Assembly (NCBI GenBank): GCA_963726695.1
Contig: CAVSDE010000006.1
Span: 245,209 to 309,208, forward strand
DNA from: an uncultured Acidimicrobiales bacterium
Lineage (GTDB): Bacteria > Actinomycetota > Acidimicrobiia > Acidimicrobiales > DATKAS01
Direction: 5' to 3'
DNA: 64,000 bases
The position numbers and the translations under genes are program-made. Below are positions 1-64,000 of this stretch, piece by piece. The notes beneath the pieces are model-generated. The model did not search any database. It had not been told where the DNA came from and saw nothing but the letters and a program-made list of their open reading frames with translations. Position 1 is the stretch's first letter. Each line of letters opens with the position of its first letter.

Positions 1-1
1 T

Positions 2-1096
2 GCCCGGTCGCCGGCGGGGCTCGAGAAGCTGCTGCAGGACATCGCGGCGCGTTGCGCAGGCGCAGTCGGTGAGGATGTCGCGACCGTGACCGACTGGGCG
101 CTCGCGCAGCTCGGCGAGTTCCACGGGGCGGCCAGCGTCGTCTTGGCCCGTGCCGAAGGCGGTCGGGGGGAGATGCGCATCGACCACGAGTGGGTCGCGC
201 CCGGCAGCGGTCGTCCGCGCTCGGCAGCCATCCCGAGATCTCGCTGGCGGAGCTGCAGTGGGATCACCGCGAGCCCCCGGAGTCTGGCTTCGTGATCGTC
301 TCCGATGTCGACGCCGTGCGCCTCGGCATGTCTGCGTCGCACGACATGCTGCGCGCGTTGGGCGTGCGAGCCGCGGTCGACGTCGCGATCGTCGACTCCG
401 ACATCACCATCGGCGTGCTGAGCATCCGGTTCGCACACCCCGCGGATGCGATCGCATGGGACGACGGCAACGCCTCGCTCGTGCGGACCGCTGGCGACTT
501 GTTGTGCCTCAGCGTCACACGTCAACGCGCGGAGGAGCGGCTCGCGCGGCTCGCGCACCACGATCCGCTGACGGGTCTCGCGAACCGCACGCAGCTCGCG
601 TCAGCCATGCGTCTCGCGCTCGCTCGTCGCGATCGGCGTCCGGGTCAGCCCGCGCTGCTCTTCTGCGACCTCGACGGGTTCAAGAGCGTCAACGATCAGT
701 TCGGACACTCGGCTGGTGACCGCACGCTCGTCTCCGTCGCCCGTGCGCTTTCGGCGGTCGTGCGCAGAGGCGACCTCATCGCGAGGGTCGGTGGCGACGA
801 GTTCGTCGTGCTGTGCGGTGAGCAGGAGGGCCCGGGCGAAGCGGTCGAGGTCGCCGAGCGCATCCGCGGCAGCGGTGGAGGCCCTGGGGCCGACGGATGG
901 CGTGCCGCTGCCGCTCAGCGTGAGCGTGGGCGTCGCGATGTCCGAGCCCGACGACGACGAGGACACCTTGCTCCTACGAGCCGACCGCGCGATGTACCGC
1001 GCGCAAGCACGGCGTCAGGCCGGTGGCCAGGGCGAGGTGACGAGCAGGGCGACGGAGACGAGCAGGATCACCACCGCCGTGACGATGAGCCCGTAA
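2..1096 (+). pseudogene. GAF-GGDEF diguanylate cyclase, 5'-partial (runs off window start), reading frame broken twice
   Basis: Frame 2 is open from nt 2 (WALAQLGEFHGAASVVLARAEGGRGEMRIDHEWVAPGS, GAF-like). It continues in frame 1 from ~220 (LARLAHHDPLTGLANR...FCDLDGFKSVNDQFGHSAGD...RVGGDEFVV, the GGDEF core). The C-terminal part (LPLSVSVGVAMSEPDDDEDTLLLRADRAMYRA) is back in frame 2 from ~868. The 790-aa track ORF 190-2562 is a read-through artefact. Confidence 0.7.
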
Positions 1097-1716
1097 CGGG
1101 CAACCTTGATCGGGAAGTGACCGCTGATCCCGACGAGGAACAGCACCGAGGCCAGGAAGACGGTGATGCGGACGTAGCGGTCGGCGTGCTCGGCCGCCTT
1201 TGCCCCCTCGATGGCGTGTTCATCCGCCGTTGCGTCCAGATCGGCTGCCTCCGCGAGCTCGGGCTGCTTGTACTCCGGCATGAACGTCGGACCGGGCGGC
1301 GCATCAGGGTTGTTCAACGGGTCAGTGGCGATCCAGGCAGTGAAGGCAACGGCGAACTCGGGCCGAAACCGTCGTTCGGCGATGTCCGCAGCCTTGATGT
1401 TTCCGAGCGCCTCAGCGGCGAACCACGCGTTGAACGTCAGATCGTCGATCTCTTTGTTCGCCGCCGCCGTGCCCGCGGCCCGGTTCGCCTCGAGCCGCGC
1501 GGTGTTGCCGGCGGCGAGGAGGAGGCGAGACTCGGTGCTCCACTTCGCAGACGCGAAGCCCGACCACGCGGCCATGAGCGCGACCATCGCGAGCAGCGCG
1601 GCTTCGATGATCGTGATGGTGCGGTCACGACCGGTCATCTCGTGGCGCAGGGTGTGCTCGCGATGCTCGGCGATCTTCTCGCCCACCTCGGCCGCGCCGA
1701 GGCCCGCTTCCCCCAT
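1015..1716 (-). CDS. Hypothetical membrane protein (DUF4337-like: N-terminal helix, TM, long Ala-rich helical region, C-terminal TM pair)
   Basis: Intact 233-aa ORF. Hydrophobic segments ITIIEAALLAMVALMAAWSGF and VFLASVLFLVGISGHF / GLIVTAVVILLVSVALLV. No enzyme motif recognised. Confidence 0.6.
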   Translation of the reverse strand: MGEAGLGAAEVGEKIAEHREHTLRHEMTGRDRTITIIEAALLAMVALMAAWSGFASAKWSTESRLLLAAGNTARLEANRAAGTAAANKEIDDLTFNAWFAAEALGNIKAADIAERRFRPEFAVAFTAWIATDPLNNPDAPPGPTFMPEYKQPELAEAADLDATADEHAIEGAKAAEHADRYVRITVFLASVLFLVGISGHFPIKVARYGLIVTAVVILLVSVALLVTSPWPPA

Positions 1717-1731
1717 GTGGTCAGTCCCGCG

Positions 1732-2328
1732 CTATTTGGGGTCGCGCCACATGAGCCATTGCTTCGGACCGTCGTTCTTGTGCGTGACCTCCTCACGCAC
1801 CTCGAACCCGAAGTGCCGGTAGTACGGGACGTTCACGTCCTTCGACGACTCGAGATAGGCACCGACTCCTTCGGCGTCGCACTTCGCGAGCACGGGTTCC
1901 ATGACCGCGCCACCGAGACCCTTGCGCTGATGCGCGGGATCGGTGCCGAGGAACTCGAGGTAGTAGTGCGGCTCCTTCGGGTGGTGCTTCTCGAGCAGGT
2001 TGAGCGCTTCGAGCGCCGACACGAACTGGCGGGCGCCGAAGACGCTGAGGAACCCTGGCGTCGCCTTCAGGATCCCCATCGGCGGCACCTTCCACTTGTC
2101 CGGTGGGGCCCAGATCGCGGCGGCCTCACACTGCTCGGTCACGTAGGAGTTCTCGTGCGGCAGCTGCATCTTGGTCATGAGCTTGAAGAACTTGATGCCC
2201 TTCTCGAAGGGCAGGTCCTGCGTGCCGAGGAGGAAGTTCATGACGGGGTCGTCGAAGAAGGCCCTCGAGAGCGACGCAGACAGCGGGGCGATGTCGCCGG
2301 CATTGGCCAGGCGCACGGTGACGGTCAT
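1732..2328 (-). CDS. GNAT family N-acetyltransferase
   Basis: Start taken at MTVTVRLANAGDI. The longer track ORF to 2427 runs through the antisense of the tRNA. Acetyl-CoA motif region YLEFLGTDPAHQRKGLGGAVMEPVL and C-terminal YYRHFGFEV are typical of GNAT. Confidence 0.85.
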   Translation of the reverse strand: MTVTVRLANAGDIAPLSASLSRAFFDDPVMNFLLGTQDLPFEKGIKFFKLMTKMQLPHENSYVTEQCEAAAIWAPPDKWKVPPMGILKATPGFLSVFGARQFVSALEALNLLEKHHPKEPHYYLEFLGTDPAHQRKGLGGAVMEPVLAKCDAEGVGAYLESSKDVNVPYYRHFGFEVREEVTHKNDGPKQWLMWRDPK

Positions 2329-2400
2329 CGCCGGAGGGTAACCCGGGTCGTGCCGGGGCGGATCTCTCAAGTGCGCCCGCCTACCATGAAGGGCCCGCAA

Positions 2401-2473
2401 GGGGACGTAGCTCAGCTGGAAGAGCACCTGCTTTGCAAGCAGGGGGTCGTGGGTTCGAGTCCCATCGTCTCCA
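2401..2473 (+). tRNA. tRNA-Ala (anticodon TGC)
   Basis: Cloverleaf read by hand: acceptor GGGGACG/CGTCTCC with the G3:U70 alanine identity pair, anticodon loop TTTGCAA, T-arm GGGTTCGAGTCCC. No encoded CCA. Confidence 0.95.
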
Positions 2474-2485
2474 CTCCTCGTCCGC

Positions 2486-2962
2486 TCAGGCGTCGCCGCC
2501 CATGTAGGCCTGCATCCGCCGTTGCATCTCCTCGGGGTCGACGTCCTCGATGTGCGTGCTGATCATCCACTGGTGGCCGAACGGATCGCGCACCCGCCCA
2601 CCGCGGTCGCCGTAGAAGTGGTTGTCGAGCGCGTAGATCACTTCGCAGCCGGCGGCCAGTGCTCTGTCCCACACGGCGTCGACGTCGGGAACGTTCAGCG
2701 CCATCACCGCGGTGACCTTCCCGCCCACCGAGCTCGGTGCCGACCCGTTCTCGTCGCCCTCGTCGGTGACGAAGACGACTGAGTCGCCGATGCGGATCTC
2801 CGCGTGGATGACCCCGCCATCGGGATCGACGAAGGACTCACCGATCGGCTCGGCGCCGAACGCCTTGCCGTAGAACTCGATCGCCTCGGCCGCTTGATGC
2901 GCGAAGACCATCCGCGTGGTGATCGTGTGCAGGCGCTCGGGAACAGGCTCGACGGTGCTCAT
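2486..2962 (-). CDS. VOC/glyoxalase family protein (PhnB-like)
   Basis: Start at MSTVEPVPERLHTITTRMVF. Sequence AIEFYGKAFGAE...VIHAEIRIGDSVVFVTDE...YGDRGGRVRDPFGHQWMIS is typical of the VOC fold. ATGA overlap with the upstream PhyH gene. Confidence 0.85.
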   Translation of the reverse strand: MSTVEPVPERLHTITTRMVFAHQAAEAIEFYGKAFGAEPIGESFVDPDGGVIHAEIRIGDSVVFVTDEGDENGSAPSSVGGKVTAVMALNVPDVDAVWDRALAAGCEVIYALDNHFYGDRGGRVRDPFGHQWMISTHIEDVDPEEMQRRMQAYMGGDA

Positions 2963-3765
2963 GCACTCATCATTGCCCGGCGCACGGGTTCGTATTCCGT
3001 GAGCGGGTCGAGGAACGTCGCGCTCCACCTCGTGCGGTGGTCGGGACTGCCGAGGCGGTAGTAGAGCATCCGCCTCGTCGTGGTCGTGAGGTTGCCGCCG
3101 GTGTTGTGACCGAGCAGGAAGTGTGCGAGGAGGAGGTCTCCGCGACGTCCGAGTACGGGAACCGGCGGGCCGAGACGCGGCGGATCGTCGAGCATCGTGA
3201 TGTGGCCGCCGGTCGTCATCAGGACGTCCGTGCCGCGGTCGTGGAAGAGCTGCTGGTGCACGAGGTGCGACCCCGGCCACACCCACACACTCCCCATGTC
3301 GACCTCGGTCTCGTCGCTGAGGAAGATGCCGGCGAGCAAGGTGAAGGAGTCGGGCGCTTGCTGGCCAGGGTGCTGCCGCACGTGACCGTCGATGTGAGGC
3401 CCGCCGGGTCGATGGGCGTGGGGCGGAATGTTCAGCGCGACCTGGATGTGGTCCAGGATCAGCCCGAGCGGCTCGGGCGCGGTGAGCTCCTCCGCGATCG
3501 AGCGTGCGCCGGATTCGTCGAGCGCCGCGACCGCGGCCGGGAGCTGCGCAGGCGGCAGGAACCAGAAGTGCTTGCCCTCAGTGCCGGAGGGGACGGGGTC
3601 GGCGTCGAGCAGCGCGTCGATCTCGGCGTCGGCGGCGGCCAGCAACGTCTCGTCGACGACGCTCGGGATCACGAGGTAGCCGCCCTCGCCGAACTCGCGC
3701 AGCTGGTCGTCGGTCAGACCCACGCCCCAGATTCTGTGATGGAAAACGCGCCAGATCTGGCGCAT
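2959..3765 (-). CDS. Phytanoyl-CoA dioxygenase (PhyH) family Fe(II)/2-oxoglutarate oxygenase
   Basis: LTDDQLREFGEGGYLVIPSVV N-terminus, HxD-type metal site region GGPHIDGH, and late GDLLLAHFLLGHNTGGN. The true start may be the GTG at ~3726 (VGLTDDQL). Confidence 0.85.
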   Translation of the reverse strand: MRQIWRVFHHRIWGVGLTDDQLREFGEGGYLVIPSVVDETLLAAADAEIDALLDADPVPSGTEGKHFWFLPPAQLPAAVAALDESGARSIAEELTAPEPLGLILDHIQVALNIPPHAHRPGGPHIDGHVRQHPGQQAPDSFTLLAGIFLSDETEVDMGSVWVWPGSHLVHQQLFHDRGTDVLMTTGGHITMLDDPPRLGPPVPVLGRRGDLLLAHFLLGHNTGGNLTTTTRRMLYYRLGSPDHRTRWSATFLDPLTEYEPVRRAMMSA

Positions 3766-3794
3766 TTCTCAGCGCGGATGCTGAACTGCGGTTC

Positions 3795-4052
3795 GTGCGA
3801 CATGCGCGTGACGAAGCGCTCGACGCGCTCGAACCGGTCCTGGTGCAGCTGCGCGCGCGTCCCGAGCTGACCGAGCGCTCGCGCGGCACCTTCTATCGCA
3901 AGAGCCAAGCATTTCTGCACTTCCACGAAGACCCGGCTGGCGTCTTCGCCGACGTGCGCCTGACGCCCGGCGACTTCACGCGGATGCGGGTGAGCACGAA
4001 CGCTGAGCAGCGCGCGTTCATGTCGGCGGTGCGCGCTGCCCTCAGCCGGTGA
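3795..4052 (+). CDS. Small hypothetical protein (~85 aa)
   Basis: Only the 3' part of track ORF 3504-4052 looks coding (RGTFYRKSQAFLHFHEDPAGVFADVRLTPGDFTRMRVSTNAEQRAFMSAV). The upstream part is antisense of the PhyH gene. GTG start at 3795 is a guess. Confidence 0.4.
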   Translation: MRHARDEALDALEPVLVQLRARPELTERSRGTFYRKSQAFLHFHEDPAGVFADVRLTPGDFTRMRVSTNAEQRAFMSAVRAALSR

Positions 4053-4464
4053 GGCCGTACCAGGCGCGGCGCTCGAACGTGTCGGGCTCGAGCCGCCAGG
4101 TGCGCACCAGGCCGTTCACCACGTCGGCGACCCAGATCAGCGTGAGCTTCCCCTCGTCGGGGTCGGCCAGCTCGAGGTGCGAGCCGGTCGTGTGGCCCAG
4201 CACCGCGACCCACTGATCGCGGCGCCCGATCGCCTCCTCGTAGATGTGGTAGCTCGGCCAGGATGACGCATAGCCGCGCCACGCCTCGATGTTCGCGTCG
4301 CGGCCGGCGAACGGCGCCTCGTCGAACACCTCGAGCGTGTGGTCGGGGGCCATCAGCTGCCCGAGCCCTTCGACGTCGGCCGCGTTGATGCGGGCGATGA
4401 ACTCACGCACGACCGCGACGTCGTCCATGGAGATGTCTTCCCACATCCGAGCGCACCGATGCAA
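4042..4464 (-). CDS. SnoaL-like / NTF2 family protein
   Basis: VVREFIARINAADVEGLGQLMAPDHTLEVF...WRGYASSWPSYHIYEEAI...LIWVADVVNGLVRTWRL is the usual SnoaL-like pattern. The real start is possibly the internal MDDVAVV (4428). Confidence 0.75.
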   Translation of the reverse strand: MHRCARMWEDISMDDVAVVREFIARINAADVEGLGQLMAPDHTLEVFDEAPFAGRDANIEAWRGYASSWPSYHIYEEAIGRRDQWVAVLGHTTGSHLELADPDEGKLTLIWVADVVNGLVRTWRLEPDTFERRAWYGLTG

Positions 4465-4684
4465 CTGTCACGCTGACTCATCCGCAGCATCAGCACTGGC
4501 GCGTCTGACGGGAGCACACGGCGGTGATCGTGCCCGCACCTGGGGGTGCGTCGGTGTTCGGGCACGACATCCCCTCCCTTGCCGAGCTCGGTGCTGGCCT
4601 CCTCGTCGCAGTCGGGTCCGGTGACGACGATGCAGACACCGTGACGATTGGCCACAACCTCGCCGCGGGCAGGCCGCGCTCGGC

Positions 4685-5146
4685 TTAACGCCAGTGGTGC
4701 ACGGCGGTCAGACGCTGCACGACTTCGTCGAACCGCGGCTTGTCGAGGGCGCCTCCCTCGCGGCGAACGGCAGTCGGATCGACGAGCAGCAGACGGTCGA
4801 GCTTCACGTAGGACGGCCGTCCCGACCTGTCCCACGGACCCGTGCCGACCTCCATGTTGTCGGGATGGTCGGTGTGGTCCTTCGAGGTGAAGGGGATTGC
4901 CACGAGACGATCGTGGTCCCAGCCGATCACCAGCACAGGTCGGTCCTTGCCCTGAGCGGGATCGTCCTCGTATGGCACCCACGTCCACACGACCTCACCT
5001 GGATCGGCGTCGCCGTCCGCTCGTGGCGCGTAGCTGATCGCCGGCTTGGTGTCCGGCCTGGCGGTGACGACACCTGAGTGCGCGGTCGGAGCGGGTGGCT
5101 TTGGCGCGGGTCGGACGAGCGACCGCAGCATCGAACGCAGGCCCAT
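4685..5146 (-). CDS. PemK/MazF-like toxin-fold protein (actinobacterial ~150-aa type), no antitoxin gene visible
   Basis: PGEVVWTWVPYEDDPAQGKDRPVLVIG...AIPFTSKDH...SYVKLDRLLLVDP matches the SH3-like PemK growth-inhibitor pattern. Preceded by a Pro/Ala-rich N-terminal extension. Confidence 0.7.
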   Translation of the reverse strand: MGLRSMLRSLVRPAPKPPAPTAHSGVVTARPDTKPAISYAPRADGDADPGEVVWTWVPYEDDPAQGKDRPVLVIGWDHDRLVAIPFTSKDHTDHPDNMEVGTGPWDRSGRPSYVKLDRLLLVDPTAVRREGGALDKPRFDEVVQRLTAVHHWR

Positions 5147-5148
5147 GG

Positions 5149-5643
5149 CTACGCCCGCACCGCCGCCGGACGCCGTCGTGAGCTGATCACTCCGGTGTCG
5201 AACCCGGACAGGTGCAGCCCGCCGTGGAAGCGGGCGTGCTCGATCTTCAGGCAGCGGTTCATCACGACGTCGAGGCCCGCGTCATGCGCCTTCTGCGCGG
5301 CTTCGAGGTTGAAGAGGCCGAGCTGCACCCACATCGTCTTCGCGCCGTGGGCGATCACTTCGTCGGCGACGCCGGGCAGATCTTCGTTCTTGCGAAACAC
5401 GTCGACCAGATCAACGGTCACGGGAAGCGCGTCGAGGGAGGGGTACACCTTGTGGCCGAGGATCTCGTCCGCGCTCGGGTTCACGAAGTACACGTCGAAG
5501 TCGGTGCTCGACGAGACGAGGTACGTGGCGACGAAGTAGCTCGGCCGCGCCGGGTTCGACGACGCGCCGTACAGCGCGACCGACTGCGTGCGCTGGATGA
5601 TCGCGAGCCGCTCACGCGCGGTCGGCGGGATCCATTCGCTCAC
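5149..5643 (-). CDS. CoA-binding domain protein (YccU/YneT type)
   Basis: SVALYGASSNPARPSYFVATYL...KVYPSLDALPVTVDLVDVFR...GAKTMWVQLGL is typical of the CoA_binding_2 fold. 4-nt overlap with metY. Confidence 0.85.
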   Translation of the reverse strand: MSEWIPPTARERLAIIQRTQSVALYGASSNPARPSYFVATYLVSSSTDFDVYFVNPSADEILGHKVYPSLDALPVTVDLVDVFRKNEDLPGVADEVIAHGAKTMWVQLGLFNLEAAQKAHDAGLDVVMNRCLKIEHARFHGGLHLSGFDTGVISSRRRPAAVRA

Positions 5644-6929
5644 GCGCCCGCTGCCTTGTCGAGCGCGCGGTCGATGTCGCGGATGATGTCGTCGACGTCC
5701 TCGATCCCGACGGAGATGCGGATGAGGTCAGGGCTGACCCCTGCACCGACGAGCGCGTCCTCGTCGAGCTGCTGGTGCGTGGTCGATCCGGGATGGATGA
5801 CGAGGGTGCGGGTGTCGCCGATGTTGGCGAGGTGACTGCACATCTCGACTGCCTCGGTGAAGGCCTGGCCCGCGGCGCGTCCGCCCTTCACGCCGAACGC
5901 GAACACCGCCCCCGGGCCCTTCGGTAGATACCGCTTTGCCCGCTCGTGATACGGGGAGTCGGGCAGGCCGGCGAACTTGACCCACGACACTCGATGATCG
6001 GCGGCGAGGAACTCGGCGACAGTCTGCGCGTTCTTCACGTGCTGCTCCATGCGGAGCGCGAGCGTCTCGAGCCCCATGAGGAACAGCCACGCGTTGAACG
6101 GCGAGAGGGCGGCACCGAAGTCGCGGAGCTGTTCGACCCGCAATCGCATGCAGAACCCGTACTCGGCGAAGTTCTCCCAGAACCGGAGCCCGTTGTACGC
6201 CGCCACAGGCTCGGTCATCTGCGGGAACCGCCCGGAGTCCCACGGGAACCGCCCCGACTCGACCACGATGCCGCCGAGCGACGTGCCATGGCCGCCGATG
6301 AACTTCGTCGCGGAGTGCAGGACGATGTCGGCGCCGTGCTCGATCGGGCGGCACAGGTACGGGGTCGCCATCGTGCTGTCGACCACGAGCGGGAGGTCGG
6401 CTGCGTGGGCGACATCCGCGAGCCCCGCGAGATCCGCGATCGAGCCTGACGGGTTTCCGATCACCTCGGTGTAGATCGCCTTCGTGTTCGGTCGGACCGC
6501 TGCCGCGTAGGCATCGGGCGCGTCATCCGCGACGAACGTCGTGTCGATGCCGAGTCGCCGAAGCGAGACGTCGAGGAGCGTGCGGGTGCCGCCGTAAAGC
6601 TGCGCGCTCGCGACGATGTGGTCACCTGAGCCGGCGAGCGCGGTGAACGTCAGCAGCTCGGCCGCCTGCCCGCTCGACGTCGCGACGCCACCGATCGCAC
6701 CTTCGAGGCTCGCGACTCGTTCCTCGAAGCTCGCCACCGTCGGGTTCATGATGCGCGTGTAGATGTTCCCGAATTTCTGCAGCGCGAAGAGGTCGGCAGC
6801 GTCGGCCGAGTCCTCGAAGACGAACGCGGTGGTCTGGTAGATCGGCACGGCACGCGCGCCGGTCGTCGGATCGGGGCCCGCACCCGCATGCACTGCGCGC
6901 GTGCGGAACCCATAGGTCTCTTCCGGCAC
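5640..6929 (-). CDS. metY: O-acetylhomoserine sulfhydrylase / aminocarboxypropyltransferase (PLP-dependent)
   Basis: Intact 429 aa. MPEETYGFRTRAVHAGAGPDPTTGARAVPIYQTTAFVF, SATKFIGGHG (PLP-lysine motif), C-terminal IRISVGIEDVDDIIRDI. Confidence 0.92.
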   Translation of the reverse strand: MPEETYGFRTRAVHAGAGPDPTTGARAVPIYQTTAFVFEDSADAADLFALQKFGNIYTRIMNPTVASFEERVASLEGAIGGVATSSGQAAELLTFTALAGSGDHIVASAQLYGGTRTLLDVSLRRLGIDTTFVADDAPDAYAAAVRPNTKAIYTEVIGNPSGSIADLAGLADVAHAADLPLVVDSTMATPYLCRPIEHGADIVLHSATKFIGGHGTSLGGIVVESGRFPWDSGRFPQMTEPVAAYNGLRFWENFAEYGFCMRLRVEQLRDFGAALSPFNAWLFLMGLETLALRMEQHVKNAQTVAEFLAADHRVSWVKFAGLPDSPYHERAKRYLPKGPGAVFAFGVKGGRAAGQAFTEAVEMCSHLANIGDTRTLVIHPGSTTHQQLDEDALVGAGVSPDLIRISVGIEDVDDIIRDIDRALDKAAGA

Positions 6930-6938
6930 TGCTCCCCC

Positions 6939-7583
6939 TCAGCTGAAGTCGGGACGGCCGCGGTTCGTGCGCTTCAGCTCGAACAGGCCAGGCACGCGGG
7001 CGAGACGCTCGACGGTGTCCCAGATCTCGGTGGCCTCGGCGCCTCGCGGGATGCGATTCAGCACCGGTCCGAAGAAGGAGACCTCCTCGATCGTGCCCGG
7101 TGAGAACGTGATGATCGGCGTGCCGACGTCGTTGCCCGTGCGACCGAGCGCGACCGCGGTCTCTTCGCGCAGCACGTCGTCCCACTTCTCGTCATCCACG
7201 GCGGTTGCGACCTCGCTGCCGAGGCCTGCGGCGCTGATCGCCTCGTCGATCAGGGAGAAGTTGCCCTCCCGGATCTCTGACGTGCCTCGGCCTTGGAGGT
7301 GGAGCCGGTTGCCGAGCTCGGTGTAGAGCCGGGCAACCGCGTCGTTGCCGGCCGAGACCTTCGCGGCTGCGGCAGCGCGGAGCATCATGCGGCCGGCGCC
7401 GTGCACTCGGCCGTACGGCGACGTCGGATCCTGCTCGAACGCCTTCTCCTCGTTCACGATGCGCAGGCAGATGAAACGCCAGTCGACCTCGTAGCCACGT
7501 TGGTCGGCCACCTCGACGACCCACCTGCTCGTCACCCATGCCCATGGGCAAACCGGATCGAAGAAGAACTCGAGGTCGGCCAT
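6939..7583 (-). CDS. DsbA-family thiol reductase, Rv2466c-like (mycothiol-dependent reductase family)
   Basis: Collinear by eye with M. tuberculosis Rv2466c (FFDPVCPWAW..SRW..EV...GTPIITF....FFGPVLNRIPRGAEA..IWD....FELKRT). The active site reads CPWA here rather than CPWC. Confidence 0.85.
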   Translation of the reverse strand: MADLEFFFDPVCPWAWVTSRWVVEVADQRGYEVDWRFICLRIVNEEKAFEQDPTSPYGRVHGAGRMMLRAAAAAKVSAGNDAVARLYTELGNRLHLQGRGTSEIREGNFSLIDEAISAAGLGSEVATAVDDEKWDDVLREETAVALGRTGNDVGTPIITFSPGTIEEVSFFGPVLNRIPRGAEATEIWDTVERLARVPGLFELKRTNRGRPDFS

Positions 7584-7587
7584 GGCG

Positions 7588-8970
7588 TCAGGCTACGGGA
7601 AGCCCGGCAGCCACCCACCCGGTGAAGCCGCCGAGCAGATCGGACACATCGTCGAAGCCGCGGGCGTTCAGCACGCTCGCGGCGATGCTCGACCGGTACC
7701 CGCCCTCGCAGTACGCCACGGTCGGGCGATTCGGGTCGAGCTCGTCGAGTCGGGTCACGAGCTCGGCCAGCGGGATGCTCCTCGCTCCCGGGATGACCCC
7801 GGCTTCGATCTCGCCCGCACCCCGGACGTCCACGAGCTGCAGGTCGTCCTCGTGCAGCAGGTCCCCGAGCTCCTTCGCCGTCAGCCGCGACGCAGGTGAG
7901 ATCAACACGGGATGGTCGAGGAACCCCGTGACAGGGCCGCGCAGCGCGCCGACGACGGTGTCGAACCCGATGCGGGCGAGCCGTACCCGCGCCTCGACTT
8001 CGCGACCGGGAGGCGTGATGAGGACGATCGGCGTGCCCGCCGCGATCACCTCGCCGCAGTACTCCGCGAACCGGCCGCCGAGACCGACGTTGATCGAACC
8101 CTGCACATGGCCGGTCGCGTAGTCGATGTCGTCGCGACAGTCGACGATCACCGCTCCCTCGCGCTGACGCTCCATCATCTCGGTGAAGGAGAGCGAAGCC
8201 GGAGGGGCTTCCTCGTCGAGGAGCGGACGCGTCTCACGGTTTCGGTTCGCGCTGAAGGCGAAGTAGAGGGGCGCGGCCGCTTGGCCTTGGAGCACTGCGT
8301 CCACGAACTGATCCTCGCTCATGGGCCGCAGCGCGTAGTTCCATCGCCGTTGCTCCCCGATCGTCGACTCGGTCTCGGTCGAGAGATGCTTGCCGCACGC
8401 CGACCCCGCGCCATGCGCCGGGTACACACGGGTCTCGTCGGGAAGCGTGAGCAGCTTGTCGCGAAGCGACCGATAGAGGAGGCGAGCGAGGTCGTCGGCC
8501 GACTCGCCCGCGGCCGAGAGCAGATCGGGTCGGCCGACGTCGCCGATGAACAGGGTGTCGCCGGTGAGCACGCCGTACGGCACGTCGTCGCCCGAGCGCT
8601 CGCGCACGACGAGGCTGATCGACTCCGGCGTGTGGCCCGGGGTGGAGAGCACGGTGAGCGTCACCTCGCCGAGCGTGAGGACCTGGCCGTCGCGCAGGAA
8701 CTCCGCGTCGTAGTCGACCTTGCCCTTGCCGGCCTCGCCGAACGCGATCGTGGCGCCTTGCTCCGCGAGCTCGAGATGACCGGAGAGGAAGTCCGCGTGG
8801 AAGTGGGTCTCGATCACGGTCTCGATGTGCAGGCCGTGATCAGCGGCGTCGCTGAGGTACTGCTCGACGTCCCGTTGCGGGTCGACGACCACGGCACGAC
8901 CGGTGGTGGTGTCGCCGATCAGGTACGAGGCGTGGGACAGGCATCCCAGGTAGTACTGGCGGAAGAACAC
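7588..8970 (-). CDS. MBL-fold persulfide-dioxygenase-like domain fused to two rhodanese domains
   Basis: GTG start at VFFRQYYLGCLSHASYLIGD. Metal motif THFHADFLSGH. The second rhodanese carries the active-site loop CEGGYRS. The track ORF start at 9096 is probably too far upstream. Confidence 0.85.
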   Translation of the reverse strand: MFFRQYYLGCLSHASYLIGDTTTGRAVVVDPQRDVEQYLSDAADHGLHIETVIETHFHADFLSGHLELAEQGATIAFGEAGKGKVDYDAEFLRDGQVLTLGEVTLTVLSTPGHTPESISLVVRERSGDDVPYGVLTGDTLFIGDVGRPDLLSAAGESADDLARLLYRSLRDKLLTLPDETRVYPAHGAGSACGKHLSTETESTIGEQRRWNYALRPMSEDQFVDAVLQGQAAAPLYFAFSANRNRETRPLLDEEAPPASLSFTEMMERQREGAVIVDCRDDIDYATGHVQGSINVGLGGRFAEYCGEVIAAGTPIVLITPPGREVEARVRLARIGFDTVVGALRGPVTGFLDHPVLISPASRLTAKELGDLLHEDDLQLVDVRGAGEIEAGVIPGARSIPLAELVTRLDELDPNRPTVAYCEGGYRSSIAASVLNARGFDDVSDLLGGFTGWVAAGLPVA

Positions 8971-8981
8971 CGCGGCCGAGC

Positions 8982-9782
8982 CTACCGAGGGCAGGTCCCG
9001 CGACCTCCGAAGTGATGAAACGCGATCGCCGACACGCTCGCGACTCCGATCGAGTCGACGCCCGGTCGCATGCCGATGCGCGCCCGGTGATGGCACGCCG
9101 CGAGCGACGCCGCACTGAGCCCTGGCCCCTCGGCGCCGAGGACGATGGCGACCCGGTCGGGCGGGTCGATCTGCTCGAGATCGATGTCGCCGGAGGGCGT
9201 GAGCGCGATCGACGCCCGGCCGTCGAGCGCGCCGGGCCCGGCCACCCGGGCGAAGGGCACGTCGAAGATCGCGCCCATCGACACCCGGATCGCTCGGCGG
9301 TAGAGCGGGTCGCAGCAGGACGGGTCGAGCAGCACCGCGTCGATGCCGAGGGCGTCAGCGTTGCGGAAGATGACGCCCATGTTCTCGTGGTCGTTGATGC
9401 CTTCGAGCAGCGCCACGACCGGGGCGTCGGCGAGCAACGCGGCGCCATCCCGGGCCGCGGGCCGAGTCGCGGAAGCGAGCACACCGCGGTGGATGTCGAA
9501 TCCCGCGATCTCGTTCATCACCGATTGCGGCGCGACATAGAGGGGTGAGGGATGGGCGGTGAGCGCGGCGGCGAGGGCACCCAGCGAACCCCATTTCGAC
9601 TCGGCGACGAGTGCCGAACGCATCGAGTAGGACGACCCGAGCAGACGCGCGACGACGTACGCGCCCTCAGCGATGCACACGTCATCGCCCTCGATCGATC
9701 GTCGCAAAGCCGCGTCGTTCAGCGCGCGGTATTCGACGAGGCGCGGGTCGCCCGGATCGTGGATGGTCGTCGGTGCACTCAT
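8982..9782 (-). CDS. TrmH/SpoU family RNA 2'-O-methyltransferase
   Basis: Start at MSAPTTIHDPGDPRLVEYR. SpoU motifs LLEGINDHENMGVIFRNADALG, VAIVLGAEGPGLS, IGMRPGVDSIGVASVSAIAFH. Confidence 0.85.
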   Translation of the reverse strand: MSAPTTIHDPGDPRLVEYRALNDAALRRSIEGDDVCIAEGAYVVARLLGSSYSMRSALVAESKWGSLGALAAALTAHPSPLYVAPQSVMNEIAGFDIHRGVLASATRPAARDGAALLADAPVVALLEGINDHENMGVIFRNADALGIDAVLLDPSCCDPLYRRAIRVSMGAIFDVPFARVAGPGALDGRASIALTPSGDIDLEQIDPPDRVAIVLGAEGPGLSAASLAACHHRARIGMRPGVDSIGVASVSAIAFHHFGGRGTCPR

Positions 9783-10236
9783 GCGACCGGTAGCGTCGCA
9801 CGCAGTGCGGAGGTGCTCACGACCCGATTGCGCAGAGGCAGCGGTCGTGCTGCTCGGCTTCGACGCGTCGCGGAGCCTCGCGTGGCTCGCTCCGCTCGAC
9901 GACGAGGGCAACCGGCACGGCAGCGACCTGTGTCAACGGCACGCCGACGCCATGGTCGTCCCGAAGGGCTGGTGGCTCGACGACCAACGCCTCGCGTCGC
10001 CCCAGCTCTTCACCCCACCCACACCGATTGCTCACTCGGGGCCCGCTGAGGTACCTCCAGTGAGCAAACGGTCGGTGGCGCCGCCGGAGGAGGACCCGCT
10101 GCCGCTCGAGAGTGCCGTGGAGTGGGCGCCTCGGTTCGACAAGACCGACGACCTGGATGGGCTGCTCGACGCGGGCACCCCGCTGCTCGGGCGGGCCTTC
10201 AGCGGTCGGCCTCGGTCACCCGACCGTCCTGGGTGA
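9781..10236 (+). CDS. DUF3499 domain protein (actinobacteria-specific)
   Basis: VRRCSRPDCAEAAVVLLGFDASRSLAWLAPLD...LCQRHADAMVVPKGWWLDD is the DUF3499 signature. An alternative GTG start lies at 9805. Confidence 0.8.
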   Translation: MRPVASHAVRRCSRPDCAEAAVVLLGFDASRSLAWLAPLDDEGNRHGSDLCQRHADAMVVPKGWWLDDQRLASPQLFTPPTPIAHSGPAEVPPVSKRSVAPPEEDPLPLESAVEWAPRFDKTDDLDGLLDAGTPLLGRAFSGRPRSPDRPG

Positions 10237-11074
10237 GCAGCGGGCCGTAGAGGTCTGGCCGTCGATCGCGGAACAACCCCCATCCGGCGCGGTCGGCGCG
10301 AGCGCCCGCGAGGTCGAGCTCGGCCGTGATCGTCGTCGCGCTCGTGCGATCGGCCTCGGCGAGCGGTCGGCCGCGATGGTCGACGATGAAGGACGAGCCG
10401 TAGAACGTGAGCTCGCCTTCGGTGCCGATGCGGTTCGCCGCGGCGAGCGCGACGTGGTTGCACACCGCGTGACCGTCCATCGCCCTGCGCCACATGTCGG
10501 CGGTGTCGTTGTCTGACTGGTCGCCGATCTCGCTGCCGATGGCGGTGGGATAGAGGAGGAGGTCGGCGCCGAGCAGTGCCATCGCGCGCGCCGACTCGGG
10601 GAACCATTGGTCCCAGCAGATGCCGACACCGATGGTGCCATGGCGCGTCTTCCATGCCTTGAACCCGGTGTCGCCAGGGTTGAAGTAGAACTTCTCCTCG
10701 TACCCGGGGCCGTCGGGGATGTGCGACTTGCGGTAGATCCCGAGCACCTCCCCGTCCTCCACGACCGCCACCGAGTTGTAGTGCGCTTGTCCCGCGCGTT
10801 CGAAGAACGAGACGGGCACGACGGTGCCGCGGCCTCTCGTGAGCTTCGCGATTGCCGCGACAGCGGGGTCTTCGTCCAACGGCGACGCCCAGGAGAACCA
10901 GTCCTGGTGCTCGGTCTGGCAGAAGTACGGCCCTTCGAACAGCTCTTGGGGAAGCACGATGTCGGCGCCGTCGTCGATCGCGGCAGACACCAGATCGACC
11001 ATGTCTGCGACGTTCTGCGAGCGGTCTCCTCCGCACGCCTTCTGGATGACCGCGAGCACCGGCCGAGAGTTCAC
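10199..11074 (-). CDS. aguB: N-carbamoylputrescine amidase (CN-hydrolase family)
   Basis: GTG start ([14 protein letters not shown]) overlaps the aguA stop (GTGA). Catalytic context LPQELFEGPYFC, YRKSHIP, IGVGICWDQWFPE. Confidence 0.88.
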   Translation of the reverse strand: MNSRPVLAVIQKACGGDRSQNVADMVDLVSAAIDDGADIVLPQELFEGPYFCQTEHQDWFSWASPLDEDPAVAAIAKLTRGRGTVVPVSFFERAGQAHYNSVAVVEDGEVLGIYRKSHIPDGPGYEEKFYFNPGDTGFKAWKTRHGTIGVGICWDQWFPESARAMALLGADLLLYPTAIGSEIGDQSDNDTADMWRRAMDGHAVCNHVALAAANRIGTEGELTFYGSSFIVDHRGRPLAEADRTSATTITAELDLAGARADRAGWGLFRDRRPDLYGPLLTQDGRVTEADR

Positions 11075-12129
11075 GGCTTCAGGGTACGGCTGGGCACCTG
11101 TTGCGTGATGCAGTGGATGTTGCCCCCACCGAGGAGGATCTCCCGCGCCGGCACCCCGAAGACCGAGCGTTCGGGGAAGAGGCTCGCGAGGATGTCGATC
11201 GCTTCGTCGTCGTGGCGCTCGTCGAACAAGGGCATGACCACAGCGGAGTTCGCGACGTAGAAGTTGACGTACGAACCGGCGAGGCGGTCGCCGGCTGAGC
11301 GTTCCTTGCTTCCGGCTACGACAGCCAAGCCTGCGGCCTCCTCGGCGGTCATGAACAGCGGACCGGGAGAAGGCAGCAGCCGCACGTCGAGCCCGGCCGC
11401 GTCGAGCCGCCGGCGCGCGTCGAGCGACACGGCGTGCTGCGGATCGCTTCGTGTCGTCGGTCCAGGTCAGCACGACGACCCCGGGCGCACGAAGCACACG
11501 AGGTTGTCGATGTGGCCGTCCGTCTCGTCGTTCACGACACCCTCACCGAGCCACACGACGCGGTCGACGCCGAGGTGGTCGCGGAGGTGCTGTTCGATCT
11601 CGGCGCGCGACAGACCCGGGTTGCGATTGCGGTTCAGCAGGCACTGCTCGGTCGTGAGCACCGTGCCCTCCCCGTCGACGTGGATCGAGCCGCCCTCGAG
11701 GATCAGCGGAGCGCGATGCCGCTCGTCGCCCTCGACCTCGAGCACCCGCGCCGCGACCGCGTCGTCCTTTGTCCACGAGTCGTAGAGGCCGCCCCACACG
11801 TTGAACATCCAGTCGATGCCGCAGCGGCCGCCTGAGTCGTCGACGACGAACGTCGGGCCGACGTCGCGCATCCATGCATCGTCGCTCTCGAGCGCGACGA
11901 CCTCCACGTCGGGCCCGAGGAGCAATTGCGCGGACTCGCACAGGCGTGGCGTGGCTCCCATGCGCACGGGCTCGCTCACCGCGATCGCGCGCGCAACTTC
12001 GGCAAACGCCTGCTGCGCGGGGAAGCCACCTTCTCGCCAGGTGTCGCGGCGATGCGGCCAGAGCATCCAGCAGCCGTCGTGGTGGGCCCACTCGGGCGGC
12101 ATGTGGAAGCCGGCCGTTTGCAGGCTCAC
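11071..12129 (-). CDS. aguA: Agmatine deiminase; contains a compensating pair of frame breaks (~11485 and ~11445) that creates an in-frame TGA at 11467
   Basis: N-terminal part [20 protein letters not shown]...[16 protein letters not shown]. The C-terminal part ends [13 protein letters not shown] (catalytic Cys). The family-typical segment [13 protein letters not shown] is readable only in another frame between the two breaks. Confidence 0.8.
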
Positions 12130-14768
12130 TCCAGCGTCGAGCCGCTCTGGCGGATGAGCTTGGCGACGAGCGCAGTCCAGCCGGTCTGGTGCGCGGCGCC
12201 GAGGCCCTTGCCGGTGTCGCCGTGGAAGTACTCGAAGAACGTCATGTGCTCGCGCCAGTGCGGATCGTTGTCGAAGAGCGCGTGCCCGCCGTTCGACGGG
12301 CGGCCGCCCTCGCCCATGAGGAACAGGCTGATGAGCCGGCGGGACAGGTCGGCGGCGACGCCCGAGAGGTCGTCGAACTGCCCCGATCCTGCCGGCAGCT
12401 CCACCGTGAAGTCCGGGCCGAGGTAGTGGTGGAACCGCTGCAACGACTCGATCATCAGGTAGTTGACGGGGAACCACACCGGTCCTCGCCAGTTCGAGTT
12501 GCCGCCGAACATGCCGGTCGTGGACTCGCCGGGTTGGTAGCTGACCGAGTAGTCGTGCCCGCTGAGCATCAGCGAGACCGGATGGGTCTCGTGCACCTTC
12601 GAGAGCGATCGAAGCCCGTGGGGCGACAGGAACTCCTGCTCGTCGAGCATGCGGGCGAGGATCCGACGGAGGCGATTGGGGCCGACCAGCGACAGGAGCC
12701 GCCGCTCGCCGACGCCAGGTTGGTTCACCATGAAGATGTTGGCGCAGAGGTCCGGACGGTTCTTCTGGAACCACATCATGCGCTCGACGAAGTCGGGCAG
12801 CTTCTCGAACACGCGCGGCTCGATCGTCTCGACTGCGAACAGCGGGATCAGACCGACGAAAGACCGAACCTTCAGCGGGATGTTCTGCTGGCCGATGCGC
12901 AGCACGTCGTAGAAGAAGCCGTCGTCCTCGTCCCAGAGCGAGACCCCCTCGCCGCCGAGGTTGTTGGCCGCGTGCGCGATGTAGAGGAAGTGCTCGAAGA
13001 ACTTGGTCGCAACGTCCTCGTAGGCCTGGTTCTGCTGAGCGAGCTCGAGCGCGATGGCGAGCATGTTGAGGCAGTACATCGCCATCCAGCTCGTCGCGTC
13101 TGACTGCGCGAGGCGCCCGCCGTCGGGGAGCGGAGCGGAGCGATCGAAGAGGCCGATGTTGTCGAGACCGAGAAAGCCTCCCTCGAACACGTTGCAGCCC
13201 GGTCGCGTCCTTGCGGTTCACCCACCAGCTGAAGTTGATGAGCAGCTTGTGGAAGATGCGCTCGAGGAACTCGGTGTCCTTCTTGCCGGTGCGCGCGCCG
13301 TCGATCTTGTAGACCCGCCACGCTGCCCACGCGTGCACGGGCGGGTTCACGTCGTTGAACGCCCACTCGTACGCGGGCAGCTGTCCGTTCGGGTGCATGT
13401 ACCACTCGCGGCAGAAGAGGAGCAGCTGCTCCTTCGCGAACTCGGGATCGACGGTGGCCATCGGCAGCATGTGGAACGCGAGGTCCCATGCCGCGTACCA
13501 CGGGTACTCCCACTCGTCGGGCATCGAGATGATGTCCGCGTTGTAGAGGTGGGTCCACTCGTTGTTGCGACCGGCGTCGCGCGATGGCGGCGGCGGCGGC
13601 AGCGCCGGGTCGCCTTCGAGCCACTCGCGGACGTCGTAGCGATAGTGCTTCTTCGCCCAGAGCAACCCGGCGATCGCCCGACGTTGCACGCTGCGCAGCG
13701 GGCTGCCTGCGGGCAGGTCGGGCGCGAGGTATTCGTAGAAGTCGTCGGCCTCTGCCCCGCGCTCGGCGACGACCTCGTCGAAGTCTGTGCCGACACCGTC
13801 GCCTTCAGGGGCCACGTTGGTCAGTCGAAGGCGCACCTGCACCGTCTCGCCCGCGGGCACGTCGAATCGGTACCAGGCGGCTCCCTTCGTGCCGAACCGT
13901 GCGGGGTTCACCGTCTCGGCACCGTTGACGACGTGGTCGTTGATGCCGTCCTTCGGGAATGGGGTCGAGTTGTGCTGGCCCCAGAGACGCTTGACGTTCG
14001 TCTCGTTCTCGCAGAAGAGCAGGTCCGGATCACCCTCAGCCACAAGCCAGCGGGTGCCGAGCGAACCGTGGGTCAGCTCGATCGTGTTGCGACTGACCGC
14101 TCGAAGCTGGGGATGGCGATTGTCGCGTCCCCACGACCAGGTGTTGCGGAACCAGATCGTCGGCAAGAGGTGGAGCGGAGCGGTGTCGGGACCACGGTTC
14201 GTCGCGTGGATGACGATGCAGATGTCGTCGGGCGAAGCCTTCGCGTAGGTCGATCTCGACGTCGAAGTAACGCGACTCCTCGAACACGCCGGTGTCGACG
14301 AGCTCGAACTCGTCGAGCTCGACGGCTGCGCCCGCGGTTCGCCTCGACGAGCTGCTCGTACGGGAACGCGCGCTGGGGGTACTTGTAGAGCCAGCGCATG
14401 TAGGAGTGGGTCGGCGTCGAGTCGAGCGCCCACCAGTACTCCTTTGCGTCCTCTCCGTGGTTCCCCTCGGCGTTGGTGAGGCCGTAGAGGCGCTCCTTCA
14501 GGATCGCGTCGTTGCCGTTCCAGAGTGCGAGCGCGAAGCAGAGGTGCTGCCAGTGGTCGCTGATGCCGCCGAGGCCGTCCTCGCCCCAGCGATAGGCCCG
14601 CGACCGCGCGTGGTCGTGAGGAAGGAAGTCCCACGCGTTGCCGCTGTCGCTGTAGTCCTCGCGCACGGTTCCCCATTGGCGGGCGGCGAGATACGGCCCC
14701 CAGCGGCGCCACAACGCCACCCGTGTGCGGTCTTCTTCCAGGCGGCGTTGTTCAGCGTCAGTGGCCAT
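12126..14768 (-). pseudogene. GH63-family (MGH1-like) glucosidase, ~880 aa, at least 3 frame breaks (~14325, ~14247, ~13197)
   Basis: Pieces in three frames join into one collinear protein: [20 protein letters not shown].., [39 protein letters not shown]...[26 protein letters not shown]...[15 protein letters not shown]. The stop overlaps the aguA GTG. Confidence 0.75.
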
Positions 14769-14824
14769 GAGTCGGCGCAGTCTAGGAAGGACCTCGCGAC
14801 GCTGCCGGGGTAGCGTCGAGAGCA

Positions 14825-15936
14825 GTGACGATCGAGCGGGAATTCGTCGGTCTGCCTTCGCCGGTCGCGGGACGCGGTGGGGCAGGCGGGCATCCGTGCC
14901 AGGGCCTCTACCACCGACCTGCGGGTCAACGACCGACGACCGTGTTCATCGCAACGCACTACAACGTCGACTTCAGCGAGCACTACCTCGCGGAGTACCT
15001 CGCCGAACGCGGGTACGGGTTCCTTGGGTGGAACACCCGCTTCAGAGGGAACGAGGCCTACTTCCTCGCCGACCATGCTCTGGTCGACATCGGAGTGGGT
15101 GTGCGCTGGCTTCGAGAAGTCGCGGGAGTCGAGCGCGTCGTGCTGTTCGGGAATTCGGGTGGCGGTTCCCTCATGGCCTTGTACCAGTCGCAGGCGGTGC
15201 GGCCTTCGGTGACCGCGGCTCCCGGTCTGAAGGTCACGGAGGCTGCGCTCTCATTGCTCCCCGGCGACCTCTACGTGTCGGTCGCGTCGCATCCCGGGCG
15301 GCCCGAGGTGTTGACCGCATGGATGGACCCGAGCGTCACCGACGAGCACGATCCCGTCGGTGCCGACCCCGAGCTCGACATGTACGACGAGCGCAACGGG
15401 CCCCCGTATCGCGTCGACTTCATCGGCCGGTACCGAGCCGCGCAGGTCGAGCGCAACCGACGCATCAGCGTGTGGGCCCACGGCGAGCTCGGCCGGCTCG
15501 CTTCCTATGGGTTGTCCGATCGATTGTTCGTCGTGCGCCGCACCTGGGCTGACCTTCGCTTCGTCGACGGCGACATCGATCCCTCGAACCGCACGGTGCC
15601 CCTGTGCTACGCGGGAGATCCCCGACGTGCCAACAGCGGCGTCTTCGGCATCGGCCAGGTGAACACCCTGCGCACATGGCTCTCGATGTGGAGCCTCGAC
15701 GACTCACCCTGCAGCGCCGCCAAGCACCTGCCGGTCATCGACCTGCCCGCGTCGTCGTGCAGGCCGACGCCGACACCGGCGTGTTCCCCAGTGACGCGGA
15801 GGGCATCTACGACGGCCTCGGCTCCTCCGACAAGCACATGCTCACGCTGACCGGAGACCACTACTTCCTGTCGCCCGACACCGCGCGCGATGAGCCCGCC
15901 GATGCCGTCGCCGGTTGGGTCGGGGAGCGGAGCTGA
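14825..15936 (+). CDS. Alpha/beta hydrolase, one frame break near 15750
   Basis: Nucleophile elbow [12 protein letters not shown]. The C-terminal part [38 protein letters not shown] is in the frame of track ORF 15604-15936. Confidence 0.7.
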
Positions 15937-15985
15937 GGACCTTCGTCCCTGGCGGCGGTCGAGATCCGACGCTCATGGTTGGGCA

Positions 15986-16563
15986 ATGAAGGTCATGCTG
16001 ATCGAAAGTGTCCCGAGCGGCGACCCGTCGGTCGCAGACGAGCTGCGATCCCGAGGTCATGAGGTCGTCCGTTGCTACGAGAGCAACGCTGAGCCGTTCC
16101 CCTGCGTGGGAGTGACGTCTCCCGATCGCTGTCCGCTGTGTCGGCCGACGTCGCCGTGGCGTGCGTTGTCCGAGAGTTCGGTGTGTTCGACCCGACGCCC
16201 TTTGAGGCCGGTGTGACCTGCGCCCTGCGCAGCCGAGTCCCGGTCGTGGTGGAGGATTCCGCGACGTCACCGTTCGGCGGCTTCGCCGTCGATGCCAAAG
16301 GTGACCTGGTCGGTACCGCAGAACGTGTGGCGAGCGAGTCGCTGGTCGGGCATGCCGACGTGCTTCGATCGTTCTTCAGATCGACACCTGTGATGGATGT
16401 CGACGTGCGCCGCCGCGATGGCGATCTGAAGGTGACCCTGACGCTCCCCAAGTCCGCTTCCGAATGGGCGATGCAGTACGTCACCTCACGTGCCGCTGGC
16501 GTGCTTCGGGAGTACGACCGTCACGTCCCGCGGATCGATGTCGCCGTGAGGCGGGCCTCGTAG
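15986..16563 (+). CDS. Hypothetical protein, one frame break near 16130
   Basis: MKVMLIESVPSGDPSVADELRSRGHEVVRCYE... (frame 2) continues as SADVAVACVVREFGVFDPTPFEAGV... (track ORF 16138-16563). No family recognised. Confidence 0.45.
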
Positions 16564-17256
16564 TCGTCCGCGAGGGCATTGAGCGCGGCCGCACCGTCGC
16601 CGCTGAACGACGAGCCGTGCATCACCGCGATCGTGGCGGGCCCGAGGTCGGCCAGTCGCCGCATCGTCGGTGCCGTGTTCGGCGTGAGGCAGGTGGCCAC
16701 GAACATGTCTTCGGCCTGTGAAGCCGCGGCCGACGATGTCGTCGGTCGTCAGCGGCGCGGGGTCACCGAGGTTCGAGAACAGGTCGCCGGCGAACAGCGT
16801 CTTCGTCGTCTCGTCGTAGAGCACCCGTGCCTCCCAGCCGTGGGGGACGTGCGGCGTGTCGATGTGACGGATCCGGTGAGAGCCGAGCTCGAGCACCTCG
16901 CCGTCCGCGAGCGCCCTCGGCGGCCGGTCGCACAAGTCGTTGAGCGACACCATGCATCCCATGGCGCCGTGCGCGACCTCGGCTTGAGGCGCGGCGGCGA
17001 GCAGGTGGTTCATCGACCCGCACTCATCCGACTCGACGTGGCCGAAGGTGATCCACCGCAGGCGCTCGGTCGGGATGATCGACGCGATCGCCTCGTTGAC
17101 GAGCGGGAACATGCCTCGCGGGCCCGTGTGGAACAGCAGGGGCTGCTCGTCGTCGATCAGGAACTGGTTGAAGGTGAAGCCGGTCGGGCCGACCTCGGGT
17201 ACGAACGTGGAGAGGCGGTAGGTGTGATCGGCGATCTCGGTGACTCGGGTCTGCAT
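16521..17256 (-). CDS. MBL-fold metallo-hydrolase (flavorubredoxin/ODP-like N-terminal domain), one frame break near 16715
   Basis: FTFNQFLIDDEQPLLFHTG...ITFGHVESDECGSMN...IDTPHVPHGW. The tail MFVATCLTPNTAPTMRRLADLGPATIAVMHGSSF is in the frame of ORF 16521-16706. Confidence 0.7.
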
Positions 17257-17284
17257 GGCGTGTCCTTCTTTCAGACTGGGATCT

Positions 17285-18043
17285 TCAGAGGGGAAGGGGG
17301 TTGCTGAGGACGCCGTCGCCGTGAGCGCGCTCGGCGAGGGTGCGAAGGAACTCGACGGCGTCGAGGGTCACGGTGTCGCCGCCGTCGCCGTACTTGAAGC
17401 TGCCGCCCGCCGGTCCGGTGAGGTGGAGCGTGAAGGGCACGTCGTACACGGCGGCCCACTCGGCGACGTAGTCCTCCATGAGGCGGCCATCGTGCTCGGC
17501 GTCGAAGTCGAGCCCGTACCCGATGGATTCGCAGATGTCGACGCGGTGCATCCACACGTCACGCGTGAAGCCCAGGTCGAAGAGGTAGGCGAGCGGTTGC
17601 TTGCCGATGACCGGCAGGTTCAGCAGCTTGCGGTTGGCGATGAGGCGCGGCATCTTCGTGCGTGACCGCACGGCCTTCGGATAAGTGGCCTCCCACTCCG
17701 CGATGAGCTCGTCGGTCGAGAGCGATGCCCGCTCGCGCACCTGCACCTCGTTCATCCCGTCCCACCAGAACTGCCCGCCGATCTCGGCCGTGACCGGCTT
17801 GCCCTTGCGCTTCTGGCGGAAGAACTCGCGAGGCGAGACCTGGCCGGCCGCGGAGCCCACGACGTGGGCAGCGATGGCGCGCACATCCCAGATCGAGCAG
17901 TCGGTGGGCTTCGACCAGTCGGCGGGAGCGATGGTGCGAAGCAGCGCGGCGAACTTCGCGTCCTCGGCGGTCGCGAGTCGCATCGCCTCGTCGTGCTGGA
18001 TCCGGGGGATGGTCCTGACGTCGCGGGTGGTGGTCATGGTCAT
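17285..18043 (-). CDS. Maleylpyruvate-isomerase-family mycothiol-dependent enzyme (MDMPI/DinB-like N-domain)
   Basis: Start MTMTTTRD overlaps the TetR stop (ATGA). DCSIWDVRAIAAHVVG motif and overall length fit TIGR03083-type proteins. Confidence 0.85.
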   Translation of the reverse strand: MTMTTTRDVRTIPRIQHDEAMRLATAEDAKFAALLRTIAPADWSKPTDCSIWDVRAIAAHVVGSAAGQVSPREFFRQKRKGKPVTAEIGGQFWWDGMNEVQVRERASLSTDELIAEWEATYPKAVRSRTKMPRLIANRKLLNLPVIGKQPLAYLFDLGFTRDVWMHRVDICESIGYGLDFDAEHDGRLMEDYVAEWAAVYDVPFTLHLTGPAGGSFKYGDGGDTVTLDAVEFLRTLAERAHGDGVLSNPLPL

Positions 18044-18636
18044 CGGGCAGCCTTTCGGTTCGAGTCGAGAGAAGCGAAGAACATGGTGAGCACGCGGTCG
18101 GTGAGGCGGATCCACCGGTCGCCGCCGGGGTCGTTGGCGATCTGCTGATCAGCGAGTCCCGCGATGAGGGCCGTGAAGAGATCGAAGTCGGCTTGGTCGG
18201 TGACGCCCGCTGCGGCGAGGCGGGCGCGTCCGTGTTCGTAGAACTCGAGGGCGACCGCGTACGACGCGTCAGACGGCGTGAACCCGGGGATCAGCCGTTG
18301 GAACAGGAGGTAGTAGCGGACGAGGTCGGCGTTCGAGAACTCCAACAGCATGCGAACGAAGTTCCTGACGTCCTCGCGTGGATCATCGGCGACGGGAAGC
18401 GCAGCGGTCGCGGCGAGAAGGGCGCGGTTGCCGTCCGCGAACATCGCGTCGTAGAGGGCGTGCTTCGAGTCGAAGTACGCGTAGAGCGAGGGTTGGCGCA
18501 GCTCGACCATCTTCGCGAGGTCGCGCAACGAGATGCCGCCGAGGCCATCGCGGTGCGCCAGCGTCCAGGCCGCAGCGATGATCTGCTCGCGCTTGGCCTC
18601 CTTGCGGCGGGCCCGAGGGTCAGTGTCTTCTATCAC
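18040..18636 (-). CDS. TetR/AcrR family transcriptional regulator
   Basis: N-terminal HTH REQIIAAAWTLAHRDGLGGISLRDLAKMVELRQPSLYAYFDSKHALYDAMF. GTG start at 18636. Confidence 0.9.
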   Translation of the reverse strand: MIEDTDPRARRKEAKREQIIAAAWTLAHRDGLGGISLRDLAKMVELRQPSLYAYFDSKHALYDAMFADGNRALLAATAALPVADDPREDVRNFVRMLLEFSNADLVRYYLLFQRLIPGFTPSDASYAVALEFYEHGRARLAAAGVTDQADFDLFTALIAGLADQQIANDPGGDRWIRLTDRVLTMFFASLDSNRKAAR

Positions 18637-18661
18637 TGATAGGTTATCTATCAGTGATAGA
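18629..18661. promoter_or_regulatory. Two tandem tetO-like 15-bp palindromic operators (TCTATCAcTGATAGg at 18629-18643, TCTATCAgTGATAGA at 18647-18661)
   Basis: A perfect 14-nt inverted repeat with a 5-nt spacer in an otherwise GC-rich context. O1 is centred on the TetR GTG start codon. O2 overlaps a candidate -10 (TAGATA, minus strand 18650-18645) that lies 18 nt downstream of TTGACG (18674-18669), which implies a leaderless transcript. Confidence 0.6.
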
Positions 18662-18683
18662 TAAGGCTCGTCAAGGGGTATTT

Positions 18684-20267
18684 TCAGGCGATCGTGATGA
18701 GCCTGTCCAGCACCTCTTCGAGGAGCGCCTTGCGGGCGTCGGCGGCGTAGTGCTCGAGCGTGATGTCACCCTCGCCCGCGGGCACGAGCTCGATCGTCAG
18801 GCGTTCGCCGTCGTCCTCGCAACGTACGGTCGCGACACGACACTCGTACGAGCGGTCGAGCCCGATCGCGACGCGAAGCAGCGCAGCGAGTGAACGGACG
18901 AGCTGTTGGTCGTCGGGCCACAAGCGAGCGAACGCCTCGTGCTCGGGCTTCGGCGGGCTCTTGCGGTGATAGCGCGCGACCTGGGCGATCATCTCGATCT
19001 CGCGGTCAGTGAACCCGGTGAGCTGCTCGCTGTTGCGGATGACGTAGTACGTGTGCAGGTGGTGCTTCGTGTGCGAGATGAAGAGTCCGACGTTCGCCAG
19101 CAGCGCCGCCGCCTCGAGGTACTCGCGCGCGGCTTCGTCGAGACCGTGCACCGATTGTGTCGCGTCGAACAGAGCGAGCGCGAGCCGAGCGACTTCGCGG
19201 AGTGGTCAGGTCGCTCGTCGCACTGCTCCATGAGGTGCAGCACGCTCGCCCGCGACAGGTCGCGGAGGTGGTGCAACGTGCCGCCCCGTGAGCGCTGCAC
19301 GGTGTCGAGCAGCACGCCCTCCCGCAACGCGTTCTCCGAGACGACGAGGCTTGTGGCCCCGTAGGTGTGCATCACCTGCTCGAGGATGATCGCACCCCCG
19401 AGGATGATGTCGGCTCGACGAGGATCGAGACCGGGGATGTCCTTGCGATTCTCCACGGTGTCGACGCGCATCAGCCTGCTGACGATGTCGTCGAGCTCGT
19501 CCCGAGTGAGCTCGAAGTTGTTGAAGGTCATCGGCGACGACTCGCCTCGACGCGCTGGCTGCCATCTCTGCGAACGCCATGATCGTTCCCGAGCTGCCGA
19601 CGAGCACGTCGAACCCGAGCTCGTGCACCTCGGGCACGAACGGAGCGAGCGTCGACCGGACGAACTGGCGGCACGCGCCGACCGCTGCGGGATGGACGCG
19701 GTCTCCGCCGAAGAAGCGAGCGGTCAGGCGGATCGCGCCGAGCTTGAGGCTGCGCGCGGCGAGCGTCTCGCCTCGTTCTCCGATCAGCAGCTCGGTCGAA
19801 CCGCCCCCGATGTCGACGAGCATCAGCCGCTTGTCGTAGACCGGCACGGCTTGCAGCACCCCGAGGTGGATGAGGCGGGCCTCCTCGATGCCGGAGATCA
19901 CCTCGACCTCGACGCCGGCCTCGTCGTGCGCGCGTCGCACGAATGCATCGTGGTTCTCGGCCTCCCGCACCGCGCTCGTGGCGACCGCACGAATCGCGGC
20001 GCCTTCGGCCTCTGCCACCCGCCGCATGTGGGCCAAGGCACGGATGCCACGTTCCATCGCGTCGGGGTCGAGCATCTTCATGTCCCCGGGACCGGAACCG
20101 AGGCGCACCATCTCCCGCTCTCGCGCGACGACCTCGAAGCGGCCGTTCGCCGCGATGCGTGCGACCACGAGGTGGATCGAGTTCGTGCCGATGTCGATCG
20201 CCGCGAGCACCGTGTCGGCCTCGATCGCCACCTCGATCGCCACCTCGTCCGTCACGTGGTCGCTCAC
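18684..20267 (-). CDS. ppx: Exopolyphosphatase / guanosine pentaphosphate phosphohydrolase (Ppx/GppA), two frame breaks (~19545, ~19200)
   Basis: AAIDIGTNSIHLVVARI...LVDIGGGSTELL (ASKHA N-domain), then ELTRDELDDIVSRL...DPRRADIILGGAIIL, then the HD-type C-domain GLFISHTKHHLHTYYVIRNSE...ARYHRKSPPK. These lie in three frames. Confidence 0.8.
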
Positions 20268-20290
20268 CGGGCCGACGCTACGCTGCGCTC

Positions 20291-20569
20291 GTGATCACAG
20301 CGTTCGTGCTGATCAACGCGGAGCCCTCGCGCATCGCGACCCTCGCACAGCAGCTGTCCGACCTCGAAGGCGTCGGCGAGGTGTACTCCGTCGCCGGCGA
20401 CGAGGACCTCATCGCGATCGTTCGAGTGCAGCATCACGACGACTTGGCCGAGGTCGTCACGCAGCGCATCTCTGCGCTGGAGGGCATCGTCGCCACCCGC
20501 ACGCTCATCGCGTTCCAGGCGTACAGCAAGCACGACCTCGAAGCCATGTGGTCGATCGGCTGGGAGTGA
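20291..20569 (+). CDS. Small Lrp/AsnC ligand-binding (RAM) domain protein
   Basis: VITAFVLINAEPSRIATLAQQLSDLEGVGEVYSVAGDEDLIAIVRVQHHDDLAEVVTQRISALEGIVATRTLIAF. GTG start at 20291. Confidence 0.8.
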   Translation: MITAFVLINAEPSRIATLAQQLSDLEGVGEVYSVAGDEDLIAIVRVQHHDDLAEVVTQRISALEGIVATRTLIAFQAYSKHDLEAMWSIGWE

Positions 20570-20579
20570 GGCACTCCCA

Positions 20580-21345
20580 TTGGCCGGAGTGAGCGAGGCG
20601 AAGGGCAAGTCCTTCGGCGAAGAGGGCGGACGCCTCGACTACGGCACCTACCTCGACATCGAGACGTTGCTCTCGGCGCAGCACCGGCGCACCGAAGCGC
20701 ACGACGAGCTGCTGTTCATCACGGTCCACCAGGTGTACGAGCTCTGGTTCCAGCAGCTCCTGTTCGAGCTCGAGGGCGCGGGACGCGATGCTCGCCCACG
20801 ACATCCCGGCCACCCGCCACCTCTTCCGCCGCGTCCGCGTCATCGAACGGCTGCTCATCGAGCAGATCGACGTGCTCGAGACGATGACGCCGCAAGACTT
20901 CATGGTCTTTCGCTCCGAGCTCGAGCCCGCGAGCGGCTTCCAGTCGGTGCAGTTCCGCGAGATCGAGTTCTTGAGCGGACTCAAGGATCCCCGTTACCTC
21001 GAGCGGGTGCACACGACTGACGCGGAGCGCGCTCGGCTCGCGCGCCGTCTGGCCGAGCCCTCGCTCTGGGACGCGTACCTCTCGTTGCTCGAGCACCACG
21101 GCAACCCCGATCTCACGGAGGTGCTGCTCGACCGGGAGAGGTACGGGCCGCTGTTCGAGCTCTCCGAAGACCTGCTCGACCACGACCAGGCGTTCGCGAT
21201 CTGGCGGGTACGGCACGTGACGATGGTGGAGCGCCAGATCGGCGGGCGACCGGGCACGGGCGGCTCGACCGGTGCCGCCTACCTCCGCAGCACGCTCGAC
21301 CGTCGGTTCTTTCCGGAGCTGTGGGCCGTGCGTGACCGTCTCTAG
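20580..21345 (+). CDS. kynA: Tryptophan 2,3-dioxygenase, one frame break near 20778
   Basis: LDYGTYLDIETLLSAQHRRTEAHDELLFITVHQVYELWFQQLLFELE, then (next frame) ...FRSELEPASGFQSVQFREIEFL...WRVRHVTMVERQIGGRPGTGGSTGAAYL. Confidence 0.8.
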
Positions 21346-21797
21346 TCGCGACCTTCGGCCTCGGCGAACGTCGCGGCCTCGGCTTCCTCGACAGGATCGA
21401 GCGGTCGCATCGCCAGGTCGAGCCCTGACCAGATCGTCTGCGCGGATGGGTAGAAGACGATGGGCACGATGATCGCGACGGCGAGCCCCGCAATCGTGAT
21501 CGGCACGACCTCGATGTGGGGATAGGTGACGATCGCGCCGACGACGATGATCGACAGGAAGATCCCGAACGTCACCACCATGTTGATGGTCGTGCTTCCG
21601 AGCGAGAAGCCCGCGTGGCGGATGAAGCGCATGCCGCAGTGGGGGCAGCGTTCCTCGAGCGTGAAGAACGACCGGAAGACGTGGCGCGCGCCGCATCGTG
21701 GGCAGCGATGCACCAGGCCTCTCAGCACCATGCGGCTGGCGGTGGGTTCGATAGGGGTGGGTTCGGTCACCTCGGGAATGTCACACCCCCCGTGCAT
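21342..21797 (-). CDS. DUF983-like zinc-ribbon membrane protein
   Basis: CPRCGARHVF...CPHCGMRF followed by two TM helices. The start may be the internal MVLRGL (21731). Confidence 0.75.
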   Translation of the reverse strand: MHGGCDIPEVTEPTPIEPTASRMVLRGLVHRCPRCGARHVFRSFFTLEERCPHCGMRFIRHAGFSLGSTTINMVVTFGIFLSIIVVGAIVTYPHIEVVPITIAGLAVAIIVPIVFYPSAQTIWSGLDLAMRPLDPVEEAEAATFAEAEGRD

Positions 21798-21919
21798 GCT
21801 GTCCGCATGGCGATCGTCGACCTCGGGCCACTAGAGTGCCCCGGTTCAATTGAACCCTGCTCCGCGACCGCGGGGCCCCGACGCTGCTGGCGGCGGGTCC
21901 GGAGGGAGGAGTGCTCGTC

Positions 21920-22261
21920 ATGCGAGCCTATGAATTGATGGTCATCGTCGACACCGAGGTGGACGAGCCCGGGGTACAGGCGGTGATCGAGCAGGTCAAG
22001 GAGCAGATCGCGCTCCGGTCCGGCGAGGTCAAGACCGTTGACCTGTGGGGCAAGCGTCGCTTCGCCTACGAGATCGACCACAAGCACGAGGGCACCTACG
22101 TCGTGCTCCAGTTCGTCGCCCCCGGTACGGGGCTCGACGAGTTCGAGCGGTGGCACCGGCTCGCGGACCCGATCGTCCGCCACAAGCTCATCCGCCTGCC
22201 CGATGGCGAGGCCGCGAAGCGCGGTCTGGTCGCGGCGGGCACGCCGGCGTCCGCCGGCTGA
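21920..22261 (+). CDS. rpsF: 30S ribosomal protein S6
   Basis: MRAYELMVIVDTEVDEPGVQAVIEQVKEQI...WGKRRFAYEIDHKHEGTYVVLQF. Confidence 0.95.
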   Translation: MRAYELMVIVDTEVDEPGVQAVIEQVKEQIALRSGEVKTVDLWGKRRFAYEIDHKHEGTYVVLQFVAPGTGLDEFERWHRLADPIVRHKLIRLPDGEAAKRGLVAAGTPASAG

Positions 22262-22280
22262 CCGATCGGGAGCGATCGAC

Positions 22281-22730
22281 ATGGCAGACAACAGCATCAC
22301 CGTCATCGGCAACATCACCCGCGATCCCGAGCTGCGGTTCACCAACAGTGGGCGCCCGCAGGTCTCGTTCGGGCTCGCCGTCAACCGCCGGTACCAGCAG
22401 AACGGCGAGTGGGTCGAGCAGACGAGCTTCTTCAACATCGTGGCGTGGGCTCAGCTCGCCGAGAACGTGAGCGAGTCCCTGAGCAAGGGCTCGCGGGTCA
22501 TCGTCAACGGTCGCCTCGAGCAACGCTCGTGGGAGACCCAAGACGGCGAGAAGCGCAGCGTCATCGAGATCGTGGCCGACGAGGTCGGCCCGAGCCTGCG
22601 CTGGGCGACCGCGAAGATCGAGCGCAACGAGCGCAGCAGCGAGATGGGCGACCGCCCGCGTGGCGGCGGCGGTGCCGGGCAGCAGCCCGCGCCCCCCACG
22701 GAGTCGTACGGAGACGAGGAGCCGTTCTGA
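22281..22730 (+). CDS. ssb: Single-stranded DNA-binding protein
   Basis: [39 protein letters not shown]..., Gly-rich linker, acidic tip GDEEPF. Confidence 0.95.
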
Positions 22731-23165
22731 TGAAGGCACAGCAGCAGCGCAGGTCGAAGCCGAAGGACACCGGGCGTCGGGTCAAGAAGAAGATCAGCGT
22801 CCTCGCCACGGAGCGCGTCGAGTACGTCGACTACAAGGACGTCAACCTGCTCCGCCGGTTCATGTCCGACCGGGCCAAGATCCGCGCCCGTCGCGTCAGC
22901 GGCAACGACAGCCAGCAGCAGCGCGAGGTGGCACGGGCGATCAAGAACGCGCGCGAGATGGCGTTGCTGCCCTACACCAGCCGGGTCACCACGCAGCGCG
23001 GGCCCCGTGCCGACCGAGGCGACCGCGGTGATCGTGGCGACCGCGGCGATCGCGGTGACCGCGGTCTTCGTCTCGAGTCGTCTGTCGTCGAGGCCCCGTC
23101 CACCGCGCCCGTCGACGCCGATCGAGTCCAACGGCGACGCCGTCGTCGACGTCGAGGAGGCGTGA
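22730..23165 (+). CDS. rpsR: 30S ribosomal protein S18 with an unusual ~60-aa C-terminal extension; probable frame break near 23115
   Basis: The core [52 protein letters not shown] ends where S18 normally stops. The frame then continues through (DRG)6 and has no stop before rplI. A TGA at 23163-23165 in the +1 frame (tail [14 protein letters not shown]) gives the same TGATG junction as ssb/rpsR. Confidence 0.8.
23012..23065 (+). repeat. Six tandem 9-bp codon-level repeats encoding (Asp-Arg-Gly)6 in the S18 tail
   Basis: gac cga ggc / gac cgc ggt / gat cgt ggc / gac cgc ggc / gat cgc ggt / gac cgc ggt. Synonymous variation between units. Confidence 0.85.
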
Positions 23166-23611
23166 TGAAGATCGTGCTCCGCAGCGACGTCTCGAACGTC
23201 GGCAAGAAGGGCGACATCGTCGACGTCGCCGCCGGCTTCGGCCGCAACTACCTGCTTCGCCGCGGCCTCGCGTTCCAGGCCACCGAAGGCGCGACCAGCC
23301 AGGCCACCGCGATGCGCCGCTCCCGCGATGTCCACGATGCGAAGGAGCGCTCGGCCGGCGAAGAGGTCGCGCGGGTGCTCGTGCCGACGATCATCACGAT
23401 CACGGCCAAGGCCGGCGCCGAAGGGCGCCTGTTCGGCTCGGTGACGTCGTCCGACGTCGTCGACGCGGTCGCGACGCAGACCGGCATCGAGCTCGACCGT
23501 CGCAAGCTGCATCTGGCTGAACCCATCAAGACGCTGGGCACGCACGAAGTGCCAGCGCGTCTGCATCCCGAGGTCGAGTTCGCCATCACTGTCGAGGTCG
23601 TGGCGAGCTAG
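23165..23611 (+). CDS. rplI: 50S ribosomal protein L9
   Basis: [36 protein letters not shown]...[16 protein letters not shown]... Confidence 0.95.
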
Positions 23612-23751
23612 TCCTGCAGCCGGGCCGCACCGGCTGTCCACATGCACCGTTTGTGCACAGGGTGTTCCCCAAGCGCGCCCCCACTCGTCCACCGACAAAC
23701 GCCGGTTCTCCACTGGCGCCCCACAACTCCGTCTCGCGAGGGTGACACCCA

Positions 23752-26700
23752 ATGGCCGACGGTTCCTCCGACACCCCGCGACGACCCGCAGGGGTAGGCC
23801 GGATTCCGCCCCACAACCTCGATGCCGAGGCCTCGCTCCTCGGCGCGATGCTGCTTTCCGCGGGCGCCGTCGCGAGCGCGATCGAGGGCGTCTCCCGTGA
23901 CGACTTCTACAAGCCGGCGCACGGCCACATCTTCGAAGCCATCACGTCGCTCTACGGAGCGGGCGAGCCCATCGATCCGGTCACGGTGGCAGAGGAGCTG
24001 CGGCGAGCGAACCTGCTCGACGCGATTGGTGGCTCGACGGTGCTGGTCGACCTCCAGGCGACCACCCCGGCGATCTCCAACGCCGGTGGCTATGCGCACA
24101 TCATCGAGGAGCACGCGCTCCTGCGCCGGCTCATCGGCGTGGCCGGCGAGATCGCGGAGCTCGGCTACAGCCTCCCCGACGACGTGACGAAGGCCGTCGA
24201 TCGGGCCGAGGCGATGGTCTACGACGTCGCCCAGCGGCGCGTCGCCGACACGGTCGCTCCGATCCACGATCTCCTCGAGGTGAGCCTCAGTCGGCTCGAG
24301 CAGCTCTACGACCGCGGCGAGGCGATCACCGGGTTGCCGACCGGGTACAACGATCTCGACGAGCTGCTCTCCGGTCTGCAGCCGTCGTCGCTCGTGGTCG
24401 TGGGCGCTCGGCCGAGCACGGGGAAGTGCGTCGTGTGGGACACGCCGATCCTCGATCCCGTCACCGGCGCGATGCGCACGGCCGCCGAGGTGCACCGCTT
24501 GGGTCTCGGCGGGCACCCCGTCTCGGTGGCCTCGTTGGCGGCCGACGGCTCGCTGAGCGTGGTCGAACCAGAGGCGTTCGTCGATGACGGCATCAAGCCG
24601 GTGTTCCGCGTGCGCACGCGGTCGGGTCGAGAGGTGCGCACGACGATCAGTCATCCGTTCCTCACGGAGGAGGGGTGGCGCCCGCTCGGCGACCTGGGCA
24701 TCGGCGTCAGGGTGGCAGTGCCGCACGCGCTCCCGTTCTTCGGTCACGACCGGCTGTCTGCGGCCGAGGTCGTGCTGCTCGCCCATCTCGTGGGTCACGG
24801 TCATCGTGTGGCCGGCGGCGCGGTCTTCGCCAACTCGGCGCCGGCGGTGGTCGCGGATCTCGTGGTGCATGCCGATGCGCAGGGTGTGCGGGCGGTGCCC
24901 CTCCCGCGCGGCCACGTCGCGTACCGTGTCGTGGCCAAGACCCGTGCCCGCGATCGCATCGAGGTCGTCGCCGCGCGCCATGGCCTACTCGGCGCATGGG
25001 TCGATCGGGGGCTTCCCGACAGCGTGTTCCGCCTTCCGCAGGATCAGCTCGCGCTGTTCCTCGGTCGTCTGTTCGCCGTCGCCGGGTCGGCCCGAGCGGC
25101 CGCGAGGGGCACGGGCGCGATCCGGTACATCACGACCTCGCGCCCCTTGGCGCACGGTGTGCAGCACCTCCTCCTGCGCTTCGCGATCGCGTCGGCTGTT
25201 CGCGAGAAGCGCGTGTGCGAGGACGGCGTCACGCACGACCTCTTCGAGGTCGAGGTCAGCGATGCCCCGGACATCCGTACCTTTTGCGATCACCTCGAGG
25301 TGCTCGGCCAGGAGCGGACGTTCGACGTGCTGTCTCGACGCGCCGGCGGCCGGGGTACCGGGCTCGCGGTCGGGTGCGCGGGCGAAGTGGCCGCGGGGTC
25401 GTGCCTCCGAAGCGCTCCTAGGTGGCCACGTGCACCATCCGGTCGGGCAAGTGCTCGAGCGCGCACCCGACCTCGCGCGCATTGCAGACGAGCGCGCTGT
25501 GGGACGAGATCGTCGAGATCGAATACGACGGCATGGATCAGGTGTACGACCTGACCGTTCCCGTGACGCACAACTTCGTCGCGGCGGACGTCTTCGTGCA
25601 CAACACCGCGTTCGCGCTCGGCATGGCGGCCCATGCGGCGCTCGAAGCGCAACGGCCCGTGCTCTTCTTCTCGCTCGAGATGGGCCACCTCGAGCTGACG
25701 CAGCGCCTGCTTTCCGCGGAGGCGCGAGTCGACTCGACGCGGTTGCGCAACGGCCGCCTCGTCGAGTCCGACTGGTCGAAGATCGGCCATGCGATCGGTC
25801 GCCTCGCCAACGCGCCGCTCTGGATCGACGAGAACCCGAGCGTCACCGTCATGGAGATCAGGGCCAAAGCTCGTCGCTTGAAGAGCCGTGTGGGCGACCT
25901 CGGCCTGGTCGTCGTCGACTACCTCCAGCTCATGGGAGGACGAGGCGGGGCAGAGAGCCGCCAGGTCGAGGTGTCAGAGATCAGCCGCGGGCTCAAGATC
26001 CTCGCCCGTGAGCTCGAGACGCCGGTCGTCGCCTTGTCACAGCTGTCCCGAGCCCTCGAGCTGCGAGCCGAGAAGCGCCCGATGCTCGCCGACCTTCGCG
26101 AAAGCGGATGCCTCACGGCCGACACGTTGATCACGCGGGCGGACACCGGGATGCGCGTCCCCATCGGCGAGCTCGCAGCGAGCGGTGAGCGGGACATCCT
26201 CGTGTGGACGCTCGACGAAGACCTCAAGATTGTTCCCGGGGTGATGACGCACGCCTTCTCGAGTGGCGCGAAGCCAGTGTTCGAGGTCACTCTCGCTTCT
26301 GGGCGGAGCGTCCGGGCCTCCGGCAACCACCCATTCCTTCGCTTCGACGGTTGGTCGCGAGCCGACGAGCTTCAGCCGGGGGATCGTGTTGCGGTTGCCG
26401 ACGAAGTGTCCCCCGACCCCTGGCATTCTGGGGCCGAAAACCGGCCAAATGTGGCCGTGTTTTCGCCCCAGAAGCTCCAAGTCGCGTGGGACTCGGTGCG
26501 TGCGGTCGAGCTCGTTGGAGCCGAAGAGGTGTTCGACGCGACGGTTCCCGGCACGCACAACTTCCTGGCCAACGGTGTCGTCGTGCACAACAGCATCGAG
26601 CAGGATGCCGACGTCGTGATCTTCCTGTACCGCGACGAGCTGCACAACCCTGACTCGCCCGACATCGGCACCGCAGAGATCCTCGTCGCGAAGCACCGTA

Positions 26701-26777
26701 ACGGACCGACGGGAAAGGTGAAGCTCGCGTTCCTGAGCCAGTACACGCGGTTCGCGAACATGGCGCGCGGAGTGTGA
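23752..26777 (+). CDS. dnaB: Replicative DNA helicase DnaB interrupted by two inteins (frame breaks inside intein 1)
   Basis: Exteins: IPPHNLDAEASLLGAMLLS... GARPSTGK|TAFALGMAAH (Walker A restored on splicing) ...LADLRESG|SIEQDADVVIFLYRDE...AKHRNGPTG. Confidence 0.9.
24427..25604 (+). mobile_element. DnaB intein 1 in the P-loop (GK^T site), with degenerate LAGLIDADG endonuclease region
   Basis: Starts CVVWDTPILDP and ends VFVHN followed by Thr. Length is 1178 nt (not a multiple of 3). The frame changes 1->2 (~25330-25400) and 2->0 (~25492). The LAGLIDADG-like blocks read LLAHLVGHGH and FLGRLFAVAGSA, so both acidic residues are replaced. Confidence 0.85.
26109..26591 (+). mobile_element. DnaB intein 2, 161-aa mini-intein at the RESG^S site (same site as the M. 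tuberculosis DnaB intein)
   Basis: CLTADTLITRADTGMRVPIGEL ... SGNHPFL ... VFDATVPGTHNFLANGVVVHN followed by SIEQDAD. No endonuclease domain. In frame (483 nt). Confidence 0.9.
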
Positions 26778-27277
26778 GTGTCCCGCGCCGAGAAGCTGAT
26801 CGAGGGCTACAAGCGCCAGCTCGCCGAGAAGCTCGGTGCGCCGGTCGCTGAGATCGGCATCTACTCCCGACCGGGCGGCCTGAGCACCGCGCTGGCGTTC
26901 GCGTTCTCCGACGGTGTCGGCATGCTCGGGAGCAGCGAAGGCAAGAAGGCTTCGGGCGGTCTGCCGATGAACGTGATCATGGCGCTCACCACTTCGGAGC
27001 TCGCCATCTTCGAGTACAAGGCGAAGGGCATGGGCGGCACGCTCAAGCTCGGCGACGCGCTGCTTCGTGCGCCCCGAGCGGGCCTGCCGCGGAGATCACC
27101 GGGCAGGGATCCACCGGCGCACGGCTTCGGTTCACTCGCAGCGATGGCGGGTCGTTCGAGCTCGATGCCAACAAGCTGCCCGGCATGGACATCGAGTGGA
27201 ACCTGCGGCTTGTCGCCGCACTCGCAGCTCCGGGGCTTCAGTCGTCTCCCTTGCCGCCGCCTGCTCCGCCTCCGTGA
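26778..27277 (+). CDS. Hypothetical protein downstream of dnaB, one frame break near 27072
   Basis: The GTG start directly follows the dnaB stop. MSRAEKLIEGYKRQLAEKLG...AIFEYKAKGMGGTLKLGDALL continues in another frame as AEITGQGSTGARLRFTRSDGGSFELDANKLPGMDIEWNLRLVAAL...PLPPPAPPP*. Confidence 0.5.
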
Positions 27278-27282
27278 TGCAG

Positions 27283-27981
27283 TCAGTGGTCGAGCGAGTC
27301 GATCAGGTCGGGCAGCTCGAACAGTGAGCTGATCGTGGAGAACGCATACTGGGCTGCCTCTTCGGGCTCGACGTGCTCGAGCGCCCACGTGGTGTGAAAC
27401 GGCACGTGCACCGCGTGCCCGCCGAGCGCTGCGACGGGCAGCACATCAGAGCGCAGCGAGTTGCCGACCATCACGAAGTGATCCGGAGCCACGCCTTCGC
27501 GTTCGATGATGCGCTGGTAGGTCGCGACATCCTTCTCGGACACGATGTTGATGCGGTGGAAGCGCTCCGCGAGCCCGGACCTCGCCAGCTTGCTCTCCTG
27601 GTGGAACAGGTCGCCCTTGGTGATCACCATCAGCGAGTAGCGGCCACTGAGCGCATCGACTGCCTCGACGACCCCGTCGAGCAGCTCGACGGGGTGCGAG
27701 AGCATCGCCTTGCCCGTGGCGAGGATCTCCTCGATCACCGACACGGGCACGTGGCCCTCCGACACGTCGATCGCCGTCTCCACCATCGAGAGCGTGAAGG
27801 ACTTGACCCCATAGCCGTAGGTCGAGAGGTTGACGCGCTCCTTCGCGAGCAGCTTTTGGTCGATGTCGGCGCCGGGGGCGTACGGCCCGACGAGCTCGCG
27901 GAAGCGATCCTGCGTCATCGAGAACTGCAGCTCGTTGTGCCAGAGCGTGTCGTCCCCGTCGAGGGCGACGACTTCGATCAT
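27283..27981 (-). CDS. HAD-superfamily hydrolase
   Basis: Start MIEVVALDGDDTLW (DxD motif), LMVITKGD, VMVGNSLRSDV. Confidence 0.85.
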   Translation of the reverse strand: MIEVVALDGDDTLWHNELQFSMTQDRFRELVGPYAPGADIDQKLLAKERVNLSTYGYGVKSFTLSMVETAIDVSEGHVPVSVIEEILATGKAMLSHPVELLDGVVEAVDALSGRYSLMVITKGDLFHQESKLARSGLAERFHRINIVSEKDVATYQRIIEREGVAPDHFVMVGNSLRSDVLPVAALGGHAVHVPFHTTWALEHVEPEEAAQYAFSTISSLFELPDLIDSLDH

Positions 27982-28049
27982 GTGCGCACGCTCATCGCGA
28001 CAGTGTCGCGCGCGTCTCGGAAGGGGCCGGCGCGGTACCGTCGCATGCC

Positions 28050-28721
28050 GTGTCGATTGCGCCGGGCCTGCTCGCACGGCTGATCGCATGGGCCGCCGTC
28101 GGTGTGATCGTCGTCGCTGCGATGTTCATCGTGCTCGACGATGGCACGCCCGCTCCGAACTCCCCCTCGCACCGCGCCGCGGCCGCCTCGTTTCTCGACG
28201 CGTGGGCGACGAGCAGGGCGAGCACATGGAAGGTCGACGCGACCTTCGAGCGGACTCCTGCGAGCGGCACGGGCAAGCTGTCGAGTCCGCTCGAGATGGT
28301 GCAGCGTCCTCCCGAGCGGCTCACCCGGCAATTCGGGTCGGTCACCGGCCTGATCGACGGCAAGGACATCGGTTGCGCTCCCGGGCCGGACGGCACCGTC
28401 AAGTGCCGAAGTGGTGGCGCGCTGAACTACGACGACGAGGTCGCCACCGAGCTGAAGCGACTCGGGACCTACGTCTCGGGGCCGGTGCCGATCTACGCGG
28501 TGTCGGTGGACGGGCAGGGGTGCTACCGCCTCGATCGTCAGATCGAGTACCTCTCGCCGCCCTACGGCGACCATGCGCGCTTCTGCTTCGACCCGAAGAC
28601 CCACGCGCTGGTGAAGGTCGAGGTCGTACGGCCGGAAGCGACAGACATCACGACGGCTGTGCAAGTGACCGGGGATGTCGCGGATGCCGACCTTGCGCTT
28701 CCGGCGCCGATCGACGGCTGA
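28050..28721 (+). CDS. Hypothetical membrane-anchored/secreted protein
   Basis: Intact 223 aa. N-terminal TM LLARLIAWAAVGVIVVAAMFIV, then a soluble domain with paired Cys residues. No family recognised. Confidence 0.6.
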   Translation: MSIAPGLLARLIAWAAVGVIVVAAMFIVLDDGTPAPNSPSHRAAAASFLDAWATSRASTWKVDATFERTPASGTGKLSSPLEMVQRPPERLTRQFGSVTGLIDGKDIGCAPGPDGTVKCRSGGALNYDDEVATELKRLGTYVSGPVPIYAVSVDGQGCYRLDRQIEYLSPPYGDHARFCFDPKTHALVKVEVVRPEATDITTAVQVTGDVADADLALPAPIDG

Positions 28722-29002
28722 GCTGACCAACGGGGGCCCGAGCAACGGGAACCGATGCCGGGGGGGCGGACGAAGGCCACGAGGCGCCAGTGCGGTTGTG
28801 CACTGGTGGCGATGCGTTTGGAGGGAGTGTGACCCCCGCCCGGAACCCCGGATGGCCGACGGGGGCGATTCCGCCGGCTCTGTCTTATCGGCCGCGATCC
28901 TCCCGATCTTGAGCGCTTTCGGCACTTACCGGTTCTTTTGGTGTTTTTCGTGCCCCAAGGCCGAGAAACGTTGAGAATCGGGCCGCCTAGCGTGGCGCAT
29001 GC

Positions 29003-29209
29003 ATGTTCCTCGGTGACCAGCTGCTCGCCTATCTGGTGCTCGCCATGGGCGGCGCGCTGCTCGTCGGCAACGTGCTTGCCCTGGTCAAGCCACCGCCGGA
29101 AGCCAAGGAAGGCGAGCTCGAGCGGGCGCCGGTCGCTCGCAGCCTGGTGATGGCCGGGATCGGGCTCATCGCCGCCGTCTGGGCAGTGGCGAGCCTCTTC
29201 GCGGGCTGA
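29003..29209 (+). CDS. Small two-TM membrane protein (68 aa)
   Basis: MFLGDQLLAYLVLAMGGALLVGNVLALV...SLVMAGIGLIAAVWAVASLF. Coding status rests only on hydrophobic periodicity and ORF integrity. Confidence 0.45.
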   Translation: MFLGDQLLAYLVLAMGGALLVGNVLALVKPPPEAKEGELERAPVARSLVMAGIGLIAAVWAVASLFAG

Positions 29210-29240
29210 GCGGCCACCGCGGGGTCAGAACACGCCGCGG

Positions 29241-30053
29241 TCAGAACACGCCCCGCAGGATCGCCGCCACACCGCCCGCCGCCGCGAACGCCAGCACGAG
29301 TCGCCGGACGACACCCACGGACAGGCGACGCGCGAGCAGATGACCGATGCCGAACCCCACCGCGATCGCGGCGGCGAAGACCAACGCGCGAGGAGCGCCG
29401 ATCCGCAGCGGGCCGAGCGCGACGACCGCGACGAGGTTCAACGCGAGGAAGTAGAGCTGGAACGTGCCTCGCATTCGATCGGGATCCCAGTCCGCGTTGA
29501 CGCCGTACATCGCGACGGCTGGCCCCGACAGTCCGCCGACCACGTTCATCGTCGCCGACACGAACCCCGCCGCAATTGCTCCTCCCCGCCCACGCAGCTG
29601 GCGGACGCGCAAGCCCGACGCGAGCGCGGCGACGCTCAGCAACGTGGCGCACCCGGCGGCGATCGACAGCGTGCTCGTGTTCGTGCGATGCACGATGCCG
29701 ACGACGAACGGCGTGATGACGACGGCGGGGATCAGCAGGCTCAGTGCGGCGCGGACGTCGACGTGGGCGCGGTGGGTGACCAGACCAACGCTGCTGACGC
29801 CGACCGAGCACATGTTGACGAGGCGCACGCCGACGGCCGGGCCGAGCACCAGCACCATGACCGGGGCACAGACCAAGGAGAAGCCGAGGCCCGCGACCGC
29901 TTGAGCGAACGCGCCGGCGGCGACTGCCAGCGCCGTGACGACGAGCGCATCAGCGGCGAGGTCGATGTTCAACGCGCGCGGACCGGGCTCGCGGTCAGCG
30001 AGCGAGATGCCAGCGGAACCAGTCGACTGTGCGGGTGAGCCCTTCGCGGACAT
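29241..30053 (-). CDS. TauE/SafE family sulfite/anion exporter
   Basis: Polytopic: [37 protein letters not shown]. The track start at 30053 overlaps the upstream gene by 59 nt. A TTG at ~29972 is an alternative start. Confidence 0.8.
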
Positions 30054-30954
30054 CGATCTTGGGTTCCCAGCCGAGCTCGGCGCGCGCCAGCGTGATGTCG
30101 GGCCGACGCTGCATTGGGTCGTCCTGCGGAAGCGGCCGGTACTCGACAGTCGAACGAGACCCCGTGATCTCGATGACGAGCTGGGCGAACTGGGCGACGG
30201 TGTACTCGTCGGGGTTGCCGATGTTCACGGGGCCGACGTAGCTCGAGTCGAGCAGCGCGAGCTGGCCGTCGATCTGATCGTCGACGTAGCAGAAGCTTCG
30301 GGTCTGGGAGCCGTCGCCGTACAGCGTCAGTGGCTCGCCGCGGAGCGCTTGCACGACGAAGTTCGTCACGACGCGTCCATCGTCGGCCCTCATGCGCGGG
30401 CCGTAGGTGTTGAACGTGCGCACGATGCGGACGTCGAGGTCGTGGGCGCGGTGATACGCCATCGTCATGGCCTCGGCGAACCGCTTCGCCTCGTCGTACA
30501 CGCCGCGAGGCCCGATGGGGTTGACGTTGCCCCAGTAGTCCTCGGTCTGCGGATGCACGAGCGGATCGCCGTACACCTCGCTCGTCGAGTTCAGCTGGAA
30601 CTTCGCGCCCTTCGCCCGGGCGAGCCCGAGCGAGTTGTGGGTGCCGAGGCTGCCGACCTTCAGGATCTGGATCGGGATCTTCGAGAAGTCGATGGGCGAC
30701 GCCGGGCTCGCGAGGTGCAGCACCGTGTCGACGTGACCTGGCACCCAGATGTACTCGGAGACGTCGTGGTGGATGTAGGTGAAGCCGGCGCGCCCGAAGA
30801 GGTGCTCGAGGTTGGAGATCGCCCCCGACACGAGGTTGTCCACTGCGATGACCGAGTCGCCGCGGTCGAGGAGCCGCTCGCACATGTGCGACCCGAGAAA
30901 TCCGGCGCCGCCGGTGACGACGATGCGCCGACCGCCGTCGGGCGGACTGACCAT
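29995..30954 (-). CDS. UDP-glucuronate decarboxylase (UXS-type short-chain dehydrogenase/epimerase)
   Basis: Start [36 protein letters not shown] catalytic motif, C-terminal [16 protein letters not shown]. 1-nt TGATG overlap with the upstream dehydrogenase. Confidence 0.9.
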
Positions 30955-32225
30955 CAGCGTCCGATGCCCTGGTAGTTGAACCCACGCCGAGCGGCTGCGG
31001 ATCGGTCGAGCACGTTGCGGCTGTCGACGATCGCCGGGTTCGCCATCACTGCGGCGACCTTGTCGAGGTCGAGCCAGCGGAACTCGTCCCACTCGGTCAG
31101 GACGACGAGCACGTCCGCTCCTTCGCACGCGGCGTAGGGATCGGCGCAGACTTCGAGGCCCTCGATCGAAGAGTTGACCGCGGGATCGTACGCACGGACC
31201 GTCGCACCGCGCGCGGTGAGCCGTCGGATGACCTCCAGTGCGGGGGAGTCGCGCAGGTCGTCGGTGCGGGCTTTGAACGCGAGACCCCAGGCGGCCACCT
31301 TGCGACCGGACACCGATCCGCCGACCGCCTCCGAGACCTTCGAGACCACCCGCTCGAGCTGCTGCTCGTTCACGGTGATCACGCCCTTGAGGAGGTCGAA
31401 GTCATACCCGCTGTCTTCGGCGATCCGCACGAGTGCCCGCGTGTCCTTGGGCAGGCACGAGCCGCCCCAACCGGGCCCGGGGCGCAGAAACTGATGGCCG
31501 ATGCGGGGGTCGTACCCCATGCCCAGCACGACGTCGTTGACGTCGGCGCCCACCGCTTCACACACCGCCGCGATCGCGTTGACGAACGACACCTTGGTCG
31601 CGAGGAACGCGTTGCTGGCGTACTTGATCGTCTCCGCCGATGCGGGGTCGGTGACGATCGGCGGCGATGCGATGCCGAGGTAGAGCGAAGCCACCCGGAT
31701 GGCCGCCGACTGGTCGTCGCTTCCGATGACGATGCGGTCGGGATGGAGGAAGTCGTGCACCGCCGATCCCTCGCGGAGGAACTCGGGGTTCGAGACGACG
31801 AACACATCGCTGCGGCCGAGCACCCGCTCGACGACGCGAGTCGAGCCGACGGGCACCGTGGACTTGTTCACGACGATCGACTCGGACGGAAGCACAGGCC
31901 CGATGACTCGAGCGACATCTTCGATGTGGGAGAGGTCGGCGCTGCCGTCCGCGCCTTGCGGCGTCGGCACGCAGAGATAGGCGAACTCGCACGAGGCCGC
32001 GGCTGCGGCGCTGTCGGTCGTGAAGCGGAGGTTGCCGTTCGCGAGCCCTTCCTTCACGAGCTCCTCGAGGCCGTCTTCGACGATGGGGATCACGCCGTTG
32101 CTGAGGTGCTCGACTCGCCGCGGGTCGATGTCCGCGCCGATCACCCGGTGACCCAGATGGGCCAGGCACGCCGCCGTCGTGATGCCCACATACCCGGTGC
32201 CGATGACGACGATGTCTGCGCTCAT
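30954..32225 (-). CDS. ugd: UDP-glucose 6-dehydrogenase
   Basis: Start [43 protein letters not shown] (catalytic Cys), [15 protein letters not shown]. Confidence 0.9.
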
Positions 32226-32350
32226 GCGATATCCGATCGGTTCCGCCACACGAGTTGAGAGCCTAAGGGGCGTCACTCATGACCCGAACGCCGCGAACGT
32301 AGTCCGAACGACCCTTGACAGGTGACTTCAGAGTCACCTTTACTGATTCA

Positions 32351-32734
32351 ATGGACGACGTGTTCCGGGCGCTCGCCGAGCCCGCTCGCCGGCGGCTCCT
32401 CGATCGTCTCGTCGAGCAGGACGGGCTCACACTGCGTGAGCTGTGTGCGGTCATCCCCGAGCTCACGAGGTTCGGTGTCATGAAGCACCTCGCCGTGCTC
32501 GAGGCCGCGCACCTCGTCACGTGGCGCAAGGTGGGACGCGAGAAGCACCACTACCTCAACCCCGTCCCGATCCGCGAGATCCACGACCGCTGGATCTCGA
32601 AGTTTGCCGAGCCTTGGGCGGCCGCGATGGTCGACCTCAAGCGCGATCTGGAAGGAGCAGCACCGTGGCCCAACCCCGACACGTCTTCGAGACCTACATC
32701 AAGGCGAGCCAGGACCGCATCTGGCAAGCACTGA
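32351..32734 (+). CDS. ArsR/SmtB family transcriptional regulator
   Basis: MDDVFRALAEPARRRLLDRLVEQDGLTLRELCAVIPELTRFGVMKHLAVLEAAHLV. The 3' end overlaps the next gene. Confidence 0.85.
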   Translation: MDDVFRALAEPARRRLLDRLVEQDGLTLRELCAVIPELTRFGVMKHLAVLEAAHLVTWRKVGREKHHYLNPVPIREIHDRWISKFAEPWAAAMVDLKRDLEGAAPWPNPDTSSRPTSRRARTASGKH

Positions 32735-33591
32735 CCGACCCAGAGCTGACCGCGCGCTACTTCTTCGGCACCCGTGTGGAGTCGTCGTGGGAGGTCGGCG
32801 CGCCGTACTCGTACTCGATGAGTGCACGGGTCGCGATTGCCGGTGAGATCGTGGAGGTCGATCCGCCCAAGCGGCTCGTGATGACCTTCCGCGCGCAGTT
32901 CGACGACGCGACCGCAGCCGAGCCGGCGTCGCTCGTCACGTGGGAGATCACGCCTCTCGGCTCGGTGTGCCGGGTGACGTGCGTGCACACCGACCTCTTC
33001 GGTGCTCCTCACACATGGGCGGCGACGGCGGACGGGTGGAACGTGGTCCTCAACGGGATGAAGACGCTGCTCGAGACCGGCGAGCCGCTGGGCGACGTGC
33101 CCGACGACGGTGCTTCTCCGTTCGGCTCGCCGAGTGCTCCGGATCTGCAGTGGCATCGCTCCCTCGGGATCGAGTGCAACAACGGCACCTATGACCTGCT
33201 CGAGCGGAACGATCGCACGGAGGCCGAGACCGAGGCGATGATCGACACGGCCCACGCCGCGAAGTACCACTGGGGCAAGGTGGGCGTGCCGATCAACCAG
33301 CTGCGCGCCGAGTACCTGTGCAGCCGGGTCTACGCGTTCGTGGGGCGGACGGAGCCGGCGCTGCACCATGCGCGCAAAGCAGTCGCGCTCGCGGAACAGC
33401 TCGGTGTCGCGGACTTCGACCTCGCGTTCGTCCACGAGGGGATGGCACGCGCGCTGGCGTGCGCCAGCGACGAGGAGGCCGCTCGACGCGAGCTCGCTGT
33501 CGTCGCGAGCATCCCGATCGTCGATCCGGAAGACAAGGAGATCGTCGACGCCGACCTTGCGAAGGAGCCGTGGTACGGCGTCAGGCGCTGA
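32665..33591 (+). CDS. SRPBCC (AHSA1-like) domain fused to a C-terminal helical (TPR-like) domain
   Basis: GTG start 7 nt after GGAAGGAG. HVFETYIKASQDRIWQALTDPELTARYFFG...VTWEITPLGSVCRVTCVH, then ~140 aa of helical repeat (AHAAKYHW...LHHARKAVALAEQLG...). Confidence 0.75.
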   Translation: MAQPRHVFETYIKASQDRIWQALTDPELTARYFFGTRVESSWEVGAPYSYSMSARVAIAGEIVEVDPPKRLVMTFRAQFDDATAAEPASLVTWEITPLGSVCRVTCVHTDLFGAPHTWAATADGWNVVLNGMKTLLETGEPLGDVPDDGASPFGSPSAPDLQWHRSLGIECNNGTYDLLERNDRTEAETEAMIDTAHAAKYHWGKVGVPINQLRAEYLCSRVYAFVGRTEPALHHARKAVALAEQLGVADFDLAFVHEGMARALACASDEEAARRELAVVASIPIVDPEDKEIVDADLAKEPWYGVRR

Positions 33592-33603
33592 GCAGCGAAG
33601 GGC

Positions 33604-34751
33604 TCAGAAGAGGCGCGACGTCGCCAGGTCCGCGCCGGCACGCATCGCCGGCAGCTTCTCCCACACCACGGATGGCGCGACGTCGCCGATGCCGGCGGAG
33701 GTGTCGAACCCGCAGTCGGTGGTCGACGATCACGCGTCGCGGGTCGCCGACCGACTGCGCCACGCGCTCGATGCGCTCGGCCACGACCTCGGGGTGCTCG
33801 ACGTAGTTGCTGGTCGTGTCGATCACGCCGGCGATGAGGACCATGCCGTCGGGGAGCGGCGCGCGGGTGAAGCACGCGTGCTCGTGGGCGTGCCGGGCGT
33901 TGGCCATCGAGAGCACGAGTGCACCGACCTGCGCCCGGTAGAGCAGCGGGAGGATGTCGGCGAGCGCGACATCGAGCGTGTGGGGACCCTCGTAGTTGCC
34001 CCAGCACACGTGCAGCCGCACTCGTGTCGGGTCGATGCCGGCCAGTGCTCGGTTGGTGGCCTCGATGACGAGCTCGACCCATCCGAGGAACTCGTCGAGC
34101 GGCGCGTCAGCGAAGAGCGTGTGCCGCTCCATCGCGAGATCGGGCGCGTCGATCTGCAGCAGCAGTCCCTGGTCGACGATGTACCGGTACTCGATCGACA
34201 GCGCGTCGGCGACCGCGCGGACGTACTCCTCGCGCGACGGGTAGTAACGGTTCTCCATCGCCGACGACGACGATCCCGGGCGACGCCGCCGTCATGAACG
34301 TCTCGGCGAAGCCCGCGTCGGCGACGAGGGCACATTCGGCCGTCGACCTCGGACGTGTCGCGGTAGGTCGACCGCGCCGATCGCCGCCGGCGCGGCCATC
34401 AGGTTGACCTTCATCCGCGCGTACCGAGGAGCGGCGAGCTCGAGGTAGTCGGGATGCTCGGCGAGGTCGCGCATCAGCGGTCGCTGGCTCTGATCGCCGA
34501 AGCCGGTCATGCGATGCTGCACGTACGTGACGAAGCTCTCCGCGCCTGCTCGCCGTCGTTGCCGATGTCGATGCCTGCGTCACGCTGCGCGGCGATGCTC
34601 GCCGCGGTGGCTGCAGCGACCACGTCGCGAAGCTCGGCGTCGTCGACGACCTCGCCGCGACTGCGACGGCCGTGCAGCTCGGCGAGCTGCCCTCGGGCCG
34701 GGGGAGGCTGCCCGCGTGCGTGACGAGGATGCGGTTTTCGCTCGTGAGCAT
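33604..34751 (-). pseudogene. Cobalamin-independent methionine synthase (MetE C-terminal-like, family II) protein with ~6 frame breaks
   Basis: The collinear protein is recoverable only by switching frame at ~34693, ~34527, ~34372, ~34340, ~34262 and ~33723. Pieces: MLTSENRILVTHAGSLPRPE / LAELHGRRSRGEVVDD..AAQRDAGIDIGNDGEQAR / SFVTYVQHRMTGFG.. / YRDTSEVDG / ECALVADAGFAETFMTAASPGIVV / MENRYYPSREEY...HVCWGNYEGPH...VIVSTDCGF-like tail ending ...DLATSRLF*. Confidence 0.7.
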
Positions 34752-34810
34752 GCGACAGTCTCTCGCAGTTGACAAACTTCACGTGTCATTAATCATCAAT
34801 GAAATAGTGA

Positions 34811-35253
34811 GTGATTCTGGTGAGTGATCTTGCCGCGGTGCGAGTGACGGTGCGCGTCGCCGTCGACCCTGTGACCGCGTTCGACGTCTTCACGAACGAG
34901 ATCGACGAGTGGTACCGAAAGAGGGCAGCGGTGTTGACGAGAGCGTCTCGCACCTCGACGCTTCGCTTCGAGCCCGGGGTCGGAGGACGGCTGCTCGAGA
35001 TCCCCGACGATGGGCGTCCTCCGATCCCCCGGGGTCAGGTCACCGCCTGGGAGCCGGGACGACGGTTGCTCTTCGTCGACCGCCGCGACGCGGAGGTCGA
35101 GATCTGGTTCCACGGGTTCGACGAGGAACGCGGGTCGTGCTCGAGCACCGCGGTCCGGACAAGCTCCCTCCAGACGCCGCTGTCGCTGCCTCCAAGTACA
35201 GCTGGCGAAAGCTCGCCGAGTTCTTCGAAGCCCACATGAAGGAGGGGTCATGA
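34811..35253 (+). CDS. SRPBCC family protein, one frame break near 35130
   Basis: VRVAVDPVTAFDVFTNEIDEWY...GQVTAWEPGRRLLFV. The tail TRVVLEHRGPDKLPPDAAVAASKYSWRKLAEFFEAHMKEGS is in the frame of ORF 34909-35253. Confidence 0.65.
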
Positions 35254-35709
35254 CCAAGAAGGTGGAGTTCAGAGGGTTGCTGCCGTACCTCGACGACGAG
35301 GACGCCGGAGCGATGCTCGACTGGCTGAGCCGGGTGTTCGGCTTCGAGGAGCGGGGCCGCTACGTCGACAAGGACGGCATCGTGCGCCAGGCCGAGATGC
35401 TCGTCGGTGACTCACGAGCTCTGGTTCTCGGGTCACGGGCCCGGCTTCTGGGAGGCGAGGGGAGGCCGACCAGACACAGTGGATCGGCGTGTGGGTCGAC
35501 GACGTCGATGCCCAATGACGAGCGGGTGCGAGGCGGCCGGCGTCGAAGTCGAGCCCCCGGACGACCAGGACTACGACGTGCGCAGCTACCAGGTGAAGGA
35601 CCCCGAGGGCGTCATCTGGGGCTTCATGACGCGGCTCGGTCAGCCCTACGTCCAACGCATCCCGACCGAGGAAGGCGGCCTGGAGGAGGTGCTCCCAGCC
35701 GAGGGTTAG
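35250..35709 (+). pseudogene. VOC/glyoxalase family protein with ~3 frame breaks (~35405, ~35465, ~35515)
   Basis: MTKKVEFRGLLPYLDDEDAGAMLDWLSRVFGFEERGRYVDKDGIVRQAEMLVGDS / HELWFSGHGPGFWEA / QWIGVWVDDVDA / AAGVEVEPPDDQDYDVRSYQVKDPEGVIWGFMT. The ATG overlaps the previous stop (ATGA). Confidence 0.65.
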
Positions 35710-35718
35710 GGTCCGCCG

Positions 35719-38072
35719 ATGGCCGATCTCCCCCGCACGTCCCTGCCGATCCCGGATCGCAAGCCCGTCGGGCTGGTGACCTTCGACGCGAAGGACCCCG
35801 ACACTTCGTTTCCGCCCATCGAGACGTTGCTGCCGCCCGCTGGCGCTCCGAACGTGCTCATCGTGCTCCTCGACGACATCGGCTTCGGCGCATCGAGCGC
35901 GTTCGGCGGCCCGTGCGCAGACGCCGAACGCCGAACGGCTGGCCGCGAACGGCCTGAAGTTCTCGCGCTTCCACACCACCGCGCTGTGCTCGCCGACGCG
36001 GGCCGCGCTCCTGTCGGGCCGCAACCATCACACGGTGGGAATGGGCGGCATCACCGAGATCGCGACCTCCGGCGCCGGGTTACAACTCGTTGCGGCCCAA
36101 CACGTGCGCGCCGTTCGCCGAGACGTTGCGGTTGAACGGCTACTCGACCGCGCAGTTCGGCAAGTGCCATGAGGTGCCGGTGTGGGAGACGAGCCCGATG
36201 GGACCGTTCGACCACTGGCCGCATCCGGGCGGCGGATTCGAGTACTTCTACGGCTTCATCGGTGGTGAGACGAACCAGTACTACCCCGCGCTGTACGACG
36301 GCACCGTGCCGATCGAGACACCCAAGTCTCCCGAGGAGGGGTATCACCTCACCGAGGACATGACCGACAAGGCGATCACCTGGGTGCGTCAGCAGAAAGC
36401 GCTGATGCCCGATCGCCCGTTCTTCGCCTACTTCGCTCCGGGAGCGACCCATGCTCCCCATCACGTGCCCGCGGAGTGGTCAGCGAAGTACAAGGGCAAG
36501 TTCGACCAAGGGTGGGACTGGCTGCGCGAGGACACCTTCGCTCGCCAGAAGGCGCTCGGGGTGATCCCGGCCGACGCCGAGCTCACCGCGCGCCACGACG
36601 AGATCCCGGCCTGGGACGACATGCCCGACGTGCTCAAGCCCGTGCTCGCGCGGCAGATGGAGATCTACGCGGGCTTCCTCGAGCACACCGACCACCACGT
36701 CGGCCGCCTCCTCGATGCCGTCGACGAGCTCGGCCTCCTGGACAACACGATCGTCTACTACATCATCGGCGACAACGGTGCGAGCGCCGAGGGCACCCTC
36801 AACGGCTGCTTCAACGAGCTGATCCTGCTGAACGGAGGCGCGGGGCTCGAGACCCCAGAGTTCCTGGCGTCGCACATCGACGACTTCGGCACGCCGAAGG
36901 CCTACAACCACTACGCGGTGGGCTGGGCTCACGCGATGTGCGCGCCGTATCAGTGGACGAAGCAGGTCGCATCCCACTGGGGCGGCACCCGCAACGGCAC
37001 CATCGTGCACTGGCCCGCGGGCATCACGGCAAAGGGCGAGGTGCGCGATCAGTTCCATCACGTGATCGATGTCGCTCCGACTGTGCTCGACGCAGCGGGA
37101 CTCCCCGAGCCGACTTTCGTGCACGGTGTGCAGCAGCTTCCCTACGAGGGCGTGAGCATGCGGTATGCGTTCGCCGACGCGGCCGCGGCTGGCCGGCACG
37201 AGACGCAGTACTTCGAGATGTTCTGCAACCGCGGCATCTACCACAAGGGTTGGACTGCGGTGACTCGTCACAGCGTGCCGTGGGACATCACCGCCCCGAT
37301 GCCCCCCCTGCTCGAGGACAGGTGGGAGCTGTACTCGGACACCGACTGGACGCAGGCGCACGACTTGTCGGCAGAGATGCCGGAGAAGCTCGCGGCGCTT
37401 CAGCAGCTCTGGCTCATCGAGGTGAGCAAGTACAACGTGCTGCCACTCGACGATCGGCGCGTCGAGCGGTTCAACTCCGATCTCGCCGGCAGGCCGACGC
37501 TGATCAAGGGGACGCAGCAGATCCTGTTCAATGGGATGCGCAGGCTCAGCGAGAACTCGGTGCTGAACCTGAAGAACAAATCGCACACGGTCACGTCGGA
37601 GATCGTCGTCGGCGAGCACGCGAGCGGGGTCATCGTGGCTCAGGGCGGCGAGTTCGGAGGATGGTCGCTCTACCTGGCCGACGGGAAGCCGAGGTACTGC
37701 TACAACCTGTTCGGCGTGTTCCGGTTCCATGTCGGCGCCGATGCGATCGTGCCCGAGGGGACGCATCAGGTCCGGGTCGAGTTCGCCTACGACGGCGGTG
37801 GCCTTGCGAAAGGCGGCACGGCGGCGATCTTTCTCGACGGTGCGAAGGTGGGCGAAGGTCGCATCGATGCAACAGTGCCGATGATCTTCTCGGCCGACGA
37901 GACCCTCGACCTCGGAAGCGACACGGGCTCATCCGTGAGCGACGAGTACACGTCGGCGACGAGTCACTTCACCGGCACGGTGAACTGGGTGCAGCTCGAC
38001 ATCGCCGACGACGACAACGATCACTTCATCACCGCGGAAGAGCGCATGAAGGTGGCGATGGCCCGCCAGTAG
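35719..38072 (+). CDS. Arylsulfatase (formylglycine type), two +1 frame breaks in the N-terminal region (~35917, ~36071)
   Basis: [22 protein letters not shown] / [38 protein letters not shown] (C-x-P-x-R FGly motif) / [33 protein letters not shown]. Then 660 aa are intact. Confidence 0.85.
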
Positions 38073-38075
38073 CGA

Positions 38076-39077
38076 TCAGGGGCGCACGAGCAAGAGCAGG
38101 TCGTACGCGAGCTCACTGACGCGTCGGCCGCTGCCGGCCATCACGATGCTGCGAAAGCGTCCGTCGAGGTGCTGCTCGGCTTGGCCGGCCAGACCGAGAC
38201 CCCAGCGCAGCGTGCCGAGAGCGCGCCACCACCGGAAGCGATCGTCATCCCAGACTCCGCCGCCCGCTTCGTAGCCTTCGCGGAGCACCGACACCCGGGC
38301 GAGGCCACCGACGGTGAGCGCATCCTCGCCGAACCGCCACATGCGCGTGCACGGCCAGGCGACGTCGTCGAGCGGATCGCCCAGGTGGGCGCCCTCCCAG
38401 TCGAGGATGCCGACCAGGCCGCGCTCGTCGACGATGAGGTTGCCGTTCCGGGCGTCTCCATGGACGATCGCGCATCGGACCGGTTCGTCGGGAGCGTGGT
38501 CCTCGAGCCACCGCATGCCGTAGGAGAAGGCGGGCTCCGGCTGCAACAGCACGCTCATCAGCTCGCGCATGCGCTCGAGCATCGAGCCGATCGGACGGTC
38601 GTCGGGCGGCCGCACGAGGGTCTCGGGGGCCTTTGTCGCGTCGATGCCATGAAGGAGGGCAAGTGCCGTGCCGAGCTCGCGGACGACGGTCTCGCCGTTC
38701 CCCGTGCGCTCGGCCTGTCGCAGCACGCGGCGCGGGATCGTCTCGCCGTCGAGCCTCTCGCTGAGGAAGAACGGTCCGCCGAGGTACTTCGGGTCGGTGC
38801 AGACACCGCGGATGCGAGGAGTCGCAACGCCAGCATCTGCGGCGAGCTCGCGCACCGTGGCTTCGGTCGTGACGTCGACGATCTGGATCTCCGCCGTGGG
38901 CATCGCGGTGGCGACGAGCCGTTCGACGCCACGCGGCCCCACTGCGTCGAACAGGAGGTTTCGGCGCCGCGCTCCCGCAGTGCTCTGCGAGACGTTCTCG
39001 ATCGTGACCTGCTCGCCGCGCTCGTCGGCGAACCACGCGGCAAGGCCCTCTGCGACGCTCATGCCAGGGGTCGTCAT
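38076..39077 (-). CDS. Phosphotransferase (APH/ChoK-like kinase fold) family protein
   Basis: Catalytic loop IVHGDARNGNLIV and DWEGAHLGDPLDD. Intact 333 aa. Confidence 0.85.
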   Translation of the reverse strand: MTTPGMSVAEGLAAWFADERGEQVTIENVSQSTAGARRRNLLFDAVGPRGVERLVATAMPTAEIQIVDVTTEATVRELAADAGVATPRIRGVCTDPKYLGGPFFLSERLDGETIPRRVLRQAERTGNGETVVRELGTALALLHGIDATKAPETLVRPPDDRPIGSMLERMRELMSVLLQPEPAFSYGMRWLEDHAPDEPVRCAIVHGDARNGNLIVDERGLVGILDWEGAHLGDPLDDVAWPCTRMWRFGEDALTVGGLARVSVLREGYEAGGGVWDDDRFRWWRALGTLRWGLGLAGQAEQHLDGRFRSIVMAGSGRRVSELAYDLLLLVRP

Positions 39078-39451
39078 GTCTCTTCTCTCGTCCAGTCCGC
39101 GTACCCGGGCTTCGAGATGGCCAGATCGTCGCGGACTGTGGACAGGAGCGCGTCGTAGATCGCAGCCGACGTGGCGCTGTCGATGGGCTCGGGGTCGGCG
39201 AGCCTGTCGAGCAGCATCGACCGGAGCGCGGCGACGTCCGTGTCGTTCGGTTGGTGGAACAAGGTCGCGAGCCGTACTCGCTCAGCGTCGGCCGCGGCGG
39301 GGCCGAGCCGCAGCTCGCGCTCGACGATGCCGGCAAGGTTCGCGGCGACGCGCACGCGGTGGCGCAACGGGTCTTGCACCGCGTCGATCGTCTCGGTGAG
39401 CAGATCTGAGATGTCGGCCAGCAGCTCGGCGGCCGTGGGGCGCTGTTGCAT
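39074..39451 (-). CDS. Small helical protein usually paired with this phosphotransferase (DUF6285-like)
   Basis: MQQRPTAAELLADISDLLTE...RVRVAANLAGIVEREL. ATGA overlap with the downstream kinase-fold gene. Confidence 0.65.
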   Translation of the reverse strand: MQQRPTAAELLADISDLLTETIDAVQDPLRHRVRVAANLAGIVERELRLGPAAADAERVRLATLFHQPNDTDVAALRSMLLDRLADPEPIDSATSAAIYDALLSTVRDDLAISKPGYADWTREET

Positions 39452-39664
39452 ACCTAGTCGATGATGCCAGCCGCGGCCCGTGCCCGTTCCTTCGCGGGCT
39501 CAAGGACGGACCACGCTCGAGGGGTACGGTGGGCCCCGGCGCGCAGGGCGCCACCGGTCCGCGGGAAGGGCTGAGCCCACCTGAGGTGCAGTGCGAGCGG
39601 TCTGGCCGAACACCTCCTTTCCGCCTGACGAACGCGGACCTCGGGCACGAGAGAGGAGGTCGCG

Positions 39665-41121
39665 ATGGCGACCGATGGTGCAACCCCGATCCCCCTGCCC
39701 GACGATCCGAGCCTCGAGCAGCTCCGCAAGCAGGCGCGCGAGCTGCAAGTCGAGATGCGGCGAGACGACCCGTCGACGAAGCTGAGCGTTGCGCAACGCG
39801 CGCGTCGCGAGACGTCATGGCTTTGCGAGCTGGCCGAAGCTCGTGCATCACCTCGACGTCGTGGCGCGATACACCTGGCGGCCGGATGATGTCCCGACCG
39901 ACGCGACATCGGGCGACGACTTCCTGCGGCTCGCCTGCCTGACCTACACCGACGACGACGGTCCGGATCGGTGGCCGAGCGCGGCCGCACTTCTCGACGC
40001 AGAGCCGAACCTCCCTCGCGTCGACGTGCATGCCGCGGCGGCGTGTGCCGACGCGGGCGCGCTCACGAGGCTGTTGACCGCCGATGCGACCGAGGCGCTG
40101 TTCGCGAAGGCGGGCCGTTCCGGTGGCAGCCCCTGATGTACCTCGCCTACGCCCGGCACGACCCTGAGATCAGCGAGGCACGTGTCGTCGAGTCCACCCG
40201 GTTGCTCCTCGGCCATGGCGGCGATGCGAACATCGGCTACCTGTGGCACGGCATGCCGTCGCCGTTCACGGCATTGACCGGCGCCTTCGGCGAAGGCGAG
40301 CTCGGGCCCGTTCGCCAGCCTCGCCACCCGCACTCGCTCGCCCTCGCCCGCGTGCTGCTCGAAGCGGGCGCCGATCCGAACGACAGCCAGACCCTCTACA
40401 ACCGCATGTTCGGGGATGACGACGACCATCTCGTGTTGCTGTTCGAGTTCGGGCTGGGCGAAGGCGACGGCGGTCCGTGGCGCGCTCGGCTCGGCGATGC
40501 GATCGCGACCCCGACGGAGCTCCTCCGCGGGCAGCTGCGCTGGGCGGTGATGCACGACCAAGCGGCGCGTGTGCGACTCCTCATCGAACACGGGGTCGAC
40601 CTCGAGACGCCCTTTGCTGACGGCAGGACTCCGCTCGACCTCGCCCTGTTGAGTGGCAACGGCGGCGTCGTTCCGATCCTCGAACAGCACGGTGCCGCGG
40701 AGCCGACCCTCGACGGCGTCGACTTGTTCGTTGCTGCCGTGCTGGCCGGTGACCAGGCAGCCGTCGACGGGACCGATCGCGAGGTCGTCGAGCGAGCGAA
40801 GACGGAGCGGCCGGGGCTCATCGTGTGGGCGACCGCGAGGCGACGACGCGGCGGCGGTCGCGCTGCTCGTGGACCTGGGCTTCGACGTCAACGCGCGGGG
40901 ACGCTCCGACGTGCCCGTTGAGCAGGAGTGGGAGACGGCCTTGCATGCCGCGGTCGCGAACGACGACGCCGTCCTCGTCCGCATGCTGTTGGAGCTGGGG
41001 GCAGATCCGTCGATCAAGGACCGCGCGCTTCGACGCGACGCCGCTGAATTGGGCGAGATATGGCGATCACTCGGAGCTGGTCGCGTTGCTCGAACCCCTG
41101 GTCCCGGACCAGCGCGAGTGA
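39665..41121 (+). pseudogene. Ankyrin-repeat protein with ~4 frame breaks (~39800, ~40109, ~40832, ~41016)
   Basis: Good RBS (GAGAGGAGG) before the ATG at 39665. Ankyrin-type units TPLDLALLSGNGGVVPILEQHGA, TALHAAVANDDAVLVRMLLELGADPSIKD, ATPLNWARYGDHSELVALLEP lie in different frames. Confidence 0.7.
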
Positions 41122-41165
41122 CTTCACCTCCCGTTCATCCTTGGTTCCACCGGTGTTCAGGATCT
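41122..41165 (+). promoter_or_regulatory. PHO boxes: four 11-nt direct repeat units (cTTCAC / GTTCAT / GTTCCA / GTTCAG) upstream of pstS
   Basis: Hexamer starts at 41122, 41133, 41144 and 41155, which is an exact 11-nt phasing. Cores match the actinobacterial PhoP site GTTCAC. About 65 nt upstream of the pstS GTG. Confidence 0.7.
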
Positions 41166-41228
41166 GCCCACGTCGCCGCCACATCCCATTCGTAGGGTCG
41201 AAGCGACTCGACCAAGGAGAGAGCAGAC

Positions 41229-42344
41229 GTGAACAAGAGGGTTCGGCGTTGGGGAGTGTTGACGGTCATTGTCGCGGTCGCGCTCTTCGCGGCGGCATGC
41301 GGAGATGACAGCGGCGGCAGCTCGGCGAGCACGGCCGCGGGGGGTGCGGGCACGACCGGTGCAGCCACGAGCGGGGCGAGCACGACAGGCGCGCTGGAGG
41401 TCTCGGGAACGTTGCAAGGCAGCGGTTCGAGCTTCTCGCTCGCGTTCCTTCAGGAGGCGGCATCCGAGTTCAACAAGGCGAATCCCGGGGCCAACGTCAC
41501 CTATGCGGGCGGCGGCTCCGGCAAGGGCCGCACCGACCTGGCGAACAAGACGGTTGACTACGCGGGTTCAGACTCGCCGTTCAAGGACACTGAGAAGCCG
41601 GCCGACCCGATCTTGTACTTCCCGATCCTGCTCGGGCCGATCACGATCTCGTACAACCTCTCGGGCGTCGACACCCTGAACCTCAGCCCGGACACGATCG
41701 CTGGGATCTTCGAGACCAAGATCACGAAGTGGAACGACCCCACGATCGCGGCGGACAATCCCGGCGTCCAGCTGCCCAACACGCAGATCACCGTTGCTCA
41801 CCGCTCGGACGGTTCGGGCACCACGCAGAACTTCACGGAGTGGCTCGCGCTCGTCGCCCCGAACACGTGGACGCTGAAGTCCGGCTCCACCGTGGAGTGG
41901 CCGGCGGGAACGCAGGCTGGCAACGGCAATCAGGGCGTCGCCCAGATCGTGCAGTCCACGGACGGAGCGATCGGGTACATCGACCTGTCCGACGCCGTGG
42001 CCGCGAATCTGGCCTTCGCCTCGGTGAAGAACCAAGCCGGCAAGTTCGTGCAGCCGACGTCAGAGGCCGCGTCGGCGGCCGGCAACGGCGTCGACGTCAA
42101 CCCCGACCTGACGTTCCACGCCTACAACTCGTCCGATCCGGCGGCGTACCCCATCACGGCGCAGACGTTCGTGATCGTCTACACCACCCAGACCGACGCC
42201 GCGAAGGGGGAGCTGCTGAAGGCATTCGTCAGCTACCTGCTGACCGACGGCCAGTCGCTGCTCACGGACCTCGACTATGCGCCCCTGCCGAAGACCCTTC
42301 AGGACAAGGCCGTGGCGCAACTCGATCAGCTGGTCATCGGCTAG
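41229..42344 (+). CDS. pstS: Phosphate ABC transporter substrate-binding lipoprotein
   Basis: Lipobox LFAAAC after the signal peptide. GSGSSFSLAFLQEAASEFNKANPGANVTYAGGGSGKG, HRSDGSGTT. Confidence 0.93.
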   Translation: MNKRVRRWGVLTVIVAVALFAAACGDDSGGSSASTAAGGAGTTGAATSGASTTGALEVSGTLQGSGSSFSLAFLQEAASEFNKANPGANVTYAGGGSGKGRTDLANKTVDYAGSDSPFKDTEKPADPILYFPILLGPITISYNLSGVDTLNLSPDTIAGIFETKITKWNDPTIAADNPGVQLPNTQITVAHRSDGSGTTQNFTEWLALVAPNTWTLKSGSTVEWPAGTQAGNGNQGVAQIVQSTDGAIGYIDLSDAVAANLAFASVKNQAGKFVQPTSEAASAAGNGVDVNPDLTFHAYNSSDPAAYPITAQTFVIVYTTQTDAAKGELLKAFVSYLLTDGQSLLTDLDYAPLPKTLQDKAVAQLDQLVIG

Positions 42345-42381
42345 GGGCGACCCCTCTCAAGGGTGAGAACATGAGAGGCAC

Positions 42382-43353
42382 ATGACCAGCGTTGCCACGC
42401 CGCCCTCGGTGTCGGCTCCTCAGCTCACGGGCAAGCGGCCAGTCGGCGATCGCGTCTTCGCGGTCGTCGCGCTGGCCGCCGGCCTGTCGGTGCTCGTCAT
42501 CCTCGTGCTCATCGCGTGGTCGACAGGCAAAGAGGCGTGGCCCATCTTCCGCGACGACGCGGCGGGCTTTTTCTTCAACACGAGGTGGGCGCCAAGCGAG
42601 GGCGAGTTCGGGATGCTCGCGTTCCTCTTCGGGACGTTCGTCACCTCGATCTTGGCGCTGGTCTTCGCCGTGCCGCTCAGCATCGGCATCGCGCTGTTCA
42701 TGACCGAGGTGGCCCCGGGGTGGCTGAAGAAGCCAGTCGTGTACGTGATGGACCTGTTGTCGGTGGTCCCGTCTGTGGTGTTCGGCCTGTGGGGCGTGCT
42801 CGTGCTCGCCACGCCGATCTCGCACTTCTACACGAACGTGAGCAACGTGCTGTCACCGATACCGATCGTCGGCGGGCTGTTCGCCGAGCCCGTGAATGGT
42901 CGCTCCTTCTTCACGGCGGGTCTCATCCTCGCCATCATGATCGTGCCGATCATCACGTCCCTCACCAGGGAAGTCTTTGACACCACGCCGCGAAGTGAGA
43001 AAGAAGCCGCGCTGGCGCTCGGCGCCACCCGGTGGGAGATGATCCGGGGATCGGTGTTCGCCCACAGCAAGGGCGGCATGGTGGGCGCGGTCACTCTCGG
43101 TCTCGGGCGGGCGATGGGCGAGACGATCGCCGTCGCGTTGGTGATCGGCTCGAGCCCCCAGATCACCGAGAAGCTCTTCTCGCCGGGCTACTCGATGCCC
43201 TCGGTGATCGCGAACGAGTTCGGTGAGAGCTCGGGCAACTACCGCGCGGCATTGATCGCGCTCGGCGTCGTTCTGTTCATCATCTCGGTCTTGGTGAACT
43301 TCACGGCCCGCGCCGTCGTGAATCGCTCGCTCGGGAAGTCGAGAGGCGAATGA
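42382..43353 (+). CDS. pstC: Phosphate ABC transporter permease
   Basis: Intact 323 aa. EAALALGATRWEMI (EAA loop). Confidence 0.93.
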   Translation: MTSVATPPSVSAPQLTGKRPVGDRVFAVVALAAGLSVLVILVLIAWSTGKEAWPIFRDDAAGFFFNTRWAPSEGEFGMLAFLFGTFVTSILALVFAVPLSIGIALFMTEVAPGWLKKPVVYVMDLLSVVPSVVFGLWGVLVLATPISHFYTNVSNVLSPIPIVGGLFAEPVNGRSFFTAGLILAIMIVPIITSLTREVFDTTPRSEKEAALALGATRWEMIRGSVFAHSKGGMVGAVTLGLGRAMGETIAVALVIGSSPQITEKLFSPGYSMPSVIANEFGESSGNYRAALIALGVVLFIISVLVNFTARAVVNRSLGKSRGE

Positions 43354-44258
43354 CCGCCACCCTCACTCCCGACGATCACCTCGACGAGATCGACCTCCGG
43401 CCGAAGCGGGGCGCTCGGCAGATCCGCAATGGCATCGCAACCGCGCTCATCGGCATCTCGGTTGTCGCTGTCCTCGTGCCGTTGCTCTTCATCCTCGGGA
43501 GCGTGATTCAGAAGGGCGCTTCGGTCATCTCTTGGAGCTTCCTCACCGAAGACATCCCGCCAGTGCGACGGCAGGGCCCGGGCATGGGGCCAGCGGTCGT
43601 CGGCACCATCGTCATCACCGCGACAGCGGCGGCAATGGCGATCCCCCTAGGGATCCTTGGTGCGGTCTACCTGCACGAGTACGGCAAGACGGGTCGGCTC
43701 GCTCAGGTGCTTCGCTTCTTCGCGGACGTGATGACGGGCGTGCCGTCGATCATCATGGGTCTGTTCATCTACACGTTCTGGGTCGTGCGCTTCGGTGTGA
43801 ACGGGGTGACGGGCTTCGCAGGGTCATTGGCGCTCGCGTGCCTGATGCTGCCGATCATCATCCGGTCGACAGAGGAGATGCTCAAGCTCGTGCCCGACGA
43901 CCTGCGGGAAGCGAGCTTCGCGCTCGGGTCGAGCAAGGCTCGCACCGTCTGGAAGATCGTGCTGCCGGCCGCGTTGCCCGGCATCCTGAGTGGCGTGCTC
44001 CTGGCGGTCGCCAGGGCGGCCGGTGAGACCGCACCGCTGCTGTTCACGATCGGCGCCGCGACACAGATCAACTGGAACGTGTTCTCCGGTCCCAACACTG
44101 CGCTGTCCGCGCAGATCTTCACCAACGCCCAGCAGCCGTTCATCGGCGCCCAGGACCGCGCGTGGGGCGCGGCTCTCACCTTGATCGTCATGACGTTCGT
44201 GCTGCTGGTCCTGGCCCGAATCATCGCCGCCCGCTTCGGCACGACAAGGGTCCGGTGA
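43350..44258 (+). CDS. pstA: Phosphate ABC transporter permease
   Basis: Intact 302 aa. [21 protein letters not shown]. 4-nt overlap with pstC. Confidence 0.93.
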
Positions 44259-44287
44259 GCTCATTGTCCAATCAAGAGGAGTCTTCG

Positions 44288-45169
44288 ATGGTCACGCAGT
44301 CCACGCCCGACGGTTCGGTGCTCGAGCCGGCCACTGCCCAAAGACCGCTGACCGTCACCACGCTCGCGCCCGAGGAGGACCTGGCGCCGAAGGTGTTCGA
44401 GATCGACGACCTGTCGGTGTACTACGGGCCGTTCCGCGCGGTGCGCGGTGTGACGCTCGATGTGAGGAGGGGCGAGATCACCGCGTTCATCGGCCCCTCC
44501 GGATGCGGGAAGACGACGGTGCTTCGATGCCTGAACCGGATGAACGACCTCATTCCCGGAGCGCGCGTCGAAGGCTCGGTGCGCTACCGCGGTCAAGACC
44601 TCTACGCGTCGTCGGTCTCGCCGAGTGAGGTGCGTCGGCACATCGGGATGGTGTTCCAGAAGCCCAACCCGTTCCCGAAGAGCATCTACGACAACGTCGC
44701 CTTCGGGCCCCGGGTCAACGGCGTCAAGAAGAAGAGCCACCTCGACGACGTGGTCGAGAAGAGCCTGCGTGGCGCGGCCCTGTGGGACGAGGTGAAGGAC
44801 CGGCTGCGACACTCGGCCCTCGGCATGTCGGGCGGACAGCAGCAACGGCTGTGCATCGCCCGGGCGATCGCGGTGGAGCCAGAGGCGATCCTGATGGACG
44901 AGCCCTGTTCGGCCCTCGACCCGATCGCGACCGCGCGGATCGAAGAGCTGATGCAAGAGATCAAGTCCCGCTACACGATCGTCATCGTCACGCACAACAT
45001 GCAACAGGCCGCGCGGGTCAGCGATCGCACGGCGTTCTACACCGCCGAGGTCAACCCTGAGGGCGATCGCCGCACGGGAGTGCTCGTCGAGTACGACCAG
45101 ACGCAGCGGATCTTCTCGAACCCCACGGACGTCCGGACGGAGAACTACGTCACCGGGCGCTTCGGCTGA
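44288..45169 (+). CDS. pstB: Phosphate ABC transporter ATP-binding protein
   Basis: Start MVTQSTPDG after AAGAGGAG. Walker [10 protein letters not shown], signature [13 protein letters not shown], Walker B ILMDEP. Confidence 0.93.
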
Positions 45170-45180
45170 AGGCGGCTGCA

Positions 45181-45861
45181 ATGGCAGACGATCTGCGCAG
45201 AGAATTCCACCAACAGCTCGACGACATCCGGGCTGGCATCACCAGCTTGGCGGCGAGCGTCACCGAGACCATCCCCCGCGCGACGCAGGTCCTCCTCGAC
45301 GGAGACCTCGAGGGCGCCGAGTACCTCATCGGCGCCGACGACGAGGTCGACCGGCGCTCGCATGAGCTCGAAGAGCGCTGCTTCGAGCTGCTCGCCCTGC
45401 AGGCGCCGGTGGCGAGCGATCTTCGCCAGCTCGTCACCGCGCTCAAGATGGTGGGCGAGATCGAGCGGTCCGGTGACCTCGCGGTGAACATCTGCAAGGC
45501 GGCTCGGCGCATCTACGGCACCGAGCTCGACGCGAAGCTCCGCGGGATGATCGCCCAGATGGGCGAGCAGGCGGCGCTGCTCTTCCGGCTGTCGATCGAT
45601 GCCTACAACGACGCCGATGTGCCCTTGGCCTCGGCATTGGACGACATCGACGACTTCCTCGATCGCCTGCAGGTCGACTTCATCGCTCAGATCTTCGAGA
45701 GCCACGCGTCAGAGCGCATCGAGCTGTTGGTGGCGGTGCAGCTCGCGCTGATCGCCCGGTTCTACGAGCGGATCGGCGATCACGGCGTGAACATCGGCGA
45801 GCGGGTGCGCTACATGGTCACGGGCTGGCTGCCCAACCACGACCAAGATCCCGTCGCCTGA
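45181..45861 (+). CDS. phoU: Phosphate signalling complex protein PhoU
   Basis: Intact 226 aa. Duplicated helical PhoU repeat with ERSGDLAVNI and ERIGDHGVNI. Confidence 0.93.
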   Translation: MADDLRREFHQQLDDIRAGITSLAASVTETIPRATQVLLDGDLEGAEYLIGADDEVDRRSHELEERCFELLALQAPVASDLRQLVTALKMVGEIERSGDLAVNICKAARRIYGTELDAKLRGMIAQMGEQAALLFRLSIDAYNDADVPLASALDDIDDFLDRLQVDFIAQIFESHASERIELLVAVQLALIARFYERIGDHGVNIGERVRYMVTGWLPNHDQDPVA

Positions 45862-45875
45862 CTGTCGCCCGCGGG

Positions 45876-46820
45876 TCAGCGTCCGATTGCGTCGAGCTCG
45901 GCCCAGTCGGCATCAGTCAGGCGCGCGGCGAGCTCGAGCGCGGTGACGTTGTCCTCGATCTGATCCGCACGGGTCGCGCCGAAGAGCACGGTCGCGACGT
46001 CGGGGTTCGCGAGCGCGAACGCGACAGCCAGTGTGGCGGGCTTCGTCTCGAGCCGGGTCGCCGCATCGCGCAGGCGCCGCGCCGCGATGGTCGCCGCGGC
46101 GAACATGGGCTGGTCCAGTGAGCCCGCGGCCCTGCCGGCGCTCGGATCCGAGTCGTACTTGCCGCTGAGCACCCCGCCGGCCAACACGTAGGACGCGACG
46201 ACGGGCGCGCCGCACGCCGCGAGGGCCAAGCGCATGTCGTCGTCCTCGACCGGTGATCGGTGGACGAGGCTGTACGCGAGCTGCGCCGCGCACGGCTGCG
46301 GTAGGCCCTCCCCGGCGGCGATCTGGGACAGCCTGAGCAGCTGATCGGCGGGCCAGTTGACGATCGCCCACGCGCGGGCCTGGCCCCGAATGATGAGGTC
46401 GCAGACATCGTTGACCATCTGCTCGAGTGGCATCTCGGGCGGCGGGACGTTCGCGTAGATGACGTCGATGTAGTCGAGGCCCATCCGTGCGAGCGACTCC
46501 TCGAGCTCTGCGGCCGCGCTCTGATCAGGCCAGAACTCCCACCACAGCTTGTTGCACACGATCGTCTCTGCGCGCGGCCACCCTGCGGCACGGAACAGCT
46601 CGCCGAAGAGCACCTCCGAATAGCCGGTCGGGATCGGAGCCTTTCCGGTCTCGTCGTTGTAGCGGGCATCGTCGAGGAACGTGATGCCTGCCGCTCGCGC
46701 CGCGTGCATGACCGCGAGCCCGTCGTCGCGTGTGATGCGTTCGAACGTGCGCCACGAGCCGAGCGACAGGCGACTGACGTCGATTCCCGAGTGGCCGAGG
46801 GGACTGCGGGGCATCTCCAT
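45876..46820 (-). CDS. Aldo/keto reductase
   Basis: Intact 314 aa. LGHSGIDVSRLSLGSW, GITFLDDARYN, YIDVIYAN. Confidence 0.88.
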   Translation of the reverse strand: MEMPRSPLGHSGIDVSRLSLGSWRTFERITRDDGLAVMHAARAAGITFLDDARYNDETGKAPIPTGYSEVLFGELFRAAGWPRAETIVCNKLWWEFWPDQSAAAELEESLARMGLDYIDVIYANVPPPEMPLEQMVNDVCDLIIRGQARAWAIVNWPADQLLRLSQIAAGEGLPQPCAAQLAYSLVHRSPVEDDDMRLALAACGAPVVASYVLAGGVLSGKYDSDPSAGRAAGSLDQPMFAAATIAARRLRDAATRLETKPATLAVAFALANPDVATVLFGATRADQIEDNVTALELAARLTDADWAELDAIGR

Positions 46821-46848
46821 GGCTGCAAGCCTGCCTTAACGTGCGCCG

Positions 46849-47664
46849 ATGCAGTCGACCGAGCGTGTGCGGCGAGAGCCTCCGACGTTTCGCGCCGTCT
46901 CAGTGCGACGAACCGAGCTCCTGACGCCGAGCCTCGCCCGGGTCGTGCTCGGTGGCTCGGAGCTGTCGGGCTTCGCGTTGCCCGAACCGGCCGCGAGCGT
47001 GCGCCTGCTGCTGCCCTCGGCTGCGGGCCACGACCTCGTGATGCCGACCTGGAACGGCAACCAGTTCCTGCTCCCCGATGGTCGAAGACCGGTGATCCGC
47101 ACGCTGACCCCTCGCCGATTCGACGCAACGGGCCTCGAGCTCGACGTGGAGATCGTGGTGCACGAAGGTGGAGCTGCGTCGGCATGGGCGAGCAGTGCGG
47201 AGCCCGGTGACCGCGTGCGGCAGTCTCAGGGCCGGGACGCGGCTACCTCATCGACTCTCGAGGCAGTGGGTTTCGTGATCATGGGGGACGAGACGGCGCT
47301 CCCGGCGATCGCGCAGCTGCTCGAATCGATGCCGCCGGCCATGGTCGCGCAGGTCCACGTGGAACTCGCCCGGCCCGACGCCCGCTTGCCGCTCGCGGCG
47401 AACGAGTCGACCCGGATCGAGTGGCATGTGCGAGTTGAAGGTGCACTCCCTGGCCAGGCGTTGGTCGAGGCGATCAGAGCGTCGACGCTCACCGAGGGCA
47501 CGCGGATCTGGGCCGCAGGCGAGGCAGCCGCGATGCACCAGATCCGCCAGCACCTGTTCGACGAACGCGGGCTTTCGCGCTCGGTTGCGACGGTGCGGGG
47601 CTATTGGAAGCACGGCCGCACCGGCGACCCCGACGCGGGCGGCGAGAGAGACTCCACGACATGA
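46849..47664 (+). CDS. Siderophore-interacting protein (FAD-binding_9 / SIP reductase), with an internal compensated frame-break pair (~47217 and ~47260)
   Basis: VIRTLTPRRFD (RxYT-like FAD site), GDETALPAI, YWKHG. The family-typical AVSGPGRGYLIDS is readable only in another frame between the two breaks. Confidence 0.8.
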   Translation: MQSTERVRREPPTFRAVSVRRTELLTPSLARVVLGGSELSGFALPEPAASVRLLLPSAAGHDLVMPTWNGNQFLLPDGRRPVIRTLTPRRFDATGLELDVEIVVHEGGAASAWASSAEPGDRVRQSQGRDAATSSTLEAVGFVIMGDETALPAIAQLLESMPPAMVAQVHVELARPDARLPLAANESTRIEWHVRVEGALPGQALVEAIRASTLTEGTRIWAAGEAAAMHQIRQHLFDERGLSRSVATVRGYWKHGRTGDPDAGGERDSTT

Positions 47665-48173
47665 CGATCGAACGGATCGAACCGGATGGCACCGCGGGTG
47701 AGCGCGAGACATTGCGCGCCTTCCTCGAGTACCACCGGCAGACGCTGCTCATGAAGTGCGACGGGCTCTCCGACGAGCAGCTGCGTACCCGCGCGGTGCC
47801 GCCGTCGAGCATGTCGCTGCTCGGGCTGGTGCGTCACCTTGCTGATGTGGAGCGCAACTGGTTCAGGCGAGTGCTCGGCGGAGGAGACGATCCGCCGATC
47901 TTCTATAGCCGCCCCGACAACCTCGACGGCGACTTCGACGATGTCGACGCCGCCAGCGTCGAGGAGGCGTTCGCGCGCTGGAACGAAGAGGTCGAGGCAG
48001 CGCGAGGCATCGAAGCCTCGTTCGCGTCCCTCGAGGTGACGGGGCACCACGCCAGGCTCGACGAGGACTTCAGCGTCCGTTGGGTGATGGTGCACATGAT
48101 CGAGGAGTACAGCCGCCACAACGGCCACGCCGACCTGTTGCGCGAGCAGCTCGACGGCGCGACCGGCGAGTGA
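47661..48173 (+). CDS. DinB/DUF664 family protein (mycothiol-transferase-like)
   Basis: ERETLRAFLEYHRQTLLMKCDGLSDEQL...GLVRHLADVERNWF...EEYSRHNGHADLLRE. ATGA overlap with the previous gene. Confidence 0.85.
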   Translation: MTIERIEPDGTAGERETLRAFLEYHRQTLLMKCDGLSDEQLRTRAVPPSSMSLLGLVRHLADVERNWFRRVLGGGDDPPIFYSRPDNLDGDFDDVDAASVEEAFARWNEEVEAARGIEASFASLEVTGHHARLDEDFSVRWVMVHMIEEYSRHNGHADLLREQLDGATGE

Positions 48174-48181
48174 CCTGTGAG

Positions 48182-48252
48182 AGCGGGCGACGAGAATCGA
48201 ACTCGCGTTCTCAGCTTGGGAAGCTGATGTTCTGCCGCTGAACTACGCCCGC
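48182..48252 (-). tRNA. tRNA-Gly (anticodon CCC)
   Basis: Reverse complement GCGGGCGTAGTTCAGCGGCAGAACATCAGCTTCCCAAGCTGAGAACGCGAGTTCGATTCTCGTCGCCCGCT. Acceptor GCGGGCG/CGCCCGC, anticodon loop TTCCCAA, T-loop TTCGATT, discriminator U. Confidence 0.93.
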
Positions 48253-48286
48253 GAAGACCGCAAACTGTAGGGGACGCGAACCGAGG

Positions 48287-49282
48287 TCAGGCCATGACGG
48301 TGCCGACCACCACGAGCACCAGGCTGAGCGGAACGCCCACGGCCAGATAGCGCCGCATCGACACGGGCTCGCCGGCCCGGCGCGCGGCGTCCCTCCACAG
48401 GATCGTCGCGAGCGATCCGATCGGGGTGAGGCCGACACCGAGGTCGACGCCGGTGACGAGCGCGCGGGTCAGCGTGCGACCGACGGCGACGGGCGCGAGC
48501 ACTGCCACGGCGGCGAGGTTCGTTGCTCCCGCGGACCCGAGTGTCGCGACGGCGGCGACACGTGGCGCGCTGTCGAGATGCGCCAGAAGGCGATGCACCG
48601 ACGGCGACGCGCTGAGCACCGCTGCCGCGCCGAACAGGCCTCCCAGGGAGCCCAGGAGTGCGATCGACACCGGGGCGTGGCGCAAGGCCGAGGGCCGAGC
48701 CGCCAACACGATCACCACTCCCACCAGCGACGCGACGACGGGCGGCGCACCGAGGAGGAGCGCCGTCATCAACCCGAGCACCACTGCCCCGCTGACGAGC
48801 GCGAGGCGGGGATCAGCGAGCCCGGTCTCCTCGGGCTCGACGAAGGTGGGCACGAGCAACTTCCGGCTGACCACGACGAGCGCGACCGCAGTCACCACGA
48901 TCGCCATCACGGCGATGGGCGCCATCGTGCGAGCGAACTCGCCGAAGGTCGTACCCGACTCGCGCCAGATGACGAGGTTCGTGAGGTTCGACGACGGCAG
49001 CAGCACCGATCCGAAGTTGGCGGCGAGCACCGCGCTCAACGCGAAGGGCGCGGTGCGCTGTCCGGCCGCTCGACCGACCGCGATCGCCAGCGGCGTGAAG
49101 AGCACCGCGGTCGTGTCGAGGTTCAGGGTCACGGTGACCACCACGCCGGCGGCGAAGGTGGCGAGCAGCAGCGCGGTCGGTCGGTGGGCGAGCTTGGCCG
49201 CGTGCGAAGCAAGCCAGGAGAGCAGACCGCTCACGTCGGCCGCGGCCGCGATGAGCAGCATCGATTGAAGGAAGACGATCAC
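48287..49282 (-). CDS. ArsB/NhaD (SLC13-like) family permease; true start probably upstream of the track start
   Basis: Polytopic. LNLDTTAVLFTPL and SNLTNLVIW are typical of the family. The same frame stays open and TM-like up to ~49441 without ATG/GTG/TTG. Confidence 0.75.
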   Translation of the reverse strand: MIVFLQSMLLIAAAADVSGLLSWLASHAAKLAHRPTALLLATFAAGVVVTVTLNLDTTAVLFTPLAIAVGRAAGQRTAPFALSAVLAANFGSVLLPSSNLTNLVIWRESGTTFGEFARTMAPIAVMAIVVTAVALVVVSRKLLVPTFVEPEETGLADPRLALVSGAVVLGLMTALLLGAPPVVASLVGVVIVLAARPSALRHAPVSIALLGSLGGLFGAAAVLSASPSVHRLLAHLDSAPRVAAVATLGSAGATNLAAVAVLAPVAVGRTLTRALVTGVDLGVGLTPIGSLATILWRDAARRAGEPVSMRRYLAVGVPLSLVLVVVGTVMA

Positions 49283-49437
49283 GACGACGCCGTTGCCGAG
49301 AGCCTGGTGGTCGGCTCCAGTGGCTGAGACGACCCCAGCGAGGACCGCGAGGCCGATTGCGGCCAGCGCAGCAATGCCGCGTTGCGTGACGACGCCGAGG
49401 ATGGCCGCCGCCAGTGCGACGACTGCGAGCGCTTCGC

Positions 49438-49956
49438 TCAGCGGACCACGCCGGGGGCCTTCGTCGGATCGCGCCGGCCGCCGTCGCGGGCGTGATCGCG
49501 TTCGGTCCTACGGTGAAGGCGGCGGTCGTTCTCGGGACGTTCGACGACTTCGCGGATCTGGGCGACGAGGGCATCGATGTGGAACGGATTCGCGAGGAAT
49601 CCGTCGACTCCCGATTCCCATGCGAACAATCGGTTCGTGCCGCCCGGCGAGCAGAGCACGACGCGGGCGCCGGCAACCCGGTCGTCGGGGTTCGTGCGGA
49701 TCGCGTCGAGCACCTTGAGGTTGCCCCCTGAACCGGCGATCGTGAGGTTGAGGACCACGCAGTGCACCGGTCGACGTGTGAGACCGACGAGTGCAGCTTG
49801 CTGTGCCGGCGCCGCACTGACCTCGTGGCCGGCCCGTGCGAGCAGGCGCACCATCACCTCGGCTCCCTCGGGGTCGTCAGCGACGACCAGGACGTGCCAC
49901 GGACGCGGCGGCACCTTCCATTCGTCTGGGTCAGTCTTGGACCGTCTCAAGGGCAC
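49438..49956 (-). CDS. Stand-alone receiver-domain protein with substituted phospho-acceptor (pseudo-receiver)
   Basis: VLVVADD acidic pocket retained. The beta3 position reads VVLNL (Asn instead of Asp) and the beta5 position reads FLANPF (Asn instead of Lys). The start may be the GTG at 49914, just after the upstream stop at 49931. Confidence 0.75.
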   Translation of the reverse strand: MPLRRSKTDPDEWKVPPRPWHVLVVADDPEGAEVMVRLLARAGHEVSAAPAQQAALVGLTRRPVHCVVLNLTIAGSGGNLKVLDAIRTNPDDRVAGARVVLCSPGGTNRLFAWESGVDGFLANPFHIDALVAQIREVVERPENDRRLHRRTERDHARDGGRRDPTKAPGVVR

Positions 49957-52191
49957 TGGCGGCCTCCTGCTCGCCCCGCTCGATCGCCTCGAGCAAGTGC
50001 ATCGAGATGTCGGCGACGCGGACTTCGCTCTCGTCGAGCCCCGCAGCCTTCACCCCGTCATCCAACATGATGTAACAGAAGGGGCACGCCGTCGCGACTC
50101 TTGTGGCGCCGGTGGCGATCGCTTCTTCGCGCGCGCTCGTCGTTCACCTTCTTGCCGATGCTCTCTTCCATCCACATGCGGGCACCGCCGGCACCGCAGC
50201 ACATCCCCCGGGTGCCGTTGCGACCCATCTCGACGATCTCGATGCCCTTCAGTGAACCGATCACGTTGCGGGGCGCGAGGTACACGTCGTTGTGGCGGCC
50301 GAGGTAGCACGAGTCGTGGTAGGTCACTCGCTCCTCGAGCCGGGCGTTCGAGAGGTCGAGGCGGCCGGTCTCGATGCACCACTCGAGCAGCTGGCTGTGG
50401 TGCAGCGACCTCGTAGTGACCGCCGAGCTGCGGGTATTCGTTGAGCAGCGTGTTGAAGCAGTGCGGGCATTGCGTGACGATCTTCTTCACGCCCATGCCG
50501 TTCAGCACTTCGACGTTCTGCATCGCCAGCATCTGGAAGAGGTACTCGTTGCCCGAGCGGCGAGCGGGATCGCCGGTGCACAGCTCGGACGGCCCGAGGA
50601 TCGCGAAGTCGATGCCCGCCCGTCGAAGCAGCTTCGCCACCGCTTGCGTGACCTTGCGGTTCTTGTCGTCGAACGAGCCCGCACAACCGACCCAGTAGAG
50701 GTACTCGTGCTCGAGCGCCTCGGAGCCGTCGACGATCACCACATCGTCGAGATCCTTCGCCCAGTCGGCCCGCTCGCCTTGGTTCATCCCCCACGGGTTG
50801 CTCTGGTTCTCCATCGACCGGTACACGTTGCCGAGCTCGGTCGGGAAGTCGGATTCCATGAGCGACAGGTAGCGCCGCATGTCGAGGATCTTGTCGAGGA
50901 TCTCGATGTTCACCGGGCAGATCTCGTCACACGCCTTGCACGACGTGCACGACCAGATCTCCTCAGATGTGATGCGCTCGAACAGCGAGTCGGCGGTGAT
51001 CGTGATCTCGGGGACGACACCGATCGGCGGTGACACTGTGGGGCGGCCCGTCGCCGCCATCACCTCGCCGGTCTTCAGCACGATCTCGCGCGGGTCGAGC
51101 GGCTTGCCCGTCGCGTGCGCCGGACAGACCGAGGTGCACCGACCACACATCGTGCACGCGTCGGTGTCGAGCAGCTGCTTCCAGGTGAAGTCCTCGATCG
51201 TCGTCGCACCGAACGTCTCGAGCTCGGTCTCGGTGAGGTTCGGCATCGCTCGCATCGCGCCCTTCGGGCGATCGCGATCGCGCAGGTACATGTTCAACGG
51301 TGACGTGAACATGTGGCGCAGCATCGTGATGGGCAGCACCAACAGGAAGGTGAGGAACGCAGCCACGTGCACGCACCACAGCGCCTGGTGCCAGGTGTTG
51401 AGCGTTGACGGCGCGACCGAGTCGATGAGCGCCGAAAGGGGATAGCCGACGAACGACCACTTCTCGAAGGCCGGTCTGCCCTCGAGCGCGATGCGCACCA
51501 TCTCGGTGGCGAAGCCGGTGAGCGCGAGGACGAAGAACATCCCGAGGATCACTGCGTGCTCGGGCTTGGTCTTGATGCGGATGCGGTAGGGCCGCTGCAC
51601 GTACCGGCGCACCAACGCCCAGGTGATGCCACCGAGGAAGAGCAGCCCCGCGGCATCGCCGACTGCGGAGAACCCTTGGTAGGTGCCGCCGTGCAGGAAC
51701 TTCGCGCTCTCGGGCATCTGGTGGTCGATCTCGAGCACCGTCGTGACGCCGAAGAGGATGAGGAAGCCGAAGTAGATCATCGAGTGCATGACGCCGGCCG
51801 CGGGATCGCGGAGGAGCGTCTGCATGTACATGCCGGCGCGGAAGTCACGGAGCCGGCGCCCGATGTTCTTCCTGGTCGTCGCCCTGCGATCCGGTGCGCC
51901 GCGCTCGTAGTTGCGCACTCTCTGGGAGAAGAGCACGCCCGCTGACGCGATGAGCAGCGGCGTGACCACGTAGAAGGCGAGGCGCAGCGGGCTCGGGATG
52001 CCACCGAACACCTCGCGCGAGACCGGCGAGTTGTCGTGGAACTCGAAGATCACGCCGGTGACGCCCGATGCGATGGTGATGAGGGCGAAGGCGAGCCAGA
52101 TCGCCAGCACCACATCGGATGGTCGGAAGCGGCGTGCAGCGACGGCCGCGGGCGAGGTCCGCTCGGTGGTCGTTGTGGACATCACGCGCAA
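49931..52191 (-). CDS. Membrane-bound (Fe-S)-binding reductase, HdrD/GlpC-like with N-terminal NarI-like TM domain (Rv0338c-like), two frame breaks (~50405, ~50130)
   Basis: Five to six TM helices, then [12 protein letters not shown] and [12 protein letters not shown] (2x 4Fe-4S), then CCG motifs YWVGCAGSF...TQCPHCFN and, in other frames, [10 protein letters not shown]...CCGAGG and [11 protein letters not shown]. Confidence 0.8.
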
Positions 52192-52229
52192 CCTACTGCG
52201 GCGGCCCGGTCAGCCCGGAGCCTGCGCAC

Positions 52230-52655
52230 TCAGCCGTAGTTGGCGCGGTCGAGGTCCCGGATGCGTCCCGCGAGGGTGGCGAGAAGCTTGTGGGCGAGCG
52301 CCGGCACCTGATCGATGACGCCGGCAAAGTTTCGTTGGTCGATGACGAGCACGGTCATGTCAGTGTCCGCGGTGACGGTGGCAGTGCGGGGCCCGCGGTC
52401 GAGCAGCGAGAGCTCGCCGATGACCGCACCCGGTCCGAGGGTCGTGATCTTGCGACCGTTGCGCTTCACCGCGGCGGTGCCGTCGATGACGATGAACGCC
52501 TCACGCCCCTGCTGGCCTTGATCGACCAGCGTGGTGCCGGCTTTCACAGCGATCTCGTCAGACGCCTTGGCGATCTTCTGGAGATCCTTCGTCGAGCAGG
52601 TCGCGAACAGGGGAACCCGCGCCAGATGATCGAGATACGCCTGCCTGATAGCCAT
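52230..52655 (-). CDS. Cyclic-nucleotide-binding domain protein (stand-alone)
   Basis: Intact 141 aa. FIVIDGTAAVKRNGRKITTLGPGAVIGELSLLDRGPRTATVTA is a canonical cNMP phosphate-binding cassette. Confidence 0.88.
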   Translation of the reverse strand: MAIRQAYLDHLARVPLFATCSTKDLQKIAKASDEIAVKAGTTLVDQGQQGREAFIVIDGTAAVKRNGRKITTLGPGAVIGELSLLDRGPRTATVTADTDMTVLVIDQRNFAGVIDQVPALAHKLLATLAGRIRDLDRANYG

Positions 52656-52715
52656 GGCCGCGCATCATATTGAGGTCAGTGCCCTTGTGCCGCGACGACT
52701 CGCCTTCATCGGCAC

Positions 52716-52731
52716 GAAACAGTCGCGAAAC
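52716..52731 (+). promoter_or_regulatory. Direct repeat GAAAC-n6-GAAAC upstream of the small OmpR-type regulator gene
   Basis: cGAAACagtcgcGAAACg, with 11-nt phasing as for OmpR/GlnR-type sites (GlnR b-site consensus GaAAc). It lies in the divergent intergenic region 52656-52750. Confidence 0.25.
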
Positions 52732-52750
52732 GTCCCGGTCCTAGCGTCCC

Positions 52751-53272
52751 GTGGGGATGGACGTCACCTTGGTGCGCTGGCCCTCCGAACAGCCCCGTCG
52801 CGATCGCCTCGCGGAGGAGGGGCTTCCGCGGCTCCTCCTCATCGACGCGTCCGAGGTCCCGCCGGTGGTGGTCGATCTTCTCGAGGACTGGATCAGGGTG
52901 CCGGCCGACGACGCCGACATCCGCGCTCGAGTCGCGACCCTTCAGACGCGGTTCGATGCGGTCGGATCAGTCGCGCCGGTGATCGACGACGACGGCGTCG
53001 TCCGCGTCGGCGCGGCGTGGGTGTCACTGCCGCCGGTCGAAGCTCGCATCACGAATGCCCTCCTCGACCGCTTCGGCGCGGTCGTGAGCCGGGACGCGCT
53101 CGGTCGCAGCGGGTGGCCCGACGGCGCGCCAGGCCGCAACGCCCTCGACGTCCACGTGCTGCGGCTCCGCCGACGGCTTGCTCCCCTCGGGCTGGTGATC
53201 CGCACGGTGAGGTCCCGCGGGTACCTGCTCGAGGCGTCAGATTTCGTTCAGCCCAGCGCGCGCGAGGCGTAA
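52751..53272 (+). CDS. OmpR/PhoB-type winged-helix DNA-binding protein with truncated, non-canonical N-terminal domain
   Basis: C-terminal LPPVEARITNALLDRFGAVVSRDAL...LDVHVLRLRRRLAPLGLVIRTVRSRGYLL. The N-terminal ~70 aa lack receiver motifs. The ATG at 52757 is an alternative start. Confidence 0.75.
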   Translation: MGMDVTLVRWPSEQPRRDRLAEEGLPRLLLIDASEVPPVVVDLLEDWIRVPADDADIRARVATLQTRFDAVGSVAPVIDDDGVVRVGAAWVSLPPVEARITNALLDRFGAVVSRDALGRSGWPDGAPGRNALDVHVLRLRRRLAPLGLVIRTVRSRGYLLEASDFVQPSAREA

Positions 53273-53290
53273 CTCCGAGCCAACACAGCC

Positions 53291-53328
53291 GTAACGGCGA
53301 TCGAACAGAGCCGTAACGCTCGGCACAC
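53291..53328 (+). promoter_or_regulatory. Candidate GlnR box upstream of amt (GTAAC-n6-cGAAC-n6-GTAAC-n6-CACAC)
   Basis: Both a-sites match gTnAc exactly, and both b-sites are degenerate versus GaAAc. It is embedded in a 10-nt direct repeat AGCCGTAACG (53287 and 53309, 22-nt phasing). About 67 nt from the amt ATG. Confidence 0.35.
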
Positions 53329-53394
53329 GGCTGCGAAATCGCCCGTCCGTAGGTTCACACGGAGGTCAGTTTCACGGCATCGGGAGGCGCCAAC

Positions 53395-54894
53395 ATGCGA
53401 TTGCGGAAGTACGGACTCGCGAGCTTGGGGGTGGTGGGAGCGATGGTGCTCCTCACTGCGGCCCCCGCGTTTGCCCAAGACGCCGGGCAGACGCCGGCAC
53501 CCGATCTCTCGATCCCCATCAACTTGCTGTGGGTCGTGATCGGAGCGGTGCTCGTCATCTTCATGCAAGCGGGCTTCGCGCTCGTCGAGACGGGGTTCTG
53601 CCGAGCGAAGCACGCCAGCCACGTCGTGAGCACGAACTTCGCCGTCTTCGGCCTGGGGTTCGTGGCGTACTTCCTTGTCGGCTACACGTTCATGTTCGGC
53701 GGGTACTCGTTTGCACCGATGGGCTACACGACGCCTATTGGGAGCGCGTGGATCGGCAGTGGCAACTGGGTCTTCCTCTGGAAGGGCGACTTCGCCCTCG
53801 GCGGCAGCGGCGCTTACACCCCAGCAGTCATGGCGTTCTTCCTCTACATGGTGGCGTTCATGGACACCACGGCCACGATCCCGACGGGAGCGATGGCTGA
53901 GCGTTGGAAGTGGAATGCCTTCGTCGGGTGGGGTCTGTTCTGCGGCGCCGTCTACTACCCGCTCTTCGGGGCATGGACGTGGGGCGGCGGCTGGCTCGCA
54001 TCGCTCGGCAAGAGCGCACACCTCGGCTTCGGCTACACGGACTTCGCAGGTTCTGGCGTCGTCCACGCGATGGGCGGTGCAGCTGCGCTCGCCGGCGCGA
54101 TCGTGCTCGGGCCGCGGCTCGGGAAGTACGGCAAGGACGGCAAGCCGCGGGCACTCGGGCCGCACCACATCCCGATGGCCATGCTCGGCACGTTCATCCT
54201 TCTGTTCGGTTGGTTCGGCTTCAACGCCGCTTCGACCTTGTCCGCGGTCGACATCCGTTTCGCCGTCGTCGCCACGAACACCGCGCTCGCTGCGGCATTC
54301 GGCGCGGTCGTCGGCATGTTCTGGGTCATGGGACGCACGGGCAAGCCCGATCCCGGGATGATGGCCAACGGCATGCTCGCGGGCTTGGTGGCGATCACCG
54401 CCCCGTGCGCCTTCGTGCAGCCGTGGGCCGCGGCCGTCATCGGGGCGATCGCAGGTGCGATCGTCGTCGAGTCGGTGTGGTTCTGGGAGCGCAAGGCCAA
54501 GGTCGACGACCCTGTGGGCGCGATCTCCGTGCACGGCGTGTGCGGTGTGTTCGGCGTGCTTTCGGTCGGGATCTTCGCTGACGGAACGTACGGCCAGGGC
54601 TGGAACGGCACCCCCTACGCTGACGCGGCTCATGGCGTCACCGGCGTGCTCTATGGCGGCGAGGGCTGGGGTCAGCTCGGCGCACAAGCCATCGGGGCAC
54701 TCGTGATCATGTTTGTGATGGGTGGGGTCGCGTTCGCCTTCTTCAAGATCCAGAACGCGATCATGAAGGGTGGCATCCGGCCCACGGAAGAGGTCGAGCT
54801 CCAGGGCATGGACATCCCCGAGATGGGTGTGCTCGCCTACGAGTTCGAGCTCGTGCCCGACAACACCCTGGAGCCGGCCGAGACCGTCTCCTAG
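53395..54894 (+). CDS. amt: Ammonium transporter (Amt family) with cleavable signal peptide
   Basis: Intact 499 aa. LWVVIGAVLVIFMQAGFALVETG, DFAGSGVVHAMGG, VHGVCGVFGVL. Confidence 0.93.
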   Translation: MRLRKYGLASLGVVGAMVLLTAAPAFAQDAGQTPAPDLSIPINLLWVVIGAVLVIFMQAGFALVETGFCRAKHASHVVSTNFAVFGLGFVAYFLVGYTFMFGGYSFAPMGYTTPIGSAWIGSGNWVFLWKGDFALGGSGAYTPAVMAFFLYMVAFMDTTATIPTGAMAERWKWNAFVGWGLFCGAVYYPLFGAWTWGGGWLASLGKSAHLGFGYTDFAGSGVVHAMGGAAALAGAIVLGPRLGKYGKDGKPRALGPHHIPMAMLGTFILLFGWFGFNAASTLSAVDIRFAVVATNTALAAAFGAVVGMFWVMGRTGKPDPGMMANGMLAGLVAITAPCAFVQPWAAAVIGAIAGAIVVESVWFWERKAKVDDPVGAISVHGVCGVFGVLSVGIFADGTYGQGWNGTPYADAAHGVTGVLYGGEGWGQLGAQAIGALVIMFVMGGVAFAFFKIQNAIMKGGIRPTEEVELQGMDIPEMGVLAYEFELVPDNTLEPAETVS

Positions 54895-54918
54895 TCCTCT
54901 GTCCCCAAGTCATCTCTA

Positions 54919-54950
54919 GGGTGGCCGGCGCCTCCGGGTGCCGGCCACCC
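54919..54950 (+). terminator. GC-rich hairpin between amt and the antiporter-GlnD fusion gene
   Basis: GGGTGGCCGGC-(10 nt)-GCCGGCCACCC, a perfect 11-bp stem. There is no U-tract, so it may be an attenuator or RNA-stability element rather than a full terminator. Confidence 0.5.
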
Positions 54951-54995
54951 TCATGTCCCCTGAGGCCTCGGAGCCACCGCTTTGGAAGTCCACCG

Positions 54996-57704
54996 ATGAG
55001 CGTCACCGATGCGCTGCTCGACATCCTGATCGTGCTCGTCGCGGCGAAGGTCGCCGCGGAGCTCATGGAGCGCATCAACGTCCCCGCGGTGGTCGGGGAG
55101 ATCCTCGTCGGGATCCTGATCGGGCCGTCGGCGCTCAACCTCGTCAGCAACAGCGACGTGTTGCGGGTGCTCGGCGAGATCGGTGTCATCCTCCTGCTGC
55201 TCGAGGTCGGATCCGAGCTGGAGCTGAGTGAGCTCGCCGCCGTGGGTCGCGCGTCGATGTCGGTCGCGACCGTCGGCGTGATCGTGCCGTTCATCGGCGG
55301 CGCCGTGTACGGCACCGCGATCGGGATGACCGGGAAGGAGGCGATCTTCGTCGGCGCCGCCCTCACCGCGACATCGGTGGGCATCACCGCGAGAGTGCTC
55401 GGCGACCTCAAGGCTCTGACCATGGTCGAGTCGCGCACTGTGCTCGGCGCCGCGGTCGCCGACGATGTCATCGGCCTCGTCATCCTCACGGTCGTCGTGC
55501 GGCTCGCGACCTCGGGCTCGGTGTCGGTGCTCGGCGTGCTGTGGATCATCTTCGTCGCGGTGGCGTTCCTCGCGGTGACCGCCTTCGTGGGTGTGCGGTA
55601 CGTGCCCGCGCTGTTCGACTGGATCGCCCGCCACAGCCGATCGGCAGGCACGCTCGTCGCGCTCGCGCTCGCCTTCACACTCGCGATCGCCGAGCTCGCG
55701 AACGTGGCCAAGCTCGCCCCGATCGTCGGCGCCTTCGTTGCCGGCCTCGCGCTCGGACGAAGCAACTCGTCCGATCGCATCCGCCGCGAGCTGCAGCCGG
55801 TCGGACACCTGTTGATCCCGGTCTTCTTCCTTGGGATCGGCATCGACGTCGACGTCGACCAGTTCCTCAAGCCGTCGGTGCTCGGTCTCGCCGCGGTGCT
55901 CTTCGTGGTCGCAGTCGCAGGCAAGCTGGCCTCGGCCGCGGGGATGATCGGCTCGCCTGGCGACAAGCTCCTCGTGGGGATCGGGATGATCCCTCGCGGC
56001 GAGGTCGGCCTCATCTTCGCCACCATCGGGCTGAGCCAAGCCATCATCGGCCAGCGCGACTACGCCTCGATCCTGCTCGTCGTCCTGCTCACCACGTTGG
56101 TGACTCCTCCCGTGCTGCGATGGCGACTCGAGCGACTTCGTGCCGGCTCCGCGGTCGGGGTGGGACCACAAGCGCCGAGGCCCGAGGGTGGGTGGCTCAC
56201 GCTCGTCCCCGGGAGGGGATCGTCGAGCATCATCGAGCTCGCCGCGGTGCCGCCCATCGGTGACGCACTGGAAGTCGCCCTGCAGGCCGCACTGATGCTC
56301 GACGAGGAGCACCGGCCCGGCGAACAGCTCGTCGGGTGGCTCGGCCAGCTGCCGCCGACGCCGTTGCGATTCTCCCGCAGCGCGCGCGAGCTCCTCTTCG
56401 AGCTCCTCGCGACGGGACGTCCGAGGTCGTGGCGCTTCCTTCAGATCACGGGTGTGCTCGACCGAGCGCTTCCCGAGCTCGGCGACGCGATCGAGCGCAG
56501 GCAGCCGTCGGCGCTCGACCTCGATCCGTTCGGCGCGCTGCACTGGGCGACGCTCGACGCAGTGCACCGCGAGCTGCAGGCGTGGGCGACGCGGGGGCAG
56601 CCAGCGCTCGCGCACCCCGAGTGGGTCGAGCTCGCCGCGCTCGTCCTCGACGCCGCAGGCGGATCCGATCCGCCCGTCTTGCTCGCCCGGCGCGTCATGC
56701 AGCGACTCGACCTCGGTGCGGCACCGGAACAGGCGGTGGCGGCGCTCGTGGCCGACATCGGGCTCTTGCGGCCCGCGGCCCTGCGCCCTGACGGGCTCGC
56801 GCAGGAGGCCGTGCTCCAGCTCGCGGCCCACCTCGGATCGCTCGAGCAAGCGAGAGGGCTCTACATCCTCACGTTGTCATCCGAGGATCTAGGAACGATC
56901 GAGCGCACGCGCGTCGACACGTTGCTCGGCCTGATCGAGGCCGCCCTCGCCCATCCCGAGCTCACCAGTCGCGCCGCGACGAACACGATCGAGCAGCGCC
57001 GAAACGCGGCCTCCCGTCTCACCGACGACCGGGCCGCCGCGGCTCGTCTCGCCACCGCGCCCCGCGCCTACGTCCTCTCCCAGACCCCAGAGGCGTTGGC
57101 ACGACAGGCCGCGCTCTGCGAGCCGCCGATCTCCGGAGACGCGGTGCGAGCGGCCGTCTCGCCCGACGCTCCGCGCGGGTGGCGCGTGGAGATCGTCGCC
57201 TCGGACCGCATCGGTCTGCTGTCTCGTGAGGCCGCGGCGCTGAGCGACCTGGGCCTCGACATCGTCGACGCCGCAGTCTGCACATGGCCCGACGGCACCG
57301 TGCTGACGAGCTTCGGGGTCCTGAGGGGTGAGCCTCCGCTCGCCGAGGAGGTCCGCGAGCGCACCCGGGCCGCGATCGATCGAGAGCTCTCGACGGCACC
57401 GATCGAGGACGTCGTCGTGGCCTTCGACGACGTCGGCTCGCCGTGGCACACGATCTGCACGATCGAGGCAACGGATCGTCCGGGACTGTTGCACGCGATC
57501 ACCGCGGCGTTCGCCGCAGCGGCGGCGAGTGTGCACTCTGGTCGCATCGTGACGCGCGACGGCGCTGTCGTCGACACGTTCGAGCTGACCGACGCGACCG
57601 GCGCCAAGCTCGGCGACCCGATCAAGGAGCAGATCGGAGATCTGCTGCGGTCCGGGGTGCGGGCTCGCAAGCCTCGACGCTTCGGGCTGTCCCGCAGCCG
57701 CTGA
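54996..57704 (+). CDS. Fusion protein: CPA2 cation/proton antiporter domain + GlnD-like C-terminal region (degenerate HD region + two ACT domains), lacking the nucleotidyltransferase domain
   Basis: aa 1-~385: Na_H_exchanger pattern (LLDILIVLVAAKVAAELMERINVPAVVGEILVGILIGPS...). The rest: GVLDRALPELG segment, then ACT1 WRVEIVASDRIGLLSREAAALSDLGLDIVDAAV and ACT2 WHTICTIEATDRPGLLHAITAAF...VVDTFELTD, as in PII uridylyl/adenylyl-transferase C-termini. Intact single frame. Confidence 0.8.
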   Translation: MSVTDALLDILIVLVAAKVAAELMERINVPAVVGEILVGILIGPSALNLVSNSDVLRVLGEIGVILLLLEVGSELELSELAAVGRASMSVATVGVIVPFIGGAVYGTAIGMTGKEAIFVGAALTATSVGITARVLGDLKALTMVESRTVLGAAVADDVIGLVILTVVVRLATSGSVSVLGVLWIIFVAVAFLAVTAFVGVRYVPALFDWIARHSRSAGTLVALALAFTLAIAELANVAKLAPIVGAFVAGLALGRSNSSDRIRRELQPVGHLLIPVFFLGIGIDVDVDQFLKPSVLGLAAVLFVVAVAGKLASAAGMIGSPGDKLLVGIGMIPRGEVGLIFATIGLSQAIIGQRDYASILLVVLLTTLVTPPVLRWRLERLRAGSAVGVGPQAPRPEGGWLTLVPGRGSSSIIELAAVPPIGDALEVALQAALMLDEEHRPGEQLVGWLGQLPPTPLRFSRSARELLFELLATGRPRSWRFLQITGVLDRALPELGDAIERRQPSALDLDPFGALHWATLDAVHRELQAWATRGQPALAHPEWVELAALVLDAAGGSDPPVLLARRVMQRLDLGAAPEQAVAALVADIGLLRPAALRPDGLAQEAVLQLAAHLGSLEQARGLYILTLSSEDLGTIERTRVDTLLGLIEAALAHPELTSRAATNTIEQRRNAASRLTDDRAAAARLATAPRAYVLSQTPEALARQAALCEPPISGDAVRAAVSPDAPRGWRVEIVASDRIGLLSREAAALSDLGLDIVDAAVCTWPDGTVLTSFGVLRGEPPLAEEVRERTRAAIDRELSTAPIEDVVVAFDDVGSPWHTICTIEATDRPGLLHAITAAFAAAAASVHSGRIVTRDGAVVDTFELTDATGAKLGDPIKEQIGDLLRSGVRARKPRRFGLSRSR

Positions 57705-57774
57705 CGGTTCCGTCACTCTCTGCGACCGACTTTGCGACAGCGAAGGCCAATTTCGGCCCCTTTCGCCACCCTCA

Positions 57775-58602
57775 GTGGAGGTGGTACACAAGCACGACGA
57801 CTTTGGCGGGCGGAGGTTGGTACCGGTGGCGTCGTGGATGGACCGAGCAACGCGCGCGGCGGAGGTGCTCCGAAGGGGGCGGGTTCTGGTCGTCTGCCCG
57901 TCGGATGAGCAGGCCGGCGCGATCGGGCACGCGCTCTCCGACCTCGACCTGATCCCCGTGCTCGCGTTCGATGAAGACAGCGCGCGACGTACGGCCGGGG
58001 GAGTCGCGTGCAACGTCGCCGTCCTCGACACGAGCGTCGCCAGCGGGTCACCCCTTTCCCTGATCCGCGACATCAACGATGAGGTCGGAGCGGGGGTGCT
58101 CGTCCTCGGACCCACCGACGAACCCGCGGACCGTCTGTTCGACGCGGGAGCGTTCCTCCTCGGATCGGCGGACTGGTCGGGGATGCACGTCGCGGCACGG
58201 ATCTCGACTCGGCTGCGCGTGCGGCCGCCGGTCGAAAACCGATCGACGCTCGTGTGGGGACCGCTCGAGCTCGATCCGGCGATGCACCTCTCGTGGTGGG
58301 ACCGCACGCCGCTCGCGATCACCCCCACCGAGTTCAAGGTGCTCGTCGCCCTCATCTTGGCGAAGGGCGCCGTCGTCTCGAAGTCTGACCTTCAATCTCA
58401 GCTTTGGGGCACGAAGTCCGCTCTCGACGACAAGAGGCTCGAGGCTCATGTACGCCGGCTGCGGGCCAAGCTCGGAGAGCTGAACCGTTCACCGTTCGTG
58501 TTGACCGTTCGAGGCCAGGGATACCGGCTCGCGGACCGCCGGGTGACACGGCGAGCGGTCGTCGTCGACCGTCGTGGATCGTCACGCATCGTGGCTGTCT
58601 GA
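57775..58602 (+). CDS. OmpR-family (GlnR-like) regulator: atypical receiver + winged helix
   Basis: The likely start is MDRATRAAEVL at 57838. The receiver-like half lacks the DD pocket (VLVVCPSDEQ). The wHTH half reads TPTEFKVLVALILAKGAVVSKSDLQSQLWG...LEAHVRRLRAKLG...TVRGQGYRL. Confidence 0.75.
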   Translation: MEVVHKHDDFGGRRLVPVASWMDRATRAAEVLRRGRVLVVCPSDEQAGAIGHALSDLDLIPVLAFDEDSARRTAGGVACNVAVLDTSVASGSPLSLIRDINDEVGAGVLVLGPTDEPADRLFDAGAFLLGSADWSGMHVAARISTRLRVRPPVENRSTLVWGPLELDPAMHLSWWDRTPLAITPTEFKVLVALILAKGAVVSKSDLQSQLWGTKSALDDKRLEAHVRRLRAKLGELNRSPFVLTVRGQGYRLADRRVTRRAVVVDRRGSSRIVAV

Positions 58603-58613
58603 ATTTCTGGTTC

Positions 58614-58630
58614 AGCCTCACTGTGAGGCT
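58614..58630 (+). terminator. Short hairpin just after the regulator gene stop
   Basis: AGCCTCA-ctg-TGAGGCT (7-bp stem), 12 nt after the stop at 58602. Weak, with no U-tract. Confidence 0.35.
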
Positions 58631-58918
58631 CGCTTCACCCTCGCGTCGGCCCTTGTTTTCCCAGGATTCTCCTGGTTTTGTCCGGTTTGTGAAGAGAAGC
58701 ACGAGCAGTGGGGGAAGCGTGGCTGAATCGTCGCCTTCCCGTAGTTCCACCACGCAGAGCGAAGGAGTCAGATGGCGAGTGGCGTAGTGGAGGCGCGGGA
58801 CCTCGCGGGCAGTTCGGGCGGTTGCTCGGGTTTTCTCCTACGTCGCTTGGTGGAGGGCCACCGTGTGGCGGTGGCGGGATGCGATTGAAAGGAAACGCGT
58901 ACGAGCAGATCTCGCCAC

Positions 58919-61673
58919 TTGCGGCGGATCTTGGCGGCGGGCGTGGTTGCCAGCCTCTCCATCACTTGGGGAGCCGGCATCGCTTTCGCCAACACAGACC
59001 CATCCATCAGTCAAGACAACGGAGTGAGCGCGTCGCAGAACGGTTGCGGTCCGGAACCGGTGTCTGCGGGCCTCAACGAACCCGCACCTCAACCTGAACC
59101 TGGGTGCGGCAGTGCCATCGGGAACACCGGCGCGAACGGGCAATTCGCCGGTCCGCAGTTCAACGGAGCCGGGCAAGCTCACGTCGGGATCGCCAATGGC
59201 GACTCGTCTGACGCGTTTGCAGCCGGCCTCTTGGTCGCGGTTGCGCTCGGCGGCGACGCACTCGCCGGCGGAAGCAACGTCTCGACGGTCGACAACAACC
59301 TCGAGTCGTCCGGTGGCGGCCCGATCACCAATGACATGACAACCGGCAACGCGGTAGGTGGCAACGCCTTGGGCCTCGCCGGAAGCCAGATCAACACCAA
59401 CAGCGGTGACGCGATCACCGTCGGCATCGGTGACGGCGCCGACGTGATCCACCAGCACAACGGCGCCTATGTGTCCGCCGATGACAACGCCGCGCTCGGC
59501 GAACTCAGGTGCCAACGTCCAGGCGACCGGCGGCCAGTACATCGGCGTCGGCCAGCTGGCTCTCGAGGGTGCGCAGGGAACTCCGGCGCTCGCTCTGAGC
59601 CTCGGCCTCGGCATCGCCGTTGGCGGCGACGCGACCGCGTACGCGACCAACACGAGTGGTCATACCGGCAACTTCGGCAACTACCAGAACATCGAGAACA
59701 CGATGACGACGGGTGACGCCGTCGCCTTCAACTCGGTGCAGGTCGGCACGCCGGTCTCTGGGACCATCGCCCAGCAGCCGTTCGCGCAGTCGAACGAGAA
59801 CAGCGGAAACGCGTACACGGGCGAGGCTTCGCTCAGCTTCGTGGGCTTCGCCGGCTCGTTCATCGGCCAGCACAACGACCTGATCGTCGACCCGTCCTTC
59901 AACACCGCGGTGGCCAACAGCGGCGCCAACCTGCAGGCCAGCGGCCCGCAGCTCAGTGGCACGCTGCAACTCGCCGGCGCGGGCGCCGGAAGTGGCTGGG
60001 CGGCATCGCTCGGCATCATCGCTCTCGCGTTCAGCGGTGACGCTGTCGCCGGTGCGGTGAATCAGAGTGACAGCGCCAACGACCAGATCGTGAGCAACGA
60101 TCTGCACACGGGTGACGCGCTCGCACAGAACTACACGAGCGTGATCGCAACCCAGTCGAACACCAACAGCGGCAACGCTGGATCGTTGCAGGCGCTCGCC
60201 GTCTTCGGCTTCGGCATCGGCGGGATCATCCAGACGAACTGCGCGGACATCGTGGCGAACTACAACGTCGCCGCGGCGAACACCGGGCTCAATGGCCAGA
60301 TCGCCGGCTTCCAGGGCAACGGCACCGTCCAAGGTGCGGGCGCGCTGGCAGGTAGCGGCTGGGCCGGAACGCTCGGCGGGCTCGCGCTAGCCGTCGCTGG
60401 TGACTCGTCCGCTGGGGCGGTCAACGGAGCACTCAGCAACAACGAGAGCGACGTCAGCAATGTGATGGTCACTGGCAACGCTGGCGCGTCGAACGTCCTG
60501 AACGTCGATCTCACGCAATCCAACGAGAACTCTGGTTGGGCAGCGGGAGCGGCAATCCTCGACGTCGTCGCGATCGGTGCCGGGGGCATCGTGCAGTCCA
60601 ACGACGCGTACACCGACTCGAGCGAGAACGTGGCGCTGGCCAACAGCGGCGCGAACGTCCAGGGCACCCTGGGCCAGGGCAACCTGACCCTTCAGGGCGC
60701 GGGCTCGGGTAGCTGGGGCGGCGGCGCGATCTCGCTCGGCGTGCTCGCCGGCGCGGTCGGCGGCGACGCATCGGCGTGGGCGGTCAACACGGCGGACAGC
60801 ACAAACAGCCAGAAGGTCCACAATGACCTGACGACCGGTGGTGCGGACGCTCGCAACGTGACCGTCATCGACCTCACCCAGACCAACGCCAATGGCGGTG
60901 TGGACGAGTTCAACGGTGCAGCCGCGGGGATCGCCGCGATCGCATTTGCCGGCGTGGGTGTCGGATTCATCTCTCAGAGCAACTACGCCGAGATCTACAG
61001 CGATGGCAACTTCGCTGGTTCCAACACCGGTGCCAACGCGGAGTTCAGCGGCCCGCAGGTCAACATCACGGGTCAGCTGGCGCTCGCGGGCGCACAGGGT
61101 GGCGGGGCGCTCGGCCTTGCCTTGTTGGGCGCGGGAGCGGTCGGCGGCGACGCCGATGTCGCTGCGTCGAACACGGCGACGAGCTCGAACTGGCAGCTGG
61201 TGTGCAACGACCTGATCACGGGCGTCGCGGTTGCAGTGAACAAGTTGGGCGTCACTGCACAGCAGACGAACGGGAACACGGGCGACGCGGCGGGCCTAGT
61301 GCTCGGCGCAGCTCCTCTGGTCTACGCCAGCTCCATCTCGCAGTCGAACAGCCTCAGCGTCGGGCAAGACGGCTCGAACGCGGTGGCCAACACCGGTCTC
61401 AACTCGCAGTCCTCTGGTGCGCAGGTGAACGTGGCGCTTCAGGGCTCGGCGGCTGAGGGCGATGCGGGCCAGGCTGGGGCTGCCGCGCTTCTCGGCAGCG
61501 TTGCTGTCGACGGCGCTGCGACCGTTGCGGTCGGAGACAACTCGTCCAGCATCAACTCCACCGAGGTGCACAACACGATGGAGACCGGCAACGCGACGGC
61601 ACTCAACCAGGTGACCGTCGACGTCACGCAGGACAACCACAACGAGGGCGACTCGATCTCGGTCGGCCTCTAG
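58919..61673 (+). CDS. Large secreted beta-strand-repeat protein A (~918 aa after repairing one frame break near 59498), seven ~95-140-aa degenerate repeats
   Basis: Signal peptide MRRILAAGVVASLSITWGAGIAFA|NTD (TTG start, uncertain). Joins track ORFs 58919-59716 and 59469-61673 at ...YVSADDNAAL|ANSGANVQ... Repeats are anchored by A-N-[ST]-G-x-N-x-Q, G-S-G-W-A, T-G-[DN]-A-x-A-x-N and T-Q-x-N-x-N-S-G-N-A. Confidence 0.7.
59117..61670 (+). repeat. Protein-level tandem repeat array (7 units) inside repeat protein A
   Basis: Units begin at IGNTGANGQ, ANSGANVQ, ANSGANLQ, ANTGLNGQ, ANSGANVQ, SNTGANAE and ANTGLNSQ. Hand-counted unit lengths are ~138, 121, 121, ~126, ~123 and 95 aa for units 2-7. The DNA copies are highly diverged. 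Confidence 0.75.
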
Positions 61674-61688
61674 GCAGTCGGACCAGAT

Positions 61689-61712
61689 GGGGGAGGGCGA
61701 GCGCCCTCCCCC
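61689..61712 (+). terminator. Intrinsic terminator after repeat protein A
   Basis: GGGGGAGGGC-gagc-GCCCTCCCCC (perfect 10-bp stem, 4-nt loop) followed by the pyrimidine/T-rich aggtCCCCTTTTCCTCTTCTCTTCTCTC. Confidence 0.65.
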
Positions 61713-61780
61713 AGGTCCCCTTTTCCTCTTCTCTTCTCTCAGCAGTTGGCGGCATCCAGCAGAGGGCAGGCGGCAACAAG

Positions 61781-64000
61781 ATGAGCGCGAATCGACAACG
61801 CACGGCGGGGTTTCGCCGGTTTGTTGCAGCCTCTTTGGCTGCGGTGGTCCTCTGCTTCGCAGTGGGCGTGCCCGTCGCGGGCGCGCAGACCGACCCAACC
61901 GATCCTCCCGATACGACGGCAGCGCCCGACACGACGGCAGCGCCCGACACGACGGCAGCGCCCGACACGACGGCAGCGCCCGACACCACGCTTCCTCCCG
62001 AGGACACGACCGCTGCGGCGGACACCTCGGGAGCCGGCACGACGGCGGCGACGACGACCGCCGCCCCGACGACCACGGCCGCACCCTCGACCACCGCCGA
62101 CTCTTCGTCGACCACCGACGCTTCTGACCCCGGCGCATCTACATCGGATGCGCCTGCAGCGCGTTCGACCAACGCGGCGGAGAACGCGGCGGTGTCGACC
62201 GCGAGCGCCGCTGACACGTCGGGTGGTTGCGGCGGATCGTCGCAATCCTCTTCTCAGTCGTCCGTGAACGCCGCGGAGCAGCACAGCGTCGCGAACGTGT
62301 GCTCGAGCAACAACGCCTCGGGCAACTCGGGGTCGAACGCCTCGGTGGGTGCGATCGCGGGAGCGACGACCGGTGGCGCGTCGACCTCCACCGGGACGAG
62401 CAGCTCCTCGTCGACCAATGACGGCGACGCCAAGGCGATCGGCGTCAGCGAGAACGGCAACATCCTGCAGACGGTCTCTGTGCGCGCCGACGCCAGCAGC
62501 CAGGTCGACATCGTGCAGATCGCGCTGGTGATCAACATCGGCTTCGGAGTGGCCAACACGAGCGGCAACGGCGCCGTCGGAGTGACGCCAGGGCTCCTCG
62601 CCGGACACATGGCCGCGCTCGGGTATGCGTCGGAGGTGACCGGAGCGGCCCTCGCTGTCGGCACGCAGGCGACAACCCGCATCCTTCAAGCGGCGGTCGT
62701 GCAGACCAAGAACGGCGACGACGCGAACAGCGTCGAGAACGCGTTGGTCATCAACCTCGGTGATGGCACCGCGAACAGCGGGCTGAACCGGATCATCGGT
62801 GTGCTCTCGCAGAACGGAGCCGACTACGGCCTCGGTGGTGCCACGGGCACCGCGTCTGTCGCCTCCGGCGATGCGAACGCGATCGGGAACGCCTCCAACA
62901 CGATCATCAAGCAGAACGCCAGTGCGAACGCGAGCGAGGGCGGCTTCATCGTCATCACCCAGCGCGCGGTGGTGTTCAACCTGGGCGCCGCGATCGCGAA
63001 CACCGGCTTCAACAGCGCGACGGGTGTCGGCGCCATGGGCCTCACCGACTCGCAGCTCGCCGCCTTGGTCTCGCTCTACCAGGTCCTGAACGCACTGCTC
63101 GAGGCTGGAGGATGGGCGCTGCCGCCGGACGGCGATCCGAGCGGCGGTGTCGGCGACGCGGTCGGTGATGCGTCCGTGCAGACCGGCGACGCGACGGCAC
63201 TCGGTGTGAACACCGGCACGAGCATCACGCAAAACGTCGACGCGACAGCCGTGGGCGGCACGATCCACTCGTCGCAAGACGCGCTGGTCGCGAATGTCGG
63301 CCTCGGCGTCGCCAACACCGGGGGCAACGTCGCCGCCGGTGTCGCGACCGGGTCGACGGGCGGTGTGAACTCCGACGCCATCGCCACCCTTGCGGACTAC
63401 CTCAAGGCACTGTCGGGCGGCACTGTGTCGCCGAACGGGACGGCGGACGTCGCCGGCCTGTTCGACTTCGGAGGCCTGATTGCACAGCTGACCGGGCACG
63501 CGGAGGCCACCGATCAGGTGATCGACTCCGCGCCGAGTGATCTCATCGGGCCACCACAGGATCCTGCCGCTCCGCAGACGAAGCGCACCCGGATTCGCCA
63601 GGTCGTCGGGATGCTCACGTTCTCGTTCTCCTCGGCGAACGGCGTGGACAAGACCGAGACCCAGGCGCACATCAGGCACAACGACACTGAGACCGACGAC
63701 ATCGGGGTCACCGTCGCCAACGGCTATTCGACGCCGGTGACCAACCACGCCGCAGTGGACGTGACCGGCGATTCTTCCTCCACGAGTGACAGCACGGGGG
63801 AGCCGCCCAATCCGGACGGCTTCGTCGCCGACGTCACCGGATCGGCCACGATGCAGACCGGCGACGTCGTCGCAGGCAACATCGACAACACCAGGGTCTG
63901 CCAGGTGCACAACACCGATCCCGCGCAGTGCACCGCCGTGAACCGGTGGATCATCCTCGGAGGCAACCAGCCCCCAATCCCGCAGCCGAAGCCGAAGACG
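61781..64000 (+). CDS. Large secreted beta-strand-repeat protein B, 3'-partial (open to the window end; not in the supplied ORF track)
   Basis: Hand translation of the frame starting at ATG 61781 is open for 740 codons. Signal peptide MSANRQRTAGFRRFVAASLAAVVLCFAVGVPVAGA|QTD, then 4x DTTAAP plus a T/A/P/S-rich linker. This is followed by ~60-aa units such as ASVASGDANAIGNASNTIIKQNASANASEGGFIVITQRAVVFNLGAAIANTGFNSATGV. Confidence 0.7.
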   Translation, partial: MSANRQRTAGFRRFVAASLAAVVLCFAVGVPVAGAQTDPTDPPDTTAAPDTTAAPDTTAAPDTTAAPDTTLPPEDTTAAADTSGAGTTAATTTAAPTTTAAPSTTADSSSTTDASDPGASTSDAPAARSTNAAENAAVSTASAADTSGGCGGSSQSSSQSSVNAAEQHSVANVCSSNNASGNSGSNASVGAIAGATTGGASTSTGTSSSSSTNDGDAKAIGVSENGNILQTVSVRADASSQVDIVQIALVINIGFGVANTSGNGAVGVTPGLLAGHMAALGYASEVTGAALAVGTQATTRILQAAVVQTKNGDDANSVENALVINLGDGTANSGLNRIIGVLSQNGADYGLGGATGTASVASGDANAIGNASNTIIKQNASANASEGGFIVITQRAVVFNLGAAIANTGFNSATGVGAMGLTDSQLAALVSLYQVLNALLEAGGWALPPDGDPSGGVGDAVGDASVQTGDATALGVNTGTSITQNVDATAVGGTIHSSQDALVANVGLGVANTGGNVAAGVATGSTGGVNSDAIATLADYLKALSGGTVSPNGTADVAGLFDFGGLIAQLTGHAEATDQVIDSAPSDLIGPPQDPAAPQTKRTRIRQVVGMLTFSFSSANGVDKTETQAHIRHNDTETDDIGVTVANGYSTPVTNHAAVDVTGDSSSTSDSTGEPPNPDGFVADVTGSATMQTGDVVAGNIDNTRVCQVHNTDPAQCTAVNRWIILGGNQPPIPQPKPKT
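61910..61981 (+). repeat. 4 x 18-bp perfect/near-perfect tandem repeat encoding DTTAAP
   Basis: gatacgacggcagcgccc followed by three identical gacacgacggcagcgccc units. Confidence 0.9.

Follow-up and report, generated by a model that had tools for sequence, protein, structure and literature searches.

GlnD, the enzyme that attaches uridylyl or adenylyl groups to PII and takes them off again, carries a nucleotidyltransferase and a GlnD_UR_UTase domain, a central helical region with a GVLxRxLPE segment, an HD domain with intact metal ligands, and two ACT domains with DRxGLL motifs. Genetics and biochemistry have established that the GlnD ACT domains bind glutamine, and the GlnD signal in some actinobacteria may be other than glutamine. 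Fused cytoplasmic sensors, ACT-like or cyclic-nucleotide-binding, also occur in transporters; the ACT-like C2 domain of MetNI controls its transporter allosterically, and SOS1 and SLC9C1 carry fused small-molecule sensors for transporter control. Among CPA2 antiporters, the K+-selective, glutathione-gated K+/H+ exchangers KefC and KefB (PDB 8bxg) join a transport domain to a C-terminal cytoplasmic KTN/RCK regulator whose ligands are glutathione adducts and nucleotides. Thermus thermophilus NapA (TtNapA; PDB 4bwz, 5bz2), an electrogenic Na+/H+ antiporter, is a stand-alone protein of ~390 aa without a cytoplasmic regulatory domain. In the amtB-glnK arrangement the partner of the ammonium channel gene is PII, and in actinomycetes glnD adjoins amtB-glnK (PMC3087709).

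Analysis of a 64-kb window of a 539.6-kb contig from an uncultured Acidimicrobiales bacterium reveals a locus that combines parts of these systems in a single gene (Table 1). As in amtB-glnK, the gene of an ammonium channel is paired with one that specifies a cytoplasmic module for sensing nitrogen status; here, as the original prediction held, the gene after amt encodes in one frame an antiporter fused to the C-terminal part of GlnD, confirmed by ORF calling, Pfam, NCBIfam and hhalign. The open frame runs from 54921 to 57704, and the ATG at 54996 agrees with the N-termini of homologues (MSVT...). Relative to NapA the fusion appends ~520 aa, and relative to GlnD it adds a 13-TM transporter; like KefC/KefB, whose fold it matches, it follows a CPA2 transport domain with a C-terminal cytoplasmic domain, proposed here to bind a ligand and gate transport. 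SOS1 and SLC9C1 are Foldseek fold matches too, but these proteins and MetNI each depart from the fusion in transporter class or in sensor fold, and none derives from a nitrogen-regulatory enzyme. The full-length model of the fusion has a pTM of 0.55, with uncertain inter-domain geometry.

Table 1. Features of the amt-fusion locus, in positions of the 64-kb window; protein segments are given in residues of the fusion protein.
Feature	Position	Strand	Remarks
GAAAC-n6-GAAAC direct repeat	52716..52731	+	~25 bp upstream of TRC173
TRC173, OmpR-family winged-helix protein	52751..53272	+	Pfam Trans_reg_C at aa 91-160
Pentamer array GTAAC, GTAAC, CGAAC, GTAAC, GAAAT	53269..53339	+	upstream of amt
amt, ammonium transporter ("Amt1" type), signal peptide	53395..54894	+	499 aa; Pfam Ammonium_transp E=3.5e-102
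GC-rich hairpin between amt and fusion gene	54919..54950	+	14-15 bp stem, z=-3.1
Fusion gene	54996..57704	+	902 aa, single intact ORF
Antiporter domain	55008..56141	+	phmmer vs PDB 4bwz, Foldseek vs 5bz2
NapA-type CPA2 antiporter, then linker	aa 5-382		profile and structure comparison
GlnD-derived cytoplasmic module	56181..57650	+	degenerate HD region and two ACT domains with DRxGLL motifs
GlnD-derived central region and pseudo-HD domain	aa ~400-710
ACT1	aa ~717-776
ACT2	aa ~807-865		basic tail at C-terminal end
TRC275, orphan OmpR/PhoB-family response regulator	57775..58602	+	directly downstream of fusion

More than 120 full-length homologues of 880-960 aa, a large family of even length, share the same collinear architecture; they come from independent samples and assemblers and, without exception, from Acidimicrobiia-type metagenome genomes, and ~200 clusters at 50% identity match the tail. 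A full-text literature search found no description of this architecture. The design of an antiporter with a dead GlnD tail is widespread and apparently undescribed in the literature. The homologue family also bears on the concern that an assembly join or hidden frameshift has run two distinct genes together, one of them an ordinary antiporter. Elsewhere in the window some ORFs do look truncated or frame-broken (dnaB at 23752-26777; short PAD_porph and Trp-dioxygenase fragments), and amt is frameshifted in the close relative L001; the collinear homologues, a junction (aa 376-400) that is conserved among them and a GC3 content that is even along the whole ORF effectively refute such an artefact, to which we assign a vanishingly small probability.

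The antiporter half is evident from profile and structure comparison: Na_H_Exchanger spans aa 17-376 (Pfam, E=1.4e-61), PDB 4bwz aligns colinearly with aa 5-382 (phmmer, E=8.9e-66, 39% identity), and 5bz2 superimposes with a TM score of 0.87 (Foldseek). KefC matches only at E=1e-17, and the KefC/KefB models score far under their own cut-offs (76.7 vs 752 bits for the KefC equivalog), so the label "Kef-type" initially given to this half is replaced by NapA-type. The ion-site residues A125-T126-S127-V128, D156-D157, K310 and R334/E336 are invariant in 30 homologues, and TtNapA has the identical ion-binding and proton-carrier residues T126, S127, D156, D157, K305 (K310 in the fusion) and R331/E333; the fusion shares both the ion-site motif (ATSV/DD/K) and the eight-position CPA motif with the Na+-selective, electrogenic TtNapA. 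The TM4 motif has Val at position 4, where K+-selective CPA2s typically have Thr (PMC6181914). Under the rules of that study the transport residues predict an electrogenic, Na+-selective antiporter; selectivity rules for CPA antiporters are imperfect (PMC6181914), and the motif rule is correlative only. Since all of the transport residues are invariant, we argue that the protein is a working transporter.

The original prediction offered a glutamine-gated, AmhT-like ammonium/K+ release valve as a testable idea. Spelled out, such a valve would export NH4+ (or K+) for H+ at high glutamine, replacing GlnK closure of Amt in a genome without PII and GlnD. AmhT of Bacillus pseudofirmus, like some other CPA2 members, moves NH4+/K+, and a valve would suit a fusion that adjoins an Amt without its own glnK in a window without a PII gene, all the more given the imperfect selectivity rules. 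Such a valve is nevertheless improbable in our assessment, since the ion site is that of the Na+/Li+-selective TtNapA and unlike the Kef-type LSST and Q/N-D, the Kef models fall far short of their thresholds, and relatives that keep PII and a full GlnD beside the fusion (below) show that it is no general substitute for them.

When profiles built from 30 fusions and from 20 true GlnDs are aligned (hhalign), fusion columns 402-884 pair with GlnD columns 324-849 (probability 100, E=8.2e-46), and TIGR01693 (GlnD, NCBIfam) places fusion aa 454-879 on profile positions 369-840 of 850 (E=7.8e-28), with a score of 97 bits vs a 519-bit cut-off. The tail (aa ~400-885) thus covers all of GlnD beyond its transferase domains, and every string quoted in the original prediction is found in the fusion protein (GVLDRALPE, SDRIGLLSRE, TDRPGLLHAI, DTFELTD and DLDPFGALHWATLDAV). 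Pfam returned zero matches to NTP_transf, GlnD_UR_UTase or HD in the fusion protein. LAALVLDAAGG stands where GlnD has LLHDIGKG, so that the HD pair has kept its Asp alone; at the positions of GlnD H421, H428, H467, H509 and D550 the fusion has the non-ligand residues D/x, L, L551, D587 and S/A, and across the family other residues have taken the place of four of the five HD metal ligands. The predicted absence of the nucleotidyltransferase and degeneracy of the HD signature are therefore borne out, and with the transferase domains missing and the HD site dead the tail cannot modify or demodify PII.

The two predicted ACT domains are present and conserved across the family, their DRxGLL and ligand-loop motifs being invariant or nearly so. 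An AF2 model of the tail (pLDDT 87.8, pTM 0.77) retrieves double-ACT amino-acid-binding regulators in Foldseek (aspartate kinase, IlvA and GcvR-like proteins). A ligand-bound GlnD structure was not found in the PDB; by analogy with GlnD, the ligand of the tail would be an amino acid, probably glutamine.

No PII gene was found in the 64-kb window, as had been noted: the best tblastn match to E. coli GlnB/GlnK has E=0.097, and the same queries give 1e-35 to 1e-45 on related loci. GlnD queries of the window match only the fusion's own tail. The further claim that the fusion stands instead of glnK-glnD, with PII function lost, is not supported by comparison with relatives: PII genes lie within 8 kb of the fusion in 7 of 34 related loci, and one locus (L027) unites amt and the fusion with a pair of PII genes and a GlnD that is complete (NT, GlnD_UR_UTase, HD and two ACT domains). 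Because relatives keep PII and full GlnD beside it, the fusion is an added paralogue and not a general PII/GlnD replacement. Its place near amt, and in relatives near PII, is one that it has in common with GlnD.

An association with amt is evident across the family. The number of related loci with adequate flanks that have amt within 5 kb of the fusion is 23 out of 29, with amt within 400 bp in 17 of these 29; for plain ~400-aa NapA-like genes it is 1 out of 36, a difference (Fisher p=4e-11) whose independence is overstated since the loci are phylogenetically related and all of one class. The link is specific and repeated, and it occurs in three arrangements (amt first, fusion first, or the two divergent). 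In relatives the fusion-adjacent Amt shows 58-87% identity at 22 of 23 loci and 43% in L019. The Amt1 orthologues accompany the fusion and have no glnK of their own. Four loci (L008, L018, L031, L032) additionally carry a canonical amt-glnK, in which PII is paired with a second, different Amt paralogue (31-42% identity).

It is conceivable that this association is historical, the fusion having been born in an ancestral amt-glnK-glnD operon and having stayed there, with the tail now serving as a structural or oligomerization module or as a sensor of something other than nitrogen. The position of glnD beside amtB-glnK in actinomycetes makes an in-situ origin plausible, the compared loci all belong to one class, and six loci have lost the amt neighbor, with TRC173 directly upstream of the fusion and no amt within 10 kb. 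We consider this explanation unlikely, since adjacency persists over 38% to 95% protein identity despite several changes of order and orientation, the ligand-loop motifs of the ACT domains vary little or not at all, and plain NapA-like genes are so rarely next to amt; moreover, a shorter, ACT-less relative of 590 aa is still found beside amt, preceding amt-glnK-amt-glnK.

The locus appears to be under the control of an OmpR/GlnR-type regulator, and GlnR-like repeats upstream of amt are a further likeness to amtB-glnK. The GAAAC-n6-GAAAC repeat is the sole match in the window even allowing one mismatch, and is kept in L001, L003 and L007 although the flanks diverge; it resembles a GlnR/OmpR-type box and agrees in form with the GlnR sites that PMC3087709 lists for S. 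venezuelae. The pentamers upstream of amt are spaced by 22, 11, 11 and 22 bp (an 11-bp phase); the last four are kept in L001 and three (53291, 53313, 53335) in L006, the one at 53269 being kept in neither. Hairpins equivalent to that between amt and the fusion gene occur with the same sequence in L001 and L006, and with another sequence but the same structure in L012 and L017; the hairpin is probably a partial terminator or stabilizer setting the amt:fusion expression ratio. TRC275, whose downstream position is conserved only in the closest relative, L001, and which is followed by terminator-like sites at 58661 and 58806, is a possible nitrogen regulator, not established as a GlnR orthologue.

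TRC173 is a conserved upstream partner: 11 of the 34 loci have a homologue next to the fusion. It lacks the part of a receiver domain that holds the phospho-acceptor, NCBIfam alignments beginning at response-regulator position ~70. The fusion might be mainly a membrane-anchored nitrogen signaller whose tail acts on a partner, either gating Amt1 as GlnK would or holding and releasing TRC173 at the membrane, much as AmtB-GlnK holds TnrA in Bacillus. The two conserved partners would fit, as would the position of TRC173 directly upstream in all six loci without a nearby amt, its need for another input in place of the phospho-acceptor domain, and the pairing of PII with the second Amt where two paralogues occur. 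Yet the invariant transport residues speak for a working transporter, the PII-binding nucleotidyltransferase domain of GlnD is absent, and the neighboring regulators are most simply transcription factors of the operon; we regard a signaller of this kind as unlikely.

Together, these results lead us to propose a NapA-type antiporter gated by a nitrogen-sensing GlnD-remnant tail and working with a GlnK-less Amt1, a reading to which we give about an even chance of being correct and which infers what ion is transported, what binds the tail and in which direction regulation runs. The transport half would most probably catalyze electrogenic Na+(Li+)/H+ exchange; the GlnD remnant, having lost its nucleotidyltransferase and GlnD_UR_UTase domains, retains a dead HD-like scaffold and the ACT pair. 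The pair would recognize an amino acid that signals nitrogen status, by analogy with GlnD glutamine, and inform the transporter of it by way of the pseudo-HD scaffold. Antiport, and hence the balance of cytoplasmic pH, Na+ and membrane potential, would in this way be tuned to nitrogen status and to ammonium flux through the adjoining Amt1 channel; why Na+/H+ exchange should track nitrogen status is here a matter of rationalization. The design of the fusion suggests that ion and pH balance may be coupled to nitrogen status.

The locus joins, in one polypeptide (the fusion), a working-looking NapA-type antiporter and a dead GlnD-derived double-ACT sensor, and the linkage of this polypeptide to an Amt paralogue without GlnK is a selective one. 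The gene, which begins about 100 bp after amt, is the single intact antiporter::GlnD-tail frame that had been predicted: the start at ATG 54996 is supported by the N-terminus MSVTDALLDIL..., which is that of all homologues in the alignment; GC3 is evenly high across the ORF (0.88, in a window whose 68% G+C and mycothiol-related genes identify it as actinobacterial); and a word-indexed search returned more than 120 full-length relatives of 880-960 aa, with 52-95% identity and one common architecture, whose collinearity rules out an assembly join or frameshift artefact. At source these homologues are annotated only as 'cation:proton antiporter' or 'KefB / predicted amino acid-binding ACT domain protein', and their hosts, where given, are Acidimicrobiales/Acidimicrobiia MAGs or MAGs labelled only Actinomycetota. 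When 50%-identity representatives were scanned exhaustively by HMMER with the tail alone, 201 clusters reached E<=1e-30, the best 150 of which are fusion-length proteins or fragments. GTDB species genomes hold about 30 full-fusion loci, nearly throughout in Acidimicrobiia-type MAGs; the remaining matches there are plain NapA-like genes of ~400 aa from many phyla. The carriers are uncultured metagenome lineages of Acidimicrobiia, organisms common in soil, freshwater and activated sludge.

The Pfam search matches Na_H_Exchanger at aa 17-376 of the fusion (PF00999, 208.9 bits against a cut-off of 26.2, E=1.4e-61), followed by two ACT domains, and the fusion aligns collinearly with Thermus thermophilus NapA over residues 5-382, in agreement with the polytopic exchanger domain predicted at the N-terminus. 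NapA is by far the best match among solved structures (4bwz/5bz2, E~1e-65, 9e-66 for 4bwz; 39% identity), whereas KefC reaches E=1e-17 at best in the solved-structure sequence search, and Foldseek superposes an AlphaFold model of the fusion (pLDDT 82.5) on 5bz2 with a TM of 0.87; the 'Kef-type' label of the original prediction was dropped for NapA-type on these grounds. Judged by its sequence the fusion is not a Kef system: Pfam finds no TrkA_N/RCK match in it, its scores against the equivalogs for KefC and KefB are 77 and 71 bits, far under the cut-offs of 752 and 804, and the ion site reads ATSV/DD where Kef has LSST with Q/N-D. No KTN gene, i.e. an AmhM-type partner, was seen among the scanned neighbours. 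By every available sequence test the fusion is a CPA2 member of the NapA clade.

The ion-binding site allows a more specific prediction. Masrati et al. (PMC6181914) defined an eight-position CPA motif in which Asp-Asp at positions 6 and 7 together with Lys at position 8 marks the electrogenic CPA2s, and in which position 4 is non-polar in the Na+-selective CPA2 clades. The fusion carries the motif of electrogenic Na+-selective members (A-T-S-V in TM4, Asp-Asp in TM5, Lys at position 8); these residues match TtNapA one for one and are invariant in 30 homologues (A125, T126, S127, V128, D156, D157, K310), so that electrogenic Na+(Li+)/H+ exchange is predicted, under a motif rule that is correlative. 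A rival reading, that of the original prediction, makes the fusion an NH4+/K+ valve resembling the K+/NH4+ efflux system AmhT; the NapA-identical ion site speaks against this and points instead to Na+(Li+)/H+, again with the correlative nature of the rule in mind.

The remainder of the protein derives from GlnD. The NCBIfam profile for GlnD, TIGR01693, aligns its positions 369-840 (of 850) with aa 454-879 of the fusion (E=7.8e-28, 97.2 bits, far from the equivalog cut-off of 519.4). To compare like with like, the GlnD reference set consisted of the bona fide GlnD of a related locus, L027, and its homologues; profile-profile alignment (hhalign) of 30 fusions with 20 GlnDs gave a probability of 100 and E=8.2e-46, fusion columns 402-884 corresponding to GlnD columns 324-849 of 859. 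The breakpoint, from which the homology runs towards the C-terminus, coincides with the end of GlnD_UR_UTase (L027 GlnD ORF, residue 339; about 290 in the shorter P0270 numbering), so that the tail is a GlnD without its two transferase domains. Consistent with this, and with the predicted absence of the nucleotidyltransferase domain, Pfam matches neither the nucleotidyltransferase nor the GlnD_UR_UTase domain in the fusion, while the same tool shows both in the L027 GlnD.

The predicted degeneracy of the HD domain is evident on alignment with bona fide GlnDs, whose HD site has the invariant residues H421, H428, H467-D468, H509 and D550 (P0270 numbering). Throughout the fusion family non-ligand residues align to these ligands: LDLDP...AL stands where GlnD has YHRxTVDxH, LAALVLDA replaces LLHDIGKG, LVAD replaces VRxH and LTLS/A replaces LTRAD, and the Asp of the HD pair is the sole survivor. 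H520, the single His in that region of the window fusion, does not align with any of these positions, and most homologues have Arg in its place. Pfam finds no HD match (PF01966), with fold and homology still retained. The two C-terminal ACT domains, by comparison, are those predicted: Pfam matches ACT twice, hhalign spans both, and the loop residues are invariant or nearly so (D737, R738, G740, L741 and L742 in ACT1; D827, G830, L831 and L832 in ACT2). A separate and confident AF2 model of the tail (pLDDT 87.8, pTM 0.77) has a helical domain and, after it, the beta-alpha-beta-beta-alpha-beta fold twice over; in Foldseek searches of the PDB the ACT pair matches the amino-acid-binding regulatory ACT pairs of aspartate kinase, threonine deaminase and GcvR-like proteins, and the helical part gives weak matches only, to body domains of class-II nucleotidyltransferases (E~1e-3). 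With its HD ligands replaced and its ACT loop motifs kept, the tail is by these signatures a pseudo-enzyme in which the sensor part is retained. The fusion shares the two C-terminal ACT domains with GlnD and, on its sequence features, is not a GlnD, since it fails in the transferase domains, the HD metal ligands and the TIGR01693 cut-off.

The canonical amtB-glnK-glnD operon is not present in the window, where neither glnK nor a full glnD lies 3' of amt. E. coli GlnB and GlnK queries match nothing better than E=0.097 in these 64 kb (of a 539.6-kb contig), in accord with the earlier report that glnK/glnB is missing from the window, and the same queries recover Acidimicrobiia PII in related loci at E=1e-35 to 1e-45; true GlnD queries match only the ACT region of the fusion, with no NT domain. 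The further proposal that the fusion replaces glnK-glnD has to be downgraded. In 7/34 loci the fusion has PII genes no more than 8 kb away, and the clearest case of coexistence with a classical PII/GlnD system is L027 (7012-17651), in which two tandem PII genes, amt, a divergent fusion and cysS are accompanied, 2.3 kb beyond the fusion, by a complete GlnD with NTP_transf_2, GlnD_UR_UTase, HD and two ACT domains. These loci show the fusion to be an additional GlnD paralogue, found side by side with the classical system in some lineages at least.

An association with amt is evident when 34 full-length fusion loci are compared with the window by tblastn. An amt gene lies less than 5 kb from the fusion in 23 of the 29 loci with adequate flanks, and within 400 bp in 17 of them, as against 1/36 for plain NapA-like genes (Fisher p=4e-11, a value that overstates independence, the loci being related). 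Three layouts occur: amt may precede the fusion, the order found in the window, or follow it, or the two genes may diverge. A rival reading takes the linkage as relic synteny. The neighbouring Amt shares 58-87% identity with the window Amt in 22/23 loci and 43% in the other (L019), and four loci (L008, L018, L031, L032) have a second Amt, only 31-42% identical, that immediately adjoins a PII gene. Freshwater-type loci contain 590-aa relatives (L033 1425-3197, L034 9947-11719, L036 9218-10984) with the same antiporter (about 54% identity) and a ~200-aa tail that lacks ACT domains and aligns weakly to the pseudo-HD part of the fusion; these precede amt-glnK-amt-glnK and look like a truncated derivative of the fusion family. 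Two further loci (L002 15746-17164, L005 15864-17162) have an NhaA-type Na+/H+ antiporter gene two genes 3' of fusion-amt, a second Na+/H+ exchanger in the same cluster.

The other recurrent partner is TRC173, an OmpR-family winged-helix protein whose receiver domain lacks its phospho-acceptor half; homologues of it adjoin the fusion in 11/34 related loci. It stands directly upstream of the fusion in 6/6 loci without a nearby amt, usually between leuCD and hydantoinase genes, and the window unites both partners in the order TRC173, amt, fusion. A rival to direct ion exchange as the role of the fusion is that it serves as a transducer acting on TRC173 or on Amt1, the transporter encoded by the window amt. 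The oxidoreductase and cyclic-nucleotide-binding genes divergent from TRC173 are kept as a block in L001, L003 and L007.

Repeats 5' of TRC173 and of amt resemble the GlnR boxes of actinomycetes, for which the listed sites include GAAACACGGGCGAAAC and GTnAC-n6-GTnAC (PMC3087709). The exact pattern GTNAC-N6-GNAAC has no match within the window, and the observed sites are variants of it. The repeat 5' of TRC173 is the sole match to GAAAC-n6-GAAAC in the window, even with one mismatch allowed, and is kept in L001, L003 and L007, where the surrounding intergenic sequence diverges. The pentamers 5' of amt (at 53269, 53291, 53302, 53313 and 53335) are all in 11-bp phase; the last four recur in L001, and those at 53291, 53313 and 53335 in L006. 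Neither TRC173 nor TRC275, an orphan OmpR/PhoB-type regulator just 3' of the fusion, is nearer to PDB chains 8hih, 8hig and 8hml, which we take to be GlnR, than to PhoB; GlnR orthology is unsupported for TRC173 and not established for TRC275, which PhoB and MtrA match equally or better. Between amt and the fusion, a hairpin with a 14-18 bp stem, a tetraloop and no U tract is present in every examined amt-then-fusion locus (the window, L001, L006, L012, L017); its sequence is the same in L001 and L006, and differs in L012 and L017 with equal structure. It is probably an intercistronic attenuator or stabiliser, and its recurrence suggests graded co-transcription of amt and the fusion. Terminator-like sites lie 3' of TRC275, and an Rfam scan of 52.0-59.6 kb gave chance-level matches only.

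Features of the amt-fusion locus in window coordinates, with equivalent hairpins in the coordinates of related loci
Feature	Position	Strand	Remarks
Membrane CCG/4Fe-4S/NarI-like oxidoreductase	50050-52191	-	713 aa; divergent from TRC173
Stand-alone cyclic-nucleotide-binding protein	52230-52655	-	141 aa; divergent from TRC173
GAAAC-n6-GAAAC repeat	52716-52731		about 25 bp 5' of TRC173
TRC173	52751-53272	+	OmpR-type protein
Pentamer array 5' of amt	53269-53339		GTAAC, GTAAC, CGAAC, GTAAC, GAAAT
amt	53395-54894	+	499 aa; Pfam Ammonium_transp E=3.5e-102
Hairpin between amt and fusion	54919-54950	+	GC-rich, 14-15 bp stem, z=-3.1
Fusion gene	ORF open 54921-57704; ATG 54996	+	902-aa product
TRC275	57775-58602	+	OmpR-type protein
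Equivalent hairpins	L001 ~9948-9983; L006 ~7895-7926; L012 ~9913-9952; L017 ~9923-9957

Some other genes of the window deserve mention in their own right. dnaB (23752-26777, +), with intein and LAGLIDADG domains, is split between frames into a pair of ORFs that overlap (23752-25554 and 25422-26777), either by an assembly frameshift or because the gene is disrupted. Partial Pfam coverage of the ORFs at 11071-11430, 18684-19151, 20788-21345 and 12126-13190 (PAD_porph, Ppx-GppA, Trp 2,3-dioxygenase, GH63) suggests pseudogenes or assembly indel errors; the amt of a close relative, L001, is frame-broken too. The large ORFs 3' of TRC275 (59469-61673, +, and 61457-64000, +, open) have no Pfam or NCBIfam match; similar large unannotated genes occupy the same position in L001.

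We propose that the ACT pair may bind an amino acid as a nitrogen signal (glutamine, if GlnD is a guide), and that the ligand-bound pair would control antiport allosterically via the pseudo-HD scaffold, in the way that KefC is gated by KTN domains. A possible physiological reason is that the pH and charge of the cytoplasm shift as ammonium enters and is assimilated, and that a Na+/H+ exchanger tuned to nitrogen could offset these shifts. A bolder version, which we regard as rather unlikely, is that Acidimicrobiia possess a PII-independent form of nitrogen control, in which a GlnD-derived glutamine sensor wired to a transporter forms a functional unit with a GlnK-less Amt. Such a unit might gate Amt1 or the regulator TRC173, or might carry out a cation/proton exchange, conceivably involving NH4+, that keeps pace with the uptake of ammonium, and either way would balance ammonium flux, cytoplasmic pH and membrane potential without covalent modification of PII.

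Regulation of a CPA transporter by a fused cytoplasmic sensor of ligands is in itself a known principle. The literature searched contains no paper that we could find on a GlnD or ACT tail attached to a CPA antiporter, on the origin of such a sensor from a nitrogen-regulatory enzyme, or on its coupling to amt, and the architecture is, as the original prediction had it, apparently undescribed. GlnD is the enzyme that relays the glutamine signal to PII, and the presence of its sensor half on an antiporter, stripped of both activities, suggests that this module may be a portable nitrogen sensor. The fusion would connect nitrogen status to ion/pH homeostasis by an additional route, direct and independent of PII, and would offer a tractable handle on ligand sensing by the GlnD ACT domains, because no solved GlnD was found in the PDB by sequence or Foldseek searches. 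A further implication is a class of Amt channels that have an antiporter, not GlnK, as their partner; the electrogenic nature of Amt transport and its pH consequences have long been debated, and such a class would bear on that debate.
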